Assembly (NCBI GenBank): GCA_963760795.1
Contig: CAVXEP010000019.1
Span: forward strand, 224,001 to 288,000
Direction of reading: 5' to 3'
Origin: an uncultured delta proteobacterium
GTDB taxonomy: Bacteria; Desulfobacterota; Binatia; UBA9968
DNA length: 64,000 nucleotides
The number at the start of each line of letters is the position of its first letter. The first letter of the stretch is position 1. The position numbers were made by a program, and so were the translations under genes. Below, one piece after another: positions 1 to 64,000 of the stretch. Under the pieces are notes generated by a model. That model was not told the origin of the DNA. It worked only from the letters and a program-made list of their open reading frames with translations, and did no database searches.

Positions 1-861
1 ATGCCCTCGGGCCCAGCGTGAAGTTGTGTGATCCGCTTCGGGTTCAGTCTTGTCTGTGAAGAAGCGCACGGTCGTGACGTTCCACTTTTGATTAAAATGC
101 TGCACTGTCCTCAGGTTCCAAGCTTCACTCCAGCGCAACATAAAATAGGCTAGATCCGACTCTTCACAAGCAGGCGGCGGAATGTAGCTGGTGACCGCCG
201 TCGGCTCGATGTATACCGCTCCTCCGGCCTTTTGCACTTCCAAACACAGGTCAATGTGCTCTTGGTGGCTCAATAACTTTTCATCCAGCGGGCCGAGTTT
301 CGCGAATACGTCCGTGCGCACCAACATGCAATGGAATTCTGCGTAGTCCCAAACGCTTCTTTGAAGCGGCACTTCTAGGTTAGCCATGGGAGTATCGAAA
401 CGATATTGCTCGTCGTAAAGCACTCGGTGCCCTTGTTGCTCCGTGAATTTTAAAATTCCGCCAGCCATGTGGATCTTCTGGCGCTCGATCTCGCCAAAAA
501 GATAAAGCGGGCCGACCACCCATGCTCCGGTTTCTTCGGCGCATTGCACTAAAGCCTCGAGCCAACCGCGTGTGACTAGCGCATCATTGTCCAAGAAGAC
601 GAGGTATTCGGTGCTGACCTCTCTCAAGCCGAGATTTCGCGCTTGGTTAGGCGATAAAAACCGGTCCGAGTGAATAAGCGTGAAGCCCTTTGATTCCGCC
701 TGGGCCGCGATCCGATGGTACATAGGTTTCGGCGTGCCGGCGCTGACATAAATCAGTTTGAAGGGAAGTGTCGTTTCCTGGTAGACGGTTTCGAGGGTGC
801 GCTCACTATGGCTGAAACGCTCCCGCGGTACGATCACGATGGTGACTTGTGGCTCTGACAT
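1..861 (-). CDS. Glycosyltransferase family 2 protein (3' end runs off the window)
   Basis: Not in the ORF track. Manual translation from ATG at 861 gives MSEPQVTIVIVPRERFSHSERTL...NQARNLGLREVSTEYLVFLDNDA (GT-A DxD motif) and ...FAKLGPLDEKLLSHQEHIDLC; the frame stays open to position 1. Confidence 0.85.
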   Translation of the reverse strand, partial: MSEPQVTIVIVPRERFSHSERTLETVYQETTLPFKLIYVSAGTPKPMYHRIAAQAESKGFTLIHSDRFLSPNQARNLGLREVSTEYLVFLDNDALVTRGWLEALVQCAEETGAWVVGPLYLFGEIERQKIHMAGGILKFTEQQGHRVLYDEQYRFDTPMANLEVPLQRSVWDYAEFHCMLVRTDVFAKLGPLDEKLLSHQEHIDLCLEVQKAGGAVYIEPTAVTSYIPPPACEESDLAYFMLRWSEAWNLRTVQHFNQKWNVTTVRFFTDKTEPEADHTTSRWARGH

Positions 862-1264
862 AATAAAAGACTCAGTTATCGGCCGATCCCGTTACAGCTC
901 ATTCCGAGCGTCTTCCATCCTTTTACAGAATCTGACCGGCGGAATTTCGGTCCTGACTTGTTTGTCCTGTCGGTTGCGGTTTCTGCTTTTTTACAACACC
1001 AGCATTATCATACATTATCCACGGTTCAGCCAACAGCCGATACGTTATCGGCAGTCGATGGAGCTTCGGCGGTGGCGGGCTCAGACTTTATATTCTTGAC
1101 AGACTAAACCAAATCGCCGGCCTGCCGGTCGGAAAAGCATGACGCTGACGAAATCATCGTCGAAACCTCTCGATCCAAACAGCTCGCGACGTCTTTAAAG
1201 CTCATAGATGAAATCCAGGGTGTTGTTCGCTCATCGGTGGCCGCTGGCACAACCCGAAAATCGA

Positions 1265-2287
1265 TTAAGCTAATTGATTCTCGGTTTTTCCCAAGCCAAA
1301 AGTCTCCGCCAGCAGTTCGTAGGAACGGTGGCGCGGAGCGGGATCGTAAGTCCATGTGACCACGACCAGTTCGTCGAGGTCGAGACTTTTCGCGAGTTCT
1401 TTCAGTCGAGTGGTGACCTGTTCTGAAGATCCGACAATCGCCTTGCGATGTAACTTTTCCGCGATCGCCAATTCGGCGGGCGAATACGGGCGATTTGCTT
1501 CCTCCGGCGACATCAGCGGCTGGCGGATGCCAAGTTTGCGGTCGATCATGGCGCGTTCGCGGGATTTGAACTGGAACAGTGCCTCCTCCTCGGTATCGGC
1601 GGCCAGCGCCCAGACGCAAATCGTGCAGATCGGCTTGGGATTGTTTTCGCTGGAGCGATAATTCTTGCGGTAAAGATCCAGCGCCTGCTCGACGCCAAAG
1701 CCGTCGCTGAAGAAGTAGGCGAAGGCGTAGGGTAAACCAAAATAGGCGGCAAGTTGCGCGCCGTAGTCTGAGCTGCCGAGAATCCACATCTCCGGCGTGG
1801 TCGGTCCCGTCGGTTGGGCGACGATTCTCTGAAACGGATGACCTTCGGGCAGGGGTTTCCCGGACACCCAGTGTTGCAGCTCCTGGACTTGCCGGGGAAA
1901 TTGATCATGGACATTCTGCGGGTGCGGATTGAGAGCGTGGGATGTCAATTGATCCGATCCGGGTGCGCGGCCGACACCCAGGTCGATACGGCCCGGCGCA
2001 ATGGCGTCCAGGACGCGGAACTGCTCTGCAACTTTCAGCGCCGCATAGTGCGGCAGCATCACGCCGGCGCTGCCGATACGGATACGCGGCGTGGTGGCGG
2101 CGATCGCCGCCATGAGTATCTCGGGGGCGGTGCCGACGATATTACCGGAGTTGTGATGCTCCGAGACCCAGTAGCGATGGTAACCCAGCGCGTCGCAATG
2201 TCTCGCGAGATCCAGGGTCTCACGGATCGCATTGCCCTGCGCTCGGCCCTTGGCCGCGGTCGATTGATCGAGTACTGACAGCTTCAT
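1265..2287 (-). CDS. LLM class (luciferase-like) flavin-dependent oxidoreductase
   Basis: MKLSVLDQS start, RYWVSEHH, RIRIGSAGVMLPHY, GRIDLGVGRAPG, WILGSSDYGAQLAA motifs. Confidence 0.92.
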   Translation of the reverse strand: MKLSVLDQSTAAKGRAQGNAIRETLDLARHCDALGYHRYWVSEHHNSGNIVGTAPEILMAAIAATTPRIRIGSAGVMLPHYAALKVAEQFRVLDAIAPGRIDLGVGRAPGSDQLTSHALNPHPQNVHDQFPRQVQELQHWVSGKPLPEGHPFQRIVAQPTGPTTPEMWILGSSDYGAQLAAYFGLPYAFAYFFSDGFGVEQALDLYRKNYRSSENNPKPICTICVWALAADTEEEALFQFKSRERAMIDRKLGIRQPLMSPEEANRPYSPAELAIAEKLHRKAIVGSSEQVTTRLKELAKSLDLDELVVVTWTYDPAPRHRSYELLAETFGLGKTENQLA

Positions 2288-2380
2288 GGATGACCTGCTT
2301 GTCGGGCACAGTTTATTGTGAATTTGTTGGGAAGAGCATTCATCACGAATGATACTGTGCGGCAAGCCCGCAACCAAACA

Positions 2381-2494
2381 CCGGAATATCTCGCGCCAAG
2401 CTCGCAAAGACCGCCAAGTTATGAGATCAAATCTCCTTGGGGCCTGGGGTTGGGAGGCCTTTGCGTGCTTGGTGCACTTGGCGTGAGAAATTCC
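2381..2494. repeat. Intergenic mirrored repeat with ~9-nt period (CGCCAAG/CGCAAAG units)
   Basis: Left arm GGAATATCTCGCGCCAAGCTCGCAAAGACCGCCAAG is imperfectly complementary to right arm CTTTGCGTGCTTGGTGCACTTGGCGTGAGAAATTCC. Confidence 0.6.
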
Positions 2495-2498
2495 TCTG

Positions 2499-3413
2499 TT
2501 AGCCGAGCCGATCGCCGATGTTTAATCCCGCCTGTTTGGCAAATTCCGCGCCGCTGACTTTGGCGCCTGTGCCGCGAGCTTTCTTTATCGTCAGCGCGCC
2601 GCCATTCAGCGCGACGGTAATTCCTTCTCCACCGATGGCTGTCACTTGTCCAGCGGCCGCTGAATTCGGCCCGGCTTGCAGCCTAGCATCGAAGATGCGC
2701 ACCATCTTGCCTTGCCAATTCGTGTGCGCGCCGGGTTGGGGGTCGCAGCCGCGGATTAGGTTGTAGACTTCCTGCGCCGGTTTGGACCAGTCGATCTTGG
2801 CATGAGCGTCGTCGCAGATGGGGTCGTAATTGGCCTTGGATTCGTCTTGAACGATGCGCGGCGGGTTGCCGGCTTTGATGAGATCCACCGCTTCGCCGAT
2901 CGCTTCGATGCCCAGGGGAAATATTTTGTTGAAGTACAACGATCCGGTGGTGTCGTCCGGCTCGACCTTGACTTCTTTTTGCAACAGGATCGGCCCGGTA
3001 TCGATGCCTTTGTCGACCCAAAATAGCGAAAGTCCGGTGACCGATTCGCCTTTGATCAAGGCCCAGTTGATGGCGCTGGCGCCGCGATACTTGGGCAAAA
3101 GCGACGGATGAAAGCAGATGCTGCCGAGTTTTGGCACGCTGAAAACTTGCTGCGGGACGATCTGGGTGACGAAAGCGAGGATCGCTAGATCGGCGTTCAA
3201 CGCGACGAATTCGTCGCACACTTCCGGCGCTTTGAACGATTTAGGCTGTCGCACCTCGATGTGGAGATCGATGGCTTTCTGTTTTACCGGGTCGAATTTG
3301 CCGTTGGGCGGATCGGGCGGGCAATAGACCGCGACCACTTTCTCGCCTTTGCCAAGGAGTTTTTCCAGAGTCTTTTCGGCAAACGCCGCTTGTCCGATCA
3401 ATATTATTCGCAT
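2499..3413 (-). CDS. Formyltransferase-family protein (Fmt-like; resembles the 10-formyl-THF hydrolase domain)
   Basis: FHPSLLPKYRGASAINWAL, FWVDKGIDTGPILLQ, and a C-terminal Fmt_C-like IDWSKPAQEVYNLIRGCDPQPGA. Confidence 0.85.
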   Translation of the reverse strand: MRIILIGQAAFAEKTLEKLLGKGEKVVAVYCPPDPPNGKFDPVKQKAIDLHIEVRQPKSFKAPEVCDEFVALNADLAILAFVTQIVPQQVFSVPKLGSICFHPSLLPKYRGASAINWALIKGESVTGLSLFWVDKGIDTGPILLQKEVKVEPDDTTGSLYFNKIFPLGIEAIGEAVDLIKAGNPPRIVQDESKANYDPICDDAHAKIDWSKPAQEVYNLIRGCDPQPGAHTNWQGKMVRIFDARLQAGPNSAAAGQVTAIGGEGITVALNGGALTIKKARGTGAKVSGAEFAKQAGLNIGDRLG

Positions 3414-3478
3414 TTGGTGAAACTCCGATACAGTAGAGCTAGCGCGTTACGAAGACGAGCCACGATCGCGATTTCTCG

Positions 3479-4006
3479 TTAGCCGATGATTTTAAAGTCG
3501 CCGCCCTTGTAGCTCCGGCATAGATTGACGTAGGTGGTTGAGCCCATCTTGATCCAGTGCAGCGCTTCGCCGGTAATTTCCTTCTTGACCTTGGCGGGCG
3601 CGCCGGCAGCGAGCACTCGAGGCGGGATGATCGTGTGCGGCGTTACCACGCTGCCGGCGCCGATCAGGGCTTCTTCGCCGATCTCGACATGTTCGAGCAG
3701 GGTGACGTTCATGCCGATGATCGCGCCGCGCTTGACCAGCGGACCTTCCATGATTGCGCCGTGGCCGATGGTGCAATCTTCTTCGATGATCGTCGGCGCT
3801 TCGCCGGAATGAATCACGCAGTTGTCTTGCACGCTGGTGCGGGCGCCGATGACGATGGGATTGGCGTTTTGATCCGAGCGCAAGACCGCGCCCCACCAGA
3901 TGCTCGCTTCGTCGCCGATGGTTACATCGCCGATGATCACTGCGGTGGGCGCGATGAACGCCGTGGGAGATACATGCGGTCGTTTGCCTTTGTATTCGAT
4001 GATCAT
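3479..4006 (-). CDS. Gamma carbonic anhydrase family protein (hexapeptide repeat, YrdA/PaaY-like)
   Basis: AFIAPTAVIIGDVTIG, SVQDNCVIH, TIGHGA, GAPAKVKK. Confidence 0.9.
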   Translation of the reverse strand: MIIEYKGKRPHVSPTAFIAPTAVIIGDVTIGDEASIWWGAVLRSDQNANPIVIGARTSVQDNCVIHSGEAPTIIEEDCTIGHGAIMEGPLVKRGAIIGMNVTLLEHVEIGEEALIGAGSVVTPHTIIPPRVLAAGAPAKVKKEITGEALHWIKMGSTTYVNLCRSYKGGDFKIIG

Positions 4007-4138
4007 GAAGAGCGATACCTCCGTGGATAAGTTTCACGATATTGGACGCTGCCCGGGGAAATCAAGATTGTTGGTGCAATGTCGCGAGTGTGGATTGACT
4101 CGATTGGTAAAATTGTTAATGCTTTGCCAACTTTGAAG

Positions 4139-4183
4139 ACCCTCAACCTAGCCCTTGCCCGCATGCCCGGGCGAGGGGAAAGG
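4139..4183. repeat. REP-like palindrome (CCCTCAnCCTAGCCCT...GGGnGAGGG type)
   Basis: Stem CCCTTGCCCG/CGGGCGAGGG in intergenic DNA; single copy in the window. Confidence 0.45.
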
Positions 4184-4217
4184 ATTAGCAGAGCGGTCGA
4201 TACCTATTGGAGGTTAG

Positions 4218-5291
4218 ATGGTGAAATATTTTCGTTGTCATTGCGATTTCACTTTGGTCACTCATCGGTGCAGTGGACGTCTCGCTCGCGCAGACCCGCG
4301 AGGCGACTCTCGCGGCGCTGGGAAAACTTCCCAGCCGCCGAGCGCCAGGCGCGTTTGGTCGAGGGGGCGAAGAAGGAGAATGGGCTGGTTTGGTACTCGA
4401 GCACGACGGCGGAAGACGCGCTGGCGCTGAGCAAGAAATTCAATGAGCAGCATCCGGCCATCAAGATCAATCATTTCCGCTCGTCCAGTGAGAAGTTACT
4501 CGAGCGGATTCTCGCCGAGTCCCGCGCCAATGCGTTCAAAGCCGACATCGTAACTCTACCCGAGTTGGAACTGTCGCTGATGATCAAGCGTAAACTATTA
4601 CTGCGCTACGAAGCCGTAGAGAATTCTTTCTATCCCGCCGAGACCAAGGATCCGCGCGGCTTTTGGACCGGGCTCTACACTTCGGCGTGGGTGCCTGGCT
4701 ACAACACCAAGCAGGTGGCCAAGGATCAGGCGCCGCGGACTTACAAAGATCTGCTCAACCCCAGGTGGAAGGGCAACATGGCGATGGATAACGAGCCTTT
4801 CAACTGGTACGTGATCTCGCTCAATTACTTGGAAAAACGCGACGGCAAGGAGGCCGCGGCCAACTACATGAAGCAACTGGCGGCGCAGCAGATGCAGTGG
4901 CGCAAAGGCCATTCGTCTGATCGGCCAGTTGATGGCGGCGGGCGAGTTTCCCCTCGCCGCCGAGCTGCAAGTGCACACGGTGGAGCGCGCCAAAGCGACC
5001 GGCGCGCCGGTCGAATGGTCGGTGCTCGACGGCGTGATTCCGATTTCGAAAGTCGGCGCGGCGGTCACCAGTACCGGCAACAGTATTTACACTTCGGCGC
5101 TGTTTTTTGATTTTCTCTTGTCCCGCGGCGGCATGGAGACGATCCGCGCGAGCCGGCGGATCCCGACGCGTCCGGATGTCACAGCGCCGTACTTAAAGCC
5201 GTACAAACTCATCCCATTCGAGCCCCAGGCGATCGACGACTTCGACAAATACGTGACACTGTTCCGCGATACCTTCAAGCCGGGAAACTAA
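4218..5291 (+). CDS. Extracellular solute-binding protein (AfuA/iron-type ABC), frameshifted
   Basis: RLVEGAKKENGLVWYSS, YNTKQV..APRTYKDLLNPRWKG in ORF 4079-5110; the C-terminus MMAAGEF...LFFDFLLSRGG is in ORF 4929-5291. Signal peptide reads in a third frame. Shifts at about 4233, 4333 and 4920. Confidence 0.75.
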
Positions 5292-5464
5292 AAATAATGG
5301 ATACTGGAGAATGCAAAACTGACAACGCCGGTCGGAGTTAATTGCGTGAGTAGCTTTTGGCGTTGAGCTGGTCTAATTCTTTTTCTACGGCGTGGCGCGG
5401 GTAGAAAGCGTTTCGTTGCTGTGGTTAACTATTGCGCCGCTCTGCATTTTGCCGCCACCGACCC

Positions 5465-6888
5465 GTGATTTCACCGTCATCGACTCATAACAGCGACACC
5501 ATTCGCCGTCTGGTTCTGATCAATTCCATCTTGGGCGTGACCATCGCGGGAGTTTCCGCGCGGGTCTTCATGATCTCGGTGCCGACGTTGGCAACGGCGC
5601 TCAATACCGACATGTTGGGGATTTCCTGGGCGCTGATTGTCTATCAAATGGCCGGTATCGGCCTGGGCGTGATCTGCGGCCGGCTGGGAGATATTCACGG
5701 CCACCACAAGACCTACGGGTCGGTATGTGGGTGATGGCGGTGGCTTCACTGCTCTGCGGCTTTTCACAAAATATCTGGCAGTTGATTCTGTTCCGCTTTC
5801 TCCAGGGTATCGGCGGCGCGATAATTCAATCTTCCGGACGGACGCTGGCTTTTAAAGCGATGCCCGCCGGCTCCGAAGGAAAAGCCCAAGGGTTAATGGC
5901 GATGTCCCATCAATTGGGCTTCTTTATCGGCCCACCTATCGGCGGGCTGATCATCGATCTGGTGCATTGGCGCGGGGTTTTTTTTCTACTGTTTGTCCCG
6001 AGTCTGGCGGGCGCGGCTTTGTGCCTGGTGACGGGGCGCGCCGCGGCCGCCGAACCGGCGCGCCAGCAGGCGATCGATTACCGCGGCGCCTTGCTGCTCT
6101 TCGCCTTGACGGTACTCGCGACCTTGTTGCTCGATCAGAAAGTCGCCCAGGCGGTGGGCGCCGGCAGCGAGCTGTTGTTGGGCTCGGTATTTCTCGCCGC
6201 GCTGTGGCTTTTTCTCGGCCACGAAAAGCGCGCGCCAAGTCCGCTGATCAATCTGTCGATGTTCTCGGTTAAAGTGTTCGGCTATGGTTCGGTGGGGCTG
6301 TTGTTCTGCAATATCAACCAGGGCCTCTCGACCTTCATCACGCCGTTTTACCTACAGCAGGTGCTCAACTTATCGCCGACGTTCATGGGGGCGATTTTTC
6401 TCGTGCCGTCGTTGTTGAGCATGGTACTGTCGCCGGTGAGCGGTGCTCTGACCGACCGCATTGGTCCACGCTTGCTGTTGATTGTCGGCGCGCTGGTGCT
6501 GATGGCGAGCTTTATCATCGGCGCCTACCTGCGCAGCGATTCCCACTGGCTGCTGCCGACGATTTTATTAGCTCTTACCGGTATCGGTTCGGCGTTTTTC
6601 AATACGGCATCGCAGGCGGCGATGATCCGCGCCTTGCCCAAGGAAAATTGGGGTACGGCGATCGGCATCATCAACGGGGTTTTCGGTCTCGGCCATATGC
6701 TCGGCATTTCCTTGAGCGGCATCTTCTTGACCCTGGCGTTTCGCTACTACACCGGCGACGCCGCCGCGACGCCCGACCCAGCGAATAGCACTTTGTTCGT
6801 TGCGGCGATGAATTTGACCTACCTCTTTGCTTTGGCACTCGCCGTCATCCCGTTGTTTACCTCGACTAAGATTAAGCGCAGTGAATAG
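5465..6888 (+). CDS. MFS transporter (DHA2/EmrB-like), frameshifted near 5725
   Basis: GRLGDIHG motif A in ORF 5432-5734 continues as LILFRFLQGIGGA...GPPIGGLI...WRGVF in ORF 5725-6888. Confidence 0.82.
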
Positions 6889-7024
6889 CGTGGAGCCGGC
6901 GCGATAGCAAAACGTCTATACGCGCAGTGCGATCGCAGCTGACGAGAGTTAGGACGTGGGCAAGCGTCTTTGCGCCTTTGCGGGAGAAAAATCCGTATCC
7001 GAAAGTCTTCGACTCCCAACAAAG

Positions 7025-7234
7025 CTATAACACCTGAAACCCTGCCTTCAGCACGGCGCGTAGGAAGTCGTCGATATGCGATAGGGCAGGGTCGAATTCG
7101 AGTACGGCGACGCTGCGCTCCAGGCTGAAATCGATCTTGCCGACGCCGGGCACGGCTTGAAACGCTGCGCGCAGGGTCGGGAGATTTTCAGCGGTGAGAT
7201 TGCCGATGGAGAGGATCGCGGTTTTTGTGCTCAT
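7025..7234 (-). CDS. Small HMA/ferredoxin-fold-like protein lacking CxxC
   Basis: 69 aa; VPGVGKIDFSLERSVAVLEFDP...AVLKAGFQV matches the HMA pattern, but there is no Cys. Confidence 0.65.
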   Translation of the reverse strand: MSTKTAILSIGNLTAENLPTLRAAFQAVPGVGKIDFSLERSVAVLEFDPALSHIDDFLRAVLKAGFQVL

Positions 7235-7487
7235 CGGATTTTTCTTGTCGAGACTTTGACAAATCCGATCTGATTGCGCAATCGACGCGCTAGTCGCCCT
7301 CGTGTTTCGCTGCTAAAACCCGCGCGGACAAAGTCTGGACCGCGCATGTTTTGAAAGCCATCAGTTCGCATAATCGTTTTTTGTCGCGTCGTCGATGGTT
7401 TGTTGCGGTTAGGTTGGCGAGCCTGTATAGCTCGCTCTACGGCATTGGTCCTGCAAATAATATTCACCGTCGATTTCGCTCCACAAC

Positions 7488-8366
7488 ATGAGTTCCATTC
7501 CCGCTGAGTTCTACGCCCTCGCCAACGCTTTCCTGTTCGCGGTGCACAATATCTTTATGAAAAAGGCGTTGCGCCATTCGAACCCGGCCACAGGCGTGAT
7601 CAGCACTTTGTTGATCAATATCGTGTTTCTCTGGACCATTGCGCTCTTGTTTGTGCCGATGGCCAACGTGACGCTGGCGTCGCTGCTGATTTTCGTCGGC
7701 GTGGGTTTCTTTCAACCCGGCCTAACCCGCTTGCTCACTTACAAAGGCATCGATGCTTTGGGTGTGGCGATCACCGATCCGATCCGCGCCAGCACGCCGC
7801 TGTTTAGCGCGGCCATGGCGATCGTCTTTCTCGGCGAGGAGATCACCTTGCCGATCATTGTCGCGACACTCATGATCATCGGCGGCATCACGCTGTTGTC
7901 GTGGCGCCACGGGGCGATGAAGCTCGCCGGCTCGGCGGTCTATCTCTGGTTTCCCATTGCCGCCTCGGTGCTCGCGGGTGCGTCTCAGGTGGTGCGCAAG
8001 TTCGGCATGGCCGCCGTGCCCCATCCATTTCTCGCCGCCGCGGTGACCGCGACTTCGTCATTGATCATTTCGGTGCTGGTGATGTGGTACGTCGAAAAGA
8101 CGCAAGAGACCTGGAAAATGAATCGCCAGTGCGTCTGGTGGTTTCTCGCCGCCGGCATCACCGTCAGCTTCGCCATGACGTCGATCTACCACGCTTTGGA
8201 TCTCGGCAAAGTCTCGGTGGTGATTCCCTTGAGCAGCACCGCGCCGTTGTTTTCGCTGATCCTCACCGCGCTGTTCCTGCGCGGCGTCGAACGGGTGACG
8301 CCACGCATCGTTGTTAGCACGGTGCTGATCGTCAGCGGTGTCGCGCTGATCACGTGGTGGAAGTAG
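7488..8366 (+). CDS. DMT/EamA family transporter
   Basis: 292 aa, about 10 hydrophobic segments, duplicated halves (PLFSAAMAIVFLGE; PLFSLILTALFLRGVE). Confidence 0.88.
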   Translation: MSSIPAEFYALANAFLFAVHNIFMKKALRHSNPATGVISTLLINIVFLWTIALLFVPMANVTLASLLIFVGVGFFQPGLTRLLTYKGIDALGVAITDPIRASTPLFSAAMAIVFLGEEITLPIIVATLMIIGGITLLSWRHGAMKLAGSAVYLWFPIAASVLAGASQVVRKFGMAAVPHPFLAAAVTATSSLIISVLVMWYVEKTQETWKMNRQCVWWFLAAGITVSFAMTSIYHALDLGKVSVVIPLSSTAPLFSLILTALFLRGVERVTPRIVVSTVLIVSGVALITWWK

Positions 8367-8379
8367 GGAAGAAGACATT

Positions 8380-8399
8380 TAGCCGCAAAGAACGCAAAG
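8380..8399 (+). repeat. Dispersed 20-nt repeat TAGCCGCAAAGAACGCAAAG, copy 1
   Basis: Identical to 31174-31193; both copies are intergenic, just downstream of a stop codon. Confidence 0.75.
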
Positions 8400-8470
8400 G
8401 GTACAAAATAAACGGATGATCAGGACTCTGAACTTCGTGGTGAAACCTTCTTTCCCGCGAATCAGCTCGA

Positions 8471-9124
8471 TCAATTTAGACGGGACAGATAGTGGGCGAG
8501 GTCTTGAAAGTCGGCGTCGGTGAGCGGATGGAGCGCGTCGGCCATGGACGGGTCGTAGGCGCGCCGGCTATTGTTCTTGTACTCGCGTAGGGCTTTAAGC
8601 AAGTAATCTTCTCGTTGGCCGGCCAGACGCGGCGCGTTGTCCTCACCGGAAAAATCTGGCTTATGACAGAAGTTGCAACGATGTTGCTGGATCAAGGCGC
8701 GGGCCTTTTCGGCGCGGGCGGGATCGAGCGCATTCGAGCTAGCTATCGGCGCAGGCAGTTTGGCGATCATCGCCGCGGCGCGGCGCAGCTCGTCGTCGCT
8801 CCAGCCTTGCATCATACCGGTCATGGGCTCGAGGTTACGCATTTTTTCCCGGAACATCAGCAGCTGGACGGAAAGAAAAAAAACCGGTTGGGCGCCAAGG
8901 GACGGCACTTCGGGGATGAGCGACTGGCCATTTTCGCCATGGCAGGCGAGGCAAGGCGCGAGCCGTTCGTCGACGGTCGCTGCAGGTGCCGTGACCGCCG
9001 CGACGAGTAGAAGAAACGCCGCGGCCAGAGCGCGAACGATATTGGCTTGCAATGGAGATTGGCCAGCGTGGAGCCGCCGCGGTGGTGACGCCGCGGCGGG
9101 CCGTGAGTTCTTAACGACTGGCAA
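8471..9124 (-). CDS. Di-haem cytochrome c4-type protein (start uncertain, possibly ~9052)
   Basis: Two haem motifs CLACH and CNFCH, PRLAGQREDYL, and a signal-peptide-like segment. Confidence 0.9.
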   Translation of the reverse strand: MPVVKNSRPAAASPPRRLHAGQSPLQANIVRALAAAFLLLVAAVTAPAATVDERLAPCLACHGENGQSLIPEVPSLGAQPVFFLSVQLLMFREKMRNLEPMTGMMQGWSDDELRRAAAMIAKLPAPIASSNALDPARAEKARALIQQHRCNFCHKPDFSGEDNAPRLAGQREDYLLKALREYKNNSRRAYDPSMADALHPLTDADFQDLAHYLSRLN

Positions 9125-10370
9125 GCTGCGGGCTGTAGGTGACGCGGTAAATCGCGCCGGCGAAATCGTCGGAGATCAACATCGAACCGTCTTTCATGAC
9201 GTGGACGTCGACCGGCCGGCCCCAGTATTCGTTGTTGTTAAGAAAGCCTGTGATAAATGGCTGCACGGATTTTACCGTGCCGTCGACGTTCAACTTCGCG
9301 ACAACGATATCGCCGCCGATTTTCTTGGTGCGGTTCCACGAGCCATGGCGGGCGATGAAGAGGGCGTTGCGGTATTCGCGGGGAAACATGGTGCCGGTGT
9401 AGAAGCGCAGGCCGAGGGCGGCGCTGTGCGGCCCCATCAACGCCACCGGCGGGGTGAATTCGTCGCAGGAGCGGCCCCAGCCCATCTCGCGGTCGGTGAA
9501 GTTGCCTTGGTGACAGTAGGGAAAGCCGAAGTGCTGGCCGACTTTGGTGACGCGATTCAATTCATCTTCCGGCAAATCTTCCGACAGCCAGTCGCGGCCG
9601 TTATCGGTGAAGTAGAAATCTTTGGTGATCGGATGCCAGTCGAAGCCGACGGAGTTGCGCACGCCGCGGGCGAACACTTCTGCGCCGCTGCCGTCAAGAT
9701 TGATGCGGCGGATCTGGGCATTTTCCGCGGGCGGTTCGCAGATATTACACGGCGCGCCGACGTTTATGTAGAGCTTGTTGTCCGGACCAATGGCGATGAA
9801 CTTCCAACCATGGGACTGGTGATTGGGCAGGTCGCTGTAGATGACCACCGGCTTGCCGGGATTGTCGAGGTTGTCTTCGATTTTCTCCAGCTTGGAAATT
9901 TTCGTGCCCTCGCCGATGTAGAGCGTGCCGTTGTGATAGGCGAGGCCGTTGGGGCGGTCCAGGCCGGAGGCGATGACCTTGGCTTCGCGCTTGCCGCTGC
10001 GCTCGACGACGGCGTAGACTTTGTCAAGTTGGCGGTTGCTGACGAACACCGTGCCTTTATCGCCGATGCGCAACGAGCGGGCATTGGCGATGCCGCTGAT
10101 GTAAACCTCGAGCTTGAAGCCCTTGGGCATCTTCAGCTGGCCGATCTGTAATTTCTCCGCCGGTGTGGCAAACGGCGGCTGCGGTACACCGCGCAAAGTT
10201 TTCGCGACCTCCGCATTGGGAATGTCTGGACGGCCGGGCACCGTCGTCGGCGCCGGCTGAACATTGGGCGCAGGTTTTTCTTGGGACAGTGAGATTGCCG
10301 GCGCACCCATCGACAAAACGCCGAGGATGGCGGCGACGGTCGTCCGCAACAAGTTCGGGAATGAGGTCAT
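9111..10370 (-). CDS. PQQ-dependent sugar/sorbosone dehydrogenase family protein
   Basis: GPDNKLYINVGAPCNIC, GVRNSVGFDWHP, TDNGRD, FGFPYCH, HGSWNR, GRPVDV; SD GAGGAGG before the ATG at 10370. Confidence 0.9.
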   Translation of the reverse strand: MTSFPNLLRTTVAAILGVLSMGAPAISLSQEKPAPNVQPAPTTVPGRPDIPNAEVAKTLRGVPQPPFATPAEKLQIGQLKMPKGFKLEVYISGIANARSLRIGDKGTVFVSNRQLDKVYAVVERSGKREAKVIASGLDRPNGLAYHNGTLYIGEGTKISKLEKIEDNLDNPGKPVVIYSDLPNHQSHGWKFIAIGPDNKLYINVGAPCNICEPPAENAQIRRINLDGSGAEVFARGVRNSVGFDWHPITKDFYFTDNGRDWLSEDLPEDELNRVTKVGQHFGFPYCHQGNFTDREMGWGRSCDEFTPPVALMGPHSAALGLRFYTGTMFPREYRNALFIARHGSWNRTKKIGGDIVVAKLNVDGTVKSVQPFITGFLNNNEYWGRPVDVHVMKDGSMLISDDFAGAIYRVTYSPQLASR

Positions 10371-10524
10371 GGCGTGCCTCCTCAATAATGTTTTTGTTTT
10401 TGTCGAGAACGAGGTGCGACAAGAAAATAGGCATTTCGCCGCAACATTGCAAGTAGAAATTTTTACATCCTTCCGTGCGGCGGCGGGCAGTTCGGTCCCG
10501 CACGGCTAGATAGCAAACGGATGT

Positions 10525-11037
10525 TTACGGTCGCTTGGGCAGGTTTTTCATCATGTCGTTCATGTTGATGTCAGGCATGCCAGGCATGGAGATGTCGCCC
10601 GGCTTCTGGCCCGGCTTGCAAGCGCCCAGCCATTTGGCTTCCATCGTCGATGCAGACTCTTTCATGCCGTGCAGCGGCGGCTCGTAGGTCGATTTGATGT
10701 CGGCCTTATAACTAGAGTCGAATTGACCGGTGAAAACGCCCCTGGTCGTCGCCGTGCTGCCGCTCATCTTGCACACCGATTCGGTGATAAGTTTGGTGCC
10801 TTCGCGGCGGAATTCGTTCTTGGAGCAGGATTGTTTTTCCGTTCCGGCCATATTGTTTTTCATCATGTCGTCGGATTTTTCGTCGACGCATTGTTGCATG
10901 GTCTGGCTGCCCTTGGCGCTGTTGCTCGACACGGTTATTTCCCATAGGCCGGATTTGCGTTTGGGCATGTCGGAGGTGGCAGCGACAGCGCCACCCGCAG
11001 TAGCGAGTAGCGTGACAATCAAAGCGAGAGTTCTCAT
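10525..11037 (-). CDS. DUF3617-like secreted protein
   Basis: Signal peptide, MPKRKSGLWEIT, QCVD, and AKWLGACKPGQKPGD. Confidence 0.8.
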   Translation of the reverse strand: MRTLALIVTLLATAGGAVAATSDMPKRKSGLWEITVSSNSAKGSQTMQQCVDEKSDDMMKNNMAGTEKQSCSKNEFRREGTKLITESVCKMSGSTATTRGVFTGQFDSSYKADIKSTYEPPLHGMKESASTMEAKWLGACKPGQKPGDISMPGMPDINMNDMMKNLPKRP

Positions 11038-11116
11038 AGCGGTCTCCTAACGTTAATTTGGCGAATTATAGCGGTGTATTGAAACATGCTCGCCGACCGA
11101 CAAGGTGAATGGGTGG

Positions 11117-12097
11117 CTAGATCGCCGCCGGCTGGTCCAGCTCAAAACCGAGATCGCGGATCATCTGGTGCGCGTCGGTGGCGTCTTGGCCGGGCGTGGT
11201 CAAGTAGCCGTTGACAAACATCGAGTTGGCTGGATAGAGGCTTAGCGGCTGCAGCGAGCGCAAGTTTACTTCGCGGCCGCCGGCGACGCGGATCTCTTTG
11301 GTCGGATTGACGAAGCGGAACAGGCACAGCGTCTTCAAGCAGCGCTGCGGCGTCAATTCGCGTTTCTCCTCGAAGGGCGTCTTGGGAATTGAATGCAAAA
11401 AATTTACCGGGATCGAGTCGATGCCCATGGCACGCAGCGTCATCGCCAGGTTGATGATGTCGTCGTCGCTTTCGCCCATGCCGATGATGCCGCCGGAGCA
11501 GGTGCCGATGCCGGCGCTCTTGACGCTCTCAATCGTCGCCACCCGATCGTCGAAGGAATGGGTGGTGACGATGTCGGCGTGGTGTTCGCGGCTGGTATTT
11601 AAATTATGATTGACCCGGCCGACGCCGGCGGCGGCGAGCTTCCGGGTCTTGTCGTCATTCATCAAGCCCAGCGAGCAGCAGACGTTCATGCCGGTCTGGG
11701 CGCGAATCTCGCGCACCGCCGCGGTGATGTCGTCGATTTCTTTGTTGGTCGGGCCGCGGCCGCTGTTGACGATGCAAAAGCGTACGGCGCCGGCTGCTTT
11801 GGCCTGGCGCGCGCTTTCGACCAGCTTGTCCTTGGACATGAAAGTGTACTTGTCGACGGGGGCTTCGGAGACCGAGGACTGCGAACAGTAGTGGCAGTCT
11901 TCCGGGCACAGGCCGCTCTTGGCGTTCTGCAAGACATGGATCTGCACGCGCTTGCCGTAGTAGTGGTGGCGCACTTTGAAGGCGGCGCTCAAGATTTCCG
12001 GTAGCTGTTCGTCCGGTGCGTTCAATACTTCACGCAGTTCCTCCCGCTCGGGTAGAATGCCTTGCAATGCTTTGTCCGCCAGTCGCTGAAAATCCAT
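11117..12097 (-). CDS. bioB: Biotin synthase (radical SAM)
   Basis: NAKSGLCPEDCHYCSQS, NHNLNTS, CSGGIIGMGE, SIPVNFL, IRVAGGRE, GYLTT; SD GGAGGA before the ATG at 12097. Confidence 0.96.
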   Translation of the reverse strand: MDFQRLADKALQGILPEREELREVLNAPDEQLPEILSAAFKVRHHYYGKRVQIHVLQNAKSGLCPEDCHYCSQSSVSEAPVDKYTFMSKDKLVESARQAKAAGAVRFCIVNSGRGPTNKEIDDITAAVREIRAQTGMNVCCSLGLMNDDKTRKLAAAGVGRVNHNLNTSREHHADIVTTHSFDDRVATIESVKSAGIGTCSGGIIGMGESDDDIINLAMTLRAMGIDSIPVNFLHSIPKTPFEEKRELTPQRCLKTLCLFRFVNPTKEIRVAGGREVNLRSLQPLSLYPANSMFVNGYLTTPGQDATDAHQMIRDLGFELDQPAAI

Positions 12098-12322
12098 GCC
12101 GTCCTCCAAAACTAGCAAGTTTCTAGCATGCGAGGTGTAGCCATGCAATCTGCGGGTGGCTGGAAGGTAGTAATACTTCTGTAGATTTCGCTACTTAGGT
12201 GCGATCTTCAGCGTGCGGTTAAAAGACCCGGCAGTTAACCACATGCTCGTCAGTTTGCGCGGTAAGCCATTGATCGGCATCCGTTCGATTCAAAAGCATA
12301 GCTGACAACTATGCGAATTTTT

Positions 12323-12745
12323 TTATAAGTCGGTCATCACCTGGTGATAGTGGCCGAGAACGAATATGAACCCGGCCAAGACGAAGTGAAAAATGATTGG
12401 AATGACGTCGCCGAACCAGCGCATCTCGGGATGGAGAATCATGGTCAGAGCATAGCGCAGGATCATCAGTCCGGCATAGGCGCCGGCAAATTTTATCAGG
12501 AATTCCGCCCAGTGGGGGCGCACGACGGCGAAGGTGCCGGTGCCGCGCCAGACTTCACCGGTGATTTTCACCATCAGCATCAACATGAGAAGTTGGATGA
12601 TCAACAGTGAGGAGTAGGGAATCACGCCGGAAAACCATTGCTTCATAGCCGGTAGCCAGGAAATGCCGACAAAGGCGACCAGCGCTTGTCCCAAGACCCG
12701 GCACGCGAACAAAAACGTTATTAGGGCTAGGAGCGGTCCGTGCAT
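12323..12745 (-). CDS. Hypothetical membrane protein (~4 TM)
   Basis: Hydrophobic 140-aa ORF with W.SG.IPY and IPIIFHFVLA, starting 7 nt after the GH3 stop. Confidence 0.7.
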   Translation of the reverse strand: MHGPLLALITFLFACRVLGQALVAFVGISWLPAMKQWFSGVIPYSSLLIIQLLMLMLMVKITGEVWRGTGTFAVVRPHWAEFLIKFAGAYAGLMILRYALTMILHPEMRWFGDVIPIIFHFVLAGFIFVLGHYHQVMTDL

Positions 12746-12752
12746 TCTCTTG

Positions 12753-14437
12753 CTACTTGCACCCGTGCGTTGAGGCCCCGCTGAGTTCAATCACGCGTGT
12801 AATTTCGTCGGTTGCTTGCGGTGTCGTGCTGAGCAGTTGGGCTTTGAACTGAGTGTCGCGAGCGCCGCGGTGGAGTGCGGCGCTCGCCTGACGTTCGTAC
12901 CAGCCGGGCGGCATCAGGCAAAGCACCGGCGGCTTGAGACGCTGGGATGCGCGTTTCTGAGCGTATTCGATATTGAGCTGGGCAAGGTTTTGATCCAGCG
13001 CGGCGAGCAATTGCCTGAGCGCGTCGTCGCTTGGATTCGCGCCGTCGAATTCGATTGGGAATGAGTAGCGCGATTCTTCCGCGTCGGCGATTCCGCGGTA
13101 GTGTCGCGGCGTGATACCGGCGAGCGCTTGCGCCAGTTCCATCGCCTGGATGACCTGATTGACGTGGAGTTTCTCGCCGGTGATGTTGGTGAAATCGCGG
13201 CCTTTGCGGACAAATTCGAGCAGCGGGGTTTGCCGAAAGAATCCCGCGACGCGCACCACATCGTTGATATCGTAGCGGTACAAACCGCCTGGCGTGGTGA
13301 GGATGAGATAATAACTCTCGCCGGTTTTCAATTCCGCGCAGGTCAGCGTTGCCGGTTGTGGACTGTCGATTTCCGCTTCGGGAATGAACTCGTAAAAATT
13401 GCCGTTCAAATCAGGGATGCCGGCGAACCCGGAGTCGGATATCGGCAAGGTCATCTGCGCCTCGCTCGCCATATAGCCTAAATCGCGCACCGGCATGGAC
13501 TCGCCGAACCAGCGGTGCAGTTCATTCAAGCGCACACCGACCGTGCCGCCTTTCCAGCAACCGATCAATTGCAGTTGTGGCCAGTAATCCATGGGACGCA
13601 GGGCGCCGTATTGGTTCGCCAGCCGTTCGAGCTCGAGCCGCGCGGGCGGGATTTTTCTCGAGTTGCGCTGCGAGCTTTTGCCGCACCGCGCCGGGAATAT
13701 GCCAGCGCTCGCTGATGGTGCCGTCGCGAATGTCGCGGATGATTTCAGATTTATTATTGTCGGCGATTTCGACCAGGCGCAGAATCGTGCTCGGATTGGG
13801 CGTGCCGAGAAACGAGATTGGCTGCGCCAACGCCAACACGCATGATCAGGTAGTACTTGGCGGCGAAGTCTTTCACTTCGGCGACCTCGTAGGGTAGGGC
13901 GAAGGCGTTCTGAATCCAGCGTGGACTGCTCTGATAAATCAAGCCTGAGGCGGCGCCGTAGGGAATATTGCCGGCGGTTTTCCCTTCTTGGGCGGAACTG
14001 ACGACGCCGAGCATTTTGCCGTCGAACAAGCCGGGATGATCGAGGTTGGCGCGGTAGTACCAAAGGCGCGTAAGTCGACGGTGGTTGGCGCGGCTGTTCT
14101 CGGTCACCGGGATCAGCTTGGGTGCGCCGGTGCTGCCGCTGGTCAGCGTGAACATCTCGACTGGCGCTTCGGTCAAGACCTGAGCTTCGCCATTCTCGGC
14201 ACGCTCGACATAGGGGCGAAGCCGTTCATAGTCGCCAATGGCGACCCGCTCGCGGTAGTCCGCCAAGCTGCGAATCGCCGCGAAGCCATGATCCTTGCCA
14301 AAGGCGGTTCCGCGGTTGCGCTGAATGATGTCGAGCAATAGCCGGTTTTGCACCGTTGCCGGAACGGCGGACAATTTTTCCCAGCTGCTCCAAAGACGGC
14401 CGGTGACGAAGGCCGCTGCTTTGACGATCACGCTCAT
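12753..14437 (-). CDS. GH3 auxin-responsive-promoter family acyl-adenylate ligase, frameshifted twice
   Basis: GH3 motifs FTLTSGSTGAPKLIP, GYMASE, LYRYDINDVV, TGEKL are spread over ORFs 13754-14437, 13522-13839 and 12753-14063; shifts at about 13840 and 13640. Confidence 0.87.
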
Positions 14438-14441
14438 GGGT

Positions 14442-16308
14442 TTAACGCCGCAATTCGATTTTCTCGACGGTGAGTCGTTCGAGGGCTTCTTCCTTGACGG
14501 TGACGCTCAAGCCGCGGCTTTTCAGCAGTGGCGCGCGGCCGCCGAGGCCGAAGGCGACGTTGTCGAACGTGATGTCTTCCGACAACAGCCAGGTGCCGAA
14601 GGATCCTTCAGCACCGGCTAACTCGGGCACATGGGCCGCGAAAGTTCGGCCGGCGGCCGATAGGATGCCGGTCTCGCCGACCTGAGCGCCCACTTGGATT
14701 TTGATGCCGGCTTCCTGCGCAAGTTTAGCAATCGCCAGACTGCCGGTGATGCCGCCGTTTTTTGACAGACGAATGTTAAATAGATCGCAGGCTTTTTCTG
14801 CGATCAAGCGGCGCGCCTGCTCGACGGTGACCAGCGATTCGTCGGCCATGACCGGGATGGCGCACTGGGCGCGCACTTGTTTCATGCCATCGATATCGTC
14901 AGCCGCCACTGGCTGTTCGATTACGGCGAGTTTAAACAGCGCCAGCTGCTTCAAATGTTCAACTGCTTGCGCCGCGTTCCAAGCGCCGTTGGCGTCGGCG
15001 CGCAGTTCAACTTTGCTGCCCACCGCTTGACGCACCGCGTTCAGGCGCGCGGCGTCATCTGGCGTGCCGACTTTGATCTTGATCTGTTTGAGGCCCAATT
15101 GCGCCATGCGCTTGGCCAACGCCGCGGCGTCCTTCGGCGCATCGGCGGAGATCACGCCGCTGTAGACGACCTCGAAACGCGCCGGCGGAAGATAGTCCGC
15201 CAAAGCGCTATGATCCGTGCGCAGGTTCCAGTCGAGCAGCGCCAACTCGACGGCGCAAAACGCCGCATTCCAGGCAGTGACGCCATTGTTTGATTGCGGA
15301 AGTCCGCGTCCAGTCCGGCTGCAGCGACTGCAACTGCTCGATGGTCTGCCAGCCGGGGAAAAACGTTTGTTGAAAGATCCTTGGCGCAAGGAAATCGCGG
15401 ATCCGCGCGATCATCGATTCAGTGGTCTCGCCGGTGACGTAGACGCGCGGTAACCCTTCGCCAAAGCCGCTACGGCTGTCGCTGCCGGTGATTTTTACAA
15501 TTACGGCGTCGCTTTCGTCGCGGCTATGCAGCGCGTGGCTAAAGGCTTGGTGAAACGGAATGCGCAGGCGATAGATGGTGAGCGCGTCGACGCGCTGGGG
15601 CCCGACTGCTTTGCTGCGGGTTTTTAGCTTCGAGCTCGGCGGAAAATAATGGCGGCAGAAAAGCTGGTCGCCGAGAGTGAAGCCAGCGATCTGGTCGAAT
15701 AGCGAGTCGGAGATCTGATGAAACTCGCTGTAGTCTTGGATCACCGTGATCGCTTCTTCGGCGTGGCGGATATCGACTTCGGAATGAAGCTCGAACCAGC
15801 GTAGGGCGGCGCCCGCAATGGCATAGTTATCACACAGCGCGTTGGCCAGTTCGCTGGAGCAGCGCGACAGCATGAACTCGAAGCTCATGGTTTCGAGCAG
15901 CACCGACAGGCAGAGCTCGCGCAACGTCGCCACCGGCACGCGGGTGGCGCAAACCAGCGCGACGCGCCGGCGCGCGTCGGCGATCAGCTGATCGATTTCA
16001 TCGTTAGCGAAGCCGATGGCGCGAGCCATTTCCAAGAGCAGCTGGGAGTGGGGCGGCTCATGTTCCGACCGGCCCATTTCTTCGAGCAGGTTCTCTTTCA
16101 ACATCTCCGCGGCCGACGACGGCAGCGCGGCGAAACAAAGCGCGACGATATGCGATGACAGATAATGGGTGCGAAAGATATTGCGCAAAAACTCGTAGGC
16201 GGTCAGCATGCCCGCGGCGCCGCCGACGAGGTCGCGATATTCGCGGGCTTGCGTGAAATCGTTGGTGGCTTGCTCGAAGTATTTAACGATCTGTTGCGCG
16301 GCGACCAT
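14442..16308 (-). CDS. Fusion of heme-oxygenase-like diiron oxidase (HDO/CADD-like) and enolase-superfamily (muconate cycloisomerase-like) enzyme; one frameshift near 15300
   Basis: N-terminal ENLLEEMG..PPH, LLE...FE, WFELHSEVDIRH. Same frame continues into the enolase capping domain (LRIPFHQAFSHA, GFGEGLPRVYVTGET). Barrel motifs KIKVG, ADANGAW, IEQP, MADES follow the shift. SD GGAGGT precedes the ATG at 16308. Confidence 0.82.
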
Positions 16309-16356
16309 GGTCACCTCCGATGCTGGTTGGGCAGCGGTTGAAGCTCGATGGCCATT

Positions 16357-19300
16357 CTAAGCGATTGCTTTTTCCAAGGCCATCGCTTTGACTCTTTTCA
16401 GATCGGCTTTGCCTGAGCCGAGGATGGGAATCTCGTCGATGGCGTGGAGATCTTCGCGCTTGGGAACCCACAGCTTGGGCAATGCGGATTTGTTGAGCTG
16501 GTCCCATAGCTCCTCGCGGCTGACGCCGTTCTTGGCGTAGAAAACCACCAGCCGCTCACCGCGCTGTTCGTCCGGGATCGCAGTCACCACCGATGCCGGG
16601 CTGCCGAGTAAGTCGTTGATCATCTCTTCGATCTTCATGTGCGGCACCATCTCGCCGCCGATCTTGCTGAAGCGCGACAAGCGGTCGGTGATGGCGATGA
16701 AGCCGTCCTCATCGATGGTCGCGATATCGCCAGTGACATACCAGCCTTGGCGCATCGCTTGATCGGTTAGGTTCTGCTGATTCAAGTAGCCGAGCATGAC
16801 GTTAGGTCCTTTGACGAGCAGCAGCCCTTCTTCGCCTGGGCCGAGGGTCTCGCCGCCATCGGGATCGATCACCTTGGTCGCGACGCCTGGGAGCGGATGG
16901 CCGACCGTGCCGGGCTTGTGGCCGGTCTGTTTTTCCTTGTCGTGGACAACATCGGGTGTGTTGACCGCGACCACGGGGGAGAGCTCCGTGCAGCCGTAGC
17001 CTTCGAGGAGGGTGATGCCGAATTTATCCTGATAACCCTTGGCGATCTGTGCGCGCAGCTTTTCCGCGCCGGAGATGACGTAGCGCAGCGAGGCGAACTG
17101 TTCCTTGGTGCAGCGGCGCCAGTAGCTGACGTAGAAGGTCGGCGTGCTGATCAATAATGACGCGCGGTATTTCTCGACGGTCTCACCAATAGTCTTGGCG
17201 TCGGTGGGATTGGGGTGATAGACCGCGCCGAAGCCGGTCAGCAGCGGCAACCAGATGGTCGCGGTGAAGCCGAAGGAGTGAAATAGCGGCAAGATGCCCA
17301 TGATACGATCCTGCGGCGTGAATTGAATCACCTGGCCGATCGCCTCGACGTTGGAAATAATGTTGTGGTGCGACAGCATCACGCCTTTGGGCGTGCCGGT
17401 GCTGCCGCTGGAAAATATGATCGTGGCGAGATCGTTGGAGCGCTGTTGTTTGCGCGCGCGGCGGTTGAGCCAACGCGCCGGCGTAACATAGGCTTTGACC
17501 GCGATGGCGAGTTTTCGCGCGCCGGTAAACGTCTGGCGGATCTCTTCAACAAAAACCATGCCGTCCATTTTCTCAAGATTGGCTTTGTCCAAAAACGTTC
17601 GCGAGGTGACGATGGTGGTGATCTTACATTGGGCCAGCGCCGCGGCCGTGGATTCTTTGCCGCCGGTGAAGTTCAAATTTACCGGCACTTTGCCCGCTAG
17701 CAGGGTGGCGATATTGACCAGCGCGCCGCCGACGCTGGCTGGCAGGATCACGCCAATCATCGACTGGCCGGCGCAATGGCTCCTCAGCCAGCGGCAAAAA
17801 AGCAGGCTGCCGATGAGCGCCTTGCCATAGGTGAGCTCTGTGCCGGTGGTGTCGGCCATGCAGAACCTCGACCAGTGGCGCTTGGCCATCTCGACGAACT
17901 TGGCGTGGAGCAGATCGCCGGGAAGCCGACGGTACTCCACCGCCTCGCTTTCCAGCTCTAAGATCGCGTTGCGCACCTGCACCACGGAGGAGGTTGGCGG
18001 CAGCGGCGCGCCAAACGACACCGTGACCGAGTAGGGGAATTGCATCGGCCACTTCCAAAAGAACTTACCGTCTTTGAAACTAAAGATGCTGCCCCAGAGC
18101 TGGTCCAAGTGCACCGGCACGATCGGAATATCCGAGCCCTCGACGATTTTCTCGAAGCCGCGCTTGAACGGCAGCAGCCGGCCGGTACGGCTGATCGCGC
18201 CCTCAGCGAAGATACACACCACATGGCCGTTTTCGAGTTCGTTTCTCGCCCGCTTGAGCGACTGGACGATGTCGCGCCGATTGTTCGCCGACACCGGGAT
18301 CGCATGCATGAGGCGGAAAAACCAGTTGAGCGATTTGAGATCGTAATACTCCCGATGCAGCATGAAGCGGACGAAGCGCGGCTGCGGCGCGCCGACCAAG
18401 AGCGCATCGACGAAGGAGACATGGTTGCAGACCAAGAGCGCCGGCCCCTGGAGCGGGATATTTTGTCCACCGACCACCCGGATGCGATAAAGCGTATTGG
18501 TCAACAGCCAGACGACGAAGCGGACGAAATAATCGGGCAGCAGGTACAAGATCGCCAGCGTGCCGGCGAGGGTAAACAGTCCGATCAGCAAGATGATGGT
18601 GTCGGGGGATAGTTGGAGCGGCGTTTTCAAGAACCAATGTAGCGCCGCTGCCAGGGCGATGCCGATGGTGTTCAGGAAATTATTGGTCGCGATCAATTGG
18701 CCCTTTTCCTCTTTGCCGCTACGTTGTTGCAATAGCGCGTTGAGCGGCACGGCGAACAGGCCGGCGGCAAAGCCGAGCAGCATCAAGGCCAGTGCAGTGT
18801 GCGGATAGGACGGTGCCGCCCAGGCGACCAGGGCAAGGCAAATGCCCATGCCCACCGAGCCGAGGGGTACCAAGCCCAATTCGATATGGTCGCCGGAGAG
18901 TTTGCCGGCGGCGAGACTGCCGATGCCGATGCCGATCGCCAAGAAAGTCCCCAATAGGCCGATGTGAAACTCATCGAGCTGCAACAGCTCCTTGCCGAAA
19001 AAAAGAATATTGATATTGACCAGCGCGCCGAGAAACCAAAAGTAAGAGATGCCGAGGACGGTAAACCACAGCGCCCGTTCGCGTCGCAGCCGGCGCAGGC
19101 CATCGGTAATTTCGCCGAAGGGGTTCAAGTTGAGCAGCTTGGTCGACCCCGAAGCCGGCACCCTGGCGATGCGCAGGCTGGTAAGATAACCGGCGATGGC
19201 GATGGCGATCATGATCAGGCCGATGCGCGGCAACTGGTTTTTCCAAACCGAGAAGATCGCGCTGCCCACCGACGTCCCCAGAATGATCGCCATGAAGGTG

Positions 19301-19749
19301 CTCATCTCCAACAAGCCGTTGCCGCGCGACAGTTCTTTATCCGGCAGCATTTCCGGCAAGATGCCGTACTTGGCGGGGCTGAAGAAGGCCGAGTGCAGGC
19401 CCATCAAGAAAACCGCCGCGAGCATGGGCCGGATGTCCGCGAAGTAGAATGACACCAGGACGAAAATCATGATGGCGATTTCGGCCGCTTTCACCGCCAC
19501 CAGGATTGTCCGCTTGCTATAGACGTCGGCGAGATGGCCGGCATAACCGGAAAACAGCGCCGACGGCAGGATAAATAGGATGGCGATCAGTTCGACGTAG
19601 AAATCGCCGCCGTGCCCGGCCAAGCTCAGGGCGACGAACGAGACCACGATTTTTAAGAAATTGTCATTGAATGCACCTAAGAACTGGGTGCAGAAGAAGG
19701 CAAGGAATCCCGGCTGTTTGAGCGTGACGGTGTAGTTGCCGTTATTCAT
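16357..19749 (-). CDS. aas: Acyl-[ACP]--phospholipid O-acyltransferase / acyl-ACP synthetase with N-terminal LplT-like MFS domain
   Basis: TQFLGAFNDN (MFS), NHVSFVD and FAEGAISRTG (PlsC), FSSGSTGTPKG and EGYGCTE (adenylation); 1130 aa. Confidence 0.93.
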   Translation of the reverse strand: MNNGNYTVTLKQPGFLAFFCTQFLGAFNDNFLKIVVSFVALSLAGHGGDFYVELIAILFILPSALFSGYAGHLADVYSKRTILVAVKAAEIAIMIFVLVSFYFADIRPMLAAVFLMGLHSAFFSPAKYGILPEMLPDKELSRGNGLLEMSTFMAIILGTSVGSAIFSVWKNQLPRIGLIMIAIAIAGYLTSLRIARVPASGSTKLLNLNPFGEITDGLRRLRRERALWFTVLGISYFWFLGALVNINILFFGKELLQLDEFHIGLLGTFLAIGIGIGSLAAGKLSGDHIELGLVPLGSVGMGICLALVAWAAPSYPHTALALMLLGFAAGLFAVPLNALLQQRSGKEEKGQLIATNNFLNTIGIALAAALHWFLKTPLQLSPDTIILLIGLFTLAGTLAILYLLPDYFVRFVVWLLTNTLYRIRVVGGQNIPLQGPALLVCNHVSFVDALLVGAPQPRFVRFMLHREYYDLKSLNWFFRLMHAIPVSANNRRDIVQSLKRARNELENGHVVCIFAEGAISRTGRLLPFKRGFEKIVEGSDIPIVPVHLDQLWGSIFSFKDGKFFWKWPMQFPYSVTVSFGAPLPPTSSVVQVRNAILELESEAVEYRRLPGDLLHAKFVEMAKRHWSRFCMADTTGTELTYGKALIGSLLFCRWLRSHCAGQSMIGVILPASVGGALVNIATLLAGKVPVNLNFTGGKESTAAALAQCKITTIVTSRTFLDKANLEKMDGMVFVEEIRQTFTGARKLAIAVKAYVTPARWLNRRARKQQRSNDLATIIFSSGSTGTPKGVMLSHHNIISNVEAIGQVIQFTPQDRIMGILPLFHSFGFTATIWLPLLTGFGAVYHPNPTDAKTIGETVEKYRASLLISTPTFYVSYWRRCTKEQFASLRYVISGAEKLRAQIAKGYQDKFGITLLEGYGCTELSPVVAVNTPDVVHDKEKQTGHKPGTVGHPLPGVATKVIDPDGGETLGPGEEGLLLVKGPNVMLGYLNQQNLTDQAMRQGWYVTGDIATIDEDGFIAITDRLSRFSKIGGEMVPHMKIEEMINDLLGSPASVVTAIPDEQRGERLVVFYAKNGVSREELWDQLNKSALPKLWVPKREDLHAIDEIPILGSGKADLKRVKAMALEKAIA

Positions 19750-19760
19750 TGTTGCTGGCT

Positions 19761-19789
19761 AATTTACTCGGCTCCGCGCGGTTCGGCAA
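19761..19789 (-). promoter_or_regulatory. Putative sigma70 promoter of the aas operon
   Basis: TTGCCG-N17-TAAATT, ending 11 nt before the aas ATG. Confidence 0.5.
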
Positions 19790-19844
19790 GGTCGAAGCCA
19801 CGCCAATCCCGTCTATTCGGTTGCGCCTTGGTACAACCAGGCGC

Positions 19845-19873
19845 TTGCGTAAACGTGATGAAATTCACATAAT
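19845..19873 (+). promoter_or_regulatory. Putative sigma70 promoter of pgeF (leaderless spacing)
   Basis: TTGCGT-N17-CATAAT-N6-ATG, no SD. Confidence 0.55.
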
Positions 19874-19879
19874 CTGCCC

Positions 19880-20653
19880 ATGGAATTGACTCATTTAACA
19901 GTCCCGCAGTGGCAGAAGTACGACGGTTTGCTGCATGGCTTCACGGGCCGGCGCGGCGGCAGGAGCGTCGGACGCTATGCCGGGCTCAACGTTTCCTACC
20001 GCGTCGGCGACGATAACAAAGTGGTCAGCCAAAACGTTTGCGATGTGAAGCTGGCGATGGGTATCCACGACGGCAAGATCGTTACCATGCAACAGGTCCA
20101 TGGCGATAACCTCATCGAGGTCACGGACAAACAGACGAAAGAAGCCGGCGCAGCCGACTCCATGGTGACCGCCGAGAACGGCGTCTTTCTCGGTGTGCTC
20201 ACGGCGGACTGCGTGCCGCTGTTGTTCATTGCACCGAAACAACGGCTGGCCGCGGCGGTCCACGCGGGCTGGCGCGGCACGCTCGCGGGGATTGCCTCGA
20301 AGACCGTCGACTATTTTATGAGCCGCTACAATGTCGGAGCAGGCGACTTGGAAGTGGCGCTCGGTCCGTCCATCGGCGTGTGCTGCTATGAGGTCAACGA
20401 CGACGTCGCGACACCGCTGATGAAAAAATGGGGCGCGTTGACGACGCCGAGCATCGCAATGAAAGACGGCAAGCCCCATATCAATTTGAGCAGGCTCAAT
20501 CGCGATATACTGCGCGCCGCCGGCGTGCCCGGCACGCAACTCTTTCAAATCGGCCCCTGCACCGGCTGCGCCGCCGATGATTTTTTTTCTTACCGCCGCG
20601 AAGGGGGGGAGACCGGCCGGCAGATCGGTGTGGTCGGTTGGCAGGCGACTTAA
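19880..20653 (+). CDS. pgeF: Peptidoglycan editing factor PgeF / YfiH laccase-domain protein
   Basis: HGFTGRRGG, QVHG, LTADCVP, HAGWRG, GPSIGVCCYEV, FFSYRR. Confidence 0.93.
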   Translation: MELTHLTVPQWQKYDGLLHGFTGRRGGRSVGRYAGLNVSYRVGDDNKVVSQNVCDVKLAMGIHDGKIVTMQQVHGDNLIEVTDKQTKEAGAADSMVTAENGVFLGVLTADCVPLLFIAPKQRLAAAVHAGWRGTLAGIASKTVDYFMSRYNVGAGDLEVALGPSIGVCCYEVNDDVATPLMKKWGALTTPSIAMKDGKPHINLSRLNRDILRAAGVPGTQLFQIGPCTGCAADDFFSYRREGGETGRQIGVVGWQAT

Positions 20654-20963
20654 CGTCTTGGTCGTTATATCTTCCGCAATAGCAACAATATCGGGACTGT
20701 CCTGACGCGGGATACCGCCGTGACAAATCTATAAGCGAGGCGATGGAGGTTACGCCGACGGATCACTCGTGCGAGGTGAAATTTGCGAGAGCGTGGTTAT
20801 ATCAGCGGTGCCGAAAATCCAGAAGTCTTTGCGTGTTCCATCAATAACTCTCGTTGTCTCGGCTTGAGGGCCTTGGCGATCGCGCTTACCGGCCGGTTTC
20901 GGGGCGCCCCCTATACTGGATGCCCGGCTGGACTGCTCTCATCGTGCGCGACACCGTTTGCAG

Positions 20964-21317
20964 TTAACGAAGGATATTAACATGACGTTCCTGCTCTTTT
21001 TGAAACTTGTAAAACTCGGATTCGGGAATCCCCAAGATTGTCAGCGCGTGGCGTAATCTAGCGTCTTCATTATTGCTGTCCATAAATAGTTCTTGTGCCG
21101 TGCTGTGAGCGATTGGCAGAGATTTACGCAAGCCGACAAGGGTAGCGGGCGCCATTTCCGCTGAGGAAAATTTAGCGCCCCAAGCGGTCCGACTTGTTGC
21201 TGTTCGGTTGATGGTATAGCCATGGCGGTATCTGAGCCGACCACGCGTTATTTCTCGACAAATTGTTTCCTCTCTAGAAACTGCGTCTACAGACCTCACT
21301 TGCTTGCTTGAGCCCAT
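20964..21317 (-). CDS. Possible orphan hypothetical protein
   Basis: 117-aa ATG-initiated ORF in a less GC-rich gap; no motif recognised. Confidence 0.25.
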   Translation of the reverse strand: MGSSKQVRSVDAVSREETICREITRGRLRYRHGYTINRTATSRTAWGAKFSSAEMAPATLVGLRKSLPIAHSTAQELFMDSNNEDARLRHALTILGIPESEFYKFQKEQERHVNILR

Positions 21318-21529
21318 CTAAAATCGGCCCATAATCAGGCCGATGGAAATCTCGGCTTGGACAACAGCAGGCCAGCAATCCGGTCCGTTGAAGTTGTCTT
21401 GCGTGATCCGCTGAAGGCGCCGAAGTGCGGCAAGCGTCGGGATTACCTCACTTTCATTATGCACTCACTTATATTAAGGAATAGGCGTCATATTCGAATC
21501 GTTGTCAAAAGATTTGGGGGTTCAGCGCT

Positions 21530-22492
21530 ATGAAAATCTCCCGTCGACATTTTCTCACTAAACTCTCCGTCGGTGTCGCCGGTTTATCGCTGGCGCGCGA
21601 TTTCGCGTCGGCGCAGGTCAAGGGCAAGGTGGGTTACATGAAGATCGTCGACAATGCGGCGATGTTCATGGCGATGGAAAAAGGTTTCTTCAAAGCGGAA
21701 GGCATCGAATTGGAAACCGTGCCGATGGCCGGCGGCGCGGTGATTGTCCAGGGCGTGACATCGGGCGATTTGCAATTTGGCTGGACCAACGTGATCTCGC
21801 TCTACCAGGCCCATGCCGAAGGTTTCGACTTCAAGCTCGTCGCCGGCGGCGCTACCAACATTCGCGGCAGCAATGAAACCCATGCGATCGTCGTCGGCAA
21901 GGATTCGCCGATCAAAAGCGCCAAGGATCTCGAAGGCAAGACCGTCGCGGTCAACACGCTTAACAACATTGTCCATCTGATGGCGCTCGCCTGGGTCGAC
22001 AAAAACGGCGGTAACTCGACCAAGGTTAAGTTCGTCGAGATTCCTTTCCCGCAAATGGAGCCATCGTTAATCGCGGGCAAAGTTGACGCCATTAGCGTGC
22101 ACGAACCCTTCGCCGCGGTGGCGGCACGCCGGCCGGAGGCCCGCGTGCTGGCGAATCCCTGGGGCGACGTCCTGCCGCGCTTTTTGATCGCCAGCTGGTT
22201 CGCTTCCGACAAATGGATTCAGAAGAACCGCGGCGTCGCGCAGGGGTTTGTGCGCGCGATCAATCGCGGCGTCGATGCCCTCCGCGCCGATAAAGAAGGC
22301 GCCCGCGCGGCGATGATCAAGTGGGCCGGCCTCAACCCCGATTTCGCCGGCAAGATCGGCTTGCCGGAATTTGAAAAATCGATTGCCGAAAAAGATGTCC
22401 AAGTGACCATGGACTTGACCTACAAGTACAAGATGATCTCCAAGCCGCTTAAAGCCAAGGATGTGCTCAGCGACCTGGCGGGAAAAGCGTAA
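21530..22492 (+). CDS. NitT/TauT (SsuA/THI5-like) ABC substrate-binding protein with Tat-like signal
   Basis: SRRHFL signal, [38 protein letters not shown]. Confidence 0.9.
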
Positions 22493-22502
22493 AAGCCTAG
22501 TC

Positions 22503-22561
22503 GGGGTAATGGGTTCGGAAACACCCAACACCCCGTTACTGCATCACTCCAATACTCCATT
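22503..22561. repeat. TGGAGTNN-octamer mirrored repeat
   Basis: GGGGTAATGGG-TTCGGAAA-CACCCAACACCCCGTTACTGCATCACTCCAATACTCCATT. Confidence 0.7.
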
Positions 22562-22574
22562 CTGCTACTCTTCC

Positions 22575-23360
22575 GTGCCCATTCTCGACGTTCAATCGCT
22601 TTCGAAAAGCTACCGGCAAGCCGGTGGCGAGACTACCGTGGCGATTGGCAATATTACTTGCCAGATCGAGGCCGGTGAGTTTGTTTCCTTCGTCGGCCCT
22701 TCCGGCTGCGGCAAGACGACGCTGTTGATGTCCATCGCAGGTTTGTTGGCACCGAGTTCCGGACGCGTCATCGTCAACGGTAAGGAAGTCAGCGGGCCGC
22801 CGGCCAACTTGGTGCTGTTGTTTCAGGAGTACAATAAGTCGCTGTTCGCCTGGCGGTCGGTGCTGGGCAACGTGCGCTTCGGTTTGGCAGCGCGCGGCGC
22901 GCGCTCAAGGGGGGCGGCGGCAGCGGAAGATGAGGCGCGCAAGCTGATCGAGCTGGTCGGCTTGAAAGGATTTGAAACCCACTATCCTTGGGAACTCTCC
23001 GGTGGCATGCAGCAGCGGGTGGCGATCGCCCGGGCGCTCGCCTACGAGCCGGAAGTTTTGTTGATGGATGAACCGTTCGGTTCTCTCGATGCCCTGACGC
23101 GGCTGGAGCTCGAAGACACGCTCCTGCGGCTGTGGGCGGAACTCAAGACGACGATCCTGTTCATCACCCACGATATCGAAGAAGCGATTTATCTTTCCGA
23201 CCGCATCTGGGTGCTCAGCCGGCGGCCGTCACAAATCATTCAAGAACTCAAAAGTGATTTTCCCCGGCCGCGCCATCAAGTGACGACCCGCGCTGAAGCG
23301 CGCTTCATGGAGCTGCGCAACGACATATACCGCCAGATCGGTAACCAGGGTGCGCCGTGA
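22575..23360 (+). CDS. NitT/TauT ABC transporter ATP-binding protein
   Basis: [36 protein letters not shown]; GTG start inferred at 22575. Confidence 0.93.
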
Positions 23361-24136
23361 ACCAGGCGAAACCTTTCAACTGGCCGGGATGGTCGAGCTT
23401 CGCATTGTTGCTTCTTTTTTGGGAGCTCAGCGCTCGTGCCACGCCCAAGCTCGAAGTCTACTTCCCGCCGGTGAGCCGGATTCTCGGCGCTCTCGGGCAA
23501 GCCCTCACCGTGGGTTCGATTACAAGTCATGCGCTGGTCACGTTGACGCGCTTTGCCGAAGGTTTCTTGCTTGCTGCGGTCCTGGCGGTGCTGTCTGGAG
23601 TCGTGCTTGGCTATTTTCGCTTCTTGAATAGCTTGTTGGCGACGCTGATTGAATTGCTGCGGCCGATGCCGTCGGTGGCGATCATTCCGGTGGCGATTCT
23701 GTTACTCGGCATCGGCGACGGCATGATCGTCAGCGTCACGGTCTATGCCAGCCTCTGGCCGATTCTCATCAACACCATCGACGGTGTGCGTAACATCGAC
23801 CACACGCTGATCGATACCGGCCGCACCTTCGGTCTCAGCCGCTGGCGGATTCTCTGGCAAATCATTCTGCCTGGCGCGTCGCCCTATATCGTCACCGGAC
23901 TGCGCATCGGCTTGTCCATCGCGCTGATCCTCGTCACCACTGCCGAGATGATCGCCGGCAGCAAGGGGCTGGGCTTCTTTATTCTCGATGAAGAACGGGC
24001 GATGAACAGCGCCAACATGTATTCCGGTATCGTGGTCGTCGCGCTATTGGGCTACGCTCTCAACCGGCTGTTCTTGTGGCTCGAAAGCCGCGCTATGAAA
24101 TGGCGCCATGGCATGATGGCGCGGCAGGCGGCGTGA
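23357..24136 (+). CDS. NitT/TauT ABC transporter permease
   Basis: [30 protein letters not shown]. Confidence 0.92.
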
Positions 24137-24897
24137 TGGGACTACGGCGATTCAACGGCATTGCGTTTCTCTTGGCGCTTCTAACCCTCTGGGAGCTGGC
24201 TGCCCAGGCTGAGTGGATCAATGCGCTGATCGTGCCACCGCCGTCGAAGATTCTCAGTATATTTTCCGAGCTGCTCTGGTCCGGACAGATTCCGATACAG
24301 ATCCTCGTCAGTATGAAGCGAGCGTTGACAGGCTACTTCCTCGCCGCCGTGGTGTTTATCCCGCTGGGAATCTTCATGGGACTCTCACCATCGGTTTACC
24401 GCCTTTGCGAAGTCGTCGTTGAGATGCTTCGACCGGTGCCGCCGCCGGTGGTGATCCCGGTAGCAATGTTGTTTTTCGGCTTGGGAGACGAAATGAAGAT
24501 ATTTGTGATTTTCTTTTCCTGCGCCTGGCCGATTCTCTTAAATACCATTGACGGTGTGCGCGGCATCGACTGGGTGCTCTTGAACACCGCCAGAACTTTC
24601 GGCTTGTCGCGCGGTAAAATTATCTGGCAAGTGATCTTGCCGGCTGGTTCGCCGCAGATCGTCACCGGACTGCGGGTGAGTTTACCGATCATGCTGATTC
24701 TCGTGGTGATCTCGGAAATGGTCGGTAGCACCGATGGCATCGGCTACTTTGTGCTGGATTCCCAACGCCGCTTCAAGGTCGCGCAAATGTATGCCGGCAT
24801 GTTCGCTCTGGCGCTCCTGGGCTACACGCTCAATCAGCTATTCAATCTTTTGCAGCGGTTGTTGCTGCCGTGGCAGCGGGGCAGGGAATTGGAATAA
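24136..24897 (+). CDS. NitT/TauT ABC transporter permease
   Basis: LRPVPPPVVIP, NTIDGVRG, SEMVGSTDGIG; TGATG overlap with the upstream gene. Confidence 0.92.
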   Translation: MGLRRFNGIAFLLALLTLWELAAQAEWINALIVPPPSKILSIFSELLWSGQIPIQILVSMKRALTGYFLAAVVFIPLGIFMGLSPSVYRLCEVVVEMLRPVPPPVVIPVAMLFFGLGDEMKIFVIFFSCAWPILLNTIDGVRGIDWVLLNTARTFGLSRGKIIWQVILPAGSPQIVTGLRVSLPIMLILVVISEMVGSTDGIGYFVLDSQRRFKVAQMYAGMFALALLGYTLNQLFNLLQRLLLPWQRGRELE

Positions 24898-25007
24898 TGG
24901 AGTACTGGAGTAGCGGGGGATTGGAGTAATCGAGTGTTGGAGTAGTGGAGTGATGGATTCCGGAATTGTATTGTCCTCCAGTACTCCATCGCTCCAACAC
25001 TCCATTC
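24890..25007. repeat. TGGAGTNN-octamer mirrored repeat (largest copy)
   Basis: Eight degenerate TGGAGTNN units, then TTCCGGAA, then about four inverted NNACTCCA units, between convergent genes. Confidence 0.85.
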
Positions 25008-25011
25008 TTCC

Positions 25012-25923
25012 TCAGACGATATGCATGCCGCCTCCGGGAGGCGGGGTCGGCTGATTTTTGCCGGGGAGCCAGGGTACGTCTTTGCGCGGGCTGTTGCCGA
25101 CGACTTTGAACTTGGCCCGGCCCATGTTGGCGAACTCGATCTCGATGGTGTCGCCGGAGTTGACCGGCGCTAATCCCTCATGAAATGTTCCGGTGGCGAC
25201 GACGTCGCCGGGACTGAGTGTCAAGAGTTTGGTCAGCCAAGCGATCTGATTAGGAATCTTATGGGCCATGGCGCTGGTATTATAGTTTTGCCGTGGCTCG
25301 CCGTTGGTCCAGGATTTCACGTTGACGTTATGGGGATCGGGAATCTCATCCTTGGTGATGATCCACGGACCGCAGCAGCCATGGGAACCTTGGCCTTTAC
25401 CGACGAATTGGGTCCGCCGCACCATGCCACGGGTCGAGATATCGAACATCGGCACATAGCCGAAAACATAGTCGAGGGCCTTTTTTTCGGTAACATCCTT
25501 GGCGGTCTTGCCGATGACGAAGGCGAACTCGGCTTCGGGTTGATAGACGACGCAAGCGGGAATATCGCGCAGTTCGACTTGACCGTCGGGGCCGACGAGG
25601 TCCGGTGATTTGTAAAAATATTCATTGGGAAAGTTGTCGGCGGTACGTTCGGGCCGGTCGATGTAGTTGCTGAAAGCGGCAAGGCATTTGCCGGGCCGCG
25701 CCAGCGGACTGAGTAGTTGGACGCTCGCCAGTGGCACGCCGTCCTGCTCGGCCAGAACCTTTTCAAACCGTTTACGATATTTGCGCCAGCCGTCGATGAT
25801 CTCTTCCATTACCCGCTGCGGGCCTTTGGCTTTGCGCGCGCTGACGGTGTTGCTGACATCCACGACCATGTTGTCGTTTTTGATCACGCCAATCTGATCG
25901 TCGTTGAAACGAAGAATCTTCAC
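25012..25923 (-). CDS. Fumarylacetoacetate hydrolase family protein
   Basis: PEAEFAFVIGK, ALDYVFGY..DISTR, GPWIITKDEIPDP, TLSPGDVVATGT. Confidence 0.9.
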   Translation of the reverse strand: MKILRFNDDQIGVIKNDNMVVDVSNTVSARKAKGPQRVMEEIIDGWRKYRKRFEKVLAEQDGVPLASVQLLSPLARPGKCLAAFSNYIDRPERTADNFPNEYFYKSPDLVGPDGQVELRDIPACVVYQPEAEFAFVIGKTAKDVTEKKALDYVFGYVPMFDISTRGMVRRTQFVGKGQGSHGCCGPWIITKDEIPDPHNVNVKSWTNGEPRQNYNTSAMAHKIPNQIAWLTKLLTLSPGDVVATGTFHEGLAPVNSGDTIEIEFANMGRAKFKVVGNSPRKDVPWLPGKNQPTPPPGGGMHIV

Positions 25924-26136
25924 GTTAATCTCCTCTCGGCCCAATTTCCGCATATCTTTGCGACAACCGGATGGGCTTGTCAAACTGAAAATCCCGGCGC
26001 AATTGCGGCAAAGGAGAACTACGCGCGCCGCGGTCGCGCGCGATGTTGTCGGATGGAATCGTTCGTGGTCGCGCTTGCTTCGGCGAGCGGCTAGGGAGTA
26101 GTGGCTATGCGGGGGCGAACGTCAAAGGCAGAGGAT

Positions 26137-27129
26137 TTATTGACCGAAACGCTGCAATTCGGCATTGGCGGCGTGAAAGAACGGCGTGTTGGGCGGGCAT
26201 TGGCTCCTGGCAGCCAGCAGCCGGGCAATCGCTTCGTCCTTGGCGCCCTTGAGCAGCTTGGCTTCAGCGACGTAGAAATTGGCTTGGCATTGCTGCTCCA
26301 TTTTCACCGTCTCTTCGGCTGTCTCAGTGGCGGCGTACAAGGAAGACTCGTCGATTTTGCCGAGATAATATTCGAATACGGCCGCTGGCCAGCGTTTATC
26401 CAGCCCGGCGCGCGCTGATTGCTCGGCAAGCTCGCGCGCGGCACTGCGATCGTCATTGGCTTTACCCAAGGCCAGATAGCGCCACAGCGCCGCGTGGCGA
26501 TTGTCCGGTTTGGCGCGGACCACTTGCTGTAGCGTCTGGGCGCTCTGGAGAAAGCGGCCTTGGAAAAATAACAGATCCGCCATCGGATGAGGATCGACGG
26601 CACTGAAGCCTAAGCGCATGGCTTCTGCGTAGTCGTCCACAGCCTGATCGTAGTTGCCGGCGTCCCGGTGGGCGATGGCGCGATCGCGCAGCGTCAAAAC
26701 GTTCAGCGGTTCGAGGGCGAGAGCGTTGTCGAAGTCCTTTAGTGCTTGGCGGTAGTCACGGCTCCCTTGGTGGGCGAGGGCGCGCTGGTGCAAAGCGCTG
26801 GCGAAAGAACTGTCCTGGGAGATCGCCTTGTCAAAGTCGTGTATCGCCTGGGTGAAGTCCTTCTGCTTCGCAAAAATCTGCCCACGCAGGTAGTAGGCCT
26901 GGGTATAGTATGGGTTGAGTTGGATCGCCGCGTGCAAATCTTCCAGGGCACGCTTATGGTTGCCGTCGTTGAGATTACCCAAGGCGCGCTGGTGCAGACT
27001 GGCGGCGTCGCTCAATTGTTCGTCATTGGCCACCCGGTTGTGCGCCAGCTCGCCTGGCACTTGAGCTGCAGCGATATGGGTGAACTGGAGTGCGGCGGCG
27101 AAGAGAGTCATTCCTATGACGTTGGGCAT
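26137..27129 (-). CDS. TPR protein, NlpI-like
   Basis: TPR repeats (AIQLNPYYTQAYYLRG; AIHDFDKAI) and an NlpI-like C-terminus (AALWRYLA, WPAAVFEYYLG, CQANFYVAE). Confidence 0.82.
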   Translation of the reverse strand: MPNVIGMTLFAAALQFTHIAAAQVPGELAHNRVANDEQLSDAASLHQRALGNLNDGNHKRALEDLHAAIQLNPYYTQAYYLRGQIFAKQKDFTQAIHDFDKAISQDSSFASALHQRALAHQGSRDYRQALKDFDNALALEPLNVLTLRDRAIAHRDAGNYDQAVDDYAEAMRLGFSAVDPHPMADLLFFQGRFLQSAQTLQQVVRAKPDNRHAALWRYLALGKANDDRSAARELAEQSARAGLDKRWPAAVFEYYLGKIDESSLYAATETAEETVKMEQQCQANFYVAEAKLLKGAKDEAIARLLAARSQCPPNTPFFHAANAELQRFGQ

Positions 27130-27419
27130 AGAGGTCCTTCTGAGCAAAACCGGTGCCACGCGCCTGACGACAGATTGATGAGCTTCTGGCAGATTCGCTG
27201 CATCAATCCTGCCGAAAACATCCGGGTTCCCCTCGGCGGGCGGACGTGGGACGGGAGCTGCAACCTGCGTTGGGCAAAATTGTCAGCGCTGCGTCTGCGT
27301 TTATGCAGGAATAATCATGCACCCTAGCCATGACTTGAATGTCACTATCGCTGGGGCGTATAGAACTAAAGCGCAGCGAAATTTCATTTCGAGCCCTCTT
27401 CGTCAGTCTTGGAGGTTGA

Positions 27420-28508
27420 ATGTTACTGATCAATAATCAGGAAGTGGAAAAACTGTTTTCGATGAAAGATTGTCTCGCCGCCCTTGAAGACGGCTACGAC
27501 GATCTGATGATTGGCGACGCGGTCTATCGGCCGCGTTTGGATTTGTGGATGCCCTGCGAACGGCCCGACGGCTACTGGCGCTGGGGCACCATGGAAGGCG
27601 CGAGTCGCAAGATCGGCGTGTTCGCGATCCGTATGAAATCGGATGTGGTTTACTGGCCCGGCGGCGAGACCGAAGAAAAGTATTGCATGCAGCCCGGCAC
27701 CTGGTGCGGTTTGGTGATGGTCTTCAGCGTGCGCAACGGCGAACCGCTGGCGATGATCAATGACGGTTTGCTGCAACATATGCGAGTCGGCGGCTGCGCC
27801 GGTCTCGGCGTAAAATATCTTGCCCGCGAGGACGCCTGTGATGTCGGTATCTTCGGCTCCGGCGGCATGGCGCGCAGCTATCTGGAAGCGATTTACCAAG
27901 TGCGCAAGCTGCACAAGGTGAAAGTCTACAGCCCGACAAAGGCGAACCGCGATCGATTTGCCCAGGAGATGACCGGCAAACTCGACATCGAAGTCGTGGC
28001 GGTGGACGCGCCGGAAAAAGTCGTGCGCGACGCCGACATCGTGGCGACCTGCACGGACTCGACGCAAACGGTTTTCGACAACCCCGAATGGCTGAAAGAA
28101 GGCGCGCATATTACCTGCGTGCGCGCCTGCGAGGTCGGGCCCAAAGTGATCAAGCAATGCGACCTGTCGGTGAAGCTCGGCAGAAATACGATCGAAGCGA
28201 TGGACGAAGGCATGGTCCGTCTCCACGGCAACGTCGGCTACATCGCCGGCCAGCCGGAAGAGCGGGCGCGCATCCCCAATCCGGCGGTGGATAATTACAA
28301 GGGCGACTATTTCAAATACTTCATGGACGTGCGCTCCGGCAAGGTCCCCGGACGGCAGAACAATAAACAGGTGACTTTCTTCATCAACGCCGGCACCCAA
28401 GGACTGCAATTCGCCGCCTGCGCCGGCAAGGTGGTCGAGCTGGCGAAGAAAGCCAAGGTCGGTCGGGAGCTGCCGACGGAGTGGTTTTTACAGGATATCC
28501 GGGATTAA
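27420..28508 (+). CDS. Ornithine cyclodeaminase / mu-crystallin family protein
   Basis: GEPLAMINDGLLQHMRVG, YLAREDA, GIFGSGGMA, GLQFAA. Confidence 0.88.
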   Translation: MLLINNQEVEKLFSMKDCLAALEDGYDDLMIGDAVYRPRLDLWMPCERPDGYWRWGTMEGASRKIGVFAIRMKSDVVYWPGGETEEKYCMQPGTWCGLVMVFSVRNGEPLAMINDGLLQHMRVGGCAGLGVKYLAREDACDVGIFGSGGMARSYLEAIYQVRKLHKVKVYSPTKANRDRFAQEMTGKLDIEVVAVDAPEKVVRDADIVATCTDSTQTVFDNPEWLKEGAHITCVRACEVGPKVIKQCDLSVKLGRNTIEAMDEGMVRLHGNVGYIAGQPEERARIPNPAVDNYKGDYFKYFMDVRSGKVPGRQNNKQVTFFINAGTQGLQFAACAGKVVELAKKAKVGRELPTEWFLQDIRD

Positions 28509-28517
28509 CGGGATTAA

Positions 28518-28594
28518 GGGTCGAGAACGAGGATCGATAATCGAGAATGGAAAACTCTGAGTGTCCATCTGCCATTTTCCATCGTCGATCCTCG
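28518..28594. repeat. Mirrored 7-nt-period repeat (GAGGATC/GATCCTC-like) between convergent genes
   Basis: GAGGATCGATAATCGAGAATGGA ... TCCATCTGCCATTTTCCATCGTCGATCCTC. Confidence 0.6.
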
Positions 28595-28602
28595 GTTTAC
28601 TC

Positions 28603-28971
28603 TCAGTACCCCAAATCTTCGATCTCTTCTTCGTCCATGCCGAAGTAGTGGGCGATCTCGTGCAGCACCGTGAGACGAATTTCCTCGCGCAGTTCTTCGG
28701 GGTCGGGGAAGTCTTCTAAAAGTGGCTCGGCGAAGATGGTGATTTTGTCGGGCAAGAGCGGCGGATCGAGACTTGAGCGTTCCGGCAGCGGGATGCCCTG
28801 ATACAGACCGTAGAGGGTCTCTTCTTCAGGGTCCATATCCTCGGCGAGCAGGAGTTCTTCAGATGGCCGGTCTTCGACGACGAACTCGACGTTGCGTAGT
28901 TGCTCGCGGAATTGGCGCGGCAGCCGGTCGATGAGCCGGGCGACTTCTTTGCGAATATCTTGATGATTCAC
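28603..28971 (-). CDS. Minimal zincin metallopeptidase family protein
   Basis: LYGLYQGIPL, PDKITIF, TVLHEIAHYFG (HExxH). Confidence 0.88.
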   Translation of the reverse strand: MNHQDIRKEVARLIDRLPRQFREQLRNVEFVVEDRPSEELLLAEDMDPEEETLYGLYQGIPLPERSSLDPPLLPDKITIFAEPLLEDFPDPEELREEIRLTVLHEIAHYFGMDEEEIEDLGY

Positions 28972-28991
28972 CGCGGCTGAGTTTCCCGTAA

Positions 28992-30158
28992 ATGTTTCTG
29001 CGCTGCAAGCTCTCACAATTGTTTCTGGGCGTCGCGGTGGCCATCGCCGTGGCCGGCTGTGCGCTTCCGGTTACTGTGCCGTGGCCGGCGCTGCGCGACG
29101 ATCTCGACGTGGCGTCGCTGCGTTTGGCGATCGGCCACGGCATGAGTTATCTAAAAAAGTTGCCGCCGGAGCGGATCGTCGGCGAGCAGCCGCGACCGTT
29201 CACGGCGCGGGAGCTGCTCGACTCATTGATCACATTCGACCGATTGCTCGATCAGTGGCATTGCCGCGATTGCCTGGCGCGCGCGATCGCCGCGGCTTTC
29301 GAAATCATTCCATCGAGCGCTGCAGCGCATGAAGCGGAGGTCCTCTTCACCGGCTACTATCAGCCAGTGATCGATGGCAGTTTGACGCCGGGCGACGGAT
29401 TCGACTATGCGATTTACGGTGTGCCGGCGGATTTGTCAGGGCGGGAGCAAGCCGGCGCCAACGACGCTAAGAACGGTGAAACGACGCCCGGCAGGATCGA
29501 TAATGAACGGCCGGTAACGTATTATTCGCGCCGCGAGATCGACCAGCTCGGCGCCCTGCGCGGCCGCGCTCTCGAAATCGCCTGGGTCAAAGATCCCATC
29601 GATTTGTTCTTTCTCCATATCCAGGGCTCGGGTCTGTTGCGCTTGCGTGATGGCCGGGAGGTGACCGTCGGCTACGCGGCGCAGAACGGCTTGCCCTATC
29701 GCAGCATCGGCCGCTTGCTTATCGACGACGGCAAAGTTGCTAGAGAAGAGATGTCGATGCAGCGGCTGCGCCGTTACTTGGTGGAAAATCCCGGCGAGCA
29801 GAACGAGATATTCGCCTACAATGAGAGTTATGTTTTCTTTCGTTTCAATGAAGGCGGCCCGCTGGGCAGCCTCGGCGTGCCGGTTACCGCCGGCCGATCC
29901 ATCGCGACCGATTCACGATTGTTCCCACGCGGTGCGTTGGCGCTGGTGCAGATGGATATCCCCGTCATCGGCCCACAAGGTGAATTGGCGGGATGGCGGC
30001 CGGTTACACGTTTCGTGCTCAATCAAGATACCGGCGGGGCGATTCGCGGGCCGCAGCGGGCGGATTATTATTTTGGTACAGGCGATGAGGCTGGCGCACT
30101 GGCGGGATATATGAACCGGCAGGGGCGGCTATATTTCTTGGCGCGCAAACAGCGATGA
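28992..30158 (+). CDS. mltA: Membrane-bound lytic murein transglycosylase A
   Basis: Lipobox VAGC, FTGYYQP, FFLHIQGSG, NESYVFF, QDTGGAIRG..RADYYFGTG. Confidence 0.92.
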   Translation: MFLRCKLSQLFLGVAVAIAVAGCALPVTVPWPALRDDLDVASLRLAIGHGMSYLKKLPPERIVGEQPRPFTARELLDSLITFDRLLDQWHCRDCLARAIAAAFEIIPSSAAAHEAEVLFTGYYQPVIDGSLTPGDGFDYAIYGVPADLSGREQAGANDAKNGETTPGRIDNERPVTYYSRREIDQLGALRGRALEIAWVKDPIDLFFLHIQGSGLLRLRDGREVTVGYAAQNGLPYRSIGRLLIDDGKVAREEMSMQRLRRYLVENPGEQNEIFAYNESYVFFRFNEGGPLGSLGVPVTAGRSIATDSRLFPRGALALVQMDIPVIGPQGELAGWRPVTRFVLNQDTGGAIRGPQRADYYFGTGDEAGALAGYMNRQGRLYFLARKQR

Positions 30159-30240
30159 GACACAGACAGTTGCGGATTATTCTCAAGGCGTCTTGAGCCT
30201 TTCTCCGCGCGGGGGTAACTTAACAGCGATCCACGATTGC

Positions 30241-31113
30241 ATGGCGCGGCATACTGAAACACAGCGGTTGAAATGGGCTTTGATCATCAGTTCGGTCTAT
30301 TTCTTCGCCGAGTTGACCGCCGGTTTTCTCACCAACAGTTTGGCGTTGTTGTCCGACGCCGGCCATATGCTTTCTGACATCGGCGCTTTGGGGCTCAGCT
30401 TGTTCGCCTTCCGGGTCGCCAAGCGGCCGGCGACTCATCACAGCACTTACGGTTACCATCGCGTCGAAATTCTCGCGGCGCTGTTCAACGGCCTGACGCT
30501 TTGGCTGATCGTCGGCGTGATCTTCACTTCGGCCTACTATCGCTTGGCCAATCCGCCGGCGGTGGAAAGTTTCGGCATGATCGTCGTCGCGGTTATTGGG
30601 CTATTGGTCAATTTCGCCGCGGCGGCAATCCTCCACTCCGGCCATCAGCACAATCTCAACATGCGCGGCGCGTTTCTCCATGTCATAAGCGACGCCATCG
30701 GCTCGGTGGGCGCCATCGCCGCCGGCGCGATAATGTTGGCCACCGGCTGGTATCTGGCCGATCCGCTGATCAGTATGTTTATCGGCGCGCTGATTTTGTA
30801 CTCGTCCTGGAGCTTGATCAAAGACTCCCTCAGTGTGCTCATGCAGTCGGTGCCCAAAGGCATTCGTCTCGATGAAGTGCGCCAGACCATCGAAGCGGTG
30901 GACGGCGTCCACAAGGTTCACGACCTGCATGTTTGGGCGGTGACATCGGATATCTACACGCTGAGCGCCCATGCGGTGGTGGAGAACGGCGGCGACTTCC
31001 ATCAGGTGTTGAACGGCATCGAGGATACTTTGAAAGAGCGCTTTAACATCGAACATACGACGATCCAACTGGAAATCGAGAGCCGCGAGGACAAGGAGTT
31101 CAAGGATTTTTAG
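30241..31113 (+). CDS. czcD: Cation diffusion facilitator (CzcD/ZitB-like)
   Basis: SLALLSDAGHMLSD, NMRGAFLHVISD, VHDLHVW, HTTIQLE. Confidence 0.9.
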   Translation: MARHTETQRLKWALIISSVYFFAELTAGFLTNSLALLSDAGHMLSDIGALGLSLFAFRVAKRPATHHSTYGYHRVEILAALFNGLTLWLIVGVIFTSAYYRLANPPAVESFGMIVVAVIGLLVNFAAAAILHSGHQHNLNMRGAFLHVISDAIGSVGAIAAGAIMLATGWYLADPLISMFIGALILYSSWSLIKDSLSVLMQSVPKGIRLDEVRQTIEAVDGVHKVHDLHVWAVTSDIYTLSAHAVVENGGDFHQVLNGIEDTLKERFNIEHTTIQLEIESREDKEFKDF

Positions 31114-31173
31114 GATCGTTTCCACTACGAGCAACGAGCACGTTGTAGCCGAAACCAAAGTAGATAAGAGAAC

Positions 31174-31193
31174 TAGCCGCAAAGAACGCAAAG
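31174..31193 (+). repeat. Dispersed 20-nt repeat TAGCCGCAAAGAACGCAAAG, copy 2
   Basis: Identical to 8380-8399. Confidence 0.75.
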
Positions 31194-31279
31194 TTCACAA
31201 TAAGCGATCGGATCTGCATACAGGAAGCGTTTAAAACCCGCCCTCCTGATTTGGTTTTGAAGAGTTTGTCATTGTCTCC

Positions 31280-32419
31280 ATGAAAGCGAAGATCGTTCCC
31301 TGGATTATTCTTGGCGCCCTGATCGTTGTCGGCGCCGGTTATTCATTGCGTAACGTCTTCGGCAACCGCAGCGAATTCGTTATTTCCGGCATCGTCGAGG
31401 CGGACGATATTCATGTCGGTTCCAAGATTGGCGGGCGGGTCTTGAAAGTCGCGGCCAAGGAAGGCCAGGCGGTGAAAGCCGGCGAGCCGCTGGTGTTGCT
31501 CGAGCCGCGCGAGCTCAACGCGGCGCTCGCCGAGGCGCAGGCAAGCTTGCGCCAGGCGGACGCCAAGTTCGCATTGTTAAGCGCGGGCTACCGCAAGGAA
31601 GAAATCGAACAAGCAGAAGCCGCCATGGGCCAAGCCCAAGCGGAGCTCGACCAACAAATCTCCGGGCCGCGCCAGCAGGAAATTGCCCAGGCGGCGGCGG
31701 ACTGGCAGGCGGCCAAGGCGCAGGCCGAGAACGCGCGCAAGTTTCTCAGCCGCATGGACGATCTGGCCAAGCGCGAGCTGATTGCCAAGCAAGAATTTGA
31801 CGATGCCCTGACGAAATCCGATGAAGCCGAACAGAAAATGACCAGCGCCCGCGAGCGCTACGAGCTCTTGCTCGCCGGCACGCGCAAGGAGGAAGTCGAG
31901 CGGGCGCGCCAGCGCTGGGCCGAAGCCGATGCCAAGCGGCGCCAACTGCGCGGCGGCTTCCGCAAAGAAGAAATCGCCCAGGCCAAGTCGGAGATGGAAG
32001 CGTCGCGTGCGAGGCTAGAGCAAATTCAGACTCAACTCGATGAGACCGTGATTAAGGCGCCGGTGGATGCGCTGGTCGAGGCTTTGGATTTGCAGCCGGG
32101 GGATCTAGTCGGCGCCGGCAAGCCGGTGGCGACGCTGTTGCGCCTGGGAAGTCTTTGGGTGCGCGCCTATCTGCCGGAGGAGCGTCTGGGTTTTGTCCAG
32201 CCGGGATTGAAAGTAAAAGTTCGCGTCGATTCATTTCCCAATAAGGACTTCTCCGGTGCGGTGCGGCGTGTGCATCGGCAGGGAGAATTCACGCCGCGCA
32301 ATATCCAAACCCACGAAGAACGAGTGCTGCAAGTATTCCAGGTAGAAGTGGTCATCGACGATGCCGAGCATGTGCTGCGTCCGGGGATGAGTGCGGATGT
32401 GACGATTCAAATACGCTAG
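31280..32419 (+). CDS. HlyD family efflux periplasmic adaptor (YbhG-like)
   Basis: VGSKIGGRV, long coiled coil, EFTPRNIQT, LRPGMSADV. Confidence 0.9.
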   Translation: MKAKIVPWIILGALIVVGAGYSLRNVFGNRSEFVISGIVEADDIHVGSKIGGRVLKVAAKEGQAVKAGEPLVLLEPRELNAALAEAQASLRQADAKFALLSAGYRKEEIEQAEAAMGQAQAELDQQISGPRQQEIAQAAADWQAAKAQAENARKFLSRMDDLAKRELIAKQEFDDALTKSDEAEQKMTSARERYELLLAGTRKEEVERARQRWAEADAKRRQLRGGFRKEEIAQAKSEMEASRARLEQIQTQLDETVIKAPVDALVEALDLQPGDLVGAGKPVATLLRLGSLWVRAYLPEERLGFVQPGLKVKVRVDSFPNKDFSGAVRRVHRQGEFTPRNIQTHEERVLQVFQVEVVIDDAEHVLRPGMSADVTIQIR

Positions 32420-32490
32420 GGGCGATTCATGAGTCGCCTGCGAAGAGCGCGCCCAGCGGCAGCATTATGTGGAAGATTGGGCAATAATTC

Positions 32491-33444
32491 ATGAGTATCG
32501 CCATTCGAGCCGACGGTATCAGCAAGAAATTTGGCGAGTTAACGGCGGTCAGCGATGTCAGTTTTACGATCGAGGAAGGTGAGATCTTCGGATTCCTCGG
32601 CCCCAACGGCTCGGGCAAGTCGACGATGATTCGCATCCTCTGCGGCTTGTTGCAGCCGACCTCGGGGCGGGCTGAACTCGACGGTCTCGATGTCGTCAAG
32701 CAGACCGAGGAGATCAAGAAGCGCATCGGCTACATGTCGCAGCGTTTCAGTCTCTACGAAGATCTCACGGTTGAGGAGAATATCGATTTCTACGGCGCGA
32801 TCTATGGGCTGAATCGCGCCGACCTGGCGGCGCGGCGGCGCGCGGTGGTGGCTTTGGCCGGTCTGGACGACCGGCTGGAACAGATGGCGGCGACGCTGTC
32901 CGGTGGTTATAAGCAGCGCCTGGCGTTGGCTTGTTCGCTGTTGCACCAGCCCAAAATTTTATTTCTCGACGAGCCGACGGCGGGCATCGATCCGGTGGCG
33001 CGCCGGGAGATTTGGGATCTGCTCTTTCGCCTCGCCGCCGAAGGCACGACGTTGTTCGTGACGACGCACTATATGGACGAGGCGGAGCGCTGCTCGCAGG
33101 TCGCCTATATTTATCTTGCCAAGCTGATCGCCATCGGCCGGCCGCAGGATTTGAAGCGGCTGCCGGAGATCACCCCGGCGGGCTGCGCCTGGGTCGAAGT
33201 CACCAGCGACGATGCCACCCAGCTGCTACCGCTTTTGCGGCGCCATGACGATGTCGTCGACGCGACCATCTTCGGCGAGGCGATCCATGCTTTAGTCCGC
33301 CAGTCCAGCGGTCCGGCGGCGCTGATCGAGTTCGCCCGCCAACAGGGCGGGGTCAACGTCGCTTGCCGCGCCGTGCCGCCGTCCCTGGAAGATGTCTTTG
33401 TCTCGTTGACGCGCATGCGCCGCAGCGCCACGGAAGGACGATAA
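32491..33444 (+). CDS. ABC-2 type transporter ATP-binding protein
   Basis: GPNGSGKS, LSGGYKQR, LDEPTAGIDP, TTHYMDEAE. Confidence 0.93.
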   Translation: MSIAIRADGISKKFGELTAVSDVSFTIEEGEIFGFLGPNGSGKSTMIRILCGLLQPTSGRAELDGLDVVKQTEEIKKRIGYMSQRFSLYEDLTVEENIDFYGAIYGLNRADLAARRRAVVALAGLDDRLEQMAATLSGGYKQRLALACSLLHQPKILFLDEPTAGIDPVARREIWDLLFRLAAEGTTLFVTTHYMDEAERCSQVAYIYLAKLIAIGRPQDLKRLPEITPAGCAWVEVTSDDATQLLPLLRRHDDVVDATIFGEAIHALVRQSSGPAALIEFARQQGGVNVACRAVPPSLEDVFVSLTRMRRSATEGR

Positions 33445-34547
33445 TGTTTAGCGGCCTGTGGGCGATCCTCAAAAAAGAGGTCATTCACATCAAACGCGAT
33501 CCAGCGACGCGCTTTATCTTCGCCATCCCGCTTTTCGAATTGCTGTTGTTCGGCTACGCCATCGACACCGACGTCAAGCATGTGCCGACGGTGGTGTTCG
33601 ACCTCAATCGTCAACAGGAGAGCCGCCAACTGGTGCAGGAGTTCGAGAACACCCACTACTTTCGTTTGGTCGGTGAAGTCCAGTCGGACCAAGATTTGCA
33701 CGACGCGATCATCGGCGGGCGGGCAAAAGTTGGTATTAAAATCCCGCCGGACTACTCGACCAATCTGGTCAACGGCCGGCAGGGGCAAGTGCAAGTGATC
33801 ATCGACGGTTCGGACTCGACCATCGCCACGCGCGTGCTCAACGCCAGCCAACAGTTGGGTTTCGTCAAATCGCTGGAACGGGACGGCATTTCAACCAGCC
33901 AGTTCAGCATCGATATCCGGCCGCGCTTGCTGTTCAACCCTAATCTTTTGAGTGCCAATTTTTACGTGCCGGGATTGATCGGCATCATTCTCCAGTTGGT
34001 GACAGTGTTTCTCACCGCCTTCGCCATCGTGCGCGAGCGCGAGCGCGGCACGCTGGAGCAATTACTGGTCACCCCGGTGTCCAAGGGCGGGCTGATCCTC
34101 GGCAAGCTGTTGCCCTATACCGCCATCGGTTTCGGCCAGACGGCTTTGGTGCTGTTGCTGATGGTTTTCCTGTTCGGCGTGCCGATTCACGGTTCGGTTG
34201 CCTTGCTGTTGTTTTTATCGATGGTCTTTCTCGTGTCCGCCCTCGGCATGGGTATCGTGATTTCGACCTTCGCGGGCAACCAAAGTGAAGCGATGCAGAT
34301 GTCCTTGATGACGTTGCTGCCGGCGTTTCTGCTGTCCGGCTTCGTTTTTCCCCGGGAGTCGATGCCGCTGCTGATTTATCTGATCAGTTTTCTGATTCCG
34401 GCGACCTACTATTTGGAAATTCTCCGCGGCATCATTCTCCGCGGCGCCGGTATCGTCGCGTTGTGGGATGAAGCGCTGGTGCTCGGCGCCTTCGGCCTGT
34501 TTTTTATGACCTTGAGCGTCGTGCGTTTTAAGAAACACTTGGGCTAG
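33444..34547 (+). CDS. ABC-2 type transporter permease (YbhS/R-like)
   Basis: LFGYAIDTDV, AIVRERERGTLEQLLVTP, LLSGFVFPRESMP. Confidence 0.92.
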   Translation: MFSGLWAILKKEVIHIKRDPATRFIFAIPLFELLLFGYAIDTDVKHVPTVVFDLNRQQESRQLVQEFENTHYFRLVGEVQSDQDLHDAIIGGRAKVGIKIPPDYSTNLVNGRQGQVQVIIDGSDSTIATRVLNASQQLGFVKSLERDGISTSQFSIDIRPRLLFNPNLLSANFYVPGLIGIILQLVTVFLTAFAIVRERERGTLEQLLVTPVSKGGLILGKLLPYTAIGFGQTALVLLLMVFLFGVPIHGSVALLLFLSMVFLVSALGMGIVISTFAGNQSEAMQMSLMTLLPAFLLSGFVFPRESMPLLIYLISFLIPATYYLEILRGIILRGAGIVALWDEALVLGAFGLFFMTLSVVRFKKHLG

Positions 34548-34618
34548 TCGTCCTCGCTGCGCTCGGACTTCCAGATTCACAATTCCAGATTGCAGATTTC
34601 AAACGCTGCGATGCGCCG

Positions 34619-35842
34619 TCACGATGTGTAGGTTGGGGTCGGTAGGATTTTTGCGCTGCGGGGCAATAGCAGTGCCATGAGGGCGACGCTGATAAACGAA
34701 AGAATGCCTAACATCCAGAAAATCGTCGGCAGCTCTGTGCTGACTAACAATAGCCCGACGATGGAGGTCGAGGTGGTTTTCGAGACCTGCTGGATCAATC
34801 TGTCGAAGGAGACGATACCGCCGCGCAGTTCCGCCGGCGCATTCTGTGTCAGCAGGCTTTTCTGCATGGGCGAGATCACGCCATTGGCGAGGCCGTAGAA
34901 AAACAATGCGCCGCCGATCAGCCAGACATCAGGAATGAACGGCACGGCCAAGACTGATGCGCCGCTGACGACGAAAGCGAGAAACAAGATCCTCGCCTTG
35001 TCGCGGCCAGTGGCGATGCGGCCGGCTTGGCTCGATGTCGCCATGGCACCGATCGCGAAAAAGACGTAGAGCAAGCCAGCGGTGGCGGTCGAGATGCCAT
35101 GGGTACGCACCAAGAAGAGCGGAAAATAAGTGAGAAATCCATAGTCGAGAAAAAAACGCAGGAAGCCGGCGGTGAATGCGATCATCAGTCGGGGATGGCG
35201 TGTCAAGCGCAGGATGTCGCCCACATAGTTTGCCGCCGGCTGTTTCTGCTTGCCTTTAGTCTCGGGCATGCAAAACAGCGCGACGAGACCCAAGGGAATC
35301 GCCAGGAGATAAAAGACAAAGGGCCAGAACCAGGCGATGGTTGCCAGCAGTCCGCCCAACGGTGGAAAGATGAAATAGCCGATGCGGTCGAGAAAAACTT
35401 TCAGACCCTGGCCGCTGACTTCCTTGTCGCCTTCCAACAAATCGCCGATCAAGACGATAGTCAGCGGGATCACGGCGCTGAAGCCGACGCCTTGCAGCGT
35501 GCGAAAAACCAGCAGCCAAGTATAGCTGGGCGCAAACGCCATGGCCCCACCGAACAGGCCAAACATCATTAATCCATAAGCCAGCAGCAGGCGCCGGCCG
35601 TAGAGATCGGCGATGAAGCCGAAAACCGGCGACAAGAAAATCGCCGGCGCGGTAAACAGCGTCATGATCCACGACAGTTGCGCGTCGCTCACCTGAAACG
35701 GCTGGGTGAGCGCCGGCAAAGCCGGCTGGATGAAGTTGACGCCCATCATCAGCGCCAGGCTTGCGGCGTAGACAATGCTCAACGCGCGGGCCTTTTCCGG
35801 CGCGAGTTTGTCGAGACCGAAGAAGGCCGCGATGGAGTGCAT
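34619..35842 (-). CDS. MFS transporter
   Basis: GFIADLYGRR motif A, FRTLQGVG, about 12 TM. Confidence 0.9.
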   Translation of the reverse strand: MHSIAAFFGLDKLAPEKARALSIVYAASLALMMGVNFIQPALPALTQPFQVSDAQLSWIMTLFTAPAIFLSPVFGFIADLYGRRLLLAYGLMMFGLFGGAMAFAPSYTWLLVFRTLQGVGFSAVIPLTIVLIGDLLEGDKEVSGQGLKVFLDRIGYFIFPPLGGLLATIAWFWPFVFYLLAIPLGLVALFCMPETKGKQKQPAANYVGDILRLTRHPRLMIAFTAGFLRFFLDYGFLTYFPLFLVRTHGISTATAGLLYVFFAIGAMATSSQAGRIATGRDKARILFLAFVVSGASVLAVPFIPDVWLIGGALFFYGLANGVISPMQKSLLTQNAPAELRGGIVSFDRLIQQVSKTTSTSIVGLLLVSTELPTIFWMLGILSFISVALMALLLPRSAKILPTPTYTS

Positions 35843-35879
35843 GGAGCGAAAGTAGGCGAAGCGTCTGGGAAAGGCAAGG

Positions 35880-35950
35880 TGGAAGACTGGAGTACTGGAG
35901 TAGTGGAGTGATGGAGTGTTGGGTCGTCCGGAAACCCATCACTCCAATTC
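35880..35950. repeat. TGGAGTNN-octamer mirrored repeat
   Basis: TGGAGTAC TGGAGTAG TGGAGTGA TGGAGTGT TGGG..TCCGGAAA CCCATCACTCCA. Confidence 0.85.
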
Positions 35951-36017
35951 CTGTGTTGGTCAGCGCGGCAGTGCCGTGGTATGCATTAGCCAATTCACTC
36001 GAGAGATGGAGAATCCC

Positions 36018-37448
36018 ATGGCTCAAGACATGCGCAGTTGGATCGATCAACTGGAAAAAGCCGGACTGCTGGCGCGCATTACTAAACCAGTTGACCCGCG
36101 CACGCAGATGGGCGCGCTGCTTTGGCAAGCGCGCGACCGCGGTTTGCTTTTTGAAAATTTGCCTGGCTATCCAGGCTGGCGTTGCCTTGGTCAAGCGCCC
36201 GGGGACGTGGCGTTGGCGCCGGTGGCGTTCGGCACCGAGCGCGATCAGATGATTCCCGAATTCGTCCGGCGCACGGAAAAGCTTGGCAAAACTCGGCTGG
36301 TAGAAACCGGGCCGGTGCAGCAGAAGGTTTTACTCGGCGACGATGTCGATATCACCAAGATGCCGATTCATCAGGCCGGGATTCGCGACGGCGGGCCGTT
36401 CATCGGCTCGGGGTTGATGATCACGAAGAATCCCGAGACCGGCCAGCGCAACTTGAGCTTTCACCGCTTGCAGATGAAGGGGCCGAAGAAGACCGGCATC
36501 CTGCTGTATCCGCGCCATGCCTGGGCCAACTATCAGATGTATGAAGCGCAGGATAAGCCGATGCCGGTGGCGATCATGATCGGCCACCATCCGATGTATT
36601 ACTTCGCCGCGGCGACGACGACCCAATATGGCGTCGATGAATTGGAGATCGCCTCGGCACTGCTCCAAGAAGATGTCGAGCTCGTCAAATGCCGCACCGT
36701 CGACTTGGAGGTGCCTGCTTGGGCCGAAATCGTGCTCGAAGGCGAGATTCCACCAAAGATTCGCGAGCCTGAAGGGCCGTTCAGCGAATTTCAGGATTAT
36801 TATCTAACCGGTTCGGGGCAGAATCCTATCGTCAACATCAAGGCGATCACCATGCGCAACGATGCGATCTTCAAAAACGTTCAGAACGGCACGGAGGTCG
36901 AAGGCTGCGTCTATCACAAAGTCCCGATGTCGGCGCAGATCCTGCGCCGGGCGCGCAATGTCGGCGGCCTCGCCGATGTGCGCAACGTGTTAGTCATGCC
37001 GGGAATTTTCGGCGTGGTGGTGCAGATGAAGCCGCGCTACTACGGCGAGGCGAAAAACGTCTTGATGTCGGTGCTATCGAGCGAATACCAGCATCCGAAG
37101 ATCGCCATTGCCGTCGATATCGACGTGGATATTTTCAACTACGCAGAAGTCTTGTGGTCGCTCAACACGCGGGTGAATCCGACGGAGGATATCGTCACCA
37201 TACCCGGCGCGAAGATCCATGCCATGGACCCATCCTGTCCGGAGTTCGGTCATCCCGGCGCGCCTGGCTGGCACCGCATCGGCGGCAAGATGATCATCGA
37301 CGCCACCAAACCGCCGGAGTGCGATGCTCAGCGGCGCAAGGAATTTGAAAGGCTCAAACCTGTGGGTTGGGAAACTGTGAACCTAGAGGATTTCTTGCCG
37401 GCGGGAGCGCCGCCTCTACGAATTAAACCGAAGATTCCGATGGATTAG
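36018..37448 (+). CDS. UbiD family (prenylated-FMN) decarboxylase
   Basis: DGGPFIG, NLSFHR, AEIVLEG, EGPFSEFQDYY, VDIDVDI, KMIIDAT. Confidence 0.92.
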   Translation: MAQDMRSWIDQLEKAGLLARITKPVDPRTQMGALLWQARDRGLLFENLPGYPGWRCLGQAPGDVALAPVAFGTERDQMIPEFVRRTEKLGKTRLVETGPVQQKVLLGDDVDITKMPIHQAGIRDGGPFIGSGLMITKNPETGQRNLSFHRLQMKGPKKTGILLYPRHAWANYQMYEAQDKPMPVAIMIGHHPMYYFAAATTTQYGVDELEIASALLQEDVELVKCRTVDLEVPAWAEIVLEGEIPPKIREPEGPFSEFQDYYLTGSGQNPIVNIKAITMRNDAIFKNVQNGTEVEGCVYHKVPMSAQILRRARNVGGLADVRNVLVMPGIFGVVVQMKPRYYGEAKNVLMSVLSSEYQHPKIAIAVDIDVDIFNYAEVLWSLNTRVNPTEDIVTIPGAKIHAMDPSCPEFGHPGAPGWHRIGGKMIIDATKPPECDAQRRKEFERLKPVGWETVNLEDFLPAGAPPLRIKPKIPMD

Positions 37449-37454
37449 GGTTTT

Positions 37455-37533
37455 CGTTCAACGGTTCAAACGTTCAAGGTCGGAATGGAGGATAGAGTTC
37501 TGATTGAACCCTTGAACTTTTGAACCTTGAACC
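37455..37533. repeat. GTTCAA/TTGAAC mirrored repeat between convergent genes
   Basis: Three GTTCAA units, GTCGGAA, then four TTGAAC units. Confidence 0.8.
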
Positions 37534-37553
37534 AAGCGCGGCGGGCGCGGCGC

Positions 37554-37799
37554 TTATTCATCCGGCTCGCCGAAGTAGTCTCTGACGATTCTTTCCTTGA
37601 CATATTCGATGGCGCCCAGGTCTTGGATGATGTCACCGCCGGTATCGTAGAAAAAGATATCGCCATTCTTATTGCGGCCGATGGCGACCAGCCAGTCGAG
37701 CTCGTCGCGGTCTTCCAATAGATAGTTGATTGCCTGATTGGCCCCTTTGCTGGCTATAATGGTTACTTTCGGATTAGCGGTTTTTTTTACCTGGGTCAT
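37554..37799 (-). CDS. Small hypothetical protein (81 aa)
   Basis: ATG with SD AGGAGG and globular-looking composition; no family recognised. Confidence 0.65.
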   Translation of the reverse strand: MTQVKKTANPKVTIIASKGANQAINYLLEDRDELDWLVAIGRNKNGDIFFYDTGGDIIQDLGAIEYVKERIVRDYFGEPDE

Positions 37800-37865
37800 T
37801 GAGGGGCCTCCTGGACCAAAGAAAGTCTATAACAGTTAGGAGGGGTAAACAACTTGCGGGAGGAA

Positions 37866-37941
37866 TGGAATACTGCAGTGTTGGAGCAATGGAGTGATGG
37901 GTAATCCGGAAGCCACTACTTCACTACTCCATCACTCCAGT
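37866..37941. repeat. TGGAGTNN-octamer mirrored repeat
   Basis: TGGAATAC TGCAGTGT TGGAGCAA TGGAGTGA TGGG..TCCGGAA..CTACTTCA CTACTCCA TCACTCCA. Confidence 0.82.
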
Positions 37942-37952
37942 TCTTATCCTGT

Positions 37953-40900
37953 TTACTTCATGGTGAAATCGACGCGGTTGGGTTTGCCTTTGAGCTTGGT
38001 TTGTTCCTCGTTGCTCAGCGGTTTGGCGGCGACGATGAACAGCCGGTCGGCGCCGAGGCCGCTAGCCAACAAGGCGTCGCGCACCGCTTGGGCGCGCTGA
38101 CTTGCCAATACCCCAAGGTCATCGTCAGTCGCTTTGGCATGTTGCATCATTAGTTTTTCCATCTCCGCCACCGGTAAGTCGACCGCCAGGCCGATTACGT
38201 TGCGCGGTTTGGGAAAGTTTTCTTCGCCATAGGCAGCTTTCAAATATTTCGCGTACTCGTCCTTGTCGAACTGAATGTCGTCGAGCGATCGTTGTGCTTG
38301 CCCCTGGCGCACCAGGTCGCGCAGCTTTTGCGCCTTGGCCTTGCGTTCGATGCCAACTCGCTTCAATCCTTCGAGATCGCTCACCGGATCGACCCTTCCG
38401 GTCAATTCCAAATTAATCGACGGGCGATTGTTGAGCCCCTTGGCCAGGGCGGCGATTTTAGACTGCGCGGCTTGATTCAAGTTGGCGCGGCCGTTGTCGA
38501 ATTCGACATAGCTCAACTCCTCGCCGCTGCCACCGCCGCCGCTGAACGCCGCGCCGAGCAGCGAGAAGGGCGCGGTGATGGCTCTGGTAAGTATGTTAAC
38601 GATCATGCGCCAGATAATGCCGCCGATGCTGAACTGCGGATCGTCCAGCGACCCGCTGATGGGCATATCGATGTCGATGACGCCATCGCGGTCCTTTAAC
38701 AGTGCCACGGCAAGCAGCACCGGTAGTTTAGTCGCATCGGGGCTTTCGATTCTGGGGCCGAAAGTGAGCTGGTTTAAAATGATTTTGTTTTGGGCGGTCA
38801 ACTTGCGATTCTCAAGTTTGTATTTGACGTTGAACGATAGCTTGCCTTTTTCGATACCATAACCGACGTAGCGCCCAGAATAAGGAGTCATCGGGCTCAG
38901 CTCGATCTCCTTGGCATCGGCGACTATGTCGAGAAATAAGTCTTTCGAGAGTGGGTTGAGCTTGCCTTTAATTTCCACCGGCGCGGCGTTGTCGAGCCGG
39001 GCTTTGAGGTCGATATCGCCGGGCGCCTCCGGCTTGAGCTCGGAAATCGTTCCCTGGACGCCGGTGAGATTGGCGTTGTAGTTGGGTTTGATGAAAAGGT
39101 CGCTGAAGTCAATGTTGCCGGCGGTCAAATTGATTTTACCGATGGTGATGGCTTTGTCCGTGCCGGTGGCGGGAGCACCTGCGGGGCCGGACTTTTCCGG
39201 TAATTGTTTCGCGGACTTCTCTGGCGGCGCCGAATCGTTTTTCTTTTCCTCATCCTGCGGCGTGAGTTTCTGCAGATTGATCTTACCGTCGGCGCCGAGA
39301 ATCAGCCGGGAGTAGAAATCGCCAAGATTGATCTCGCCGATGTTCAGCCGAAAAGGCTCGAGATTGAATTGGACGGCATTCAAGTTGAGGGATTTCCATT
39401 TGAGCAAGTCGCTGGAATTACTTTTTTCGACGGTCGCAAAGTCGGCGATGTCGAAGCTGCCGTCGTAATTTACTTTTGCCGGGCCGGCGCCGCTGGCATC
39501 GAAAACCAGATTGCCCTTGGTGCCAATATTGCCGCTGGTGAGCAAGAAGTGAACGCGGTCCTCTAGATAAGGCCAAAATGGCAGGACGTCGATCCCCTGA
39601 GCATCGACCTCCAGCTGAGCGGCAACGGGGCGAGTTCCAACAGTCCCGGCAAATTTCAATGTCCCTTTGTCGTTGATCGTGGCTTGGAACGTCGCTTTGC
39701 CTCGCGACTTTTCCACATTGGAAAAATTCTCGCCGCGGAGTGTTGTATTGGATACGACGATACGTGCCGGCGCCGCCAGGGATCGATCTTCGTAAACAAT
39801 TTTAAAACCGTTGAAAACCACACGCTTGGTTTCCACGGTCCAAGACGCCTGTTCGGCTTTCGCCGGCTGGTTGGTTGCGCTTTCAGAGCCGCGGGTCTTG
39901 ATCAGGCGGGCGTAGCTGATCGTCCCGTCCTTTTCCCGTTGGACATAGCCGTTGCCATCCCGGGTTTCCACGGAACCGATGACGACCGAACGCTTGCCGA
40001 CGTCGACCGTGGTGTCTTTCACGGTCAGGAGCGGAACGCGCCAAAGGGGTTCGGATTCTCCCGGCACGTCCATGCGCAATGATCGCAGGGCTGCAGTCAG
40101 CTCGGTAAGTTTTACCTCCGGCTCGTCTGCTTTCTGCGCGAAGGCGACCTGAGTCGAAAGGTCGAGAAGCCCGTCCTTGAATTCGACTCCGAGCAAGTCT
40201 TCGTAATACGGGCGGAGCTTCTTGAGTTGCAGTGCCCGGATCTCCAGTTTGCCGTCTGCCAGCAGCGGCGTCAGTTGGACGGTACCGGCATGAGAGAATG
40301 ACTCTTTTGCGTCAGAGTCAAACGACAGTTCGACATTGGCCTTTTTATCGGCTTCATTGTTGAGTCCCGTGACGTTGAGGCGGACATTGTCCAGGCGTGT
40401 CTTGTAGGGCTGCTGCGGTTGTTCGTCGTTGAAGTGGATCGTTGCGCCATCGACGGCGATCTCTGCAATTTGATACAGGAATGGCTTACCGTCGTCTTTT
40501 TTTGCCGTTTGCGGTTGCCGTTGCCGGTTGACTGTTGGTCGATGGCGTCACCAGATTGGCCAGATTGATTTCGCCCTTGCGATCGCGGCCGACGTGGAGT
40601 TCGAGGCCTTGGGACTTGATTGATTTGATCGTCGCTTTGCTGGCAAAGACGTCGAAGGATTCGACCACGACATCGAAGTTGGGCAGCTTGAGCAGCGGTG
40701 CGTCGCTTGTTTGCTGCATCTCCAACGCGTTGACGTTGAGATCGCCTGACAACGCCAGTACCGGCGCGGCTTTGGGCGCCGACTTGAAGCTTACGGTGAC
40801 CTTGCCGTTGAGTTGTCCCGAGGGCACTTTGAAATTAAGCGCCACCGGCGAGTATTCCAAAAATTTGGCGATCTCTAGTTTATCGATCTTGATCCCCAGC

Positions 40901-41592
40901 GTGCTTTCCAGGGAATCCGTGAACGGCGTAGTGGAATCGCCGGCGAGGTGGAATGGCGCGCCGTTGATCACCGCGGCGAACTCCGGTTTGATCTTGATCG
41001 CCAAGTGCGCCGGCAAGCTGGATATAAACGGCAGACCGATCTTGAGTGAAGTGACGGAGTGCTTGGTCTGCTCGGGCTGGTCGTCGAAATCGATCTTGCC
41101 GTCGATGATTTGAATATTGTGGAGGGCAAAGCGCGGCGTCGGCCCCGGCGGGCCGGAAGTAAATTCGTCGATTAAATCTTGAAAACTGTATTTGAGATCT
41201 TGCTGGCGCACCAAATTGACATAGGGCTTGACCAGGCGCAGTTCTTCGATCACTGGCGCCAGGCGAAATAGGGACTGCAATTCCAGATTGACGAACAGCT
41301 CTTCGAACGAGAGCGCGGCAGTTTGGCCTTGCTTCTCCCGCATCAGAAAGCCGCGCACCGAAACGGTGAGCGCGTAGGGATTGATCTTGATCTGCTCGAT
41401 GGTGACGGGGCGATGCAGTTTCTTCGACAGATCGCTGGCAATCTTACCGCGCAATAGTGGCGGCGCGGCCAGACCCAGAAGCACTCCGAAACCGACAACG
41501 ATCGCGGCGAGCCATATAGCTATCTTACGCGTCCGCGGATGGCGAACGATGCGGGCGGTTTTTGTGCGCAGATCGGTAGCGTCTGACGCCAT
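37953..41592 (-). CDS. DUF748 (AsmA-like) domain protein with OmpA-like C-terminus; one frameshift near 40500
   Basis: INPYALTV and LELQSLFRLAPV in ORF 40486-41592. The frame of ORF 37953-40196 stays open upstream to ~40500, next to an A7 run, and contains YVGYGIEKGKL, LAVALLKD, PISGSLDDPQFS, RVDF. Confidence 0.85.
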
Positions 41593-41652
41593 AGCAACCT
41601 TCGTGGGACTGAAACTTGAGGTGAACCTATCGCAGGGGTAGGTGCTTGTCCA

Positions 41653-42114
41653 TCAAACTTGGCGATCTAATAAACGATCGCCCGTTTCGATGGTTTCCAA
41701 CCTGGCGATGTACGTGCTCGGCATGCGCCAATGGCGTGCGCCTTCGAGGATCAAGCGTTTGTATTCGGGGTTGGGCAGTGGCACGTCGGTTTCTATTGCG
41801 GCGACATAAACCAGGACCTGCAGCGGTGTATTGCTGTCGTCGGGCCGATAGACCGGTATCATTTCTCGGTGGTAGCCGTCTTCGAAGCCGTCCATGACGT
41901 CGAGATCGGCGTCGCTGACATCGTACACCGCGCCCCAGACTTCTCGACCCGCGGCCGCGCAAACGTTAGCGGTGCCGCAATTGCGCAGGCGCGAGTGGCG
42001 GGTGATGCCAAATTCATAGTTGGGCAGCTTGGCGATGGTGACGAACTTCGCCGAAGGGCAGCGCCGCTGCATTTGCGGCCAATGCAAATTCGATCCGTAA
42101 GCGAAATAGTACAC
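41653..42114 (-). CDS. Gamma-glutamylcyclotransferase family protein
   Basis: YYFAYGSNL, VWGAVY, MDGFEDGY, PNPEYKRLILEGA. Confidence 0.9.
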   Translation of the reverse strand: MYYFAYGSNLHWPQMQRRCPSAKFVTIAKLPNYEFGITRHSRLRNCGTANVCAAAGREVWGAVYDVSDADLDVMDGFEDGYHREMIPVYRPDDSNTPLQVLVYVAAIETDVPLPNPEYKRLILEGARHWRMPSTYIARLETIETGDRLLDRQV

Positions 42115-42302
42115 GACAGCCTCACCTCCCGGTTAAGCGACGATATTATGGAAAGATTTTATTATGCACAAGCTGTTGGAAAGGTTTCGAAAGCCGCGAA
42201 TCTGAGGCAGAAACGGCGCTGAATCCTTATGGATGATTGTTGCGTCTCAGGAAATACTTAAGTACAAGCGTCTTTTCCCCTGACGGGAGCTGTACACAAA
42301 TT

Positions 42303-42859
42303 ATGAAAAAATTAGCCAATTTGCTGATGTTTCTGTCGCTGGCGTTGTTACCGAGCCGAGGATTCGCAGGCGAACCAACTGCGCAACTGAGTGCGACGAT
42401 TAACGAGTTCGTGACGATAATGGTCAACACGCCGGTGTCTGAGCTGCGCACTACGGGTTTGCCCGAGAAAGCCTTGAAACTCATCCATAGCCGCTTCGAC
42501 TTTACTGAGATGACCAAGCGATCCTTGGGCCCGCACTGGAAGACTCTCGCGCCGGCGGAGCAGGGTGAGTTTGTCGATGGCTTGACCTACCGTTTGCTCG
42601 TAACCTATGGACGCACGGTGCGGACCTCGGGAGATGAGAAGGTCGTGTTCAAAAAAGAAACCTTGGATGGCGGCTACGCCAACGTCGAATCTCTTGTCGT
42701 CGGCGGCAAGTCCGACACGTCGATCGATTACCGCCTGCATGATGTGGACGGCCAGTGGCGCGTCTATGATGTGGTCATCGAGCATGTGAGCATCGTCAGC
42801 AATTTTCGCGCACTTCGGTGAAAGCGTTGCTCGAAAAGATCAAGCAGCGCCAGTCCTAG
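42303..42859 (+). CDS. mlaC: MlaC/Ttg2D phospholipid-binding protein with disrupted C-terminus
   Basis: FDFTEMTKRSLGPHW, IDYRL, WRVYDVVIEHVSIVSNFRA; the final helix SVKALLEKIKQRQS* lies in another frame. Confidence 0.78.
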
Positions 42860-42956
42860 CATTTAGTGCAGTCCATTCGATCGTTGCCGACTTCAATCGC
42901 CTAAGCTCAGATGAGCTAAGGCCGATCTGTTTTTTGAAACGAGTGAGTTTGCCCAC

Positions 42957-42984
42957 TGTCATTTCGCGCGCAGCGATATATCTC
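42957..42984 (+). repeat. 28-bp REP-like element (consensus TGTCATTTCGAGCGCAGCGAGAAATCTC)
   Basis: TGTCATTTCGCGCGCAGCGATATATCTC; related copies at 60465-60492 (reverse) and 60637-60664. Confidence 0.65.
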
Positions 42985-43044
42985 TCCTGAGCCAAGCCAA
43001 CCAAGCGTTGACGAACTCAGCGCGGTTCGATACTTGATCGTCCC

Positions 43045-43995
43045 ATGACCAAGCTCAAAATCACTTTGGCCCTAGGCTCCTATGACCGGCACGCGCCTTT
43101 GCTCGAAGGCTGCATCCAACACCCGGATATAGACATCGATTATATCGAGTGCGACCCGCAGCAGGGGCGCCATGAGCGGTTTTTGCAGCATTGGGAATTC
43201 GATGCCGCGGAGCTGTCCTTTTCATCGTACTGCATCGCCGTCGATCAGGGCATGCCGGTGCATGCGGTGCCGATCTTTCCGCGCCGGCTGTTCAGCCAGT
43301 CGCAAATGTACAAGAACGTTAACTGTGGTATCGCGACGCCGAAGGATTTGGTTGGTAAGCGTATCGGCTTGAGTGGTTATCAAAATACTTTAGGTGTGCG
43401 CGCCAAGGGCGACCTGATGCACTTTTACGGCGTCGATCGAAAGTCAGTGACCTGGATCACGCCAGGTAAGGAAGTGGTCGATGTCGAGTTGCCCGCCGAT
43501 TTGAAAATTGAAAGTCGCGGCAGCATGGCCGAGATCGAGCAGGAATTTGTCGACGGCAAAATTCACGCGATGTTCGTGTCGCGCCTACCCAAGCCCTTCC
43601 GCGACGGCAACAAGAACTTGGCCCGGCTGTTCGCCGATCCGCAAGCCGAAGAAGAACGCTATCTGCGCGAAGAAGGCTACTTCCCGATCATGCATGTCTT
43701 AGCGTACAAAAAAGACTTGGCCGAGAAATATCCGAAGCTTTCGCGCGCGCTTTTCGATGTCTTCGAACAAGCCCGCTCCCGCGCTACGCAGCGCTGGGTC
43801 GATCCCAACTGGTCCATGGTGATGTGGGGCAGGAAAGAGCTGGAGCGAGAGATAGAGTTGTGTAGCTTCGATCCGTGGAAGAACGGTCTAGACGCCAACC
43901 GCAAAAACATCGAACGCTTCGCACTCTACAGCTACGAACAGGGCTTGACCAAGCGGCGGCTCACGCCGGAGGAATTGTTTGTGGGAATCGAATAA
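43045..43995 (+). CDS. 4,5-dihydroxyphthalate decarboxylase-like / periplasmic-binding-fold protein
   Basis: ALGSYDRHAPL, EFDAAELSFSSY, PIFPRRLF, FPIMHV, GLDANRK, YSYEQGL; no signal peptide. Confidence 0.82.
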   Translation: MTKLKITLALGSYDRHAPLLEGCIQHPDIDIDYIECDPQQGRHERFLQHWEFDAAELSFSSYCIAVDQGMPVHAVPIFPRRLFSQSQMYKNVNCGIATPKDLVGKRIGLSGYQNTLGVRAKGDLMHFYGVDRKSVTWITPGKEVVDVELPADLKIESRGSMAEIEQEFVDGKIHAMFVSRLPKPFRDGNKNLARLFADPQAEEERYLREEGYFPIMHVLAYKKDLAEKYPKLSRALFDVFEQARSRATQRWVDPNWSMVMWGRKELEREIELCSFDPWKNGLDANRKNIERFALYSYEQGLTKRRLTPEELFVGIE

Positions 43996-44015
43996 GAACG
44001 TTTTGAGTTTAGAGT

Positions 44016-45353
44016 TTACCGTTCTTCGGACAACTGAAAATTGATAACTGTCGACTCCCGCCGCGGTGGCTTTGCCAACAGCACCAAGAACGCTGAAGTA
44101 AACAGCGCACAAGAAAAAATCGTGAACGAAAGATCATAGCTGCCGGTGCGGTCATGCAGAAAACCGAAGAACGGCGCACCGCTGGCGGCGAATAGATGCG
44201 AGAACAGCATCGATAGGCCGCGCACGGTGCCGAGGGAGTTCCGGCCGAAGAAATTGGCCCAGATCACTTCGCGCAAGACGAAGCTTCCCGCCAAACCTGT
44301 GCCATAGAGAAAAAAGCCAATATAGGTGACATGAATTTGCCGACTGGTGATGGCGGTGATCAGGCCGATGCCTTGAATCAGAAACTGGATACAAGAAACT
44401 TTTCGGATATCGAATTTGTCGGCGAGCATGCCCCAGACCAGTGTCGAGCCCAGTTGCGTGATTGCGATGGTGCTCATGAACGAAGCGGCGACAAGCGGTG
44501 AGTGGCCGATGTCGGTGACATAGGAGAAAATGTGGAGATTCAAACCGGCGATGCCGACGCTGGCGATGCCGAAGGTGATGACGAGCACCCAAAATGTCCC
44601 TGACCGAATGGCCTGGGCACGAGTCCACACCGTTTCGTCAGAACTTTGTGCCGGTTGTTTTCGGCGGTCGTCGGTTCTGGATTCTCGCGGCTCTGCAATG
44701 GCGGCCAGGGGTGGATCGCCATCTGGGCGGAGTCCTAAGTCCTCGGGTTGGCGGCGCACGAAAATCAGCGCCGGGGCGACAACTAACAGCGGCGCGATGA
44801 TGCCGAAGATCGCCCAAGTGTAGCGCCAGCCGACGAGGACGAACAGCGACGCGGCGGCGATCGGGATACTCAGCTTGGCGACACCGGTGCCGAGGTTGGC
44901 GATGCCCATGGCGCGGCCGCGCTTGCGCACGAACCATTGGGCGATGGTGACGTTGATCACCAGGGAACCGAGCAGTGCTTCGCCGGCGATGACCAACGAG
45001 CAGCGCACGACGACGAACTGCCAAAAACTCTGCACCAAGCTCGAAAGTAACAGCCCCGCGCCTTCCATGAGCACGCCCAAGACAAGCACGCCACGCCCAC
45101 CATGGCGGTCGATCCACGAACCGAGCATGGGCACGATCAACGCGGCGACGCCGATCTCGAAAGTACGAATCAGCGAAAATGCGCCGCGAGTTACGCCAAG
45201 CTCTTCGGTGATCGGTTTGAGAAAAATGCTCAACGTGCTGGAAAAGGCGAAAGTGCCTGCGATGTTGACGAGAATGCCGACGGCAACGATGTACCAGCCG
45301 TAGAAGAAACGGGGCTGAATGGCGGAGCCATCCGTCTTGTGATGTGCGGTCAT
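44016..45353 (-). CDS. MFS transporter (monocarboxylate porter/OFA-like)
   Basis: FFYGWYIV, WFVRKRGRAMG, WANFFGR, about 12 TM. Confidence 0.9.
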   Translation of the reverse strand: MTAHHKTDGSAIQPRFFYGWYIVAVGILVNIAGTFAFSSTLSIFLKPITEELGVTRGAFSLIRTFEIGVAALIVPMLGSWIDRHGGRGVLVLGVLMEGAGLLLSSLVQSFWQFVVVRCSLVIAGEALLGSLVINVTIAQWFVRKRGRAMGIANLGTGVAKLSIPIAAASLFVLVGWRYTWAIFGIIAPLLVVAPALIFVRRQPEDLGLRPDGDPPLAAIAEPRESRTDDRRKQPAQSSDETVWTRAQAIRSGTFWVLVITFGIASVGIAGLNLHIFSYVTDIGHSPLVAASFMSTIAITQLGSTLVWGMLADKFDIRKVSCIQFLIQGIGLITAITSRQIHVTYIGFFLYGTGLAGSFVLREVIWANFFGRNSLGTVRGLSMLFSHLFAASGAPFFGFLHDRTGSYDLSFTIFSCALFTSAFLVLLAKPPRRESTVINFQLSEER

Positions 45354-45420
45354 ATCTGCAGCTGACGCCCGTGATGTCTATCGAATGGCTATAGCGTTTG
45401 AGGGAAGTTCTCCGAACCCT

Positions 45421-45455
45421 GTAGGATGCGGTGAGTCTAGCGAACCGCACCAATC
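45421..45455 (+). repeat. GTAG-type REP-like palindrome
   Basis: GTAG followed by the imperfect palindrome GATGCGGT...ACCGCACC; intergenic. Confidence 0.55.
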
Positions 45456-45512
45456 CTCCAACATTCCCGGCTCGCAATAGCGAAGTTCAGGACAGTGAAA
45501 TAGGCGGCAAAT

Positions 45513-46586
45513 TTACTTGGCCGCCTGCGCGACCGGTCGCAGTAACTCCGCTAAATGATGCTTCCACCACTTCGCTCTGCCGGTGGTGCCGTGGCCGGCG
45601 GTTTCGTCGCTTGCTGGGATCAGCATATATTGGCCGTGCTTCACGCGCTTAATCTCGCGTTCCATGATCCCTAGCTCGGTGGGATTTCGTTCGTCGTCGG
45701 CGGAGTTGATGGCGAGGAGGCGAGCTTTGATGCTTTCTAATTTGGCCGCGGGATTATAATCGCGGGCAGACTCGTACTGATAAATCAGATCGTTGGCGTC
45801 GGCCCTCGACGTTTGCGCTAGGCGCTGGTTGACCAGCTGATCGGCTTTTTCCCGCGTCGGCGCCGCCTTCTGAAGTGCCTGGGTGCCGCCGTTGGTGGCG
45901 ATACTAAAAAAAGTTTGCGCCAGCTGAAGGCTGCGCGGTTGTTTGGTGTAGTTGCCGCCGTTCCACTCCGGGTCGCTGCGGATCAATTCGATCATCATGC
46001 GGCGGGTTATCCAGTTGCGGCCGGCCATTTCGACCGGCATGCAGGCCATCGGCGCAAGAGCGTCCATGAAGTCCGGGTACAGAGTTCCCCAAATCCAGGT
46101 TTGCATCCCGCCGCCGGAATTTCCCATAACCAGACGCAAACGACGTACACCGAGGTGCTCGGTGGCCAGTCGATATTGCGCCCGCACTAGATCGTCGGAG
46201 TTGTAGCGGGGAAAGTTTGTCCGCAACCCATCGGATGGCTTGGATGACTTTCCGGCGCCGATAGCGTCCGGAATAATAATGAAGTAGCGAGTCGCGTCGA
46301 GGGGTTGTCCTGGACCAAACAGTTCGCCGGCGAAGTCGTTGTTCAGAAAATTCGTTCCAGCGCCGCCTGTACCGTGGAGGATCAACACCGGTTCCCCTGA
46401 GGGAGACCCTACGGTGGTGTAATGCAATCGCAGCTCCGGCAGCACTTCACCGGTGTGAAAGCGGAAATCGCGCACTGCCCAGTTTCCTTCCTTGGGCGCC
46501 GGATAGTCGGCGGCCTGGAGTGAATCAGCGATAGAAAAACCGAGCAGGCCGCAAATGACGATCGACAAGAATTTAATATGTTTCAT
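45513..46586 (-). CDS. Secreted alpha/beta hydrolase (homoserine O-acetyltransferase-like)
   Basis: Signal peptide, LILHGTGG, GNSGGG nucleophile elbow, INSADDERNP, GHGT. Confidence 0.88.
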   Translation of the reverse strand: MKHIKFLSIVICGLLGFSIADSLQAADYPAPKEGNWAVRDFRFHTGEVLPELRLHYTTVGSPSGEPVLILHGTGGAGTNFLNNDFAGELFGPGQPLDATRYFIIIPDAIGAGKSSKPSDGLRTNFPRYNSDDLVRAQYRLATEHLGVRRLRLVMGNSGGGMQTWIWGTLYPDFMDALAPMACMPVEMAGRNWITRRMMIELIRSDPEWNGGNYTKQPRSLQLAQTFFSIATNGGTQALQKAAPTREKADQLVNQRLAQTSRADANDLIYQYESARDYNPAAKLESIKARLLAINSADDERNPTELGIMEREIKRVKHGQYMLIPASDETAGHGTTGRAKWWKHHLAELLRPVAQAAK

Positions 46587-46600
46587 ACGGCCTCCTGTTA

Positions 46601-47444
46601 TTAAGAACGGTCGCTGTTAATTTCCCACCAGTTGCCATTCAAGTCGGCAAATAGAAAAGACGCTGACTTCGTTGGATTCGCTTACTGCTTCAAGCTCGCG
46701 CAGTTGCCAACTTTCGCGATTCGCGGTGAATTCACGATGAGCGTCGTGCACCGCTGTCGGCGAGTCTAATGCGACGGTGAAACGTTGATAGCGAGACAAC
46801 CGGGGACGGTTGGGATTTTGCGCTTGAATGCAGACGATGTACCACGGCGTGTCGGCATGTTTGACGTAGCAGGAGCTGGGCCAGAGTTTGACCACTTCCA
46901 AGCCGAGGGCTTCTTTGTAGAAACGCTCGGATGCGGCGAGGTCGTCGTTCTCTAACGTTCCGTGGGTCAGCGCTTGGGGTACGTAGCCTTTGCCGGCGAA
47001 AGTTTCTGCGGCTAACGGTTTTGTCCAGTGCGGGTTGGTGGTTTTGCCCATGCCGTGCTCGACGGCGTGTTCGTAGGACTCGATCTCCCAGTAGTTGCCG
47101 CCGGGTTCGTAAAAGTGGACCGAGTAGGCGTTGTGGTTCTCGCGCGGCTTGATCACTTTGATGCCGAACTGGTTCTTGCGGCTCTCCAAATATTCCGTCG
47201 CGGTATCCACTTCGGCGTTAGTGGCGACGCGCACGCCGTAATGGTTGCGCATGGACTTGATCGGCGCGGCGGGGCCGTTGGCATGGACGACGATCTGCCA
47301 GCCGGTGTTTGGATGTTGAAGAATTTTCTCGCCGGCTTTTTCGTCAACCACGTCAAGGGCGAGGAACTCCTTGAGGATCGGCAAAGATTCGTCGAAGGAT
47401 CGGCATTCGTAATGGCCGCTTATCAAACCGGTTGGTTTTAGCAT
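46601..47444 (-). CDS. Two-domain VOC (glyoxalase-like) family protein; C-terminal frameshift
   Basis: SGHYEC, NHYGVRV, EPGGNYWEIE, LTHGTLE; the equivalent C-terminal motif FADLNGNWWEI* is in a shifted frame near 46660. Confidence 0.8.
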
Positions 47445-47465
47445 CGCATCTTTCTCCAAAAAAAA

Positions 47466-48515
47466 TTAATTGGGCAGCTTCCCGCCCCACAGCTCCTTCA
47501 AAAATCCGCTCTTCTCTAGATTTTCCGCGAAGCTATTGTCGACGATCTCGTTGGCTTTCTTGCTAACTTTAGCGCCGGTTTCGCGCGCCACTTCCACGGA
47601 ATCCGCCACAGCGTTGAGCGGCACGATCAGGCGCCGGTTCACATGCTTCTTGGCATAGGCATCGTAAGAGGATTGCAACGCGTCTTCGTCGCTGACTCTG
47701 AGTATTTTCGCTACCGACGCCTTGGCCTTTTCGGGATTGTCTTCAACGAATTTGACGGCTTCCGCCAGCGCCGCGACAAACCGCTGGACGGTCTGTCGGC
47801 GCTCGCGCAGAGACTTGGCGTTGGTGTGCAACGAGCTGTATATCGCCGGCAAGCCCAAGTCATTCATATGGTAGACCAGATTGAATCCATCCTTCTTGCC
47901 GCGCGCGTCCATTGGCGGCGTGAATGGCCCGGAATCGATAACGCCTTGCATCATGGCGTTGTAGCGCTCCGGCTGGCTGCCGCCGACGGGCCGGATCTGC
48001 GTGTCACTAAGCCCGAACTTCTTCACGAAGATTCGCAGCAGACGGTAGGGCAGGCCGGCGACACTGCCGACGCCGATGGACTTCCCTTTCAAATCTTGCA
48101 CCGTGCGGATTTCCTTGCGCGCGATGATCACGTAGGGCAAACCGACCAAGGGCGAAGCGAGCAGCATGGCGTCCCGGCCCACGGCCATACCCGGCAGAGT
48201 CGAGTCGGCGGCGCAATAGAGAAACTGCACTTCGTCGGCGCCGAGGGCGGCAAGGTTGATATTCGTGCCGCCGCGGATGACGACATGCTTGATCGCGATG
48301 CCGTACTTTTCAAACAGGTTCTGGTCGAGGGCGGTATAGAGTTGGATAAACCCGCCGGAAACGGCGCAGGTGGCCACGTAAACCGTGACCGGCGCTTCGC
48401 CCGGCTTTGCCAGGTACGGATTGGCGCGCGCAAATGACGCCGCGAAAATGCATAGGACGACGACGCCGATGGATAAAAAACGTCTTACGGTCTTGGTGTT
48501 CGGGTGCAATGACAT
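47466..48515 (-). CDS. NitT/TauT-type ABC substrate-binding protein
   Basis: Signal peptide, LFEKYGI, DLKGKSIGV, VDNSFAENLEKSGFLKELW. Confidence 0.88.
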   Translation of the reverse strand: MSLHPNTKTVRRFLSIGVVVLCIFAASFARANPYLAKPGEAPVTVYVATCAVSGGFIQLYTALDQNLFEKYGIAIKHVVIRGGTNINLAALGADEVQFLYCAADSTLPGMAVGRDAMLLASPLVGLPYVIIARKEIRTVQDLKGKSIGVGSVAGLPYRLLRIFVKKFGLSDTQIRPVGGSQPERYNAMMQGVIDSGPFTPPMDARGKKDGFNLVYHMNDLGLPAIYSSLHTNAKSLRERRQTVQRFVAALAEAVKFVEDNPEKAKASVAKILRVSDEDALQSSYDAYAKKHVNRRLIVPLNAVADSVEVARETGAKVSKKANEIVDNSFAENLEKSGFLKELWGGKLPN

Positions 48516-48665
48516 GATTCCCCTCGGCTAAAGTTGCGCGTTTCGGCTGTCCGATAAGACAACAGCGCTGTTGTCCTGTCAACCACTTGCTGGTCATAGC
48601 GAGCGGCTTGAAAAGCTGAACGGACAGCACTAAGAATGGCGGCGCAGGTTGCTCCGGAGGTTGTC

Positions 48666-49745
48666 ATGCTGATTCTTTCCAACGACGACATCGAAAAAAT
48701 TCTTCCGGTGGGCGCGTGCCTCGACGTGCTCGAAGAAGCGTATCGAGACCTCGGCAACGGCATGGCGGCAACGGTGCCGCGCTACGACGTTTTCAGCCCG
48801 ACGAAATCATCGAATGAGTTCTACGAGTACAAAACCATGAGCGGCGTGCTGCCCAATCGCGGCATCGCCGCGCTGCGGCTCAACTCCAGCGTGGTCAAGT
48901 GGTACGAGAAGGCGGGCGGCGTGCGCAAGGACAAACTGCCGGTGGCCGGCGGCGACCGCTACGTGGGGCTGATGATGCTGTTCAGCACCGAGACCGGCGA
49001 ACCGCTGGCGATTTTCCCCGATGGCTATGTGCAGAAGTTGCGTGTTGCCGGCGCCAGCGCAATCGCCGCGCGCTACCTGGCGCGCAAGGATTCAACCACG
49101 ATGGCGTTGCTCGGCTCGGGCTGGCAGGCGAGCGCGCATCTCGTCACGATGGCGATGATCCGTGATTTGAAACAGGTCCGAGTCTTTAGCCCGACGCCGG
49201 AGTCGCGCCGCAAGTTTGTCGAGGATTGGCGCGATAAGGTGACAGCGGAACTGATCGAATCAGCCAGCGCCGCCGAAGCGATTAAAGACGCCGACATGGT
49301 GATCTGCACGACCAACTCGATCTCGGCGTTGTTTCCCGGCGAGCTGTTGCAGCCGGGCATGCATGTGTCGTGCGTTAAGCCGTGTGAGCTCGATGCGCTG
49401 ACGTACAAGCGCGCCGATCCGCTGATCATTCACTGGCGCGAGGCGAAACCGTTTCAGATCGCCATCGGTGTCGATCCGCAGTCGATCCCCGATATTGCCG
49501 AGGGCTGGCCCCACCCGATCACGCGCGAAGACACGGCGATCTGGGATTTGCCGACGATCTCGCAGTTGGTCAATGGCCAGCATCCAGGGCGAGTTCATGA
49601 CGAGGCGATCAGCTGCTTTTGCAACAATGTCGGCCTTGGTTTGCAGTTCGCCGCCGTCGGCAGCGAAGTATTGGCGCGGGCGCGGGAGGCGCGAGTAGGT
49701 CGGGAGATTCCGACGGATTGGTTTTTGGAAGATGTGCATCCGTAA
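48666..49745 (+). CDS. Ornithine cyclodeaminase / mu-crystallin family protein
   Basis: TGEPLAIFPDGYVQKLRV, LLGSGWQA, GLGLQFAAVG; SD GGAGG. Confidence 0.88.
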   Translation: MLILSNDDIEKILPVGACLDVLEEAYRDLGNGMAATVPRYDVFSPTKSSNEFYEYKTMSGVLPNRGIAALRLNSSVVKWYEKAGGVRKDKLPVAGGDRYVGLMMLFSTETGEPLAIFPDGYVQKLRVAGASAIAARYLARKDSTTMALLGSGWQASAHLVTMAMIRDLKQVRVFSPTPESRRKFVEDWRDKVTAELIESASAAEAIKDADMVICTTNSISALFPGELLQPGMHVSCVKPCELDALTYKRADPLIIHWREAKPFQIAIGVDPQSIPDIAEGWPHPITREDTAIWDLPTISQLVNGQHPGRVHDEAISCFCNNVGLGLQFAAVGSEVLARAREARVGREIPTDWFLEDVHP

Positions 49746-49751
49746 TATTTT

Positions 49752-49787
49752 GTTCAAGGTTCAAACGTTCAATGTTCAAGGTCGGAA
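49752..49787 (+). repeat. GTTCAA repeat, left arm only
   Basis: Four GTTCAA units followed by GTCGGAA; shares GGTTCAAACGTTCAA and GTTCAAGGTCGGAA with 37455-37485. Confidence 0.75.
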
Positions 49788-49794
49788 AGGCGCA

Positions 49795-50776
49795 ATGGTT
49801 GTCGCTGCTCTTTTCGTGTGGCTAGCGTTTACTTCCTATCCGCATTGCCGCGCAGACGATCAAGCTCAAGGTCGCTTATCCGACGACGGTCGGTTCGATG
49901 GCTGTGGTTTGGGTCGCCAAAGAGGCCAAGCTTTTTGAGAAGCATGGACTCGATGTCGAGCTAATTTATGTCGCGGGCAGCTCGCGTGTTGTCCAAGCAA
50001 TGCTCGCCAAGGATATCCCGATCTCGGAGATCGCCATCCCCGCGGTGATCCAGGCCAATCTCGCCGGCGCCGATCTGGTGATGCTCGCCGGACCCAATCA
50101 CAAACCGGGGCAGAAGATTATGGTCAAGCCCGAGATCAAGCGGCGGGAGGACCTCAAGGGCAAAAAAATCGCTATCAGCCGCTTCGGCACATCGGACGAT
50201 TTTCTTCTGCGCTATGTGCTCGGTCAATGGAATCTTCAGCCCGACCGTGACGTAGCGCTGATCCAAATGGGCGGCTCGCCGGAAACGCTCGCGGGCTTGG
50301 CGGCGGGCGCTGTCGACGGCGGCTTGCTCGCTTCACCGCTCCATCTCCAGGCTGCCAAGTTCGGATTCAGTTTGCTCGCCGACCTGAGCGCCATCGGCGT
50401 CGACTACCAGGGCGCCGGTGTCGTGACGACCCGTTCGTACATGCGCGAGGCGCCGGACACGGTCCGCCGTTATCTGCGCGCCTACGTCGAAGGGCTGCAC
50501 CGATTCAAAAGCGACAAAGCCTTCGCGGCGAAAGTTATCGGCAAGTATTCGCGCATGACCGATCCCGATGCTTTGGAGGAAACCTATCAGCACTATGCCG
50601 TCAAAGTGATGCCGCGCGTGCCGTACCCGACAATCAAAGGCATTCAAATGGTTCTTGACGAGATCGGCACGCGCACGCCCAAGGCCAAGAGTCTCGCGCC
50701 GGAGAGTTTTATCGACGTGAGTTATTTGAAGGAACTGGAGCAGGGCGGTTTTATCAAGAAGCTTTATGGGGATTAG
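49795..50776 (+). CDS. NitT/TauT-type ABC substrate-binding protein; N-terminal frameshift
   Basis: WVAKEAKLFEKHGLDVEL, DLKGKKIAISRFG, FIDVSYLKELEQGGFI; the signal peptide MVVAALFVWLAF is out of frame (~49840). Confidence 0.82.
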
Positions 50777-50807
50777 AGCCTATTCAAGAAAATACCAGGA
50801 GAATTCG

Positions 50808-52427
50808 ATGATGCGATTCAAAGGTGCAATTGTCGGATGTCTTTTGATCTCGGAGACGGTTCACGCGCAGCCGGCGCCGAAGACGGTTATAAAACTTGAC
50901 GGTTTGCCGTCTTGTTCAGAGATATTGCCAAGTAAGAAAGAAGTTGCCGGCAATAGCTCGGGGCCGGACGATTGCCGTATCCTTTCGCAGCAGAAGGTGT
51001 TCAGCATTCAAGGCCAGGTGTTCGAGCGCATGGAGCTGCGCATTAGCGGCAACGTCGAAGGTTGGGCGGTGAAGGATGGCCGGCGCGGTAATTATTTCAA
51101 CGACGCGCCGGATATTGTTTTCGCCCAGTCGGAAAATCCCGGCAAACGTTTCAAAGGTATCGCCCGATACGACGGCGGCACCGGCCATGGCATGTCGTTG
51201 TTTTTTCCGGCGGACCCGAAGCATTGGAACGGCAAGCTGTTCGTCACCGCCCATGGCGCCGGTTCCTATGGCTCGGTGGGCACGCTGTTGCCGCGCGATC
51301 CCAAGGCGGACTTCAATTCGCTGCTCAATATCAATCGTTTTGCAGGGTTGTTGATCGACAAAGGTTATGCCGTGGCGCATACGCTGCGCTCAGCCGATCG
51401 CCTCGGCGGCGACGTCGCGGCATCCCTCGAAGACGGCACGACGCTCAACGTCAACGTCAGCACCCACGCCGGTTTCATCGTCAGCTTCGCCAAGAGCGCG
51501 GAAAATATGCTGCAAGCCAAACTCGGGCGCAAGCCGCAGAAGACTTACTTCTACGGGTTTTCGGCAGGCGGTTTTCTTGGCCGGTTGGTGCAGTATCATT
51601 CAGGCTTTAACCGCGACGACGATGGCAGTGCGATGTTCGACGGTTTCATAGTGGACGATGCCGGCGGCGGCGACTGGCGACCGATTTTGCTCGCCGACGG
51701 CAAGGACACGCTGCTTACCAGCGATGACGACAAACGCCGATTCGTGCCGCAGATCGATATCACGCATCAGCTCGATGTCGGTGACAACGACAGCAGCATT
51801 CGCAAAAAACGGGAGAATGCCTTGTTGCTTAAACAAAAAGGGCTGGCGGACAAACATCGCGTCTACGAGATCAAGGGCTTGGCGCATATCGACGCCGGCC
51901 TGGTGTCGCGCGCTGACCATGTCGCGCAAGCACTGGATTTGGGCGGGATTATGGACGCCTTGGTTGACCGTTTGGATGAGTGGGTGGTCGCGGGTAAAGC
52001 GCCGCCGCCGTCACGCGCGGTAATTCCTGCGCTGGGCGGCAAGAGCGAAGCCGTCGCGATGCCGGAGGTCGCCTGCCCTTTGGGCGTCTATCATATTTTT
52101 CCAGAAGTCTTGGGCGAGTCCCTGCGCGGTAGTCAGGAAACATCTTTTGCCGCTTTCGACGGTATGAATCTCGAACCGCTGGATGCGCGCGGGAAGCTGG
52201 TCGACATGAACGGTAACGGGGCGCGGGACCAGCGTGAGACGGTGGAGCAGGCGTGGCGGCGGCTCGGATTGCTCAAGGCCAATGAAACGTTTAACCGTGC
52301 GAAGTATGTTGCCTGCGTAACCCAAGCCGCGACAGCGCTGGCAAAAGACGGGTTCCTGCCGGCGCGGGTGGTGAACCACTATGTTAGTAAGGCGCATTCG
52401 GCGCCGTTGGTTCAGATAGCTCGCTGA
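50808..52427 (+). CDS. Secreted alpha/beta-hydrolase-like (tannase-like) protein
   Basis: Signal peptide, WNGKLFVTAHG, YFYGFSAGG (GxSxG), YEIKGLAHID, LAKDGFL; SD AGGAG. Confidence 0.7.
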   Translation: MMRFKGAIVGCLLISETVHAQPAPKTVIKLDGLPSCSEILPSKKEVAGNSSGPDDCRILSQQKVFSIQGQVFERMELRISGNVEGWAVKDGRRGNYFNDAPDIVFAQSENPGKRFKGIARYDGGTGHGMSLFFPADPKHWNGKLFVTAHGAGSYGSVGTLLPRDPKADFNSLLNINRFAGLLIDKGYAVAHTLRSADRLGGDVAASLEDGTTLNVNVSTHAGFIVSFAKSAENMLQAKLGRKPQKTYFYGFSAGGFLGRLVQYHSGFNRDDDGSAMFDGFIVDDAGGGDWRPILLADGKDTLLTSDDDKRRFVPQIDITHQLDVGDNDSSIRKKRENALLLKQKGLADKHRVYEIKGLAHIDAGLVSRADHVAQALDLGGIMDALVDRLDEWVVAGKAPPPSRAVIPALGGKSEAVAMPEVACPLGVYHIFPEVLGESLRGSQETSFAAFDGMNLEPLDARGKLVDMNGNGARDQRETVEQAWRRLGLLKANETFNRAKYVACVTQAATALAKDGFLPARVVNHYVSKAHSAPLVQIAR

Positions 52428-52601
52428 CAGAAATCGAAACACTCGTGCAGGCTGATTCTTGAGCGGCGTTGAAATTTCTTGGAATTCGCGAAAATACCAG
52501 ACTGATTAACAGGTCGACGGACGCGCAGCCTTTGAGATTTGTCGATTGCTGTGAGTGTAACTTTGAATCAATTTATTTTTTTATGTCGCTCAATTATCTT
52601 A

Positions 52602-52630
52602 TTGACAGAGAAAAGCCACTTTCGTAAACT
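52602..52630 (+). promoter_or_regulatory. Near-consensus sigma70 promoter with upstream AT-rich tract
   Basis: TTGACA(52602-07)-N17-TAAACT(52625-30); AT-rich run at 52566-52601. Confidence 0.75.
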
Positions 52631-52662
52631 AACGATCAGCAGGGAAAGGAGGTGGTCCAGAC

Positions 52663-52704
52663 ATGATTGATTTAAGTACTGGCTGTGAGGTGGCTGAGAC
52701 TTAG
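52663..52704 (+). CDS. Candidate 13-aa micro-ORF MIDLSTGCEVAET
   Basis: ATG 10 nt after AGGAGG; TAG at 52702-52704. Confidence 0.4.
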   Translation: MIDLSTGCEVAET

Positions 52705-52772
52705 GCTCTAGGCGGCGACTCTGAATGGAGATTCGGGCCTAGAGCCTGAGAATCTCCCTCAGCCACCGCAGT

Positions 52773-52825
52773 GGCCCGCTGCACCGGTCGCGCAAGCTGC
52801 CGAGTGTAGCGGGCCTTTTATTTTT
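52773..52825 (+). terminator. Intrinsic terminator
   Basis: GGCCCGCTGCAC/GTGTAGCGGGCC 12-bp stem (one G-U) followed by TTTTATTTTT. Confidence 0.75.
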
Positions 52826-53523
52826 GCAGCATTTTAAGTGCCGAATCGGCGCTCTTTTTGATCTGCCCATTGCCGTTCCGGCTCGCTTCGTTCAACGCCC
52901 GCATAAATTCTTCATCCGGCGACCCTAGACTAGCCAGGGTTACGGCGACTACGTTTTTCACGCGGTCATCTGCATCATGCAAATAAGTAGCTAGAAGCTT
53001 TTGCCGGACGGCGGCATCGACATCGGTTCTCACTTTCAGACTGGTAGCGGCGGCAACGCGCACTGTCGGTTCTTCGTCGTCCAACGCCTGCAACATTGCT
53101 AGCCGACTCTACAGCGTCGTGCAAAGCCAAGTCGCGCAGACAGTAGAGCGCCATGCGTTTCTGATTGGCGCTGCCAGTCACGCATAGTTCTACCAGTAGC
53201 GGGACCACGGCGCCTTCCTGCTGGGCGATGCGCACGAGCAGCAGGCCGTTGGCCCAGCGAATATCCGGTTCGCGGTGATCGAGGGCGTCGAGTAGTGTGC
53301 GAATCACAACTCCCGAAGGCCGGGCTTGATGGCCGAGAATGTAAGCGACCGGCCAATAGTTTCTGTGATCCGCTTCGCTGAGGCGATTATGGAGTGCTTG
53401 TCTAAGAGTTTCGGAAGTCTCGGCCAATGCGATTAGCTTGTCGACGGCGGCGCGGATCGTTGGCTTGTCGGGATGATCGAGGGCGGCGATGAGATCGGTA
53501 ATCTCGCGTGGCTCGGTGGTCAT
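52818..53523 (-). CDS. HEAT-repeat (PBS lyase-like) protein; frameshift near 53105
   Basis: LIAALDHPDKPTIRAA, LLDALDHREPDIRWA, ALDDEEPTVRVAAA across ORFs 52975-53523 and 52818-53096. Confidence 0.78.
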
Positions 53524-53554
53524 GGGCGAACTCCAACGCGAAAGGTTAGCCGAT

Positions 53555-54748
53555 TTAGATTTCTAAAAACTGCGGGCAGTCGGTCAAGTTGCGGTTGCCT
53601 TTGGGCTTGACCACGACGACATCTTCCAATCTGACGCCGCCGACGCCGATGTAATAGAGTCCCGGTTCCACGGTGACCACATGGCCGGTGCGCAAGATCG
53701 CGTCGACGGGTGCGATGCGCGGTGGCTCGTGAATGTCCAACCCCAAGCCATGGCCGGTGCCGTGGAAGAAGCCCTGCATGCGGCCATTAATTTTCCCAGT
53801 CGGGAAGCCGCGGGCTGCGAACATGTTCAAAATATTCTGGTGTACTTCTTTGCCGTTGACGCCGTCGCGGATCTGCGCGTAGCCGATTTGCTGGCCGGCT
53901 TGCACCGTGGCGTAGATCTCTTTTAATTTTTCCGACGCTCGGCCGCGCACCACGGTGCGGCTCAAATCGCCGAAATAACCATTGTGTTGCGAGCGCGGAA
54001 AGATATCGAAGATGATCGAGGTGTTCGCTTTGACCGGCCCGGTGCCTTCATGATGCGGATCGACGCATTGGTTACCGGATGAAATGATCGTGTGGCTCGG
54101 CAGCCAGCCTTGCGCCATGATTGTCGTATTGACCGCGGTCTTGAGCATTTCCGAAGTCAGCCTGGTGCCGTTGAGATAGAGATAGCCGTCGCGCTTGGTC
54201 GTGGTCCGTTTGAGCATGCGGATGCCGGCTTCCAAGCCGAGGCGGGCGATGCGCAGGGATTCGGCGATCTGTTTCACTTCGAGATTATTCTTTGTCTCGC
54301 GCCGGGGCCAGAAGGGGTCGCGCTTGATTTGCACGCTGTAGCCCTTGGCGCGCAGCTGGTCCAACAGGAGCGCGGAGAAATTCGCCGGCACGATCAGCGA
54401 GCGAATGGCGCGTTCGCGAAATATCAAGTCGACGATGTCGATGACCGCCGCCGGCGATTTGCCGAGCTTGCGCAGCTTCTTCTGATACAGGGACAAAGAC
54501 AAAGTCCGGTCGGCATGGGCTTGCTTCTTGGCGCGGTCGATCTCCAGATCGCTCATGACGATGTGGCTATGGTTCTTGTGCTGAAAAAAAATAAACGGAT
54601 CGGGCACGAAGAAGCCGGTGGCGTAAAGCATGTTGGCGTCGCCTTCGCTGGCGGCGTAAAGCAGGATCGCCTGATTCGGTTTGAGTTGGATCGATTGCGG
54701 CGCCGAGCCGCTCGATAGGTTTTTTGCTTTTGTCTTCGCTTCAAACAT
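53555..54748 (-). CDS. Xaa-Pro peptidase family (M24) protein
   Basis: DPHH, IIFDIFP, GDLSRT, HGTGHGLGLDIHE, TVEPGLY, GVRLEDVV; the ORF extension overlapping pccB is not credible. Confidence 0.9.
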   Translation of the reverse strand: MFEAKTKAKNLSSGSAPQSIQLKPNQAILLYAASEGDANMLYATGFFVPDPFIFFQHKNHSHIVMSDLEIDRAKKQAHADRTLSLSLYQKKLRKLGKSPAAVIDIVDLIFRERAIRSLIVPANFSALLLDQLRAKGYSVQIKRDPFWPRRETKNNLEVKQIAESLRIARLGLEAGIRMLKRTTTKRDGYLYLNGTRLTSEMLKTAVNTTIMAQGWLPSHTIISSGNQCVDPHHEGTGPVKANTSIIFDIFPRSQHNGYFGDLSRTVVRGRASEKLKEIYATVQAGQQIGYAQIRDGVNGKEVHQNILNMFAARGFPTGKINGRMQGFFHGTGHGLGLDIHEPPRIAPVDAILRTGHVVTVEPGLYYIGVGGVRLEDVVVVKPKGNRNLTDCPQFLEI

Positions 54749-54858
54749 GATTACTTGATCGCCTCGATTCGCGTTGGTTATGGTTTCTAGTAGCTCGATC
54801 AATTTAACAACTTGGCTCTGGAACTGCAAGATTTTCCTCGTGATTTCGCGCGATTCGG

Positions 54859-54886
54859 TTGACAGTAGAGAGGCTTTTGTTATGAT
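54859..54886 (+). promoter_or_regulatory. Putative sigma70 promoter of the carboxylase operon
   Basis: TTGACA-N16-TATGAT with an extended -10 TG. Confidence 0.6.
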
Positions 54887-54940
54887 GCCGCCACTCGCTG
54901 GCGAAACTATTTTGCTTTCGCGTCTAAGGAATTTCTCTCG

Positions 54941-56491
54941 ATGACGATCGCTAACAATCTCGACAAACTCCGTGAACTCAACGACAAAGCTGAAGCTGGC
55001 GGTGGCGCCGACCGGGCGCGCCGGCAGCATGAACAGGGTAAACTTCTGGCGCGTGAGCGTCTCGACATTCTGCTCGACAGCGGCAGTTTCGTCGAGATCG
55101 ACCGCCTGCGCACGCACCACAGCACTGACTTCGGCCTCGATAAACAGAGATTTTTAGGCGACGCGGTAGTCTGCGGCTACGGCGCTATCGATGGCCGGCT
55201 CGTCTATGTCTACTCACAGGATTTCACTGTTTTTGGCGGCAGCCTGAGCCGTGTGGTGGCCGACAAGATCTGCAAGGTCATGGACATGGCTATCAAGAAC
55301 GGCGCGCCGTTGATTGGCATCAACGACTCCGGCGGCGCGCGCATTCAAGAAGGCGTCGACAGCCTCGCCGGCTACGGCGATATCTTTCAACGCAACGTGA
55401 TGGCGTCCGGTGTGGTGCCGCAGATTACCGCGATCATGGGTCCGTGCGCCGGCGGCGCGGTCTATTCGCCGGCGATCACCGACTTCATCTTCATGGTCAA
55501 AACCAACAGCTACATGTTCATCACCGGTCCGGACGTGATCAAGACGGTGACCCATGAAGAGGTGACTAAAGAGGACTTGGGCGGCGCGGAGACGCATACG
55601 GGCAAGAGCGGCGTGGCGCATTTTACCGCCAATACCGAAAAGGACTGCTTGCTGATGATTCGCGAGCTGGTTAGTTTTCTACCCAGCAACAATCAGGAAG
55701 ATCCACCGTTTCGGCCGACCCATGACGATCCGCTGCGACGCGACAAGCGGCTCAAAGATATCATCCCTGATAATCCAAACCGCCCCTACGACATGAAAGA
55801 TTTGATCGGCGCGGTGGTGGATGAAGGTTACTTCTACGAAGTCCAACCGGAGTTCGCACGCAATATTCTTATCGGCTTCGCTCATATCGGCGGCCGCTCT
55901 ATTGGCATTGTCGCCAACCAGCCGAATCACTTGGCGGGCTGTCTCGACATCAATGCCTCGGTGAAGGCGGCGCGCTTTATCCGTTTCTGTGACTGTTTCA
56001 ATTTTCCCATCGTGACGTTTGTCGATGTGCCGGGTTTCTTGCCCGGCACCGAGCAGGAATATCATGGCATCATTCGCCATGGCGCGAAGTTGCTTTACGC
56101 TTATGCCGAAGCGACGGTGCCGAAAGTCACCATCGTCACGCGCAAGGCTTACGGCGGCGGCTACATCGTCATGGCGAGCAAGCACCTGCGCGGCGATGTT
56201 AACTTGGTCTATCCCACCGGCGAGATCGCAGTCATGGGGCCGGAAGGGGCGATCAACATCGTCTTCCGCGGTGAATTGGAGAAGTCGGCCGATCCGGCCA
56301 AGGCCCGCGACGAGCTGGTCAACCATTATCGCGAGACTTTCGCCAATCCATTCAAAGCCGCCGAGTCAGGCTATGTCGACGGCATCGTCTATCCCGAGGA
56401 CACCCGGCCGACCTTGATCCGCGCCTTGGAAATGCTCAAGAACAAGCAAGATCACAATCCCCCCAAAAAGCATGGGAATATTCCACTCTAA
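54941..56491 (+). CDS. pccB: Acyl-CoA (propionyl/methylmalonyl-CoA) carboxyltransferase beta subunit
   Basis: [46 protein letters not shown]. Confidence 0.93.
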
Positions 56492-56494
56492 AAT

Positions 56495-56600
56495 GAGATG
56501 CGAGACAGAGGTTAGAGACCGAGACCGGATCGATAGGGTCGATGATCTCAATTCTCAATCTTTATTCTCTGTCTCGACTCTCGATCGCAAATCTCTGTCT
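56495..56600. repeat. Mirrored GAGAC/GTCTC-rich short-period repeat inside the carboxylase operon
   Basis: GAGATGCGAGACAGAGGTTAGAGACCGAGACCGGA ... TCTCAATTCTCAATCTTTATTCTCTGTCTCGACTCTCG. Confidence 0.55.
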
Positions 56601-56607
56601 GCCGACC

Positions 56608-58140
56608 ATGTTTAAGCGAATCCTCATCGCCAATCGTGGCGAAATCGCCGTGCGCATTGCGCGCGCTTGCCGTGAGCTCGATATCGAATCGATCGCGGTC
56701 TATTCGGAAGCCGACCGCGAGTCGCTGCATGTCAAATACGCCGATTACGCTTACGCGATTGGCCCGGCACCGTCTGCGCAGAGTTATCTGGTCATCGATC
56801 GTATTATCGACGTCTGCAAGAAAAGCGGCGCCGAGGCGGTCCATCCGGGTTACGGTTTCTTGGCGGAGAATGCCAAGTTCGCCCAACGCTGCAAGGATGA
56901 AGGCATCGTCTTTATCGGCCCATCGCCGGAAGTCATCGATCAGATGGGCGACAAAGTTAAAGCGCGCCAGATCATGAAAAATGCCGGCGTCCCGGTGGTG
57001 CCGGGTTCCGACGGCATTCTCACTTCCGAAGAGGAAGTGCTCCAGACCATGGAAGCGATCGGCTATCCATGCATGTTGAAGGCGGTGGCCGGCGGCGGCG
57101 GCAAAGGGCTACGGCTCGTACGCTCACGGCGCGAAGTGTCGTCGGCCTATCGCGCCGTCGGTTCGGAAGCCAAGTCGTCCTTCGGCGATCCGCGGCTGTA
57201 CGTCGAAAAGTTCATCGTCAAACCGCGTCATGTGGAGATTCAAATCCTCGCCGATGGTTACGGCCGGGTCATTCATCTCTACGACCGCGAGTGTTCGATC
57301 CAGCGGCGCCACCAGAAAGTTATCGAAGAGTCGCCTGCTCCAGGACTGGAAGACCGCACGCGCCGGCGCATCGGCCGGATCGCCATTCAAGGCGCCCGTG
57401 CTGTCGGCTACGTCGGCGCCGGGACGTTGGAGTTTTTGCTCGACAGCGAGCAGAATTTTTATTTCTTGGAAATGAACACCCGCCTGCAAGTCGAGCATGC
57501 GGTGACCGAGCGGGTGGTCGGCATCGATCTGGTCAAGGCGCAGATCGAAATAGCCGCAGGCGGTTATCTACCATGGCGCCAACGCCATATTACCCAGACT
57601 GGCCACGCCATCGAATGCCGGATTTACGCCGAAGATCCCGAGCGTGACTTCATGCCTTGCCCCGGCCGGATCGAAGGCTTACGTCTGCCCGAAGGGCTGG
57701 GCTTGAGAAACGATAACGGCGTCTACGAAGGCGCTGAAGTGTCGATCTATTACGATCCGATGATCGCCAAGTTGATCACCTGGGGTGAGAATCGCATCGA
57801 GGCGATCCTGCGCATGCGCCGGGCGCTGCGCGAGTACCAGGTGCGCGGCATCAAGACCAATATTTCGTTTCATCAATGGATCTTGCGCCACCCCCGGTTC
57901 ATGTCCGGCGACGTCAATACCGGGTTTATCGACGAAGAATTTATTCCCAAGGCCAACGAAGAAGTCTATCCGCACAAGGAGATCGCGCTCGCCTCGGCGG
58001 TCATCGCGGCGCTGCACGGCGAACATGAACGGACCATCGGCTTGCTTGCCAAGGGCGCGGCCGAACCGTCCAAGTGGCGTCAGCAGCGCGCGTCATTGCG
58101 CCGGTCGGCGACGCCCGGCAACCGCGGTTGGCGCCGTTAG
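56608..58140 (+). CDS. accC: Biotin carboxylase subunit
   Basis: ILIANRGEIA, HPGYGFLAEN, GGGGKG, RECSIQRRHQK, EMNTRLQVEH, YYDPMIAK. Confidence 0.93.
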   Translation: MFKRILIANRGEIAVRIARACRELDIESIAVYSEADRESLHVKYADYAYAIGPAPSAQSYLVIDRIIDVCKKSGAEAVHPGYGFLAENAKFAQRCKDEGIVFIGPSPEVIDQMGDKVKARQIMKNAGVPVVPGSDGILTSEEEVLQTMEAIGYPCMLKAVAGGGGKGLRLVRSRREVSSAYRAVGSEAKSSFGDPRLYVEKFIVKPRHVEIQILADGYGRVIHLYDRECSIQRRHQKVIEESPAPGLEDRTRRRIGRIAIQGARAVGYVGAGTLEFLLDSEQNFYFLEMNTRLQVEHAVTERVVGIDLVKAQIEIAAGGYLPWRQRHITQTGHAIECRIYAEDPERDFMPCPGRIEGLRLPEGLGLRNDNGVYEGAEVSIYYDPMIAKLITWGENRIEAILRMRRALREYQVRGIKTNISFHQWILRHPRFMSGDVNTGFIDEEFIPKANEEVYPHKEIALASAVIAALHGEHERTIGLLAKGAAEPSKWRQQRASLRRSATPGNRGWRR

Positions 58141-58151
58141 AGGATATCCCC

Positions 58152-58655
58152 ATGGCGTTTATCGGTAAGCTTGGCGATCAATCCTTCACCGTGGACATCG
58201 AGGAAACTGGTAAATCGGTTTACCGGGTCTCGGTGGACGGCAATGAATTTATCGTCGACGGCAAGAAGACCGGCCGGACCAACTATTCGCTGATTGTCGA
58301 CAATCGTTCCTTCGAGATCGAAGTCGATAACACCGACGATGACTACCGGGTGCTGGTCGATGGGCGCAATTACCACATCAATCTGGTCGATGAGCGGCGT
58401 GTGCGCGTCGGCGGGGCCCAGGCCGGCCTCGAACTCCAGGGACGCCAGAAGGTCACTGTACCGATGCCGGGGAAAATCATCGCTGTCCTGGTTTCCGAGG
58501 GGGAGCAGGTCGAAAAGGGCCAGGGACTGGTGATCGTCGAAGCGATGAAGATGGAAAACGAAGTGCATAGCCCCATCGCCGGCGAAGTCAAAGACATCAA
58601 AGTGAAGCCGGGAGATACCGTCGAAAGCGGCGCCCTGCTGTTGATCGTCGAGTAA
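58152..58655 (+). CDS. Biotin carboxyl carrier protein
   Basis: PMPGKI and the EAMKMENE biotinylation motif. Confidence 0.92.
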   Translation: MAFIGKLGDQSFTVDIEETGKSVYRVSVDGNEFIVDGKKTGRTNYSLIVDNRSFEIEVDNTDDDYRVLVDGRNYHINLVDERRVRVGGAQAGLELQGRQKVTVPMPGKIIAVLVSEGEQVEKGQGLVIVEAMKMENEVHSPIAGEVKDIKVKPGDTVESGALLLIVE

Positions 58656-58725
58656 GCAGGATTTAATCAAGATTTTTTCACATGATTATTGTCAGCTTAT
58701 TTCTTTCATGTTATAGCAGCGCTCC

Positions 58726-59277
58726 ATGATCCCGAAGAAATGTTTTTTTACCAAAGGTGTCGGTGTCCACAAGGAAAAGTTGGCATCCTTCGAGCTCGCC
58801 TTGCGGCAAGCTGGTCTGGCCTACTGTAATCTGGTGTTGGTGTCGAGCATCTTCCCGCCTTATTGCAAGCGACTTTCCAAGGAAGAGGGCGCCAAACTAC
58901 TGCGTCCCGGGGAGGTCGTGTTCAGCGTCTATGACCGTGAGAGCACCAACGAGCCCAATCGGTTGGTGGCCGCCTCCGTGGGTGTGGCGATTCCATCGGA
59001 TGAGAGCCAATACGGCTATCTGTCGGAGCATCACTCCTTCGGCGAGACCGACGAAAAGGCCGGCGACTACGCCGAGGATCTCGCCGCCAGCATGTTGGCT
59101 ACCACTCTAGGCATCGAGTTCAATCCCGACACCGCCTGGGACGAGCGCGAGCAGCTATTCAAAATGTCCGAGAAAATTGTCCGTACTTCCAACATCACCC
59201 AGTCCGCCATCGGCAACAAAGACGGCCTGTGGACCACGGTGTTTGCCGCTTGCGCGTTCATCAACGACGATAACTAA
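58726..59277 (+). CDS. pdaD: Pyruvoyl-dependent arginine decarboxylase
   Basis: [27 protein letters not shown] (Ser-Ser self-cleavage site), YGYLSEHH. Confidence 0.92.
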
Positions 59278-59330
59278 GGGTTATTCGAATTCTAAAGAAA
59301 GTGGTGTTGGCTTTGACTGACGCCCCTTTT

Positions 59331-60104
59331 TTATTCGGCGGCCCGGTCTAACCGGTTCATTCGAAAGCGCGCCAGGTAGGCGACGGCGATGCTGAGGCCA
59401 TAGAGCATTAGCAGCGGCACCATCAGCAAAATTTGCGAGATCAAATCGGGCGGCGTCAGGATCGCCGCCAAGAGCGCAATGGCGATCAGAGCGTAGCGGC
59501 TGTGGTGGATCAAAAAGCGATGGTCGATCAGGCCCACCCGGGCGGTGAAAAACGCGATCACCGGCAGCTCGAACATGGCGCCGGAAGCTAAAACCATGCG
59601 TGAGATTGTCGACAGGTAGTCGCCGACTTGAAGCATCGGTGTAACGCCGATGACCTCGTAGCGATGCAGCAAGAAACTCAGTCCATGTTGCACCACGATG
59701 GCATAACTGAAAGCCGCTCCGAGGCAAAAGCACAGTGAACCGGCGAAGACGAAGCTGCGCGTATAGCGCTTCTCATGCTCGTAGAGTCCGGGCGCGACGA
59801 ATTGCCAGCCCTGCCACAAGAGCACTGGTAGAGCGACAACCACCGCGGCGGCGAAGCCGAGTTTCATCTTGGTAAAGAACGCTTCAGTAACGCCGGTGCC
59901 GATGAGTATCAGCCCCGGGATATTGAGACGGCGCACTGGCGCGGCGAGAATCGCGAATATCGTGTCGACGTAATAGAAGCAGGCGAAGAACGCGACGGCG
60001 ACGGCGAGCAGTGATTTGACCAGCCGTGAGCGCAATTCCCCCAGGTGGGAGGTAAAGGGCATTTGGACATCGGCATGCTGCCCGTTGCCGTCTGGCGTGG
60101 TCAC
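59331..60104 (-). CDS. tatC: Twin-arginine translocase subunit TatC
   Basis: [34 protein letters not shown]. Confidence 0.95.
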
Positions 60105-60379
60105 TTTTTTTCTGCGGCGTTGGGAAGGGGATCGGCTACCGGAGTTTCGGCGGCTTGCGCGGGTTGGGGATCGACTGTTAGCGGTTCGGCCGGCGGTGGC
60201 GGCTCGTCAAGATCGGCCTCCACTTTGCGAAACTCATCTTTGAGCTCATCGGTGGCGCGGCGAAACTCGGCCAGTCCTTTGCCTAGGGTTTTGGCCAGTT
60301 CGGGTAGTTTCTTGGGTCCAAGGACAATCAAGGCCAATCCCAAGATCATCAGTAATTCCGGCATGCCGATACCAAACAT
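60101..60379 (-). CDS. tatB: Twin-arginine translocase TatA/TatB family subunit (TatB-like)
   Basis: [35 protein letters not shown]; Glu8 and GP are TatB-like. Confidence 0.85.
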
Positions 60380-60464
60380 ACAGTTAAACTAAGCGATTTC
60401 ACTTGGCTCCGCAAGATTGCGCGATGGATATCGTTTGCTTGGCCCTGGTTGCGCGGAGCGAGAC

Positions 60465-60492
60465 GAGATTTCTCGCTGCGCTCGAAATCACA
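60465..60492 (-). repeat. 28-bp REP-like element
   Basis: Reverse complement TGTGATTTCGAGCGCAGCGAGAAATCTC. Confidence 0.65.
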
Positions 60493-60636
60493 GCTGAATT
60501 GCGCCGTAGCCAAGCAATCTAAGAAGATTCGGAATCGGAAGATTAGCGGAAACAACGCAAATCAAAATCGCCAAAGGAGGGCAGGATTGGAAACCGGCCC
60601 GCTTGATCATCACCGCAAGTAGAATACTAAGAACGT

Positions 60637-60664
60637 TGTCATCCCGAGTGCAGCGAGGGAGCTC
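60637..60664 (+). repeat. 28-bp REP-like element
   Basis: TGTCATCCCGAGTGCAGCGAGGGAGCTC. Confidence 0.6.
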
Positions 60665-60727
60665 GACCGAATCGAATCGCGGCGAAATCGCTTGGCAGCG
60701 CCTGGGCGTCGGTGTTAGGTTCTTTCA

Positions 60728-61757
60728 ATGGCGAAGACGGCGGTCGTAGTCGATAAAGAATATTTGAAACACCAGCCCGGCGAGTCTCATCCGGAGCGGC
60801 CCGAGCGCGTCAAAGTGTTGCTCGAATTGGCCAGTGAACTTGACGCGGCGAAGTTTCAATTACTGCCGCCCCAACCGGCCAAACGCGCCGATATCGCGGC
60901 GACCCATGGCGAAGAACACATCAAACTTATCGAAGCGACGGCGCAGCATAACCGCTACGCCTTGGACGGCGACACGATCACTTGTCGCGATTCGTACGCG
61001 GTCAGTTTATTGGCGGTGGGCGGGTTCATCGGTCTGCTCGATGCGGTCGCTGCTAAAGATTGCCGCAACGGTTTCGCTCTGGTGCGGCCACCGGGCCATC
61101 ATGCCCTGCGCAATCGCGCCATGGGGTTTTGTCTTTTCAACACCATGGCGATCGGCGCCGAGTATTTGCAGCGCACGCACGGCGCCAAGAAAATTCTCAT
61201 CATGGATTGGGACGTGCACCATGGCAACGGCACTCAGGATGCTTTTTACGCCGATCCTTCGGTACTGTTCATTTCGACCCATCAGTATCCCTATTACCCC
61301 GGCAGCGGTGCCGCTAACGAAGTTGGCAGCGGCGTGGGTGAAGGTTTCACCATCAATATCCCTCTGCCCGCTGGCTGTGCCGACGCCGAGTACGCTCAGG
61401 TATTTCACGATATCGTCGTGCCGGCGGCGGAAAAATTTTGCCCCGATTGGATTTTGGTGTCCGCCGGTTTCGACCCGCACCGGCGCGATCCGCTGGGCGG
61501 CATGGGAGTGAGCGACCAAGGCTTTGCGCTCATGGCGAGCCGGTTACTCGGACTCGCAGATAAATTCGCCGATGCCAAGATCGCCTTTCTTCTCGAAGGC
61601 GGTTACGATCTTGTGGGACTGCGCGGGTCAGTAGCGGCGGTGCTCGATACCATGCAATCGGGCGTCGCCCCGCGCGATCGAGGCGCCCAAGTTGAGTGAC
61701 AGCCGCATCGCCCCACTAGTTCGCCATATTCTACAGCTTCATGAACAATATCAGTAA
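60728..61757 (+). CDS. Histone deacetylase family (Zn-dependent amidohydrolase); probable C-terminal frameshift near 61672
   Basis: HPERPER, RPPGHHA, GFCLFN, DWDVHHGNGTQ, SAGFD, LEGGY; a plausible last helix (..SRIAPLVRHILQLHEQYQ*) is in another frame. Confidence 0.9.
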
Positions 61758-61834
61758 CTTGAATTTCCTATTGATTCACCGACGAGTCTCCATTATCTTA
61801 ATGTTCCAAATTCATTAAAGATTGGTTAAGTATT

Positions 61835-63085
61835 GTGAACACAACTGAAGTACGCAGAGTTGTCGTGACCGGTATTGGTCTGGTCACGCCATTGGGAACC
61901 GGCGTCGACAAGAACTGGGACGCATTGATGGCCGGGCGCTCGGGCATCCGCAAGATCAGCCGCTTTAATGCCGACGCTTTCGCCTCGCGTATCGCCGGCG
62001 AAGTGCCCGACTTCAACGCCGAAGATTATATCGAAGCGAAAGAGATCAAAAAAATGGATCTCTTCATTCACTACGCCATGGGCGCCACGGCCCAGGCGAT
62101 GGCCGACAGCGGTCTCAAGATCGAAGGCGAATTCGCCGAGAACGTCGGCGTCATCATCGGCGTCGGCATGAACGGCCTCGATACCCTCGAAACCACCAAA
62201 GAAGCGCTGATGGCCGGCGGGCCGCGCAAGATATCGCCATTTTTCATTCCCAAAGTCATTTCCAATCTAGCCCCCGGCCATGTGGCAATTCGTTACGGCG
62301 CCAAGGGCATTAATTTTACGCCGACTTCGGCCTGTGCTTCTGGCACCCATGCGATCGGCGAGGCTTACCATATGATTCGCCGCGGTTTGCAGGATGCCGT
62401 GATCGCCGGCGGCGCCGAAGCGGCGATCACACCGCTGGGGGTGGGCGGTTTCGCCGCGATGAAAGCGCTGTCGACGCGCAACGACGAGCCCGAGCGCGCC
62501 AGCCGGCCCTTCGACAAAGAGCGCGACGGCTTCGTTATCGGCGAGGGCTCCGGCATTTTGATCCTCGAAGAACGCCAGCATGCGCTTGAGCGCGGCGCCA
62601 AAATCTACGCCGAAGTGCTCGGCTACGCGGCCAACGGGGACGCCTATCATATGACCGCGCCGGCGCCCGACGGCGAAGGAGCGGCGCGCTGCATGCGCTT
62701 GGCTTTGAAAGATGCCGGCATGGTGCCGAGCGATGTCAGTTACATCAATGCCCACGGCACGTCGACGGAGTATAACGACGCCAATGAAACCACGGCGATT
62801 AAAACTGTTTTTGGCGAAGTGGCGGCCAAGCTGGCGGTGAGCTCGACCAAATCGATGACCGGACATTTACTCGGTGCCGCTGGCGCGGTGGAAGGTATCT
62901 ATTCGGCGCTGACGCTGCATCACGGCATACTGCCGCCGACGATCAATTATGAAAATCCCGATCCGGCTTGCGATCTCGACTACGTGCCCAATCAAGCGCG
63001 CAAAGCCGATGTCAAAGTCGTGCTTTCCAACTCCTTCGGTTTCGGCGGCACCAATGCTTGCGTGATTTTCGGGAGGTGCGCATGA
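61835..63085 (+). CDS. fabF: 3-oxoacyl-ACP synthase II
   Basis: [42 protein letters not shown]. Confidence 0.96.
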
Positions 63086-64000
63086 GCCGCTCCGAACGCC
63101 GCAGCGTGATTCTCGGCACCGGCTCCGAACTGCCGTCTAAAATCATCACCAACCATGACTTGGAAAAGATGGTCGATACCAGCGACGAGTGGATCACCGT
63201 GCGCACCGGCATCAAAGAACGGCGCGTTCTCGAAGAAGGCAAGGGCAATGCCGATATGGCCTACGAAGCGGCCAGACGCGCTCTCGATGACGCTCACGTC
63301 GATCCAAAAGATCTCGATGCCATCATCATGGGCACGGTTTCCGCCGATTATCCGTTTCCCAGTTCCGCCTGCGTCCTCGAGGACAAGCTCGGCGCGCGCA
63401 ATGCTTTTTCCTTTGACGTCGGCGCCGCCTGTGCGGGGTTTCTCAATGCGCTTGCGGTGGGCGATTTATTCGTTCGTAGCGGCAAGGCTGATAAAGCACT
63501 GGTGGTCGGCTCCGACGCCCTAAGCCGCATGCTCAACTGGAAGGATCGTGGCACCTGCATACTGTTTGGCGACGCCGCCGGCGCGGTGGTGCTCGGCGCC
63601 GCCGAAAATGGTTCCGGTGTCTTGAGCACCAAGCTGCGCACCGACGGTTCGTACGTTAAGCAGCTCTACGTTCCCGCCGGCGGCTCGCTCAAGCCTCCCT
63701 GTCCGGAGACGGTGCGCAACAACGAGCACACGATCACCATGAACGGCAAAGAGGTGTTCAAGATCGCCGTGCGTTCCATGGAAGAGATCAGCCGGCAAGC
63801 CCTCGACGAAGCTTGCGTTAGCATCGATCAAGTGGCTCTAGTCATCCCACACCAGGCCAACAAACGCATCATCGTCGCGCTCGCCGAACGGCTCGGCGTG
63901 CCAATGGCCAAAGTCGTGGTCAACGTCGACAAATACGGCAACACCTCGGCGGCATCGATCCCGGTCGCCCTCGACGAAGCCAGACGCGCCGGGCGCATCC
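63082..64000 (+). CDS. fabH: 3-oxoacyl-ACP synthase III (3' end runs off the window)
   Basis: Not in the ORF track. Manual translation from ATG 63082 gives [53 protein letters not shown]. Confidence 0.95.

Follow-up and report, generated by a model that had tools for sequence, protein, structure and literature searches.

The 64,000-nt window (the whole stretch of DNA that was analysed) carried four reading frames on its minus strand: aas, an HDO/enolase fusion gene, a GH3 ligase gene, and a small membrane-protein gene (Table 1). Reading of the sequence bore out a preliminary description, which gave four co-directional genes separated by 48, 4, and 7 nt, and Pfam and NCBIfam upheld the domain assignments made there. 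The genes had the shared strand and short gaps of a putative operon, and a terminator-like hairpin lay 9 nt past the membrane-gene stop (pattern scan), likely marking the 3' end of the transcription unit. At the 5' end, aas was divergent from pgeF (TIGR00726, 164 bits vs a cutoff of 141), and their intergenic region is the only obvious location for an aas promoter. The "one putative promoter" of the preliminary description was not recovered, since the canonical sigma-70 consensus scan gave zero matches on either strand of this region, and between aas and the fusion gene the minus strand was likewise free of matches, both to this consensus and to the terminator pattern. The gene arrangement is not due to chance; related genomes show the genes in the same order (see below).

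Table 1. Coordinates of genes, domains, spacers, and frame breaks at the locus (window numbering)
Feature	Position	Strand	Remark
Divergent intergenic region, aas (-)/pgeF (+)	19750..19879	.	130 nt
aas	19749..16357	-	1130 aa, intact
aas domains	16357..19749	-	Pfam: MFS_1 (residues 19-368), Acyltransferase (422-547), AMP-binding (622-989)
aas-fusion spacer	16309..16356	-	48 nt, aas stop to fusion ATG; GGAGG ribosome-binding site precedes ATG
HDO/enolase fusion gene	16308..14442	-	In two ORFs: 15208..16314 and 14442..15389
HDO domain	roughly 15631..16308	-	~residues 1-226; PF14518, 58.5 bits (cutoff 28.9)
Extra base, fusion	~15299	-	Variable loop of capping domain; vs 5/5 aligned relatives; tblastn frame change
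Fusion-GH3 gap	14441..14438	-	4 nt, fusion stop to GH3 ATG
GH3 gene	14437..12753	-	Three frames: 13754..14437, short middle frame, 12753..14063
Extra base, GH3	~13837	-	vs 4/4 aligned relatives
Extra base, GH3	13636	-	vs 4/4 aligned relatives
GH3-membrane gene gap	12752..12746	-	7 nt, GH3 stop to membrane-protein ATG
Membrane-protein gene	12745..12323	-	140 aa counted from ATG
Terminator-like hairpin and T-rich tail	12296..12314	-	Pattern scan; consensus match only

Domain content of the encoded proteins

The aas product matched NCBIfam NF006386 (acyl-[ACP]--phospholipid O-acyltransferase) with 1396.8 bits over residues 10-1127 (cutoff 1221), and it was predicted to combine an LplT-like MFS transporter with PlsC-type acyltransferase and acyl-ACP synthetase domains. 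The 140-aa membrane protein displayed four predicted transmembrane helices and an AF2 model of four long helices (pLDDT 83.7); it matched no Pfam or NCBIfam family, and its model retrieved 0 structures from PDB by Foldseek at E <= 0.001.

In the fusion, the HDO and enolase domains were joined by a linker of ~15 residues, and intact relatives had a length of 619-624 aa. The HDO domain aligned with CADD by sequence across the SxE and HxxxDxxH helices (E 2.5e-4), and positions E76/E77, H87, E139/E144, H175, D179, and H182 were invariant in 18/18 sequences; the domain appears to keep candidate ligands of the diiron (dimetal) type. Its AF2 model, for which the input alignment was shallow (18 sequences, 59-86% identity), was a helical bundle (pLDDT 78.7) with the top Foldseek matches CADD, HrmI, FlcD, PqqC, UndA, RohS, and BesC, all of them modest (probability 1.00, TM 0.55-0.67, E about 1e-4, and identity 13-18%); the HrmI structure was co-crystallised with an N6-hydroxy-L-lysine product. 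Membership of the CADD/self-sacrificing pABA synthase subfamily was rejected (TIGR04305, 27.4 and 30.6 bits vs a cutoff of 200). The HDO family was small, with 128 representative clusters at E <= 0.001 among 1.84 billion. Homologue searches found the HDO-enolase architecture only in this family; P0304, from another lineage, carried a related HDO domain fused to a crotonase domain.

The C-terminal part of the fusion belonged to the MLE subgroup of the enolase superfamily (MR_MLE_C, 174 bits), and its closest solved relatives by profile were L-Ala-D/L-Glu epimerase 1jpm (E 5e-49), 2p88 (4e-48), and dipeptide epimerase 3jva (7e-48). Alignment with 1jpm recovered the KxK motif, the D, E, and D positions, and the second Lys in the matching segments IKIKVG/MKVKLG, RADAN, EQP, ADE, and SKNGG; these residues have catalytic roles in 1jpm, the three carboxylates as metal ligands. 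The MLE subgroup also includes cycloisomerases and dehydratases, so epimerisation by this domain is only putative. It scored under every NCBIfam equivalog cutoff, and the L-Ala-D/L-Glu epimerase equivalogs were rejected (NF041118, 101.5 bits vs 500; NF011708, 96.8 vs 343). Judged by sequence, the domain appears closest to the dipeptide epimerases together with N-succinyl-amino-acid racemase: 2P88 is given as a structure of the NSAR2 family (excerpt of PMC5368075), and BC0371, an N-succinyl-L-Arg racemase, is grouped with Ala-Glu epimerases (excerpt of PMC2948282). These relatives act on N-acylated amino acids, the kind of product made by a GH3 ligase.

The GH3 N, M, and C domains exceeded the Pfam cutoff of 23.6, with 166.8, 79.4, and 58.6 bits for the window pieces and 226.6, 80, and 58.6 bits for the intact GH3 of locus L015; intact relatives had 551-561 aa. 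Full-length alignments were obtained with JAR1 and other plant GH3 structures (E 1e-33 to 2e-19). The window GH3 contained the nucleotide-binding motifs TSGSTGAPK, YMASE, and GLYRYDIND, with most positions invariant and the others nearly so across 16/16 aligned relatives; those of AtGH3.11 are SSGTSQGRPK, YGSSE, and GLYRYRLGD (excerpt of PMC12493201). The protein is accordingly placed in the acyl-acid amido synthetase family, with ATP-dependent adenylation of an acid and its transfer to an amino acid as the predicted activity. The acyl-amide idea of the preliminary description has a published precedent that was uncited there: the GH3-like enzyme OlsH forms N-acyl-ornithine from free fatty acid, ATP, and ornithine (excerpt of PMC12493201), and its authors expect further bacterial GH3 homologues to form other N-acyl amino acids (excerpts of PMC12493201 and PMC12971839). 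The OlsH equivalog NF052613 was itself rejected for this protein (112.3 bits for the L015 GH3, 61.7 and 59.2 bits for the window pieces, cutoff 620); no OlsI-like alpha/beta-hydrolase was present in the cassette and immediate flanks in the window, L015, or L007; and the orders listed with OlsH homologues in the available part of a 2026 review do not include Binatia (PMC12971839).

Conservation of the cassette within Binatia

Binatia-type MAGs supplied 25 related loci for comparison. GH3 was located directly 3' of the fusion in 20/20 loci with enough sequence, and the small membrane gene was located 3' of GH3 in 18/19 informative loci (absent in L007), while aas was found directly 5' of the fusion in 18/25; therefore, the conserved unit is a three-gene cassette composed of the fusion, GH3, and the membrane protein, not four genes. 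Co-localisation in relatives thus held for these three genes, and aas lost the standing of a fixed pathway member that the preliminary description had given it. The seven loci without upstream aas comprised six that formed one clade of the cassette tree and L024, which was too short for placement. L007 kept pgeF, aas, and bioB side by side, whereas its cassette was 4.3 kb off; therefore, the cassette moved as a block without aas in one clade.

Most aas-adjacent loci had the aas stop within 130 nt upstream of the fusion ATG, and reading by eye gave spacers of roughly 45-60 nt in most loci and longer ones in L016, L020, and L021. The flanking pgeF, NMT1-like, ABC, bioB, and DUF3617 genes were as well conserved as aas, and the adjacency of aas and cassette outside the translocated clade is largely inherited synteny: aas is a frequent, ancestral neighbour of the cassette. 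As all loci came from one bacterial class, common descent accounts for part of the conserved linkage.

The dN/dS values ranged from 0.09 to 0.25 overall (fusion 0.17, GH3 0.25, and membrane gene 0.09 for the window vs L001, with similar values for other pairs; membrane gene 0.09-0.15 throughout), and therefore the cassette shows purifying selection. The dS values for the window vs L001 were 0.20 for aas but 0.37-0.46 for fusion and GH3, a difference hinting that aas and the cassette have had separate histories. The divergent representative P0318 had the HDO N-part joined straight to the GH3 C-part.

Gene content around the cassette was also recorded. A class IV aminotransferase adjoined the cassette in 5 loci of the translocated clade and was absent from the window, a D-glutamate-cyclase-like gene plus an amidohydrolase gene was located upstream in L015-type loci, and many solute-binding and ABC genes were close by in Binatia-type loci, with transport genes varying between arrangements.

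Frame breaks in the fusion and GH3 genes

Three single-base insertions disrupted two genes of the window: the fusion carried one and GH3 two, the latter giving three tblastn pieces in frames -1, -2, and -3. Long homopolymers were not the site of the extra bases. The breaks went with assembly type: 31 were counted in 109 kb of long-contig MAGs (window included) vs 3 in 90 kb of short-read MAGs, their positions differed from genome to genome, and the cassette genes were intact in short-read relatives. With intact short-read relatives and low dN/dS, the most likely origin of the three frame breaks in the window is faulty assembly, or failing that very recent mutation. The cassette of long-contig MAGs nevertheless had more breaks per kb than the flanks (20 in 43.3 kb vs 11 in 65.7 kb), and L025 harbored a true deletion remnant of the cassette; therefore, the cassette is dispensable and does decay in some lineages.

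These data bear on the alternative that the three insertions are real and form a recent pseudogene array, so that the cassette makes nothing in this genome. Such a reading would account for three breaks within ~3.6 kb of fusion and GH3 against 0 in nine tested flanking genes (~11 kb), for the presence of only two to four candidate breaks in the remainder of the window, and for the excess of cassette breaks, the L025 remnant, and the location of the extra bases outside long homopolymers; it is rather unlikely, though, given the dependence on assembly type, the different break sites in every genome, a window-L001 dN/dS that was the same as in other pairs, and the lower sensitivity of break detection outside the cassette, which there had to do without homologue alignments. 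The preliminary description had named real frameshifts in a decaying cluster as what would speak against its pathway; short-read relatives and selection point the other way, with some probability of decay left for this one genome.

Proposed pathway, rival readings, and known systems

A modified acyl-amino-acid is the probable product of the cassette in this soil bacterium, which belongs to the uncultured class Binatia. The following order of steps is proposed: (i) GH3 would join a carboxylic acid to an amino acid, as its family and motifs suggest; (ii) the enolase domain, given its conserved residues and its relatives, would abstract the alpha-proton of the N-acylated amino acid, with inversion to the D form or elimination of a beta-substituent as the outcome; (iii) the fused HDO domain, whose fold and candidate ligands point to a dimetal centre using O2, would carry out an oxidation of that conjugate (hydroxylation, N-oxygenation, or desaturation/decarboxylation); and (iv) the membrane protein would bring the product or the enzymes to the membrane, or export the product. 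The acid may be a fatty acid, an aromatic acid, or a small acid; the OlsH precedent and the membrane partner tip the balance towards a hydrophobic one, such as a fatty acid. We put the probability at about one half that fusion, GH3, and four-helix membrane protein constitute a functional three-gene cassette inherited within Binatia and working by this mechanism; the 20/20 and 18/19 linkage, the movement as a block, the HDO-GH3 joining in P0318, and the gaps of 4 and 7 nt support it. A narrower and quite speculative proposal gives the HDO-enolase fusion two successive steps on the GH3 product, "oxidise, then deprotonate", either as beta-hydroxylase plus enolase-type dehydratase giving an N-acyl dehydroamino acid or as oxidase plus epimerase giving an oxidised N-acyl-D-amino acid. 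The crotonase domain of P0304 is a second enolate-forming (de)hydratase scaffold, which fits the idea that this HDO clade habitually pairs with an alpha-proton-abstracting partner.

Three other readings concern what the enzymes act on and which genes take part. The pathway might comprise four genes, as the preliminary description proposed. GH3 would then make an N-acyl amino acid of lyso type, to which Aas, through its PlsC-type acyltransferase and its acyl-ACP synthetase domain, would add a second fatty acid in the role that OlsA or OlsI has in making ornithine lipids, and the LplT-like domain would flip the lyso-lipid. PF01553 is present in Aas, the short spacer lacks a terminator-like site, the cassette tree suggests that the aas-adjacent arrangement is ancestral, and the OlsH authors suspected that an E. 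coli lysophosphatidic-acid-type acyltransferase had O-acylated the OlsH product (excerpt of PMC12493201). This is nonetheless unlikely: the cassette lies elsewhere in seven loci, aas stays beside pgeF and bioB in L007, the equal conservation of the flanking genes indicates general synteny, Aas exceeds the cutoff of an ordinary housekeeping equivalog, and the dS values differ. Within the three-gene model, aas may feed or further acylate the cassette lipid, and the cassette persists without it.

An unlikely alternative replaces the lipid with a small water-soluble conjugate, made or recycled (dipeptide-like, D-amino-acid-containing, or derived from peptidoglycan peptide); dipeptide epimerisation would then be the true function of the enolase domain, and the acid joined by GH3 would be small or aromatic. 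The closest solved relatives of the enolase domain, L-Ala-D/L-Glu and other dipeptide epimerases, agree with this, as do the amino-acid pathways of the HDO relatives HrmI (with a hydroxylysine product) and BesC, the aromatic and jasmonate acids used by plant GH3 enzymes, the D-glutamate-cyclase-like and amidohydrolase genes of L015-type loci, and the action of CADD on amino-acid residues (excerpt of PMC11965152). The aminotransferase linkage also agrees, but it is limited to one clade; moreover, the enzymes have a conserved membrane-protein gene in close translational proximity, and the only characterised bacterial GH3-like enzyme found uses fatty acids (excerpt of PMC12493201). Very unlikely is a catabolic or salvage cassette that would take up N-acyl amino acids or hormone conjugates from the environment and break them down or re-use them, with re-conjugation as the task of GH3. 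N-acylated amino acids are the substrates of N-succinyl/N-acyl amino acid racemases, which have a salvage role, and solute-binding and ABC genes abound near Binatia-type loci; however, GH3 enzymes are ATP-consuming synthetases, the cassette has no conserved amidase or hydrolase, and the transport genes are not the same between arrangements.

If the two-step "oxidise, then deprotonate" proposal is true, the cassette with its membrane protein would open another route to amino-acid lipids or to signals resembling lipids, one specific to Binatia and without relation to OlsBA, OlsF, and OlsHI. Literature searches found no description of an HDO-enolase fusion or of this gene combination, in agreement with the preliminary description, which knew of no such pathway.

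Each component nevertheless had known counterparts. The aas gene shared all three domains with the Aas/LplT lysophospholipid recycling system (E. coli type; fused form NF006386) and had no feature that distinguished it from housekeeping Aas; its tie to the cassette was positional and lost in one clade. The HDO domain shared PF14518, the helical-bundle model, the HxxxDxxH helix, and the Glu/His positions with CADD, HrmI, FlcD, UndA, RohS, BesC, and SznF, but its partners were new, in that the fusion has an enolase-superfamily domain and P0304 a crotonase domain. Dipeptide epimerases and N-succinyl-amino-acid racemase remove the alpha-proton from an N-acylated amino acid with a free carboxylate; compared to them, the enolase domain fell under the equivalog cutoffs, had a longer capping-domain loop, and was fused to HDO, and true dipeptide epimerases have an N-terminal-ammonium binding motif. 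Plant GH3 enzymes (JAR1 and GH3.5/3.6/3.8/3.12/3.15) had the same three Pfam domains, and GLYRYDIND was close to plant GLYRYRLGD, whereas the cassette GH3 was bacterial, had oxidative and epimerase-like operon partners, and had no link to hormone conjugation.

At the pathway level, the available parts of two sources offer comparisons. The OlsH/OlsI pathway of Singulisphaera acidiphila likewise has GH3 in a small operon, forms the amide bond with ATP and without CoA or ACP, and has all three GH3 nucleotide-binding motifs in common with the cassette; its partners are the alpha/beta-hydrolase OlsI and the methyltransferase OlsG, while those of the cassette are the HDO-enolase fusion and the four-helix membrane protein (PMC12493201). 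N-acyl dehydrotyrosines follow the same logic, in that an N-acyl amino acid is made and its amino-acid part is then oxidatively modified, but their clusters encode a GNAT-type synthase, a nitroreductase, and a ThiF-like cyclase, unrelated to GH3, HDO, and the enolase-superfamily domain (PMC12479983).

Gene organization and conservation of the cassette

The four consecutive minus-strand genes in the window were placed correctly in the preliminary description, including the gaps of 48 nt between aas and the fusion gene [which joined a heme-oxygenase-like diiron oxidase (HDO) domain to an enolase-superfamily domain of the MLE subgroup], 4 nt between the fusion and GH3 genes, and 7 nt between the GH3 and membrane protein genes. 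Aas passed the equivalog cutoff of NF006386 (acyl-[ACP]--phospholipid O-acyltransferase) with 1396.8 bits against 1221. The single promoter previously put in front of these genes was unsupported: a sigma-70 scan with a single consensus gave no minus-strand site 5' of aas or of the fusion gene. An Rfam scan of 10000..22000 at E <= 0.1 gave no match. The genes flanking aas and the cassette in the window are ordinary. Elsewhere in the 64-kb window, there were two ornithine cyclodeaminase/mu-crystallin family genes [27420-28508 (+) and 48636-49745 (+)], each near NMT1-like solute-binding genes, and further lipid-related genes [42237-42821 (+) and 61835-63999 (+)] encoding an MlaC-like protein, a beta-ketoacyl synthase, and KAS III (at the window end); no link between these lipid-related genes and the cassette was seen.

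Features of the aas–cassette region in the window and class IV aminotransferase genes beside related cassettes
Feature	Location	Strand	Remarks
aas	19749..16357	-	intact, 1130 aa; MFS_1, PlsC-type Acyltransferase, and AMP-binding domains (Pfam)
fusion gene	16308..14442	-	PF14518 'iron-containing redox enzyme' (58.5 bits) and MR_MLE_C barrel (174 bits)
GH3 gene	14437..12753	-	all three Pfam GH3 domains present
membrane protein gene	12745..12323	-	140 aa, hydrophobic
terminator-like hairpin	12314..12296	-	3' of membrane protein gene
bioB	11117..12148		downstream flank; TIGR00433, 393.7 bits versus 225
pgeF/yfiH	19880..20653		upstream, divergent to aas; TIGR00726, 164 bits versus 141
class IV aminotransferase	L010:14149-15126		directly 3' of cassette
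class IV aminotransferase	L012:4622-5083		directly 3' of cassette
class IV aminotransferase	L014:14154-15134		directly 3' of cassette
class IV aminotransferase	L015:14247-15233		directly 3' of cassette
class IV aminotransferase	L007:6787-7779		2.2 kb 5' of cassette

A single profile scan of genome contigs, with an alignment of 11 full-length fusions as the query, identified 25 related loci (L001 to L025), all from metagenome-assembled genomes (MAGs) whose titles read Candidatus Binatia, 'delta proteobacterium', or the like (the class Binatia belongs to Candidatus Binatota). Neighbors were counted by tblastn with the intact L015 proteins. GH3 lay directly 3' of the fusion gene in 20/20 loci with enough downstream sequence (L013, L018, L020, and L024, at contig ends, and the remnant L025 were left out), and the membrane protein gene lay 3' of GH3 in 18/19 loci (L005, whose contig ended too early, was left out), the exception being L007 with an opposite-strand CBS gene in its place. 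The four-gene unit of the preliminary description was thus conserved as a three-gene cassette, but aas directly adjoined the fusion gene upstream in only 18 of the 25 loci (not in L005, L007, L010, L012, L014, L015, and L024). L013, titled Verrucomicrobiia, had the typical pgeF–aas–fusion order, and other loci were titled Syntrophobacter sp. or Thermodesulfobacteriota; these off-class titles probably reflect differences in binning or naming, not gene transfer, because gene order and identity matched those of the Binatia loci.

In a FastTree phylogeny of concatenated fusion and GH3 rows (21 sequences; L013, L018, L020, L024, and L025 were left out at coverage <0.8), six of the seven loci lacking aas next to the cassette formed one clade nested among aas-adjacent loci, and L024 was too short for the tree. 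Two arrangements were found among these loci: (i) pgeF, aas, and bioB were contiguous in L007, with the cassette 4.3 kb further on; and (ii) the cassette of the L015 type was located 3' of an ABC-2 exporter pair and 5' of a class IV aminotransferase gene. A class IV (D-amino-acid/branched-chain type) aminotransferase gene accompanied the cassette in five loci of this clade; no such gene was found in the window. The most parsimonious account has the aas-adjacent order as ancestral, with a single later move of the whole cassette that left aas behind. The functional unit is the three-gene cassette; its association with aas is one of position and for the most part inherited, as is the order kept among the other flanking genes. 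Between the window and L001, its closest relative, dS was 0.37-0.46 in the fusion and GH3 genes, 0.27 in the membrane protein gene, 0.20 in aas, and 0.14 in bioB; the higher values in fusion and GH3 relative to aas and bioB hint at recombination or a separate history of the cassette.

Domain families of the cassette proteins

The only sequence match of the HDO domain was to CADD/CT610 (E 2.5e-4) and spanned the SxE and HxxxDxxH helices, and residues E76/E77, H87, E139/E144, H175, D179, and H182 were kept in 18/18 aligned HDO domains. An AF2 model (mean pLDDT 78.7), built from the shallow alignment of these 18 domains, had its best Foldseek matches in CADD, HrmI, an FlcD-type Pseudomonas aeruginosa protein, PqqC, UndA, RohS, and BesC (TM 0.55-0.67, E from about 1e-4 to 1e-2). 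Against 1.84 billion representative proteins, the HDO profile matched only 128 clusters at E <= 0.001, of which 80 reached E <= 1e-10 and 36 reached E <= 1e-30; among the 17 of these 128 clusters covered by a Pfam scan, the fused 619-624-aa form recurred, together with many stand-alone HDOs of 224-243 aa. Three representatives are of note: (i) P0304 combined a related HDO domain with a crotonase (ECH_1/ECH_2; enoyl-CoA hydratase) domain in one fusion; (ii) P0318 had an N-terminal HDO part joined directly to a GH3 part from about residue 200, and it resembled the L025 remnant but came from a more divergent lineage; and (iii) P0243, a stand-alone HDO, had stand-alone homologues of 235-239 aa with 36-44% identity in cultured cyanobacteria (Nodosilinea, Pseudanabaena, Halomicronema, Leptolyngbya, and Calothrix) and a 276-aa homologue with 47% identity in a Nitrospira MAG. 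P0318 is probably a deletion chimera, and it gives a second hint of HDO–GH3 linkage. Stand-alone HDO homologues gave no tblastn match in the plasmid collection.

The best solved relatives of the enolase domain, obtained with the fusion-family profile, were L-Ala-D/L-Glu epimerase 1jpm (E 5e-49) and 2p88 (E 4e-48), followed by dipeptide epimerase 3jva (E 7e-48), by 3q45 (E 2e-46), and then by muconate cycloisomerases, o-succinylbenzoate synthases, and N-acylamino acid racemases. The enolase domain aligned with 1jpm at the KxK motif, at the Asp/Glu/Asp positions, and at the second Lys, which have catalytic roles in 1jpm, and the capping-domain loop was shorter in 1jpm than in the fusion. The enolase domain missed every NCBIfam equivalog cutoff. 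2P88 is presented as an NSAR2 family structure (PMC5368075), and BC0371, an N-succinyl-L-Arg racemase, is grouped with the Ala-Glu epimerases (PMC2948282).

The GH3 protein of an intact relative aligned along its entire length with plant GH3 enzymes of solved structure, the E values running from 1.4e-33 (JAR1) to 2e-19 (GH3.6). The nucleotide-binding motifs, which are SSGTSQGRPK, YGSSE, and GLYRYRLGD in AtGH3.11 (PMC12493201), read TSGSTGAPK, YMASE, and GLYRYDIND here, and their positions were mostly invariant, with the rest nearly so, in 16/16 aligned relatives. Identity with OlsH was ruled out, the cassette GH3 scoring 112 bits against the equivalog cutoff of 620.

The membrane protein was modeled by AF2 as four long helices (pLDDT 83.7), and it had several invariant polar residues (R16, Q20, Y44, Q51, R67, R97, Y98, R109, and H120). 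It had no family in Pfam or NCBIfam, only unnamed clusters in the protein atlas, and 0 Foldseek matches in the PDB at E <= 0.001. The predicted complex of GH3 and the membrane protein, from our own alignments, scored 0.00, which gave no verdict either way.

Frame breaks in the fusion and GH3 genes

The fusion gene of the window was read as two overlapping ORFs and the GH3 gene in three frames; the intact products in relatives were 619-624 aa and 551-561 aa, respectively. DNA alignments revealed single extra bases at ~15299 in fusion (versus 5/5 aligned relatives) and at ~13837 and 13636 in GH3 (versus 4/4 aligned relatives each). None of these three sites had a long homopolymer, and the one in fusion sat in the variable capping-domain loop. 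Breaks (frame changes plus in-frame stops) were counted with the intact L004 proteins as queries, pieces of <45% identity being dropped and the partial loci L020, L024, and L025 left out, and MAGs were classed by contig names and sizes: (i) in inferred long-contig MAGs plus the window, the cassette held 20 breaks over 43.3 kb and the flanks held 11 over 65.7 kb; and (ii) in inferred short-read-type MAGs, the cassette held one over 42.2 kb and the flanks held two over 48.0 kb. The breaks thus tracked assembly type, and their positions differed from genome to genome, which together point towards sequencing or assembly error. Programmed frameshifting was ruled out, since the sites were unlike those of other broken copies and the short-read relatives read straight through.

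We put the chance that the three breaks of the window are artefacts or very recent at roughly three in four. True inactivation of the cassette in the strain of the window, which is unlikely, would account for several observations: within long-contig assemblies, the cassette (window 12323-16308 and its counterparts in L001, L002, L014, L019, and L021-L023) had about 2.8 times as many breaks per kb as the flanks, with the excess confined to the fusion and GH3 genes and zero breaks in the membrane protein gene; the nine flanking genes tested in the window had 0 breaks, and the rest of the window held only two to four candidates; and L025 (9998-11235, between aas and bioB) carried a decayed cassette running from fusion residues 119-189 to GH3 residues 309-555 and a partial membrane protein gene, which is a genuine remnant of a deletion in a single lineage. 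The excess in long-contig MAGs could be due to sequence context or to repeated real inactivation. Against inactivation stand the intact relatives, the dependence of breaks on assembly type at sites particular to each genome, and low dN/dS ratios (Nei-Gojobori; five sequences only, namely the window, L001, L019, L002, and L003): 0.17 for fusion, 0.25 for GH3, and 0.09 for the membrane protein gene between the window and L001, matching other pairs and near the values for aas (0.10) and bioB (0.11). Long-standing decay left no sign in the dN/dS of these five sequences.

Outside the region, a large DUF748/AsmA/YhdP-like gene [37953-41652 (-)] was apparently split by one frame change near 40486-40547, its two ORFs matching profile positions 7-347 and 444-1036. 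At 56497-58655 (+), two ORFs, one for a biotin carboxylase and one for a biotin-lipoyl (BCCP) protein, overlapped in different frames, with the junction near 58.1 kb; this probably marks a further frame break, in a gene for a fused carboxylase subunit. Just 5' of the biotin carboxylase ORF lay a carboxyltransferase gene (54941-56491). Two further candidate breaks were weaker.

Proposed pathway and relation to known GH3 systems

The products of GH3 enzymes are N-acyl amino acids whose alpha-carboxylate is free. All of the nearest characterised relatives of the enolase domain take a proton from the alpha-carbon of an N-acylated amino acid, which is either a dipeptide or an N-succinyl amino acid, and the fusion ties the HDO domain to the substrate of the enolase domain. 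From these activities, and from the observed families, catalytic residues, and linkage, we infer the substrates, the lipid nature of the product, and a three-step order: (i) amide formation by GH3; (ii) alpha-proton chemistry by the enolase domain, which would be inversion to the D form or an elimination that follows beta-oxidation; and (iii) oxidation with O2 by the HDO domain. The membrane protein would serve to localise the product or to export it. OlsH, a bacterial GH3-like enzyme, N-acylates an amino acid using free fatty acids (PMC12493201). By analogy with this precedent, and because of the conserved membrane partner, we favour a hydrophobic acid as the putative GH3 substrate over a small or aromatic acid.

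Aas could act on a GH3-type product. The role of its PlsC-type domain would be comparable to the second acylation of ornithine-lipid synthesis; OlsA is a member of the PlsC family. For that second acylation in E. coli extracts, the authors of the OlsH study suspected a lysophosphatidic-acid-type acyltransferase (PMC12493201). The translocation of the cassette without aas argues that aas is not an obligatory member of the pathway.

To our knowledge, no function has been assigned to the majority of bacterial GH3 homologues or to the majority of HDO and enolase-superfamily members. Here, fusion and tight linkage join one member of each family, which narrows their substrates to a single common molecule (an N-acylated amino acid) and allows the question to be tested with three recombinant proteins. 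A fusion of HDO and enolase-superfamily domains would, in addition, bring a new pairing of reactions to two superfamilies that have been studied heavily. Binatia are abundant in soils, and no cultured member was named in the record titles of the matches, so a lineage-specific lipid or signal would offer a handle on their biology and a possible biomarker.

The preliminary description knew of no pathway with this gene combination, and the literature agreed: among the matches listed, neither an HDO–enolase fusion nor a GH3, HDO, and enolase cluster, in Binatia or elsewhere, was described in the main texts of open-access papers. Bacterial GH3 was connected with membrane aminolipid synthesis only in 2025, and the OlsH authors expect other specificities among GH3-like enzymes (PMC12493201; PMC12971839). 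A bacterial GH3-dependent acyl-amino-acid pathway has been on record since 2025, and what is new in the cassette is the partners of GH3 and the fusion architecture.

Follow-up and report, generated by a model that had tools for sequence, protein, structure and literature searches.

Fusion of a predicted heme-oxygenase-like dimetal oxidase domain with an enolase-superfamily domain, encoded next to a GH3-family amide ligase in uncultured bacteria

A quickly growing range of unusual oxidative reactions is being traced to heme-oxygenase-like dimetal oxidases (HDOs), whose domains hold two metal ions by three histidines and three carboxylates and activate O2, and function prediction from sequence has a textbook example in the enolase superfamily. 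The protein described here combines the two kinds of domain. With CADD (CT610, 4-aminobenzoate synthase; 1rcw, 8va9), HrmI, FlcD, UndA and SznF it has in common the Pfam family PF14518, the fold and the E/H/E/H/D/H ligand set, with only 15–18% identity, but none of these enzymes carries an enolase domain; the extra domain of SznF is a cupin. On the enolase side, the N-succinyl-Arg/Lys racemase from B. cereus (2p88) and YkfB (1jpm/1tkk) are members of the MLE subgroup with the same KxK/D/E/D/K set as the fusion, and they align with its enolase domain over the full length (E about 1e-39, TMt 0.87–0.89, 28% identity). Both stand alone at about 360 aa, whereas the enolase domain of the fusion forms a clade of its own and is partnered by an HDO domain.

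The fusion gene lies on the minus strand at positions 14442..16308 of the window (the whole stretch of 64,000 nucleotides from an uncultured deltaproteobacterium that was analysed here) and encodes 621 aa plus a stop codon once one extra base at 15296 is omitted. Its true start is the ATG at 16308 within an ORF called from 16314 to 15208, which runs stop-free through PPSSKLKTRSKAV into the N-terminal sequence of the enolase part; a second ORF in a different frame, 15389..14442, matches MR_MLE_C (Pfam) at 174 bits. The two domains are joined by a basic linker of 13 residues (residues 225–237, 15598..15636, minus strand; SSKLKTRSKAVGP), of which residues 225–234 have a pLDDT below 50 in the full-length model and whose length and sequence vary among the relatives (alignment A4). 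A prediction of the interface between the HDO part (1–232) and the enolase part (240–621) gave a score of 0.14 against a mark of 0.32 with both parts entered as alignments, a value that speaks neither for nor against a domain interface. The read-through without the extra base has no internal stop and is identical to the intact relative P0001 in 509 of 621 residues. The first-pass annotation had described a dimetal domain joined in frame to an enolase-superfamily domain in a repaired protein of about 620 aa, and this is borne out by the intact orthologues, by the invariant residues, by the fold models and by the independent contigs without the extra base; neither a stop nor an indel lies between the domains. 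It had also placed the only frameshift of the fusion inside the enolase part, which agrees with the single base found there. Judged from the sequence, the gene product is predicted to be a bifunctional enzyme of about 621 aa, whose natural form is uninterrupted and whose only break, that in the assembly, is a one-base insertion.

This insertion is seen as TTCC instead of TTC in a DNA alignment with the same-genus genome G019. As it hits codon 338, with some 100 codons of the enolase part before it, the fusion cannot have been created by the frameshift. The neighbouring gene for a GH3-family protein is broken by two more one-base insertions at 13838 and 13638/9, so that three frame breaks lie inside 1.7 kb of one cassette, and one might think of a decaying pseudogene in which all three insertions are real and nothing is made from this copy. 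What a deletion has left of the cassette in one related genome (L051) and the interruption of 6 out of 42 genome loci could be read in the same way. We nevertheless regard decay as distinctly unlikely, because the contigs of 4/4 soil runs from three studies, which are near-identical to the window (95–99% identity), lack each of the three extra bases, because the window copy has no stops outside the breaks and retains every catalytic residue, and because 5 of the 6 interrupted genome loci come from one assembly series whose contigs are very long, whereas assemblies of the short-read style show no interruption. The latter is the pattern of indel errors, and the frame breaks in the window assembly are most probably technical and not signs of gene decay.

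An open fused frame of 614–623 aa was found in 33 of 42 loci from species-representative genomes and in 56 of 80 metagenome loci, with 1 and 10 more, respectively, ended by a contig edge; open frames of 628–739 aa are present in eight genomes of the same genus. The hosts are one uncultured deltaproteobacterial genus and Dehalococcoidia. Thus, the HDO–enolase fusion is real and conserved. There is also a natural split form (L054), in which a 230-aa HDO gene ends with a stop and is followed 8 nt on by a 384-aa enolase gene and then by GH3. In the phylogenetic tree the enolase parts of the fused and split forms make up one clade (support 98/91), inside which the branching among the split forms and two fused clades is without resolution, so that the tree does not give the direction, fusion or fission. 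Stand-alone enolases (P0007–P0012) form a sister clade. Split form and shared enolase clade together count for a functional coupling of the HDO and enolase halves. With an intact relative as query, 275 protein clusters of the family (at 90% identity) were found, the majority of them in soil, and all known members are from uncultured bacteria; a homologue search with the truncated ORF of the window found none at longer lengths, owing to its out-of-frame tail and to crowding by long proteins. The enolase domain of the fusion shares 40% identity with stand-alone enolases of its subfamily, and among their loci (69 of 108 ORFs scanned) genes for LpxL-type acyltransferases adjoin in 11/18 and genes for FadL-type transporters in 7/18. 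These neighbours of 40%-identical paralogues may be taken as a hint towards lipids.

The N-terminal HDO domain (residues 1–224; 15637..16308, minus strand) is supported by PF14518 (Haem_oxygenas_2), by the alignment to CADD and by an AF2 model. PF14518 matches residues 41–195 of the window ORF with 58.5 bits and P0001 with 55.9 bits, at a gathering cut-off of 28.9. The ligand pattern quoted in the first-pass annotation is present (ENLLEE, H, E and WFELHSEVDIRH), and the six ligand positions of CADD, which we take to be E81, H88, E142, H174, D178 and H181, align residue for residue with E77 (codon 16078–16080), H87 (16048–16050), E144 (15877–15879), H175 (15784–15786), D179 (15772–15774) and H182 (15763–15765, all on the minus strand) in the sequence alignment. 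These six residues do not vary in either of two sets of sequences (29 and 30). As modelled by AF2, the domain (pLDDT 90, pTM 0.87, 13 helices) has the all-helical heme-oxygenase-like fold that the first-pass annotation implied, with CADD as a match at Z 18.1 and an rmsd of 3.1 Å over 206 residues and with further matches to HrmI (Z 17.1), FlcD (15.6), UndA (14.0), SznF (13.9) and heme oxygenases (about 14). The domain is thus predicted to be a heme-oxygenase-like dimetal (Fe/Fe or Fe/Mn) oxidase or oxygenase. The use of O2 is plausible since genome G000 contains three heme-copper oxidase genes.

The C-terminal domain (residues 238–621; 14442..15597, minus strand) consists of the capping domain and TIM barrel of an enolase-superfamily protein of the MLE subgroup, with 163–174 bits for MR_MLE_C and a marginal 22.8 bits (cut-off 22) for MR_MLE_N in Pfam. 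Its catalytic set comprises the KxK motif (K410, K412), the metal ligands D438, E464 and D489 and in addition K516, aligns with the motifs of 2p88 and 1jpm, and is invariant in a 29-sequence alignment spanning 43–100% identity as well as in the window read-through. From these residues we predict that Mg2+, bound by D438, E464 and D489, and K412/K516 would remove the α-proton of a carboxylate substrate, whereas racemase, cycloisomerase and dehydratase cannot be separated by residues alone. The best structural and sequence match is the N-succinyl-Arg/Lys racemase 2p88 (TMt 0.89), with L-Ala-D/L-Glu epimerase and dipeptide epimerases as further top matches, all of which act at the α-carbon of N-acylated amino acids. 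The domain stays under every NCBIfam equivalog cut-off, among them those for DgcA (112 vs 400), Ala-Glu epimerase (98.5 vs 500 and 88 vs 343) and OSBS (97 vs 200).

Four nucleotides past the stop codon of the fusion begins a gene for a GH3-family acyl-acid amido synthetase (12753..14437, minus strand), which is the one broken by two extra bases and has a read-through of 560 aa. It shows the Pfam domains GH3, GH3_M and GH3_C, with PF03321, PF23571 and PF23572 all over cut-off. Counting only loci with enough downstream sequence, GH3 follows the fusion within 400 nt in 81 of 83 (37/37 in genomes and 44/46 in metagenomes), and it is the sole partner conserved in both phyla: in Dehalococcoidia no genes except the fusion and GH3 are shared by 17/17 loci, and the next commonest neighbour reaches 10/17. 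Genome G000 has a single GH3 gene in total. The protein is related only distantly to the bacterial OlsH and about equally close to plant GH3s (JAR1, E 1.3e-30), and it scores 129 bits against a cut-off of 620 in the OlsH equivalog NF052613. Its motifs TSGSTGAPK, YGAASG and GGLYRYDIND resemble the motifs I–III quoted in PMC12493201, with Gly in place of Glu in motif II. No other observation points as strongly to the substrate class as this constant neighbour, which is absent from the first-pass annotation.

The usual third gene (12323..12790, minus strand) encodes a membrane protein of 155 aa, for which about four TM helices are predicted and which carries conserved motifs and has no match in Pfam or NCBIfam. 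It is found downstream of GH3 in 18/19 clade-1 genome loci and nearby in 3/17 Dehalococcoidia loci. Fusion, GH3 as ATP-dependent amide ligase and, usually, this small membrane protein hence form a cassette of two to three genes. That the membrane protein might donate electrons in the manner of a di-heme cytochrome b was considered and rejected due to its single conserved His. Two further neighbours occur in clade 1 only. Upstream lies a gene for an LplT-Aas type acyl-[ACP]--phospholipid O-acyltransferase (16357..19749, minus strand; MFS, PlsC-like acyltransferase and acyl-ACP synthetase; PRK08633 in NCBIfam, 1396.8 bits vs cut-off 1221). We treat it as synteny and not as a member of the pathway, as it scores as the equivalog of a housekeeping lysophospholipid acyltransferase and is absent beside the Dehalococcoidia cassettes; an O-acylation role may exist. 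Downstream lies the gene for biotin synthase BioB (11117..12148, minus strand; Radical_SAM and BATS in Pfam), and its position next to the cassette is probably plain synteny as well. A biotin- or pimelate-type role, suggested by bioB following the cassette in most clade-1 loci, was rejected because bioB is missing from the 8 kb around the Dehalococcoidia cassettes, and also because L020 has aas directly next to bioB and its cassette at another place, while L051 has lost most of the cassette from between these two genes.

From this arrangement we infer the substrate class, the step order and the chemistry of a pathway, and we give about even chances to the reading that the product of GH3 is an N-acyl amino acid and that the fusion acts on it twice, by epimerisation or elimination at the α-carbon and by oxidation with O2. 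GH3 would adenylate a carboxylic acid, most probably a fatty acid or another hydrophobic one, and couple it to an amino acid; OlsH has been described to join free fatty acid to ornithine with the use of ATP, which gives N-acyl-ornithine (PMC12493201). The enolase domain would then form the Mg-stabilised enolate of the N-acyl amino acid and either epimerise its α-carbon (L to D) or eliminate a β-substituent, and the HDO domain would use O2 to hydroxylate, desaturate or oxidatively decarboxylate the same molecule. Within the fusion, oxidation followed by isomerisation or elimination might also be envisaged, in a sequential or channelled manner, as the first-pass annotation had suggested; the order in which the steps occur cannot be read from the adjacency of the genes. 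To our knowledge, no HDO acts on an N-acyl amino acid. A more far-reaching idea, which is a possibility but one that we hold with doubt, is that the cassette makes a new class of lipoamino acids, N-acyl amino acids that are D-configured or dehydro at the α-carbon and oxidised with O2, that the enolate-forming domain passes its product to the dimetal oxygenase domain within one protein, and that the cassette is mobile between phyla of uncultured soil bacteria. If true, an HDO would for the first time be seen to act on an N-acyl amino acid, and an enolase-superfamily racemase to take part in the synthesis of membrane lipids or lipid signals.

The order could also be reversed, with the HDO domain oxidising a free amino acid or other acid, the enolase domain racemising or isomerising it and GH3 finally ligating the product to a second molecule. 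Most characterised HDOs indeed use free amino acids or free fatty acids, and the abstracts of HDO papers name Trp, Lys and fatty acids as substrates; moreover the fusion gene comes first and GH3 second, and the adjacency is equally compatible with this order. That the nearest solved relatives of the enolase domain all require an N-acylated amino acid makes us consider it rather unlikely, the more so as we know of no MLE-subgroup enzyme that racemises free amino acids. Still less probable is a catabolic function in which an aromatic or unsaturated acid, or its amino acid conjugate, undergoes oxidative opening or desaturation by the HDO domain and the enolase domain works as a muconate-type cycloisomerase or as a dehydratase. 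It would fit the top NCBIfam match, the muconate/chloromuconate cycloisomerase subfamily (TIGR02534), the annotation of many members as “muconate cycloisomerase” at source, the muconate lactonizing enzymes among the fold matches (TMt 0.87–0.90) and the conjugation of aromatic acids by plant GH3s, as judged from PDB names, but the score of 130 is far under the family cut-off of 334.95, racemases and epimerases lead both the structural and the sequence matches, and there are no recurring genes for the β-ketoadipate pathway or ring cleavage near the cassette in either phylum. Finally, the N-terminal domain might not be a redox catalyst at all. It might be a self-sacrificing pABA synthase like CADD, resemble the cofactor-less PqqC/TenA proteins or serve the enolase domain in regulation or structure. 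CADD is its closest solved relative in sequence and fold, PqqC (Z 15.7) and TenA (about 14) share the fold, and relatives are sometimes named “PQQ biosynthesis protein C”. However, metal ligands are not needed in cofactor-less PqqC/TenA proteins and all six are invariant here, the CADD family model TIGR04305 gives 23.3 bits against a cut-off of 200, and no folate or PQQ genes recur nearby. In CADD, Lys152 is described beside the substrate Tyr27 (PMC9522330); it aligns to position 154 of the fusion, which is L, I or M in 29/29 sequences, and the equivalent of Tyr27 varies across the family in a region where the alignment is approximate. A non-redox domain is therefore highly improbable in our eyes, and an N-acyl amino acid made by GH3 and processed by both domains is the reading we prefer.

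The architecture is absent from the literature searched and the automatic names are misleading: databases label the fusion only as “muconate cycloisomerase” or “enolase-like” and some relatives as “PQQ biosynthesis protein C”. In this literature we found no description of an HDO paired with the enolase superfamily or a mandelate racemase, nor of an HDO or diiron enzyme paired with GH3, and a 2026 review on HDOs mentions neither fusion (or fused) nor enolase, racemase or epimerase. The fusion and its constant GH3 partner offer a concrete three-protein system for reconstitution, the product of which could reveal a new modified N-acyl amino acid, be it a lipid or a signal. The nearest architectures are α/β-hydrolase (Hydrolase_4)–enolase fusions of about 700 aa (P0072, P0092, P0100), whose C-terminal enolase is from a related subfamily (37–40% identity) and whose N-terminal partner is a serine hydrolase fold instead of an HDO; in 201 genomes of the phylum of the window none of these was found, only stand-alone enolases. 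For the GH3 partner the closest comparison is the OlsH/OlsI pathway of ornithine-lipid synthesis in Singulisphaera acidiphila, likewise with a GH3-family ligase in an operon with lipid-modifying enzymes, and neither “racemase” nor “D-ornithine” occurs in PMC12493201. There, the partner is an α/β-hydrolase O-acyltransferase or a methyltransferase, whereas the GH3 of the window has the HDO–enolase fusion as its partner. The product of this cassette, once identified, could define both a new substrate class for HDOs and a role for bacterial GH3s outside the ornithine-lipid pathway.

The fusion gene lies on the minus strand of the window, where a first ORF (16314 to 15208; real start ATG 16308, the same in all relatives) carries a match to the heme-oxygenase-like dimetal oxidase (HDO) family PF14518 (Haem_oxygenas_2; residues 41–195, 58.5 bits against a Pfam cut-off of 28.9) and runs without a stop through PPSSKLKTRSKAV into enolase capping-domain sequence. 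The MR_MLE_C match (174 bits) lies on a separate minus-strand ORF, 15389 to 14442, that uses a different frame. DNA alignment with a same-genus genome showed that the frame break is one extra base at 15296 (TTCC in the window vs TTC in the relative) in codon 338, well within the enolase part, and leaving it out yields a single ORF of 621 aa with all ligands and catalytic residues present and 509/621 residues identical to the intact fused relative P0001. The first-pass annotation had described an in-frame HDO–enolase fusion with its sole frameshift inside the enolase part and a repaired protein of about 620 aa, and all three points stand, open fused frames being found in the relatives as well.

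The fusion is real and conserved. Within the genus a strong match was detected in 13 of 25 genomes (the window's own included), eight of them with open frames of 628–739 aa, and the five same-genus fusions that were aligned have 621–623 aa; one of these five (genome G004) is unpublished and no result depends on it alone. Among 1.84 billion representative proteins, searched exhaustively with HMMER, two others are full-length fusions (P0002 at 62% and P0003 at 45% identity), and fragments were found as well. When only residues 1–235 were scored against proteins of 341–1087 aa (E ≤ 1e-10), 275 clusters at 90% were matched, and among the best 120 nearly all have 620–623 aa with PF14518 and PF13378, source names among the listed clusters being ‘muconate cycloisomerase’, ‘enolase C-terminal domain-like protein’ and ‘L-Ala-DL-Glu epimerase-like / PQQ biosynthesis protein C’. 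The 42 loci from GTDB species genomes fall into two groups: clade 1 has MAGs labelled delta proteobacterium, Syntrophobacter sp. SbD2 and Candidatus Binatia (HDO part 51–100% identical), and clade 2 has Dehalococcoidia/Chloroflexota MAGs with about 35% identity in the HDO part and about 50% in the enolase part. Thirty-three of the 42 have a fused frame that is open throughout, one is cut by a contig end, six are interrupted and two hold an HDO piece only; for 80 metagenome loci the corresponding numbers are 56 (fused and full), 10 (fused, cut by a contig end), 5 and 9. One locus counted as interrupted, L054, is a true split: its HDO gene (230 aa) stops at a TAG, the enolase gene (384 aa) begins 8 nt further on, and an intact 550-aa gene for a GH3 acyl-acid amido synthetase comes next. 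Each half of the split form also has a matching stand-alone protein, P0080 with 229 aa (21 cluster members) for the HDO and P0004 with 384 aa (9 members) for the enolase. In the tree of the enolase part fused and split forms make up one clade (support 98/91), and as its four lineages appear without a branching order, fusion and fission cannot be told apart.

The GH3 gene of the window is likewise broken, into three frames (middle piece ORF 13522–13839) by two one-base insertions at 13838 and 13638/9, and leaving both out gives a 560-aa ORF. Logan contigs from four soil metagenome runs (three studies), 95–99% alike to the window and possibly from other strains, were placed on window 12700–16400, and base 15296 is absent in all four, each with one covering contig and a depth with the change equal to the total depth (7.55, 7.87, 4.85 and 4.22). 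The bases at 13838 and 13638/9 are absent in the same four runs. Five of the six interrupted genome loci come from one assembly series with very long contigs, and the window's own assembly has 6.58 Mb in 35 contigs. We infer that the three frame breaks are assembly indels. At L013 (contig C48 of the same-genus genome G019) a frame break near 9821–9870, close to the 3' terminus of the fusion gene, lets the open frame extend to 913 aa and into GH3; this apparent triple fusion is probably another indel error. The MFS transporter gene at window 5432–6885 (+), whose 387-aa ORF has its Pfam match only from residue 194 on and is overlapped at the start by a 100-aa ORF, may be a further assembly frame break.

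Both halves appear catalytically competent, judging by conserved residues and models. Across 29 full-length sequences, E77, H87, E144, H175, D179 and H182 are invariant in the HDO part and K410, K412, D438, E464, D489 and K516 in the enolase part, and the six HDO residues match the metal ligands of CADD one to one; with a profile, CADD is matched at E 2e-5. The full-length AF2 model (pLDDT 84.1, pTM 0.77) has a disordered linker at 225–234. Modelled alone, the HDO part (pLDDT 90, pTM 0.87) is all-helical with 13 helices and resembles CADD (Z 18.1, rmsd 3.1 Å over 206 residues), HrmI (17.1), PqqC (15.7), FlcD (15.6), UndA (14.0), SznF (13.9) and heme oxygenases (about 14), which bears out the heme-oxygenase-type fold expected earlier. 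An assignment as CADD orthologue is ruled out by a score of 23.3 against the CADD model (cut-off 200) and by Lys152 of CADD (PMC9522330, excerpts), which aligns to L, I or M in the fusions. The enolase part is closest to the N-succinyl-Arg/Lys racemase 2p88 (E 1.2e-39, TMt 0.89, 28% identity), L-Ala-D/L-Glu epimerase and dipeptide epimerases, and it falls short of all NCBIfam cut-offs, those of muconate cycloisomerase (130 vs 334.95) and DgcA (112 vs 400) among them. None of the PDB chains listed covers the two domains together (alignments of at most 410 columns, TMq ≤ 0.54).

Other two-domain enolases were seen as well, namely three relatives of 683–711 aa that are α/β-hydrolase (Hydrolase_4)–enolase fusions (P0072, P0092, P0100) and a 734-aa protein at locus L156 (3974–6175, minus strand) in which about 500 N-terminal residues without an assigned family precede the MR_MLE_C match. 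The window's genome has 26 PF14518 matches, 21 above the Pfam cut-off (e.g., C32:184584–185084, C32:245679–246203 and C17:81297–81674), a large expansion of HDO paralogues, and one match in a 570-aa open frame may be another fusion. A 492-aa ORF at window 8673–10148 (+) matches no Pfam family at E ≤ 1e-5.

A gene of the LplT-Aas type (1130 aa) ends 48 nt upstream of the fusion gene, and the GH3 gene, the only one in this genome, begins 4 nt past the fusion stop, followed by a gene for a 155-aa membrane protein and bioB, all on the minus strand. Counting only loci with at least 700 nt beyond the fusion, GH3 is found within 400 nt downstream in 37/37 genome and 44/46 metagenome loci. In the 17 Dehalococcoidia loci only fusion and GH3 are always present (next commonest neighbour family 10/17), and the flanks vary, with ZnuA and PNPase at L042 and integrases and a transposase at L035. 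There the two-gene cassette is flanked (4276–7241 and 12475–13251) by tyrosine integrase, serine recombinase and rve-type transposase genes, which suggests a mobile island as its carrier, in keeping with its occurrence in two phyla. The membrane protein, which matched no family and has only one conserved His, follows GH3 in 18/19 clade-1 genome loci and is nearby on the opposite strand in 3/17 Dehalococcoidia loci. At L051 (8001–8943), from a same-clade genome, aas and bioB enclose a cassette remnant in which HDO residues 120–189 lead directly into the C-terminal part of GH3; it is a deletion scar.

GH3 enzymes activate a carboxylic acid by adenylation and join it to the amino group of an amino acid, and the nearest solved relatives of the enolase domain act on N-acyl amino acids with a free α-carboxylate. 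As product and substrate type coincide, we propose that GH3 would make an N-acyl amino acid, from which the enolase domain would form a Mg-bound enolate leading to epimerisation at C-α or elimination of a β-group, and that the HDO domain would oxidise the same molecule with O2. That HDO and enolase are fused in one protein, and are encoded side by side in the split form, points to successive steps on a single metabolite, and O2 chemistry is plausible since three heme-copper oxidase genes are present in the host genome. Free-standing enolases of the same subfamily, with 40% identity to the enolase domain (18 loci, L145–L162, in genomes of the window's phylum), adjoin LpxL-type acyltransferase genes in 11 loci, directly in 9, and lie near FadL/TodX-type outer-membrane transporter genes in 7 and GAF/PAS sensor kinase or HD-GYP genes in 12, with 69 of 108 neighbouring ORFs of at least 140 aa scanned; they may belong to a putative module for a lipid or lipid signal. 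Together with the membrane protein and OlsH, the one characterised bacterial GH3, which converts free fatty acids to N-acyl-ornithine (PMC12493201, excerpts), these paralogues hint at a lipid acyl group.

Both domain families and GH3 are already well known. The openly accessible literature searched holds no paper that treats HDOs together with the enolase superfamily or mandelate racemase, GH3 appears in none of the papers listed for HDO and diiron enzymes, and a 2026 HDO review mentions neither fusion, enolase nor racemase; fusion architecture and cassette are thus undescribed in this literature. The architecture is fairly common in soil metagenomes and the cassette defines a testable three-gene system. 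In its GH3 the three Pfam GH3 domains are all present and nucleotide-binding motifs can be recognised; the protein is distantly related to OlsH (129 bits against a cut-off of 620) and likewise to plant GH3s (JAR1, E 1.3e-30).

Follow-up and report, generated by a model that had tools for sequence, protein, structure and literature searches.

The small RNA Ms_IGR-5 was first detected in Mycobacterium smegmatis by means of an Hfq pull-down. Other kinds of RNA provide useful comparisons. Leader-peptide attenuators of the trpL, pheL and ermCL type use the translation of a short ORF to remodel downstream pairing, and the peptide itself is largely irrelevant. Dual-function small RNAs, such as RNAIII/hld, SgrS/SgrT and SR1/SR1P, are independently transcribed and also translated, and their peptides are conserved and active. 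6S RNA and mycobacterial Ms1 act on another machine, sequestering RNA polymerase. For Ms1, this role is described in the accessible text of PMC4191392. In addition, "tethering" of mRNA leaders to the 16S 3' end or its extension has been proposed to prime or hold ribosomes (accessible text of bioRxiv 10.1101/2025.09.11.675593). As for Ms_IGR-5, the accessible text of bioRxiv 10.1101/2021.12.14.472595 describes the family as validated yet uncharacterised, and discrete Ms_IGR-5 RNAs in M. smegmatis and Streptomyces are recorded in the searchable text of the papers. The M. smegmatis RNA is named there among the sRNAs of Li et al., of which 12 trans-encoded ones were confirmed by northern blot according to the accessible part of a review (PMC4109619), and homologues of Ms_IGR-5 in two mycobacteria carry ribosome footprints according to the accessible part of PMC4974804. 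The main texts of the searchable papers mention such footprints and contain neither the ORF geometry nor the match to the 16S tail; searches of the same texts for the peptide motifs gave no matches, nor did they yield a name for any sRNA close to Rv0812 in M. tuberculosis.

We focus here on a locus in a 64,000-nt stretch of DNA (the window) from a Binatia-class host. Judged by sequence and architecture, it belongs to the Ms_IGR-5 family (Rfam RF02471). It thus adds a new member to a family already known; the anatomy given below was not found in print among the searchable papers. We lean slightly towards reading the locus as a ribosome-operated RNA switch and not as a peptide gene. Its parts are as follows.

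52602–52630, + strand: sigma-70-type promoter from a promoter scan, with TTGACA at 52602–52607, a 17-nt spacer and TAAACT at 52625–52630
52638–52826, + strand: the RNA, about 185–189 nt, from its predicted start at A52638 to the T-tract (RF02471 aligns to 52638–52822)
52644–52660, + strand: the 17-mer GAAAGGAGGTGGTCCAG, a 16S complement read from the sequence
52644–52657, + strand: SD1, GAAAGGAGGUGGUC, complementary to the full single-stranded 16S 3' tail, taken from the organism's own 16S
52658–52660, + strand: CAG extension of the 16S complement, lying in a small internal hairpin around the start codon
52663–52704, + strand: 13-codon ORF encoding MIDLSTGCEVAET, with ATG at 52663 and TAG at 52702–52704
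52687–52693, + strand: SD2, GAGGUGG, read from the sequence as a second Shine-Dalgarno copy within the ORF, on the codons for Glu-Val
52689–52698, + strand: P1 5' strand, GGUGGCUGAG (GGTGGCTGAG), from covariation
52700–52713, + strand: P2 5' strand, CUUAGGCUCUAGGC (CTTAGGCTCTAGGC), containing the stop codon, from covariation
52727–52733, + strand: S2 5' strand, GGAGAUU, in the P2 loop, from covariation and constrained folds
52737–52750, + strand: P2 3' strand, GCCUAGAGCCUGAG (GCCTAGAGCCTGAG), from the fold and covariation
52751–52757, + strand: S2 3' strand, AAUCUCC, lying between P2 and P1 and representing the conserved motif RAAUYCC
52758–52767, + strand: P1 3' strand, CUCAGCCACC (CTCAGCCACC), an internal anti-SD-like element by duplex energies
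52773–52826, + strand: intrinsic terminator from the fold, a hairpin at 52773–52815 followed by TTTTATTTTT / UUUUAUUUUU

The promoter, 17-mer, ORF, nested stems and terminator picked out in the preliminary description are all present at these positions. The element is not unclassified. A match to an Rfam family already on record was one of the outcomes that the same description had set as refuting it, and the Rfam scan that it proposed, run permissively, gives such a match, to RF02471 (Ms_IGR-5, "Actinobacteria sRNA") with 42.0 bits and E = 3e-8, 3 bits below the cut-off. A scan of the window at gathering thresholds returned zero matches because the RF02471 gathering score is 45 bits, and the RNA is thus missed by standard annotation. 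Six other weak Rfam matches (miRNA families, an XIST repeat, CC2171 and others; E of at least 0.02) were rejected as chance. The RF02471 alignment is full-length, with model positions 1–184 of 184 falling on 52638–52822; the 5' AAGGAGGUGGUCC and the UGUGAGGUGGCUG blocks are identical to the consensus, and both the long hairpin and the 3' terminator hairpin are present. The shared architecture extends to SD1, an ORF of 11–15 codons, a stop three codons past GAG GUG and P1/P2, and actinobacterial loci share the ORF architecture. A copy from the same genus scores 46.2 bits and so passes the cut-off; in all, one of the 41 genomes of the order lies above it. Elsewhere, scores reach 175.8 bits in Mycobacterium and 91 in Actinomadura, with 52 and 48.6 in MAGs labelled Eisenbacteria and Ignavibacteriales, respectively. 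The window's genome contains a single copy of the RNA, which was detected in 35 of the 41 genomes of the order; further copies are found in MAGs labelled Ignavibacteriales, Zixibacteria, Eisenbacteria, Nitrospiria and Blastocatellia. A model built solely on Binatia copies recovers 94 of 99 sources, actinobacterial loci among them, and a search of viral contigs with the family pattern returned 0 matches. Apart from its sub-threshold score, the window RNA differs from described Ms_IGR-5 in its host, which is not actinobacterial as the family name implies, in its sigma-70-type promoter and in the inner part of the hairpin, which is built differently.

The locus had been proposed to be a standalone transcript unit, and three observations agree with this. 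First of all, the promoter is the sole sigma-70-like site found in 52000–53600, matching at 10 of 12 positions (shuffles yield 0.6 sites on average), and TTGAC[AT]-N17/18-TAnnnT recurs 6–8 nt upstream of the first A of the RNA in 32/32 order relatives with sufficient upstream sequence. Second, the next downstream gene is convergent with the RNA, as it is in 22/22 tested loci from two families of the order. Third, RNA contigs cover the locus and leave out the promoter. Part of the stretch is contained in 12 RNA runs, and the metatranscriptome contigs, which come from 3 studies, start at 52648, with none spanning the promoter; the 5' end, strand and level are unreadable from such contigs, DNA carry-over into the libraries is possible, and depths of 2–3 are uninformative on expression level. 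Uncovered parts and small word shares in the metatranscriptome were not counted as evidence. The terminator hairpin appears in the fold and is absent from the list of a simple terminator scan; in most relatives, a hairpin and T-run occupy the terminator position, some sequences having no run of 4 T.

The RNA contigs extend beyond the terminator, to 52846–52900 or further, and the simple terminator scan lists a second terminator-like site at 52837–52853. Both would suit a cis-acting leader or attenuator, in which translation of the ORF controls terminator read-through into neighbouring DNA, into a co-directional gene in some lineages and antisense to the convergent HEAT-repeat gene here. In other phyla, several loci do have a close co-directional ORF downstream, and a HEAT-repeat gene adjoins the RNA throughout the order (22/22 downstream ORFs in two families and 4/5 upstream ORFs in a third). 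The convergent orientation in all 22 tested loci speaks against such control, however, and neighbours are wholly different between phyla, with no partner gene found that is conserved across them. Among 59 neighbour proteins scanned, HEAT repeats occur in Binatia-type loci only and are missing beside the RNA in actinobacteria and the other phyla; we read the adjacency as local synteny with no functional link. Constrained folds contain no terminator-disrupting (antiterminator) pairing, and the M. smegmatis RNA is named among the sRNAs of Li et al. cited above, 12 of which have northern support according to the review. The likeness to leader-peptide attenuators lies in the very short ORF and in a stop codon in or near a stem; the window RNA, on the other hand, has no regulated downstream gene, its terminator does not visibly compete with the switch helices, and the RNA, probably a discrete unit, is widely conserved amid unrelated neighbouring genes. 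We thus consider an attenuator very improbable.

The switch reading begins with SD1. The genome's own 16S 3' end is ...GCGGCTGGATCACCTCCTTTCT, and the 17-mer thus pairs with it through 16 Watson-Crick pairs and one G-U, exactly as had been predicted from the common bacterial 16S tail; G52643 is able to contribute one further G-U pair. The computed duplex of the SD1 region with the free 15-nt 16S tail amounts to −25.7 kcal/mol, compared with −8.7 for GGAGG alone. Within the window, the 17-mer has no other match even when 3 mismatches are allowed (0.14 expected by chance). In the 6.58-Mb assembly, there are 5 occurrences of the exact 12-mer AAGGAGGTGRTC, one in rDNA, one at the RNA locus and three within coding sequence with no start codon behind, making the RNA locus the only exact 12-nt SD before a start codon in the genome. 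SD1 is conserved: GAAAGGAGGTGGTC (14 nt) is unchanged in 34/34 order loci, and SD1 is highly conserved in the Rfam consensus too, where the RNA begins about 8 nt ahead of it, compared with about 6 nt in the window. Pairing was further suggested to extend towards helix 45, and this part fails, as GAAAGGAGGTGGTC alone is invariant and CCAG (52657–52660, its first C belonging to SD1) is retained in 19/34 order loci. We have rejected helix-45 invasion because CCAG is not conserved; in the minimum-energy fold of the window sequence, CCAG pairs with CUGG inside the RNA. The helix-45 sequence of the host 16S presumably differs from the actinobacterial type. The longer-than-normal duplex between the 5' region of an RNA and the 16S 3' end is shared with tethering. 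In the accessible account of tethering in E. coli, the partners are the immature pre-16S 3' extension and ordinary stress mRNAs, whereas here they would be the mature tail and a dedicated small RNA.

Behind SD1 stands a frame of unusually fixed geometry. An in-frame ORF of 11–14 codons is found in 153/154 loci, the exception (L120) being a locus without an in-frame start codon, and length differences among order relatives are always multiples of three. The stop lies precisely 3 codons past GAG GTG in 60/60 diverse actinobacterial loci (TAG in 38, TGA in 16 and TAA in 6), which were picked without any stop requirement; 18 of the 60 have only near-cognate starts (CTG, ACG, ATT, ATA, ATC). Frame, start and stop position are retained across phyla, which bears out the earlier suggestion of a micro-ORF RNA with an exceptional initiation site. 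The search that gave the 34 order loci did not demand GAGGTG, and every one of them has it. SD2 forms a duplex of −10.4 kcal/mol with the 16S tail, and it would lie 5 nt upstream of the P-site codon once the stop occupies the A site. The fixed stop suggests that ribosomes read to the end of the frame, and a purely untranslated 30S sponge thus seems unlikely on these alignments.

The constraint on the frame could instead reflect the peptide. If this were a true micro-protein gene, a functional Cys peptide of 12–13 residues, for example metal- or redox-active, would be the product, and RNA structure would tune its synthesis. The ORF is indeed conserved, and the peptides carry CxxC/CxC-E-V motifs in Binatia and W-T-C-E-V in mycobacteria; a Cys codon (TGT/TGC) is present in 34/34 order loci found without requiring Cys, and most Binatia copies, like the Streptosporangiales type, have a second Cys 2–3 residues upstream. 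Across the broader actinobacterial sample, however, R, L, P or H can stand in place of the Cys, and the N-termini show no relation to each other. The Glu-Val pair is accounted for at the RNA level by SD2 and P1, and the three C-terminal residues, those after Val, vary in step with the P1 partner strand. Nor is there a partner gene conserved across phyla, as noted above. To judge by these alignments, the peptide sequence is not conserved and the peptide is probably not the product, and we hold a micro-protein gene to be improbable. The same distinction separates the window RNA from dual-function sRNAs, which it would resemble as an independently transcribed small RNA with a translated ORF: here only Glu-Val is conserved, and it has its explanation in the RNA. 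A type I toxin had already been considered unlikely, and we concur, the peptide MIDLSTGCEVAET being polar and acidic, whereas type I toxins are hydrophobic and act on membranes; such toxin mRNAs also have an overlapping antisense RNA, and the promoter scan found no opposite-strand promoter-like site in 52000–53600.

The ORF runs into a strongly structured RNA. The 189-nt RNA folds with −96.7 kcal/mol, as opposed to −68 ± 4.4 for shuffles (z = −6.5), and 0/200 shuffles fold as stably. P1 and P2 covary: across 94 sequences, 90.9% of their cells are paired, a share inflated by the fitting of this alignment (A2) to the structure of the model, compared with 28–41% when the partner is slid by 1–3 columns, and both sides change in 20 of the 24 pairs. 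Within P1, 6 of 10 pairs show two-sided change in the 94 sequences; of its first three pairs (GGU/ACC), the second is invariant and the other two vary on one side only. Within P2, 4 of 14 pairs change on both sides among 28 close relatives, and all 14 do so among the 94 sequences. S2, with 7 pairs, has 96.3% of its cells paired in the 28 relatives, where relatedness alone can beat the shuffle control; two of its pairs show two-sided changes, from GC to AU in 5 sequences and from AU to GC in 1. It appears in constrained folds in which the end of the ORF is kept single-stranded, and there a pairing of SD1 with CCACC also forms. The S2 5' strand lies in the P2 loop, and on geometric grounds P2 and S2 should be mutually exclusive; the Binatia copies examined would thus have two conserved folds that exclude each other. 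By eye and uncounted, a RAAUYCC-like motif before the P1 3' strand was also seen in other sequences, including actinobacterial ones.

The P1 3' strand appears able to serve both Shine-Dalgarno copies, with pairing energies of −22.9 kcal/mol for SD2 and −11.6 for SD1 (5–6 pairs). The pairing with SD1 is a model prediction that covariation cannot address, because SD1 never varies. Only at 4–5 nt do all sequences contain an internal complement to SD1; complements of at least 7 nt occur in 30 of 210 sequences, as opposed to 5% in shuffles. Swapping P1 partners between sequences, a control for covariation, gave a small separation (−17.5 vs −15.6 kcal/mol), which is not relied on. A single continuous helix of the C-rich motif and the P1 3' strand with SD1 was rejected by hand because the two parts stand in the wrong order.

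These elements can be arranged into a cycle for the proposed switch. First of all, the promoter would yield an RNA starting about 6 nt upstream of the 14-nt SD1, which would pair with the entire free 16S tail and thus capture a 30S subunit with a tightness that no other site of the genome reaches. Second, initiation at AUG 52663 would be followed by the reading of 13 codons, whose residues are free and whose frame and length are constrained. From about codon 4, the ribosome would have to melt the 24-bp hairpin (P1 + P2, −52 kcal/mol), which encloses the last four codons and the stop codon. Third, since the stop always lies three codons past GAG GUG, the terminating ribosome would have SD2 behind its P site at an initiation-like spacing, and SD2 would probably hold it there. 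With the 5' strands of both stems under the ribosome, their 3' strands would be free to refold and S2 could form, and the CCACC strand of P1 would then be able to pair with SD1. Finally, translation would flip an SD-open fold into an SD-closed one, one ribosome each time. We infer the holding by SD2, the closing of SD1 and whatever action the flipped state has; as our preferred guess, the RNA would sense or titrate free ribosomes.

The same features also permit another function, that of an RNA that parks or titrates ribosomes, a ribosomal analogue of 6S RNA and Ms1 whose perfect SD captures 30S or 70S particles. The putative captive would be held between the 14-bp SD duplex and the 24-bp hairpin and again, by SD2, at the stop; the short read-through would be the release step, refolding and inactivating the RNA. 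An SD beyond the need of translation (the −25.7 vs −8.7 kcal/mol given above) that is also the most conserved part of the RNA would be expected of such a device, as would a variable peptide, and the hairpin starts about 11 nt past the footprint of an initiating ribosome at its usual size. The constrained folds predict translation-dependent refolding, and the RNA can be found in metatranscriptome libraries that are very small (17 million letters), although contig depths of 2–3 carry no information on expression level. The strict stop position, on the other hand, suggests that ribosomes normally complete the frame. We regard parking as rather unlikely, and still prefer the switch. The likeness to 6S RNA and Ms1 is one of concept only, that of a substrate mimic briefly read by its machine and refolded by the read-out. 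In the window RNA, the machine would be the ribosome, the sequence and structure are unrelated, and binding is putative. Taken to its furthest, the comparison would make Ms_IGR-5 an ancient, multi-phylum ribosome counterpart of 6S RNA, in which an initiation-site mimic captures ribosomes, the read-out refolds it to a closed state, and the pool of free ribosomes is thereby buffered or reported in stress and recovery; this is a prediction that we consider speculative and, as a whole, doubtful.

Few small RNAs are conserved throughout the actinobacteria as Ms_IGR-5 is, with mycobacteria and Streptomyces among its carriers, and its range now reaches well past them, to Binatia and to MAGs labelled as several other phyla. 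The most conserved features of the family are the complement to the whole free 16S tail and a tiny frame of fixed geometry, with a peptide that varies. An anonymous sRNA thereby gains a concrete hypothesis, that of ribosome capture and translation-driven RNA switching. If it is true that the RNA titrates or senses ribosomes, this would represent a new layer of global translational control.

The promoter, the 17-mer complementary to the 3′ end of 16S rRNA, the short ORF, the nested stems and the terminator of the preliminary description are all present at the positions it gave. The elements of this sRNA are as follows:

52602-30, + strand: promoter TTGACA-N17-TAAACT, the sole sigma-70-like site within 52000-53600
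52644-60, + strand: 17-mer complementary to the 16S 3′ end, occurring once in the window; it comprises SD1 (52644-57) and CAG
52663-52704, + strand: short ORF, with a second SD copy (SD2) at 52687-93
52689-98/52758-67, + strand: stem P1, 10 bp
52700-13/52737-50, + strand: stem P2, 14 bp
52727-33 (GGAGAUU)/52751-57 (AAUCUCC), + strand: third helix, S2, from covariation in 28 close relatives
52773-52815, + strand: terminator hairpin followed by TTTTATTTTT, from the minimum-energy fold
52837-52863, + strand: second terminator-like hairpin, AGTGCCGAATCGGCGCT then CTTTTTG; a simple terminator scan lists a site at 52837-53 and not the 52773-52815 hairpin

The promoter is kept in 32/32 relatives with sufficient upstream sequence. 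Allowing up to three mismatches, the 17-mer still has no second match in the window (0.14 matches expected). The organism's own 16S rRNA, on contig 30 of the same assembly, ends in ...GCGGCTGGATCACCTCCTTTCT, and the predicted pairing therefore holds, with 16 Watson-Crick pairs and one G-U; position 52643 could contribute a further G-U. The duplex of SD1 with the free 15-nt 16S tail is computed at −25.7 kcal/mol, GGAGG alone giving −8.7 kcal/mol. The exact 12-mer AAGGAGGTGRTC has five copies in the 6.58-Mb assembly: one is the rDNA, three fall within coding sequence and are followed by no start codon, and the sRNA site is the only one preceding a start codon. Across 34 loci of the order, collected with the Rfam model and thus without any sequence-motif requirement, GAAAGGAGGTGGTC is invariant, whereas the CCAG that follows is retained in just 19; in the window's minimum-energy fold, CCAG is base-paired to CUGG as part of a small hairpin that surrounds the start codon. 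The proposed extension of pairing toward helix 45 is thus not conserved, and the conserved complement is therefore the single-stranded 16S tail, ending at helix 45, whose boundaries we assume from E. coli numbering.

A default Rfam scan of the window gave no match; a permissive scan of 52400-52900, however, aligns 52638-52822 with the entire model (1-184) of RF02471, Ms_IGR-5 (“Actinobacteria sRNA”), scoring 42.0 bits where the cut-off is 45 (E = 3e-8). The sRNA is single-copy in its own genome. In a tally that includes one genome flagged unpublished, the model has one match each in 35/41 genomes of the order (18/24, 5/5 and 11/11 per family), just one of them above the cut-off, and none in 14 control genomes. 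A GTDB phylum sample gave matches in 4/151 genomes, namely the window's own, 2/4 others of the same class and 1/146 of the remainder. Across 185,579 species genomes, a pattern search found at least 120 loci; among the matches listed, record titles are mostly Mycobacterium and other Actinomycetota, together with Candidatus Binatia, MAGs under older delta-proteobacterial labels and individual MAGs labelled Ignavibacteriales (2), Zixibacteria, Eisenbacteria (2), Nitrospiria and Blastocatellia. MAG labels may be wrong, and one “Gammaproteobacteria” locus (L067) looks mycobacterial. RF02471 scores range from 175.8 bits in Mycobacterium through 91 in Actinomadura, 52 in an Eisenbacteria MAG and 48.6 in an Ignavibacteriales MAG to 40.7 in a Nitrospiria MAG. 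Although it scores below the threshold, the sRNA belongs to a known, uncharacterised family, for which this lineage is new.

In the published texts, Ms_IGR-5 is among the RNA-seq-validated sRNAs of Streptomyces lividans (PMC8079986) and one of two sRNA transcription units matched by Rfam in S. avermitilis (PMC8780764), and its homologues in M. abscessus and M. smegmatis carry significant ribosomal reads (PMC4974804). The M. smegmatis RNA maps between MSMEG_5794 and MSMEG_5795, has a 5′ A, is NAD-capped and is termed “validated but yet uncharacterized” (bioRxiv 10.1101/2021.12.14.472595). Term searches of this literature found no mention of its ORF geometry, peptide or 16S-tail match.

Twelve runs recorded as RNA contain part of 52440-52900. 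Contigs from four of these, from four studies, were compared with the locus: three begin at 52648, the fourth covers 52716 onward, none of the four covers the promoter, and on the downstream side they extend to between 52846 and past 52900. They give a weak hint of a transcript starting near the predicted start. The contigs reach into or beyond the second terminator-like hairpin (52837-52863), which lies directly past the main terminator, within the convergent gene's 3′ end. Mycobacterial copies (L038-L155) are preceded, ~35 nt before the RNA starts, by a GTT-N16-GGGTAC-like sequence that resembles the SigF-type promoter consensus, in contrast to the sigma-70-type promoter of Binatia copies; if SigF-type, the RNA would be stress- or stationary-phase-induced in mycobacteria.

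In the window, the RNA is preceded by an alpha/beta hydrolase gene and followed by a convergent HEAT-repeat gene and then an M24 peptidase gene. A HEAT gene adjoins the RNA everywhere in the order, whereas loci from other phyla lack this neighbour. Genes for a HEAT-repeat protein (200-290 aa) and a Cu-oxidase_4 protein (PF02578) lie near the RNA across the order (L002-L036, L044, L057, L070, L073, L126) in orientations that differ by family, a linkage not found in other phyla. At 52818-53523 (−) the window's HEAT gene is broken into overlapping frames of 92 and 182 aa; in a close relative (L004; 92.4% identity over 752 nt) it is intact at 234 aa. The window has one additional base near 53111, which is a frameshift or else an error of assembly. 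Separately, contigs 12 and 29 of the window's assembly (L218, L219) are identical over at least 80 bases surrounding a GKEVIAKAIH-type motif, a hallmark of sigma-54 activator ATPases; gene duplication or a repeat may account for the pair.

Translation of the ORF is argued by its geometry. First, an in-frame ORF of 11-14 codons is found in 153/154 loci (the 34 order loci and the 120 pattern loci listed; three loci are records present twice and one is the window itself), the exception (L120) having no start codon in frame, and length differences between relatives are multiples of three. Second, because the first pattern imposed TGY GAG GTG, the ORF and stop test was repeated with a looser one needing SD1 and GAGGTG only, which matched 120/401 sampled Actinomycetota genomes (11 flagged unpublished), a minority of matches being chance. 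In 60 diverse actinobacterial loci selected from these, the stop falls exactly three codons past GAG GTG in all 60 (TAG 38, TGA 16, TAA 6), with TTG (34), CTG (12), ATG (5), GTG (3) or other near-cognates (6) as start. A fixed stop position with varying stop identity is strong evidence for ribosome termination at that point. The peptide itself drifts: Cys is replaced by R, L, P or H, N-terminal halves are unrelated among clades and only Glu-Val is constant. In place of ATG, GTG or TTG, the ORF starts with ATT, ACG, ATA, ATC or CTG in several lineages (L060, L141, L159, L161, L176-L184 and others), which suggests that near-cognate codons can serve as starts when driven by so long an SD. The sRNA is real, conserved and very probably translated.

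The minimum-energy fold, which contains the nested stems and the long terminator hairpin, has −96.7 kcal/mol against −68 ± 4.4 for shuffles (z = −6.5). Among the 28 close relatives, P1 is 98.2% paired, P2 92.7% with both-sided changes at four pairs, and S2 96.3% with such changes at two; the observed covariation score is reached by 0/500 shuffles. A covariance model from these relatives detects 94/99 sources across phyla; in the resulting alignment, which favours the tested structure since it is fitted to the model, 90.9% of cells pair and 20/24 pairs change on both sides, against 28-41% paired in slid controls. The first three P1 pairs (GGU/ACC) never change on both sides, while other pairs covary. 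S2 draws on the loop of P2 and on the seven bases immediately 3′ of P2. Its 5′ strand is only 3 nt away from the 3′ strand of P2, and its own 3′ strand follows P2 directly, so that the 14-bp P2 and S2 are, on geometric grounds, mutually exclusive. When the ORF end is forced single-stranded, as under a terminating ribosome, the predicted fold contains S2, and GGUGG of SD1 pairs with CCACC of P1. Computed energies are −22.9 kcal/mol for the two P1 strands, −11.6 for SD1 with the P1 3′ strand and −51.9 for the P1 + P2 hairpin. Internal SD1 complements of 7-12 nt occur in 30/210 sequences, against 5% in shuffles, some being GGAGGACCACCUCC hairpins in actinobacteria; this may be the reason for the constant G in SD1 at the position where full complementarity to 16S would call for A. 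In five actinobacterial loci (L157, L161, L188, L199, L205) the apical part of the long hairpin carries a small hairpin, GGAGG-ACCA-CCUCC, the 3′ half of which matches the SD of the same RNA as a perfect complement over 10-12 nt and so acts as an internal mimic of the 16S tail.

These comparisons show that SD1, the frame, the stop position, P1, P2 and S2 are under selection and that the peptide is not. The anatomy of the sRNA suggests that it captures ribosomes and works as a switch driven by translation. A 30S subunit would be captured through full-tail pairing with SD1, and the ribosome would translate into the hairpin and melt it. At the stop, SD2 (GAGGUGG; −10.4 kcal/mol with the 16S tail) would lie 5 nt behind the P-site codon and hold the ribosome, and the freed 3′ strands would then form S2 and could close SD1. 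The RNA would thus alternate between open and closed states under ribosome control, and we favour, with low confidence, free-ribosome sensing or titration over a peptide product as its role.
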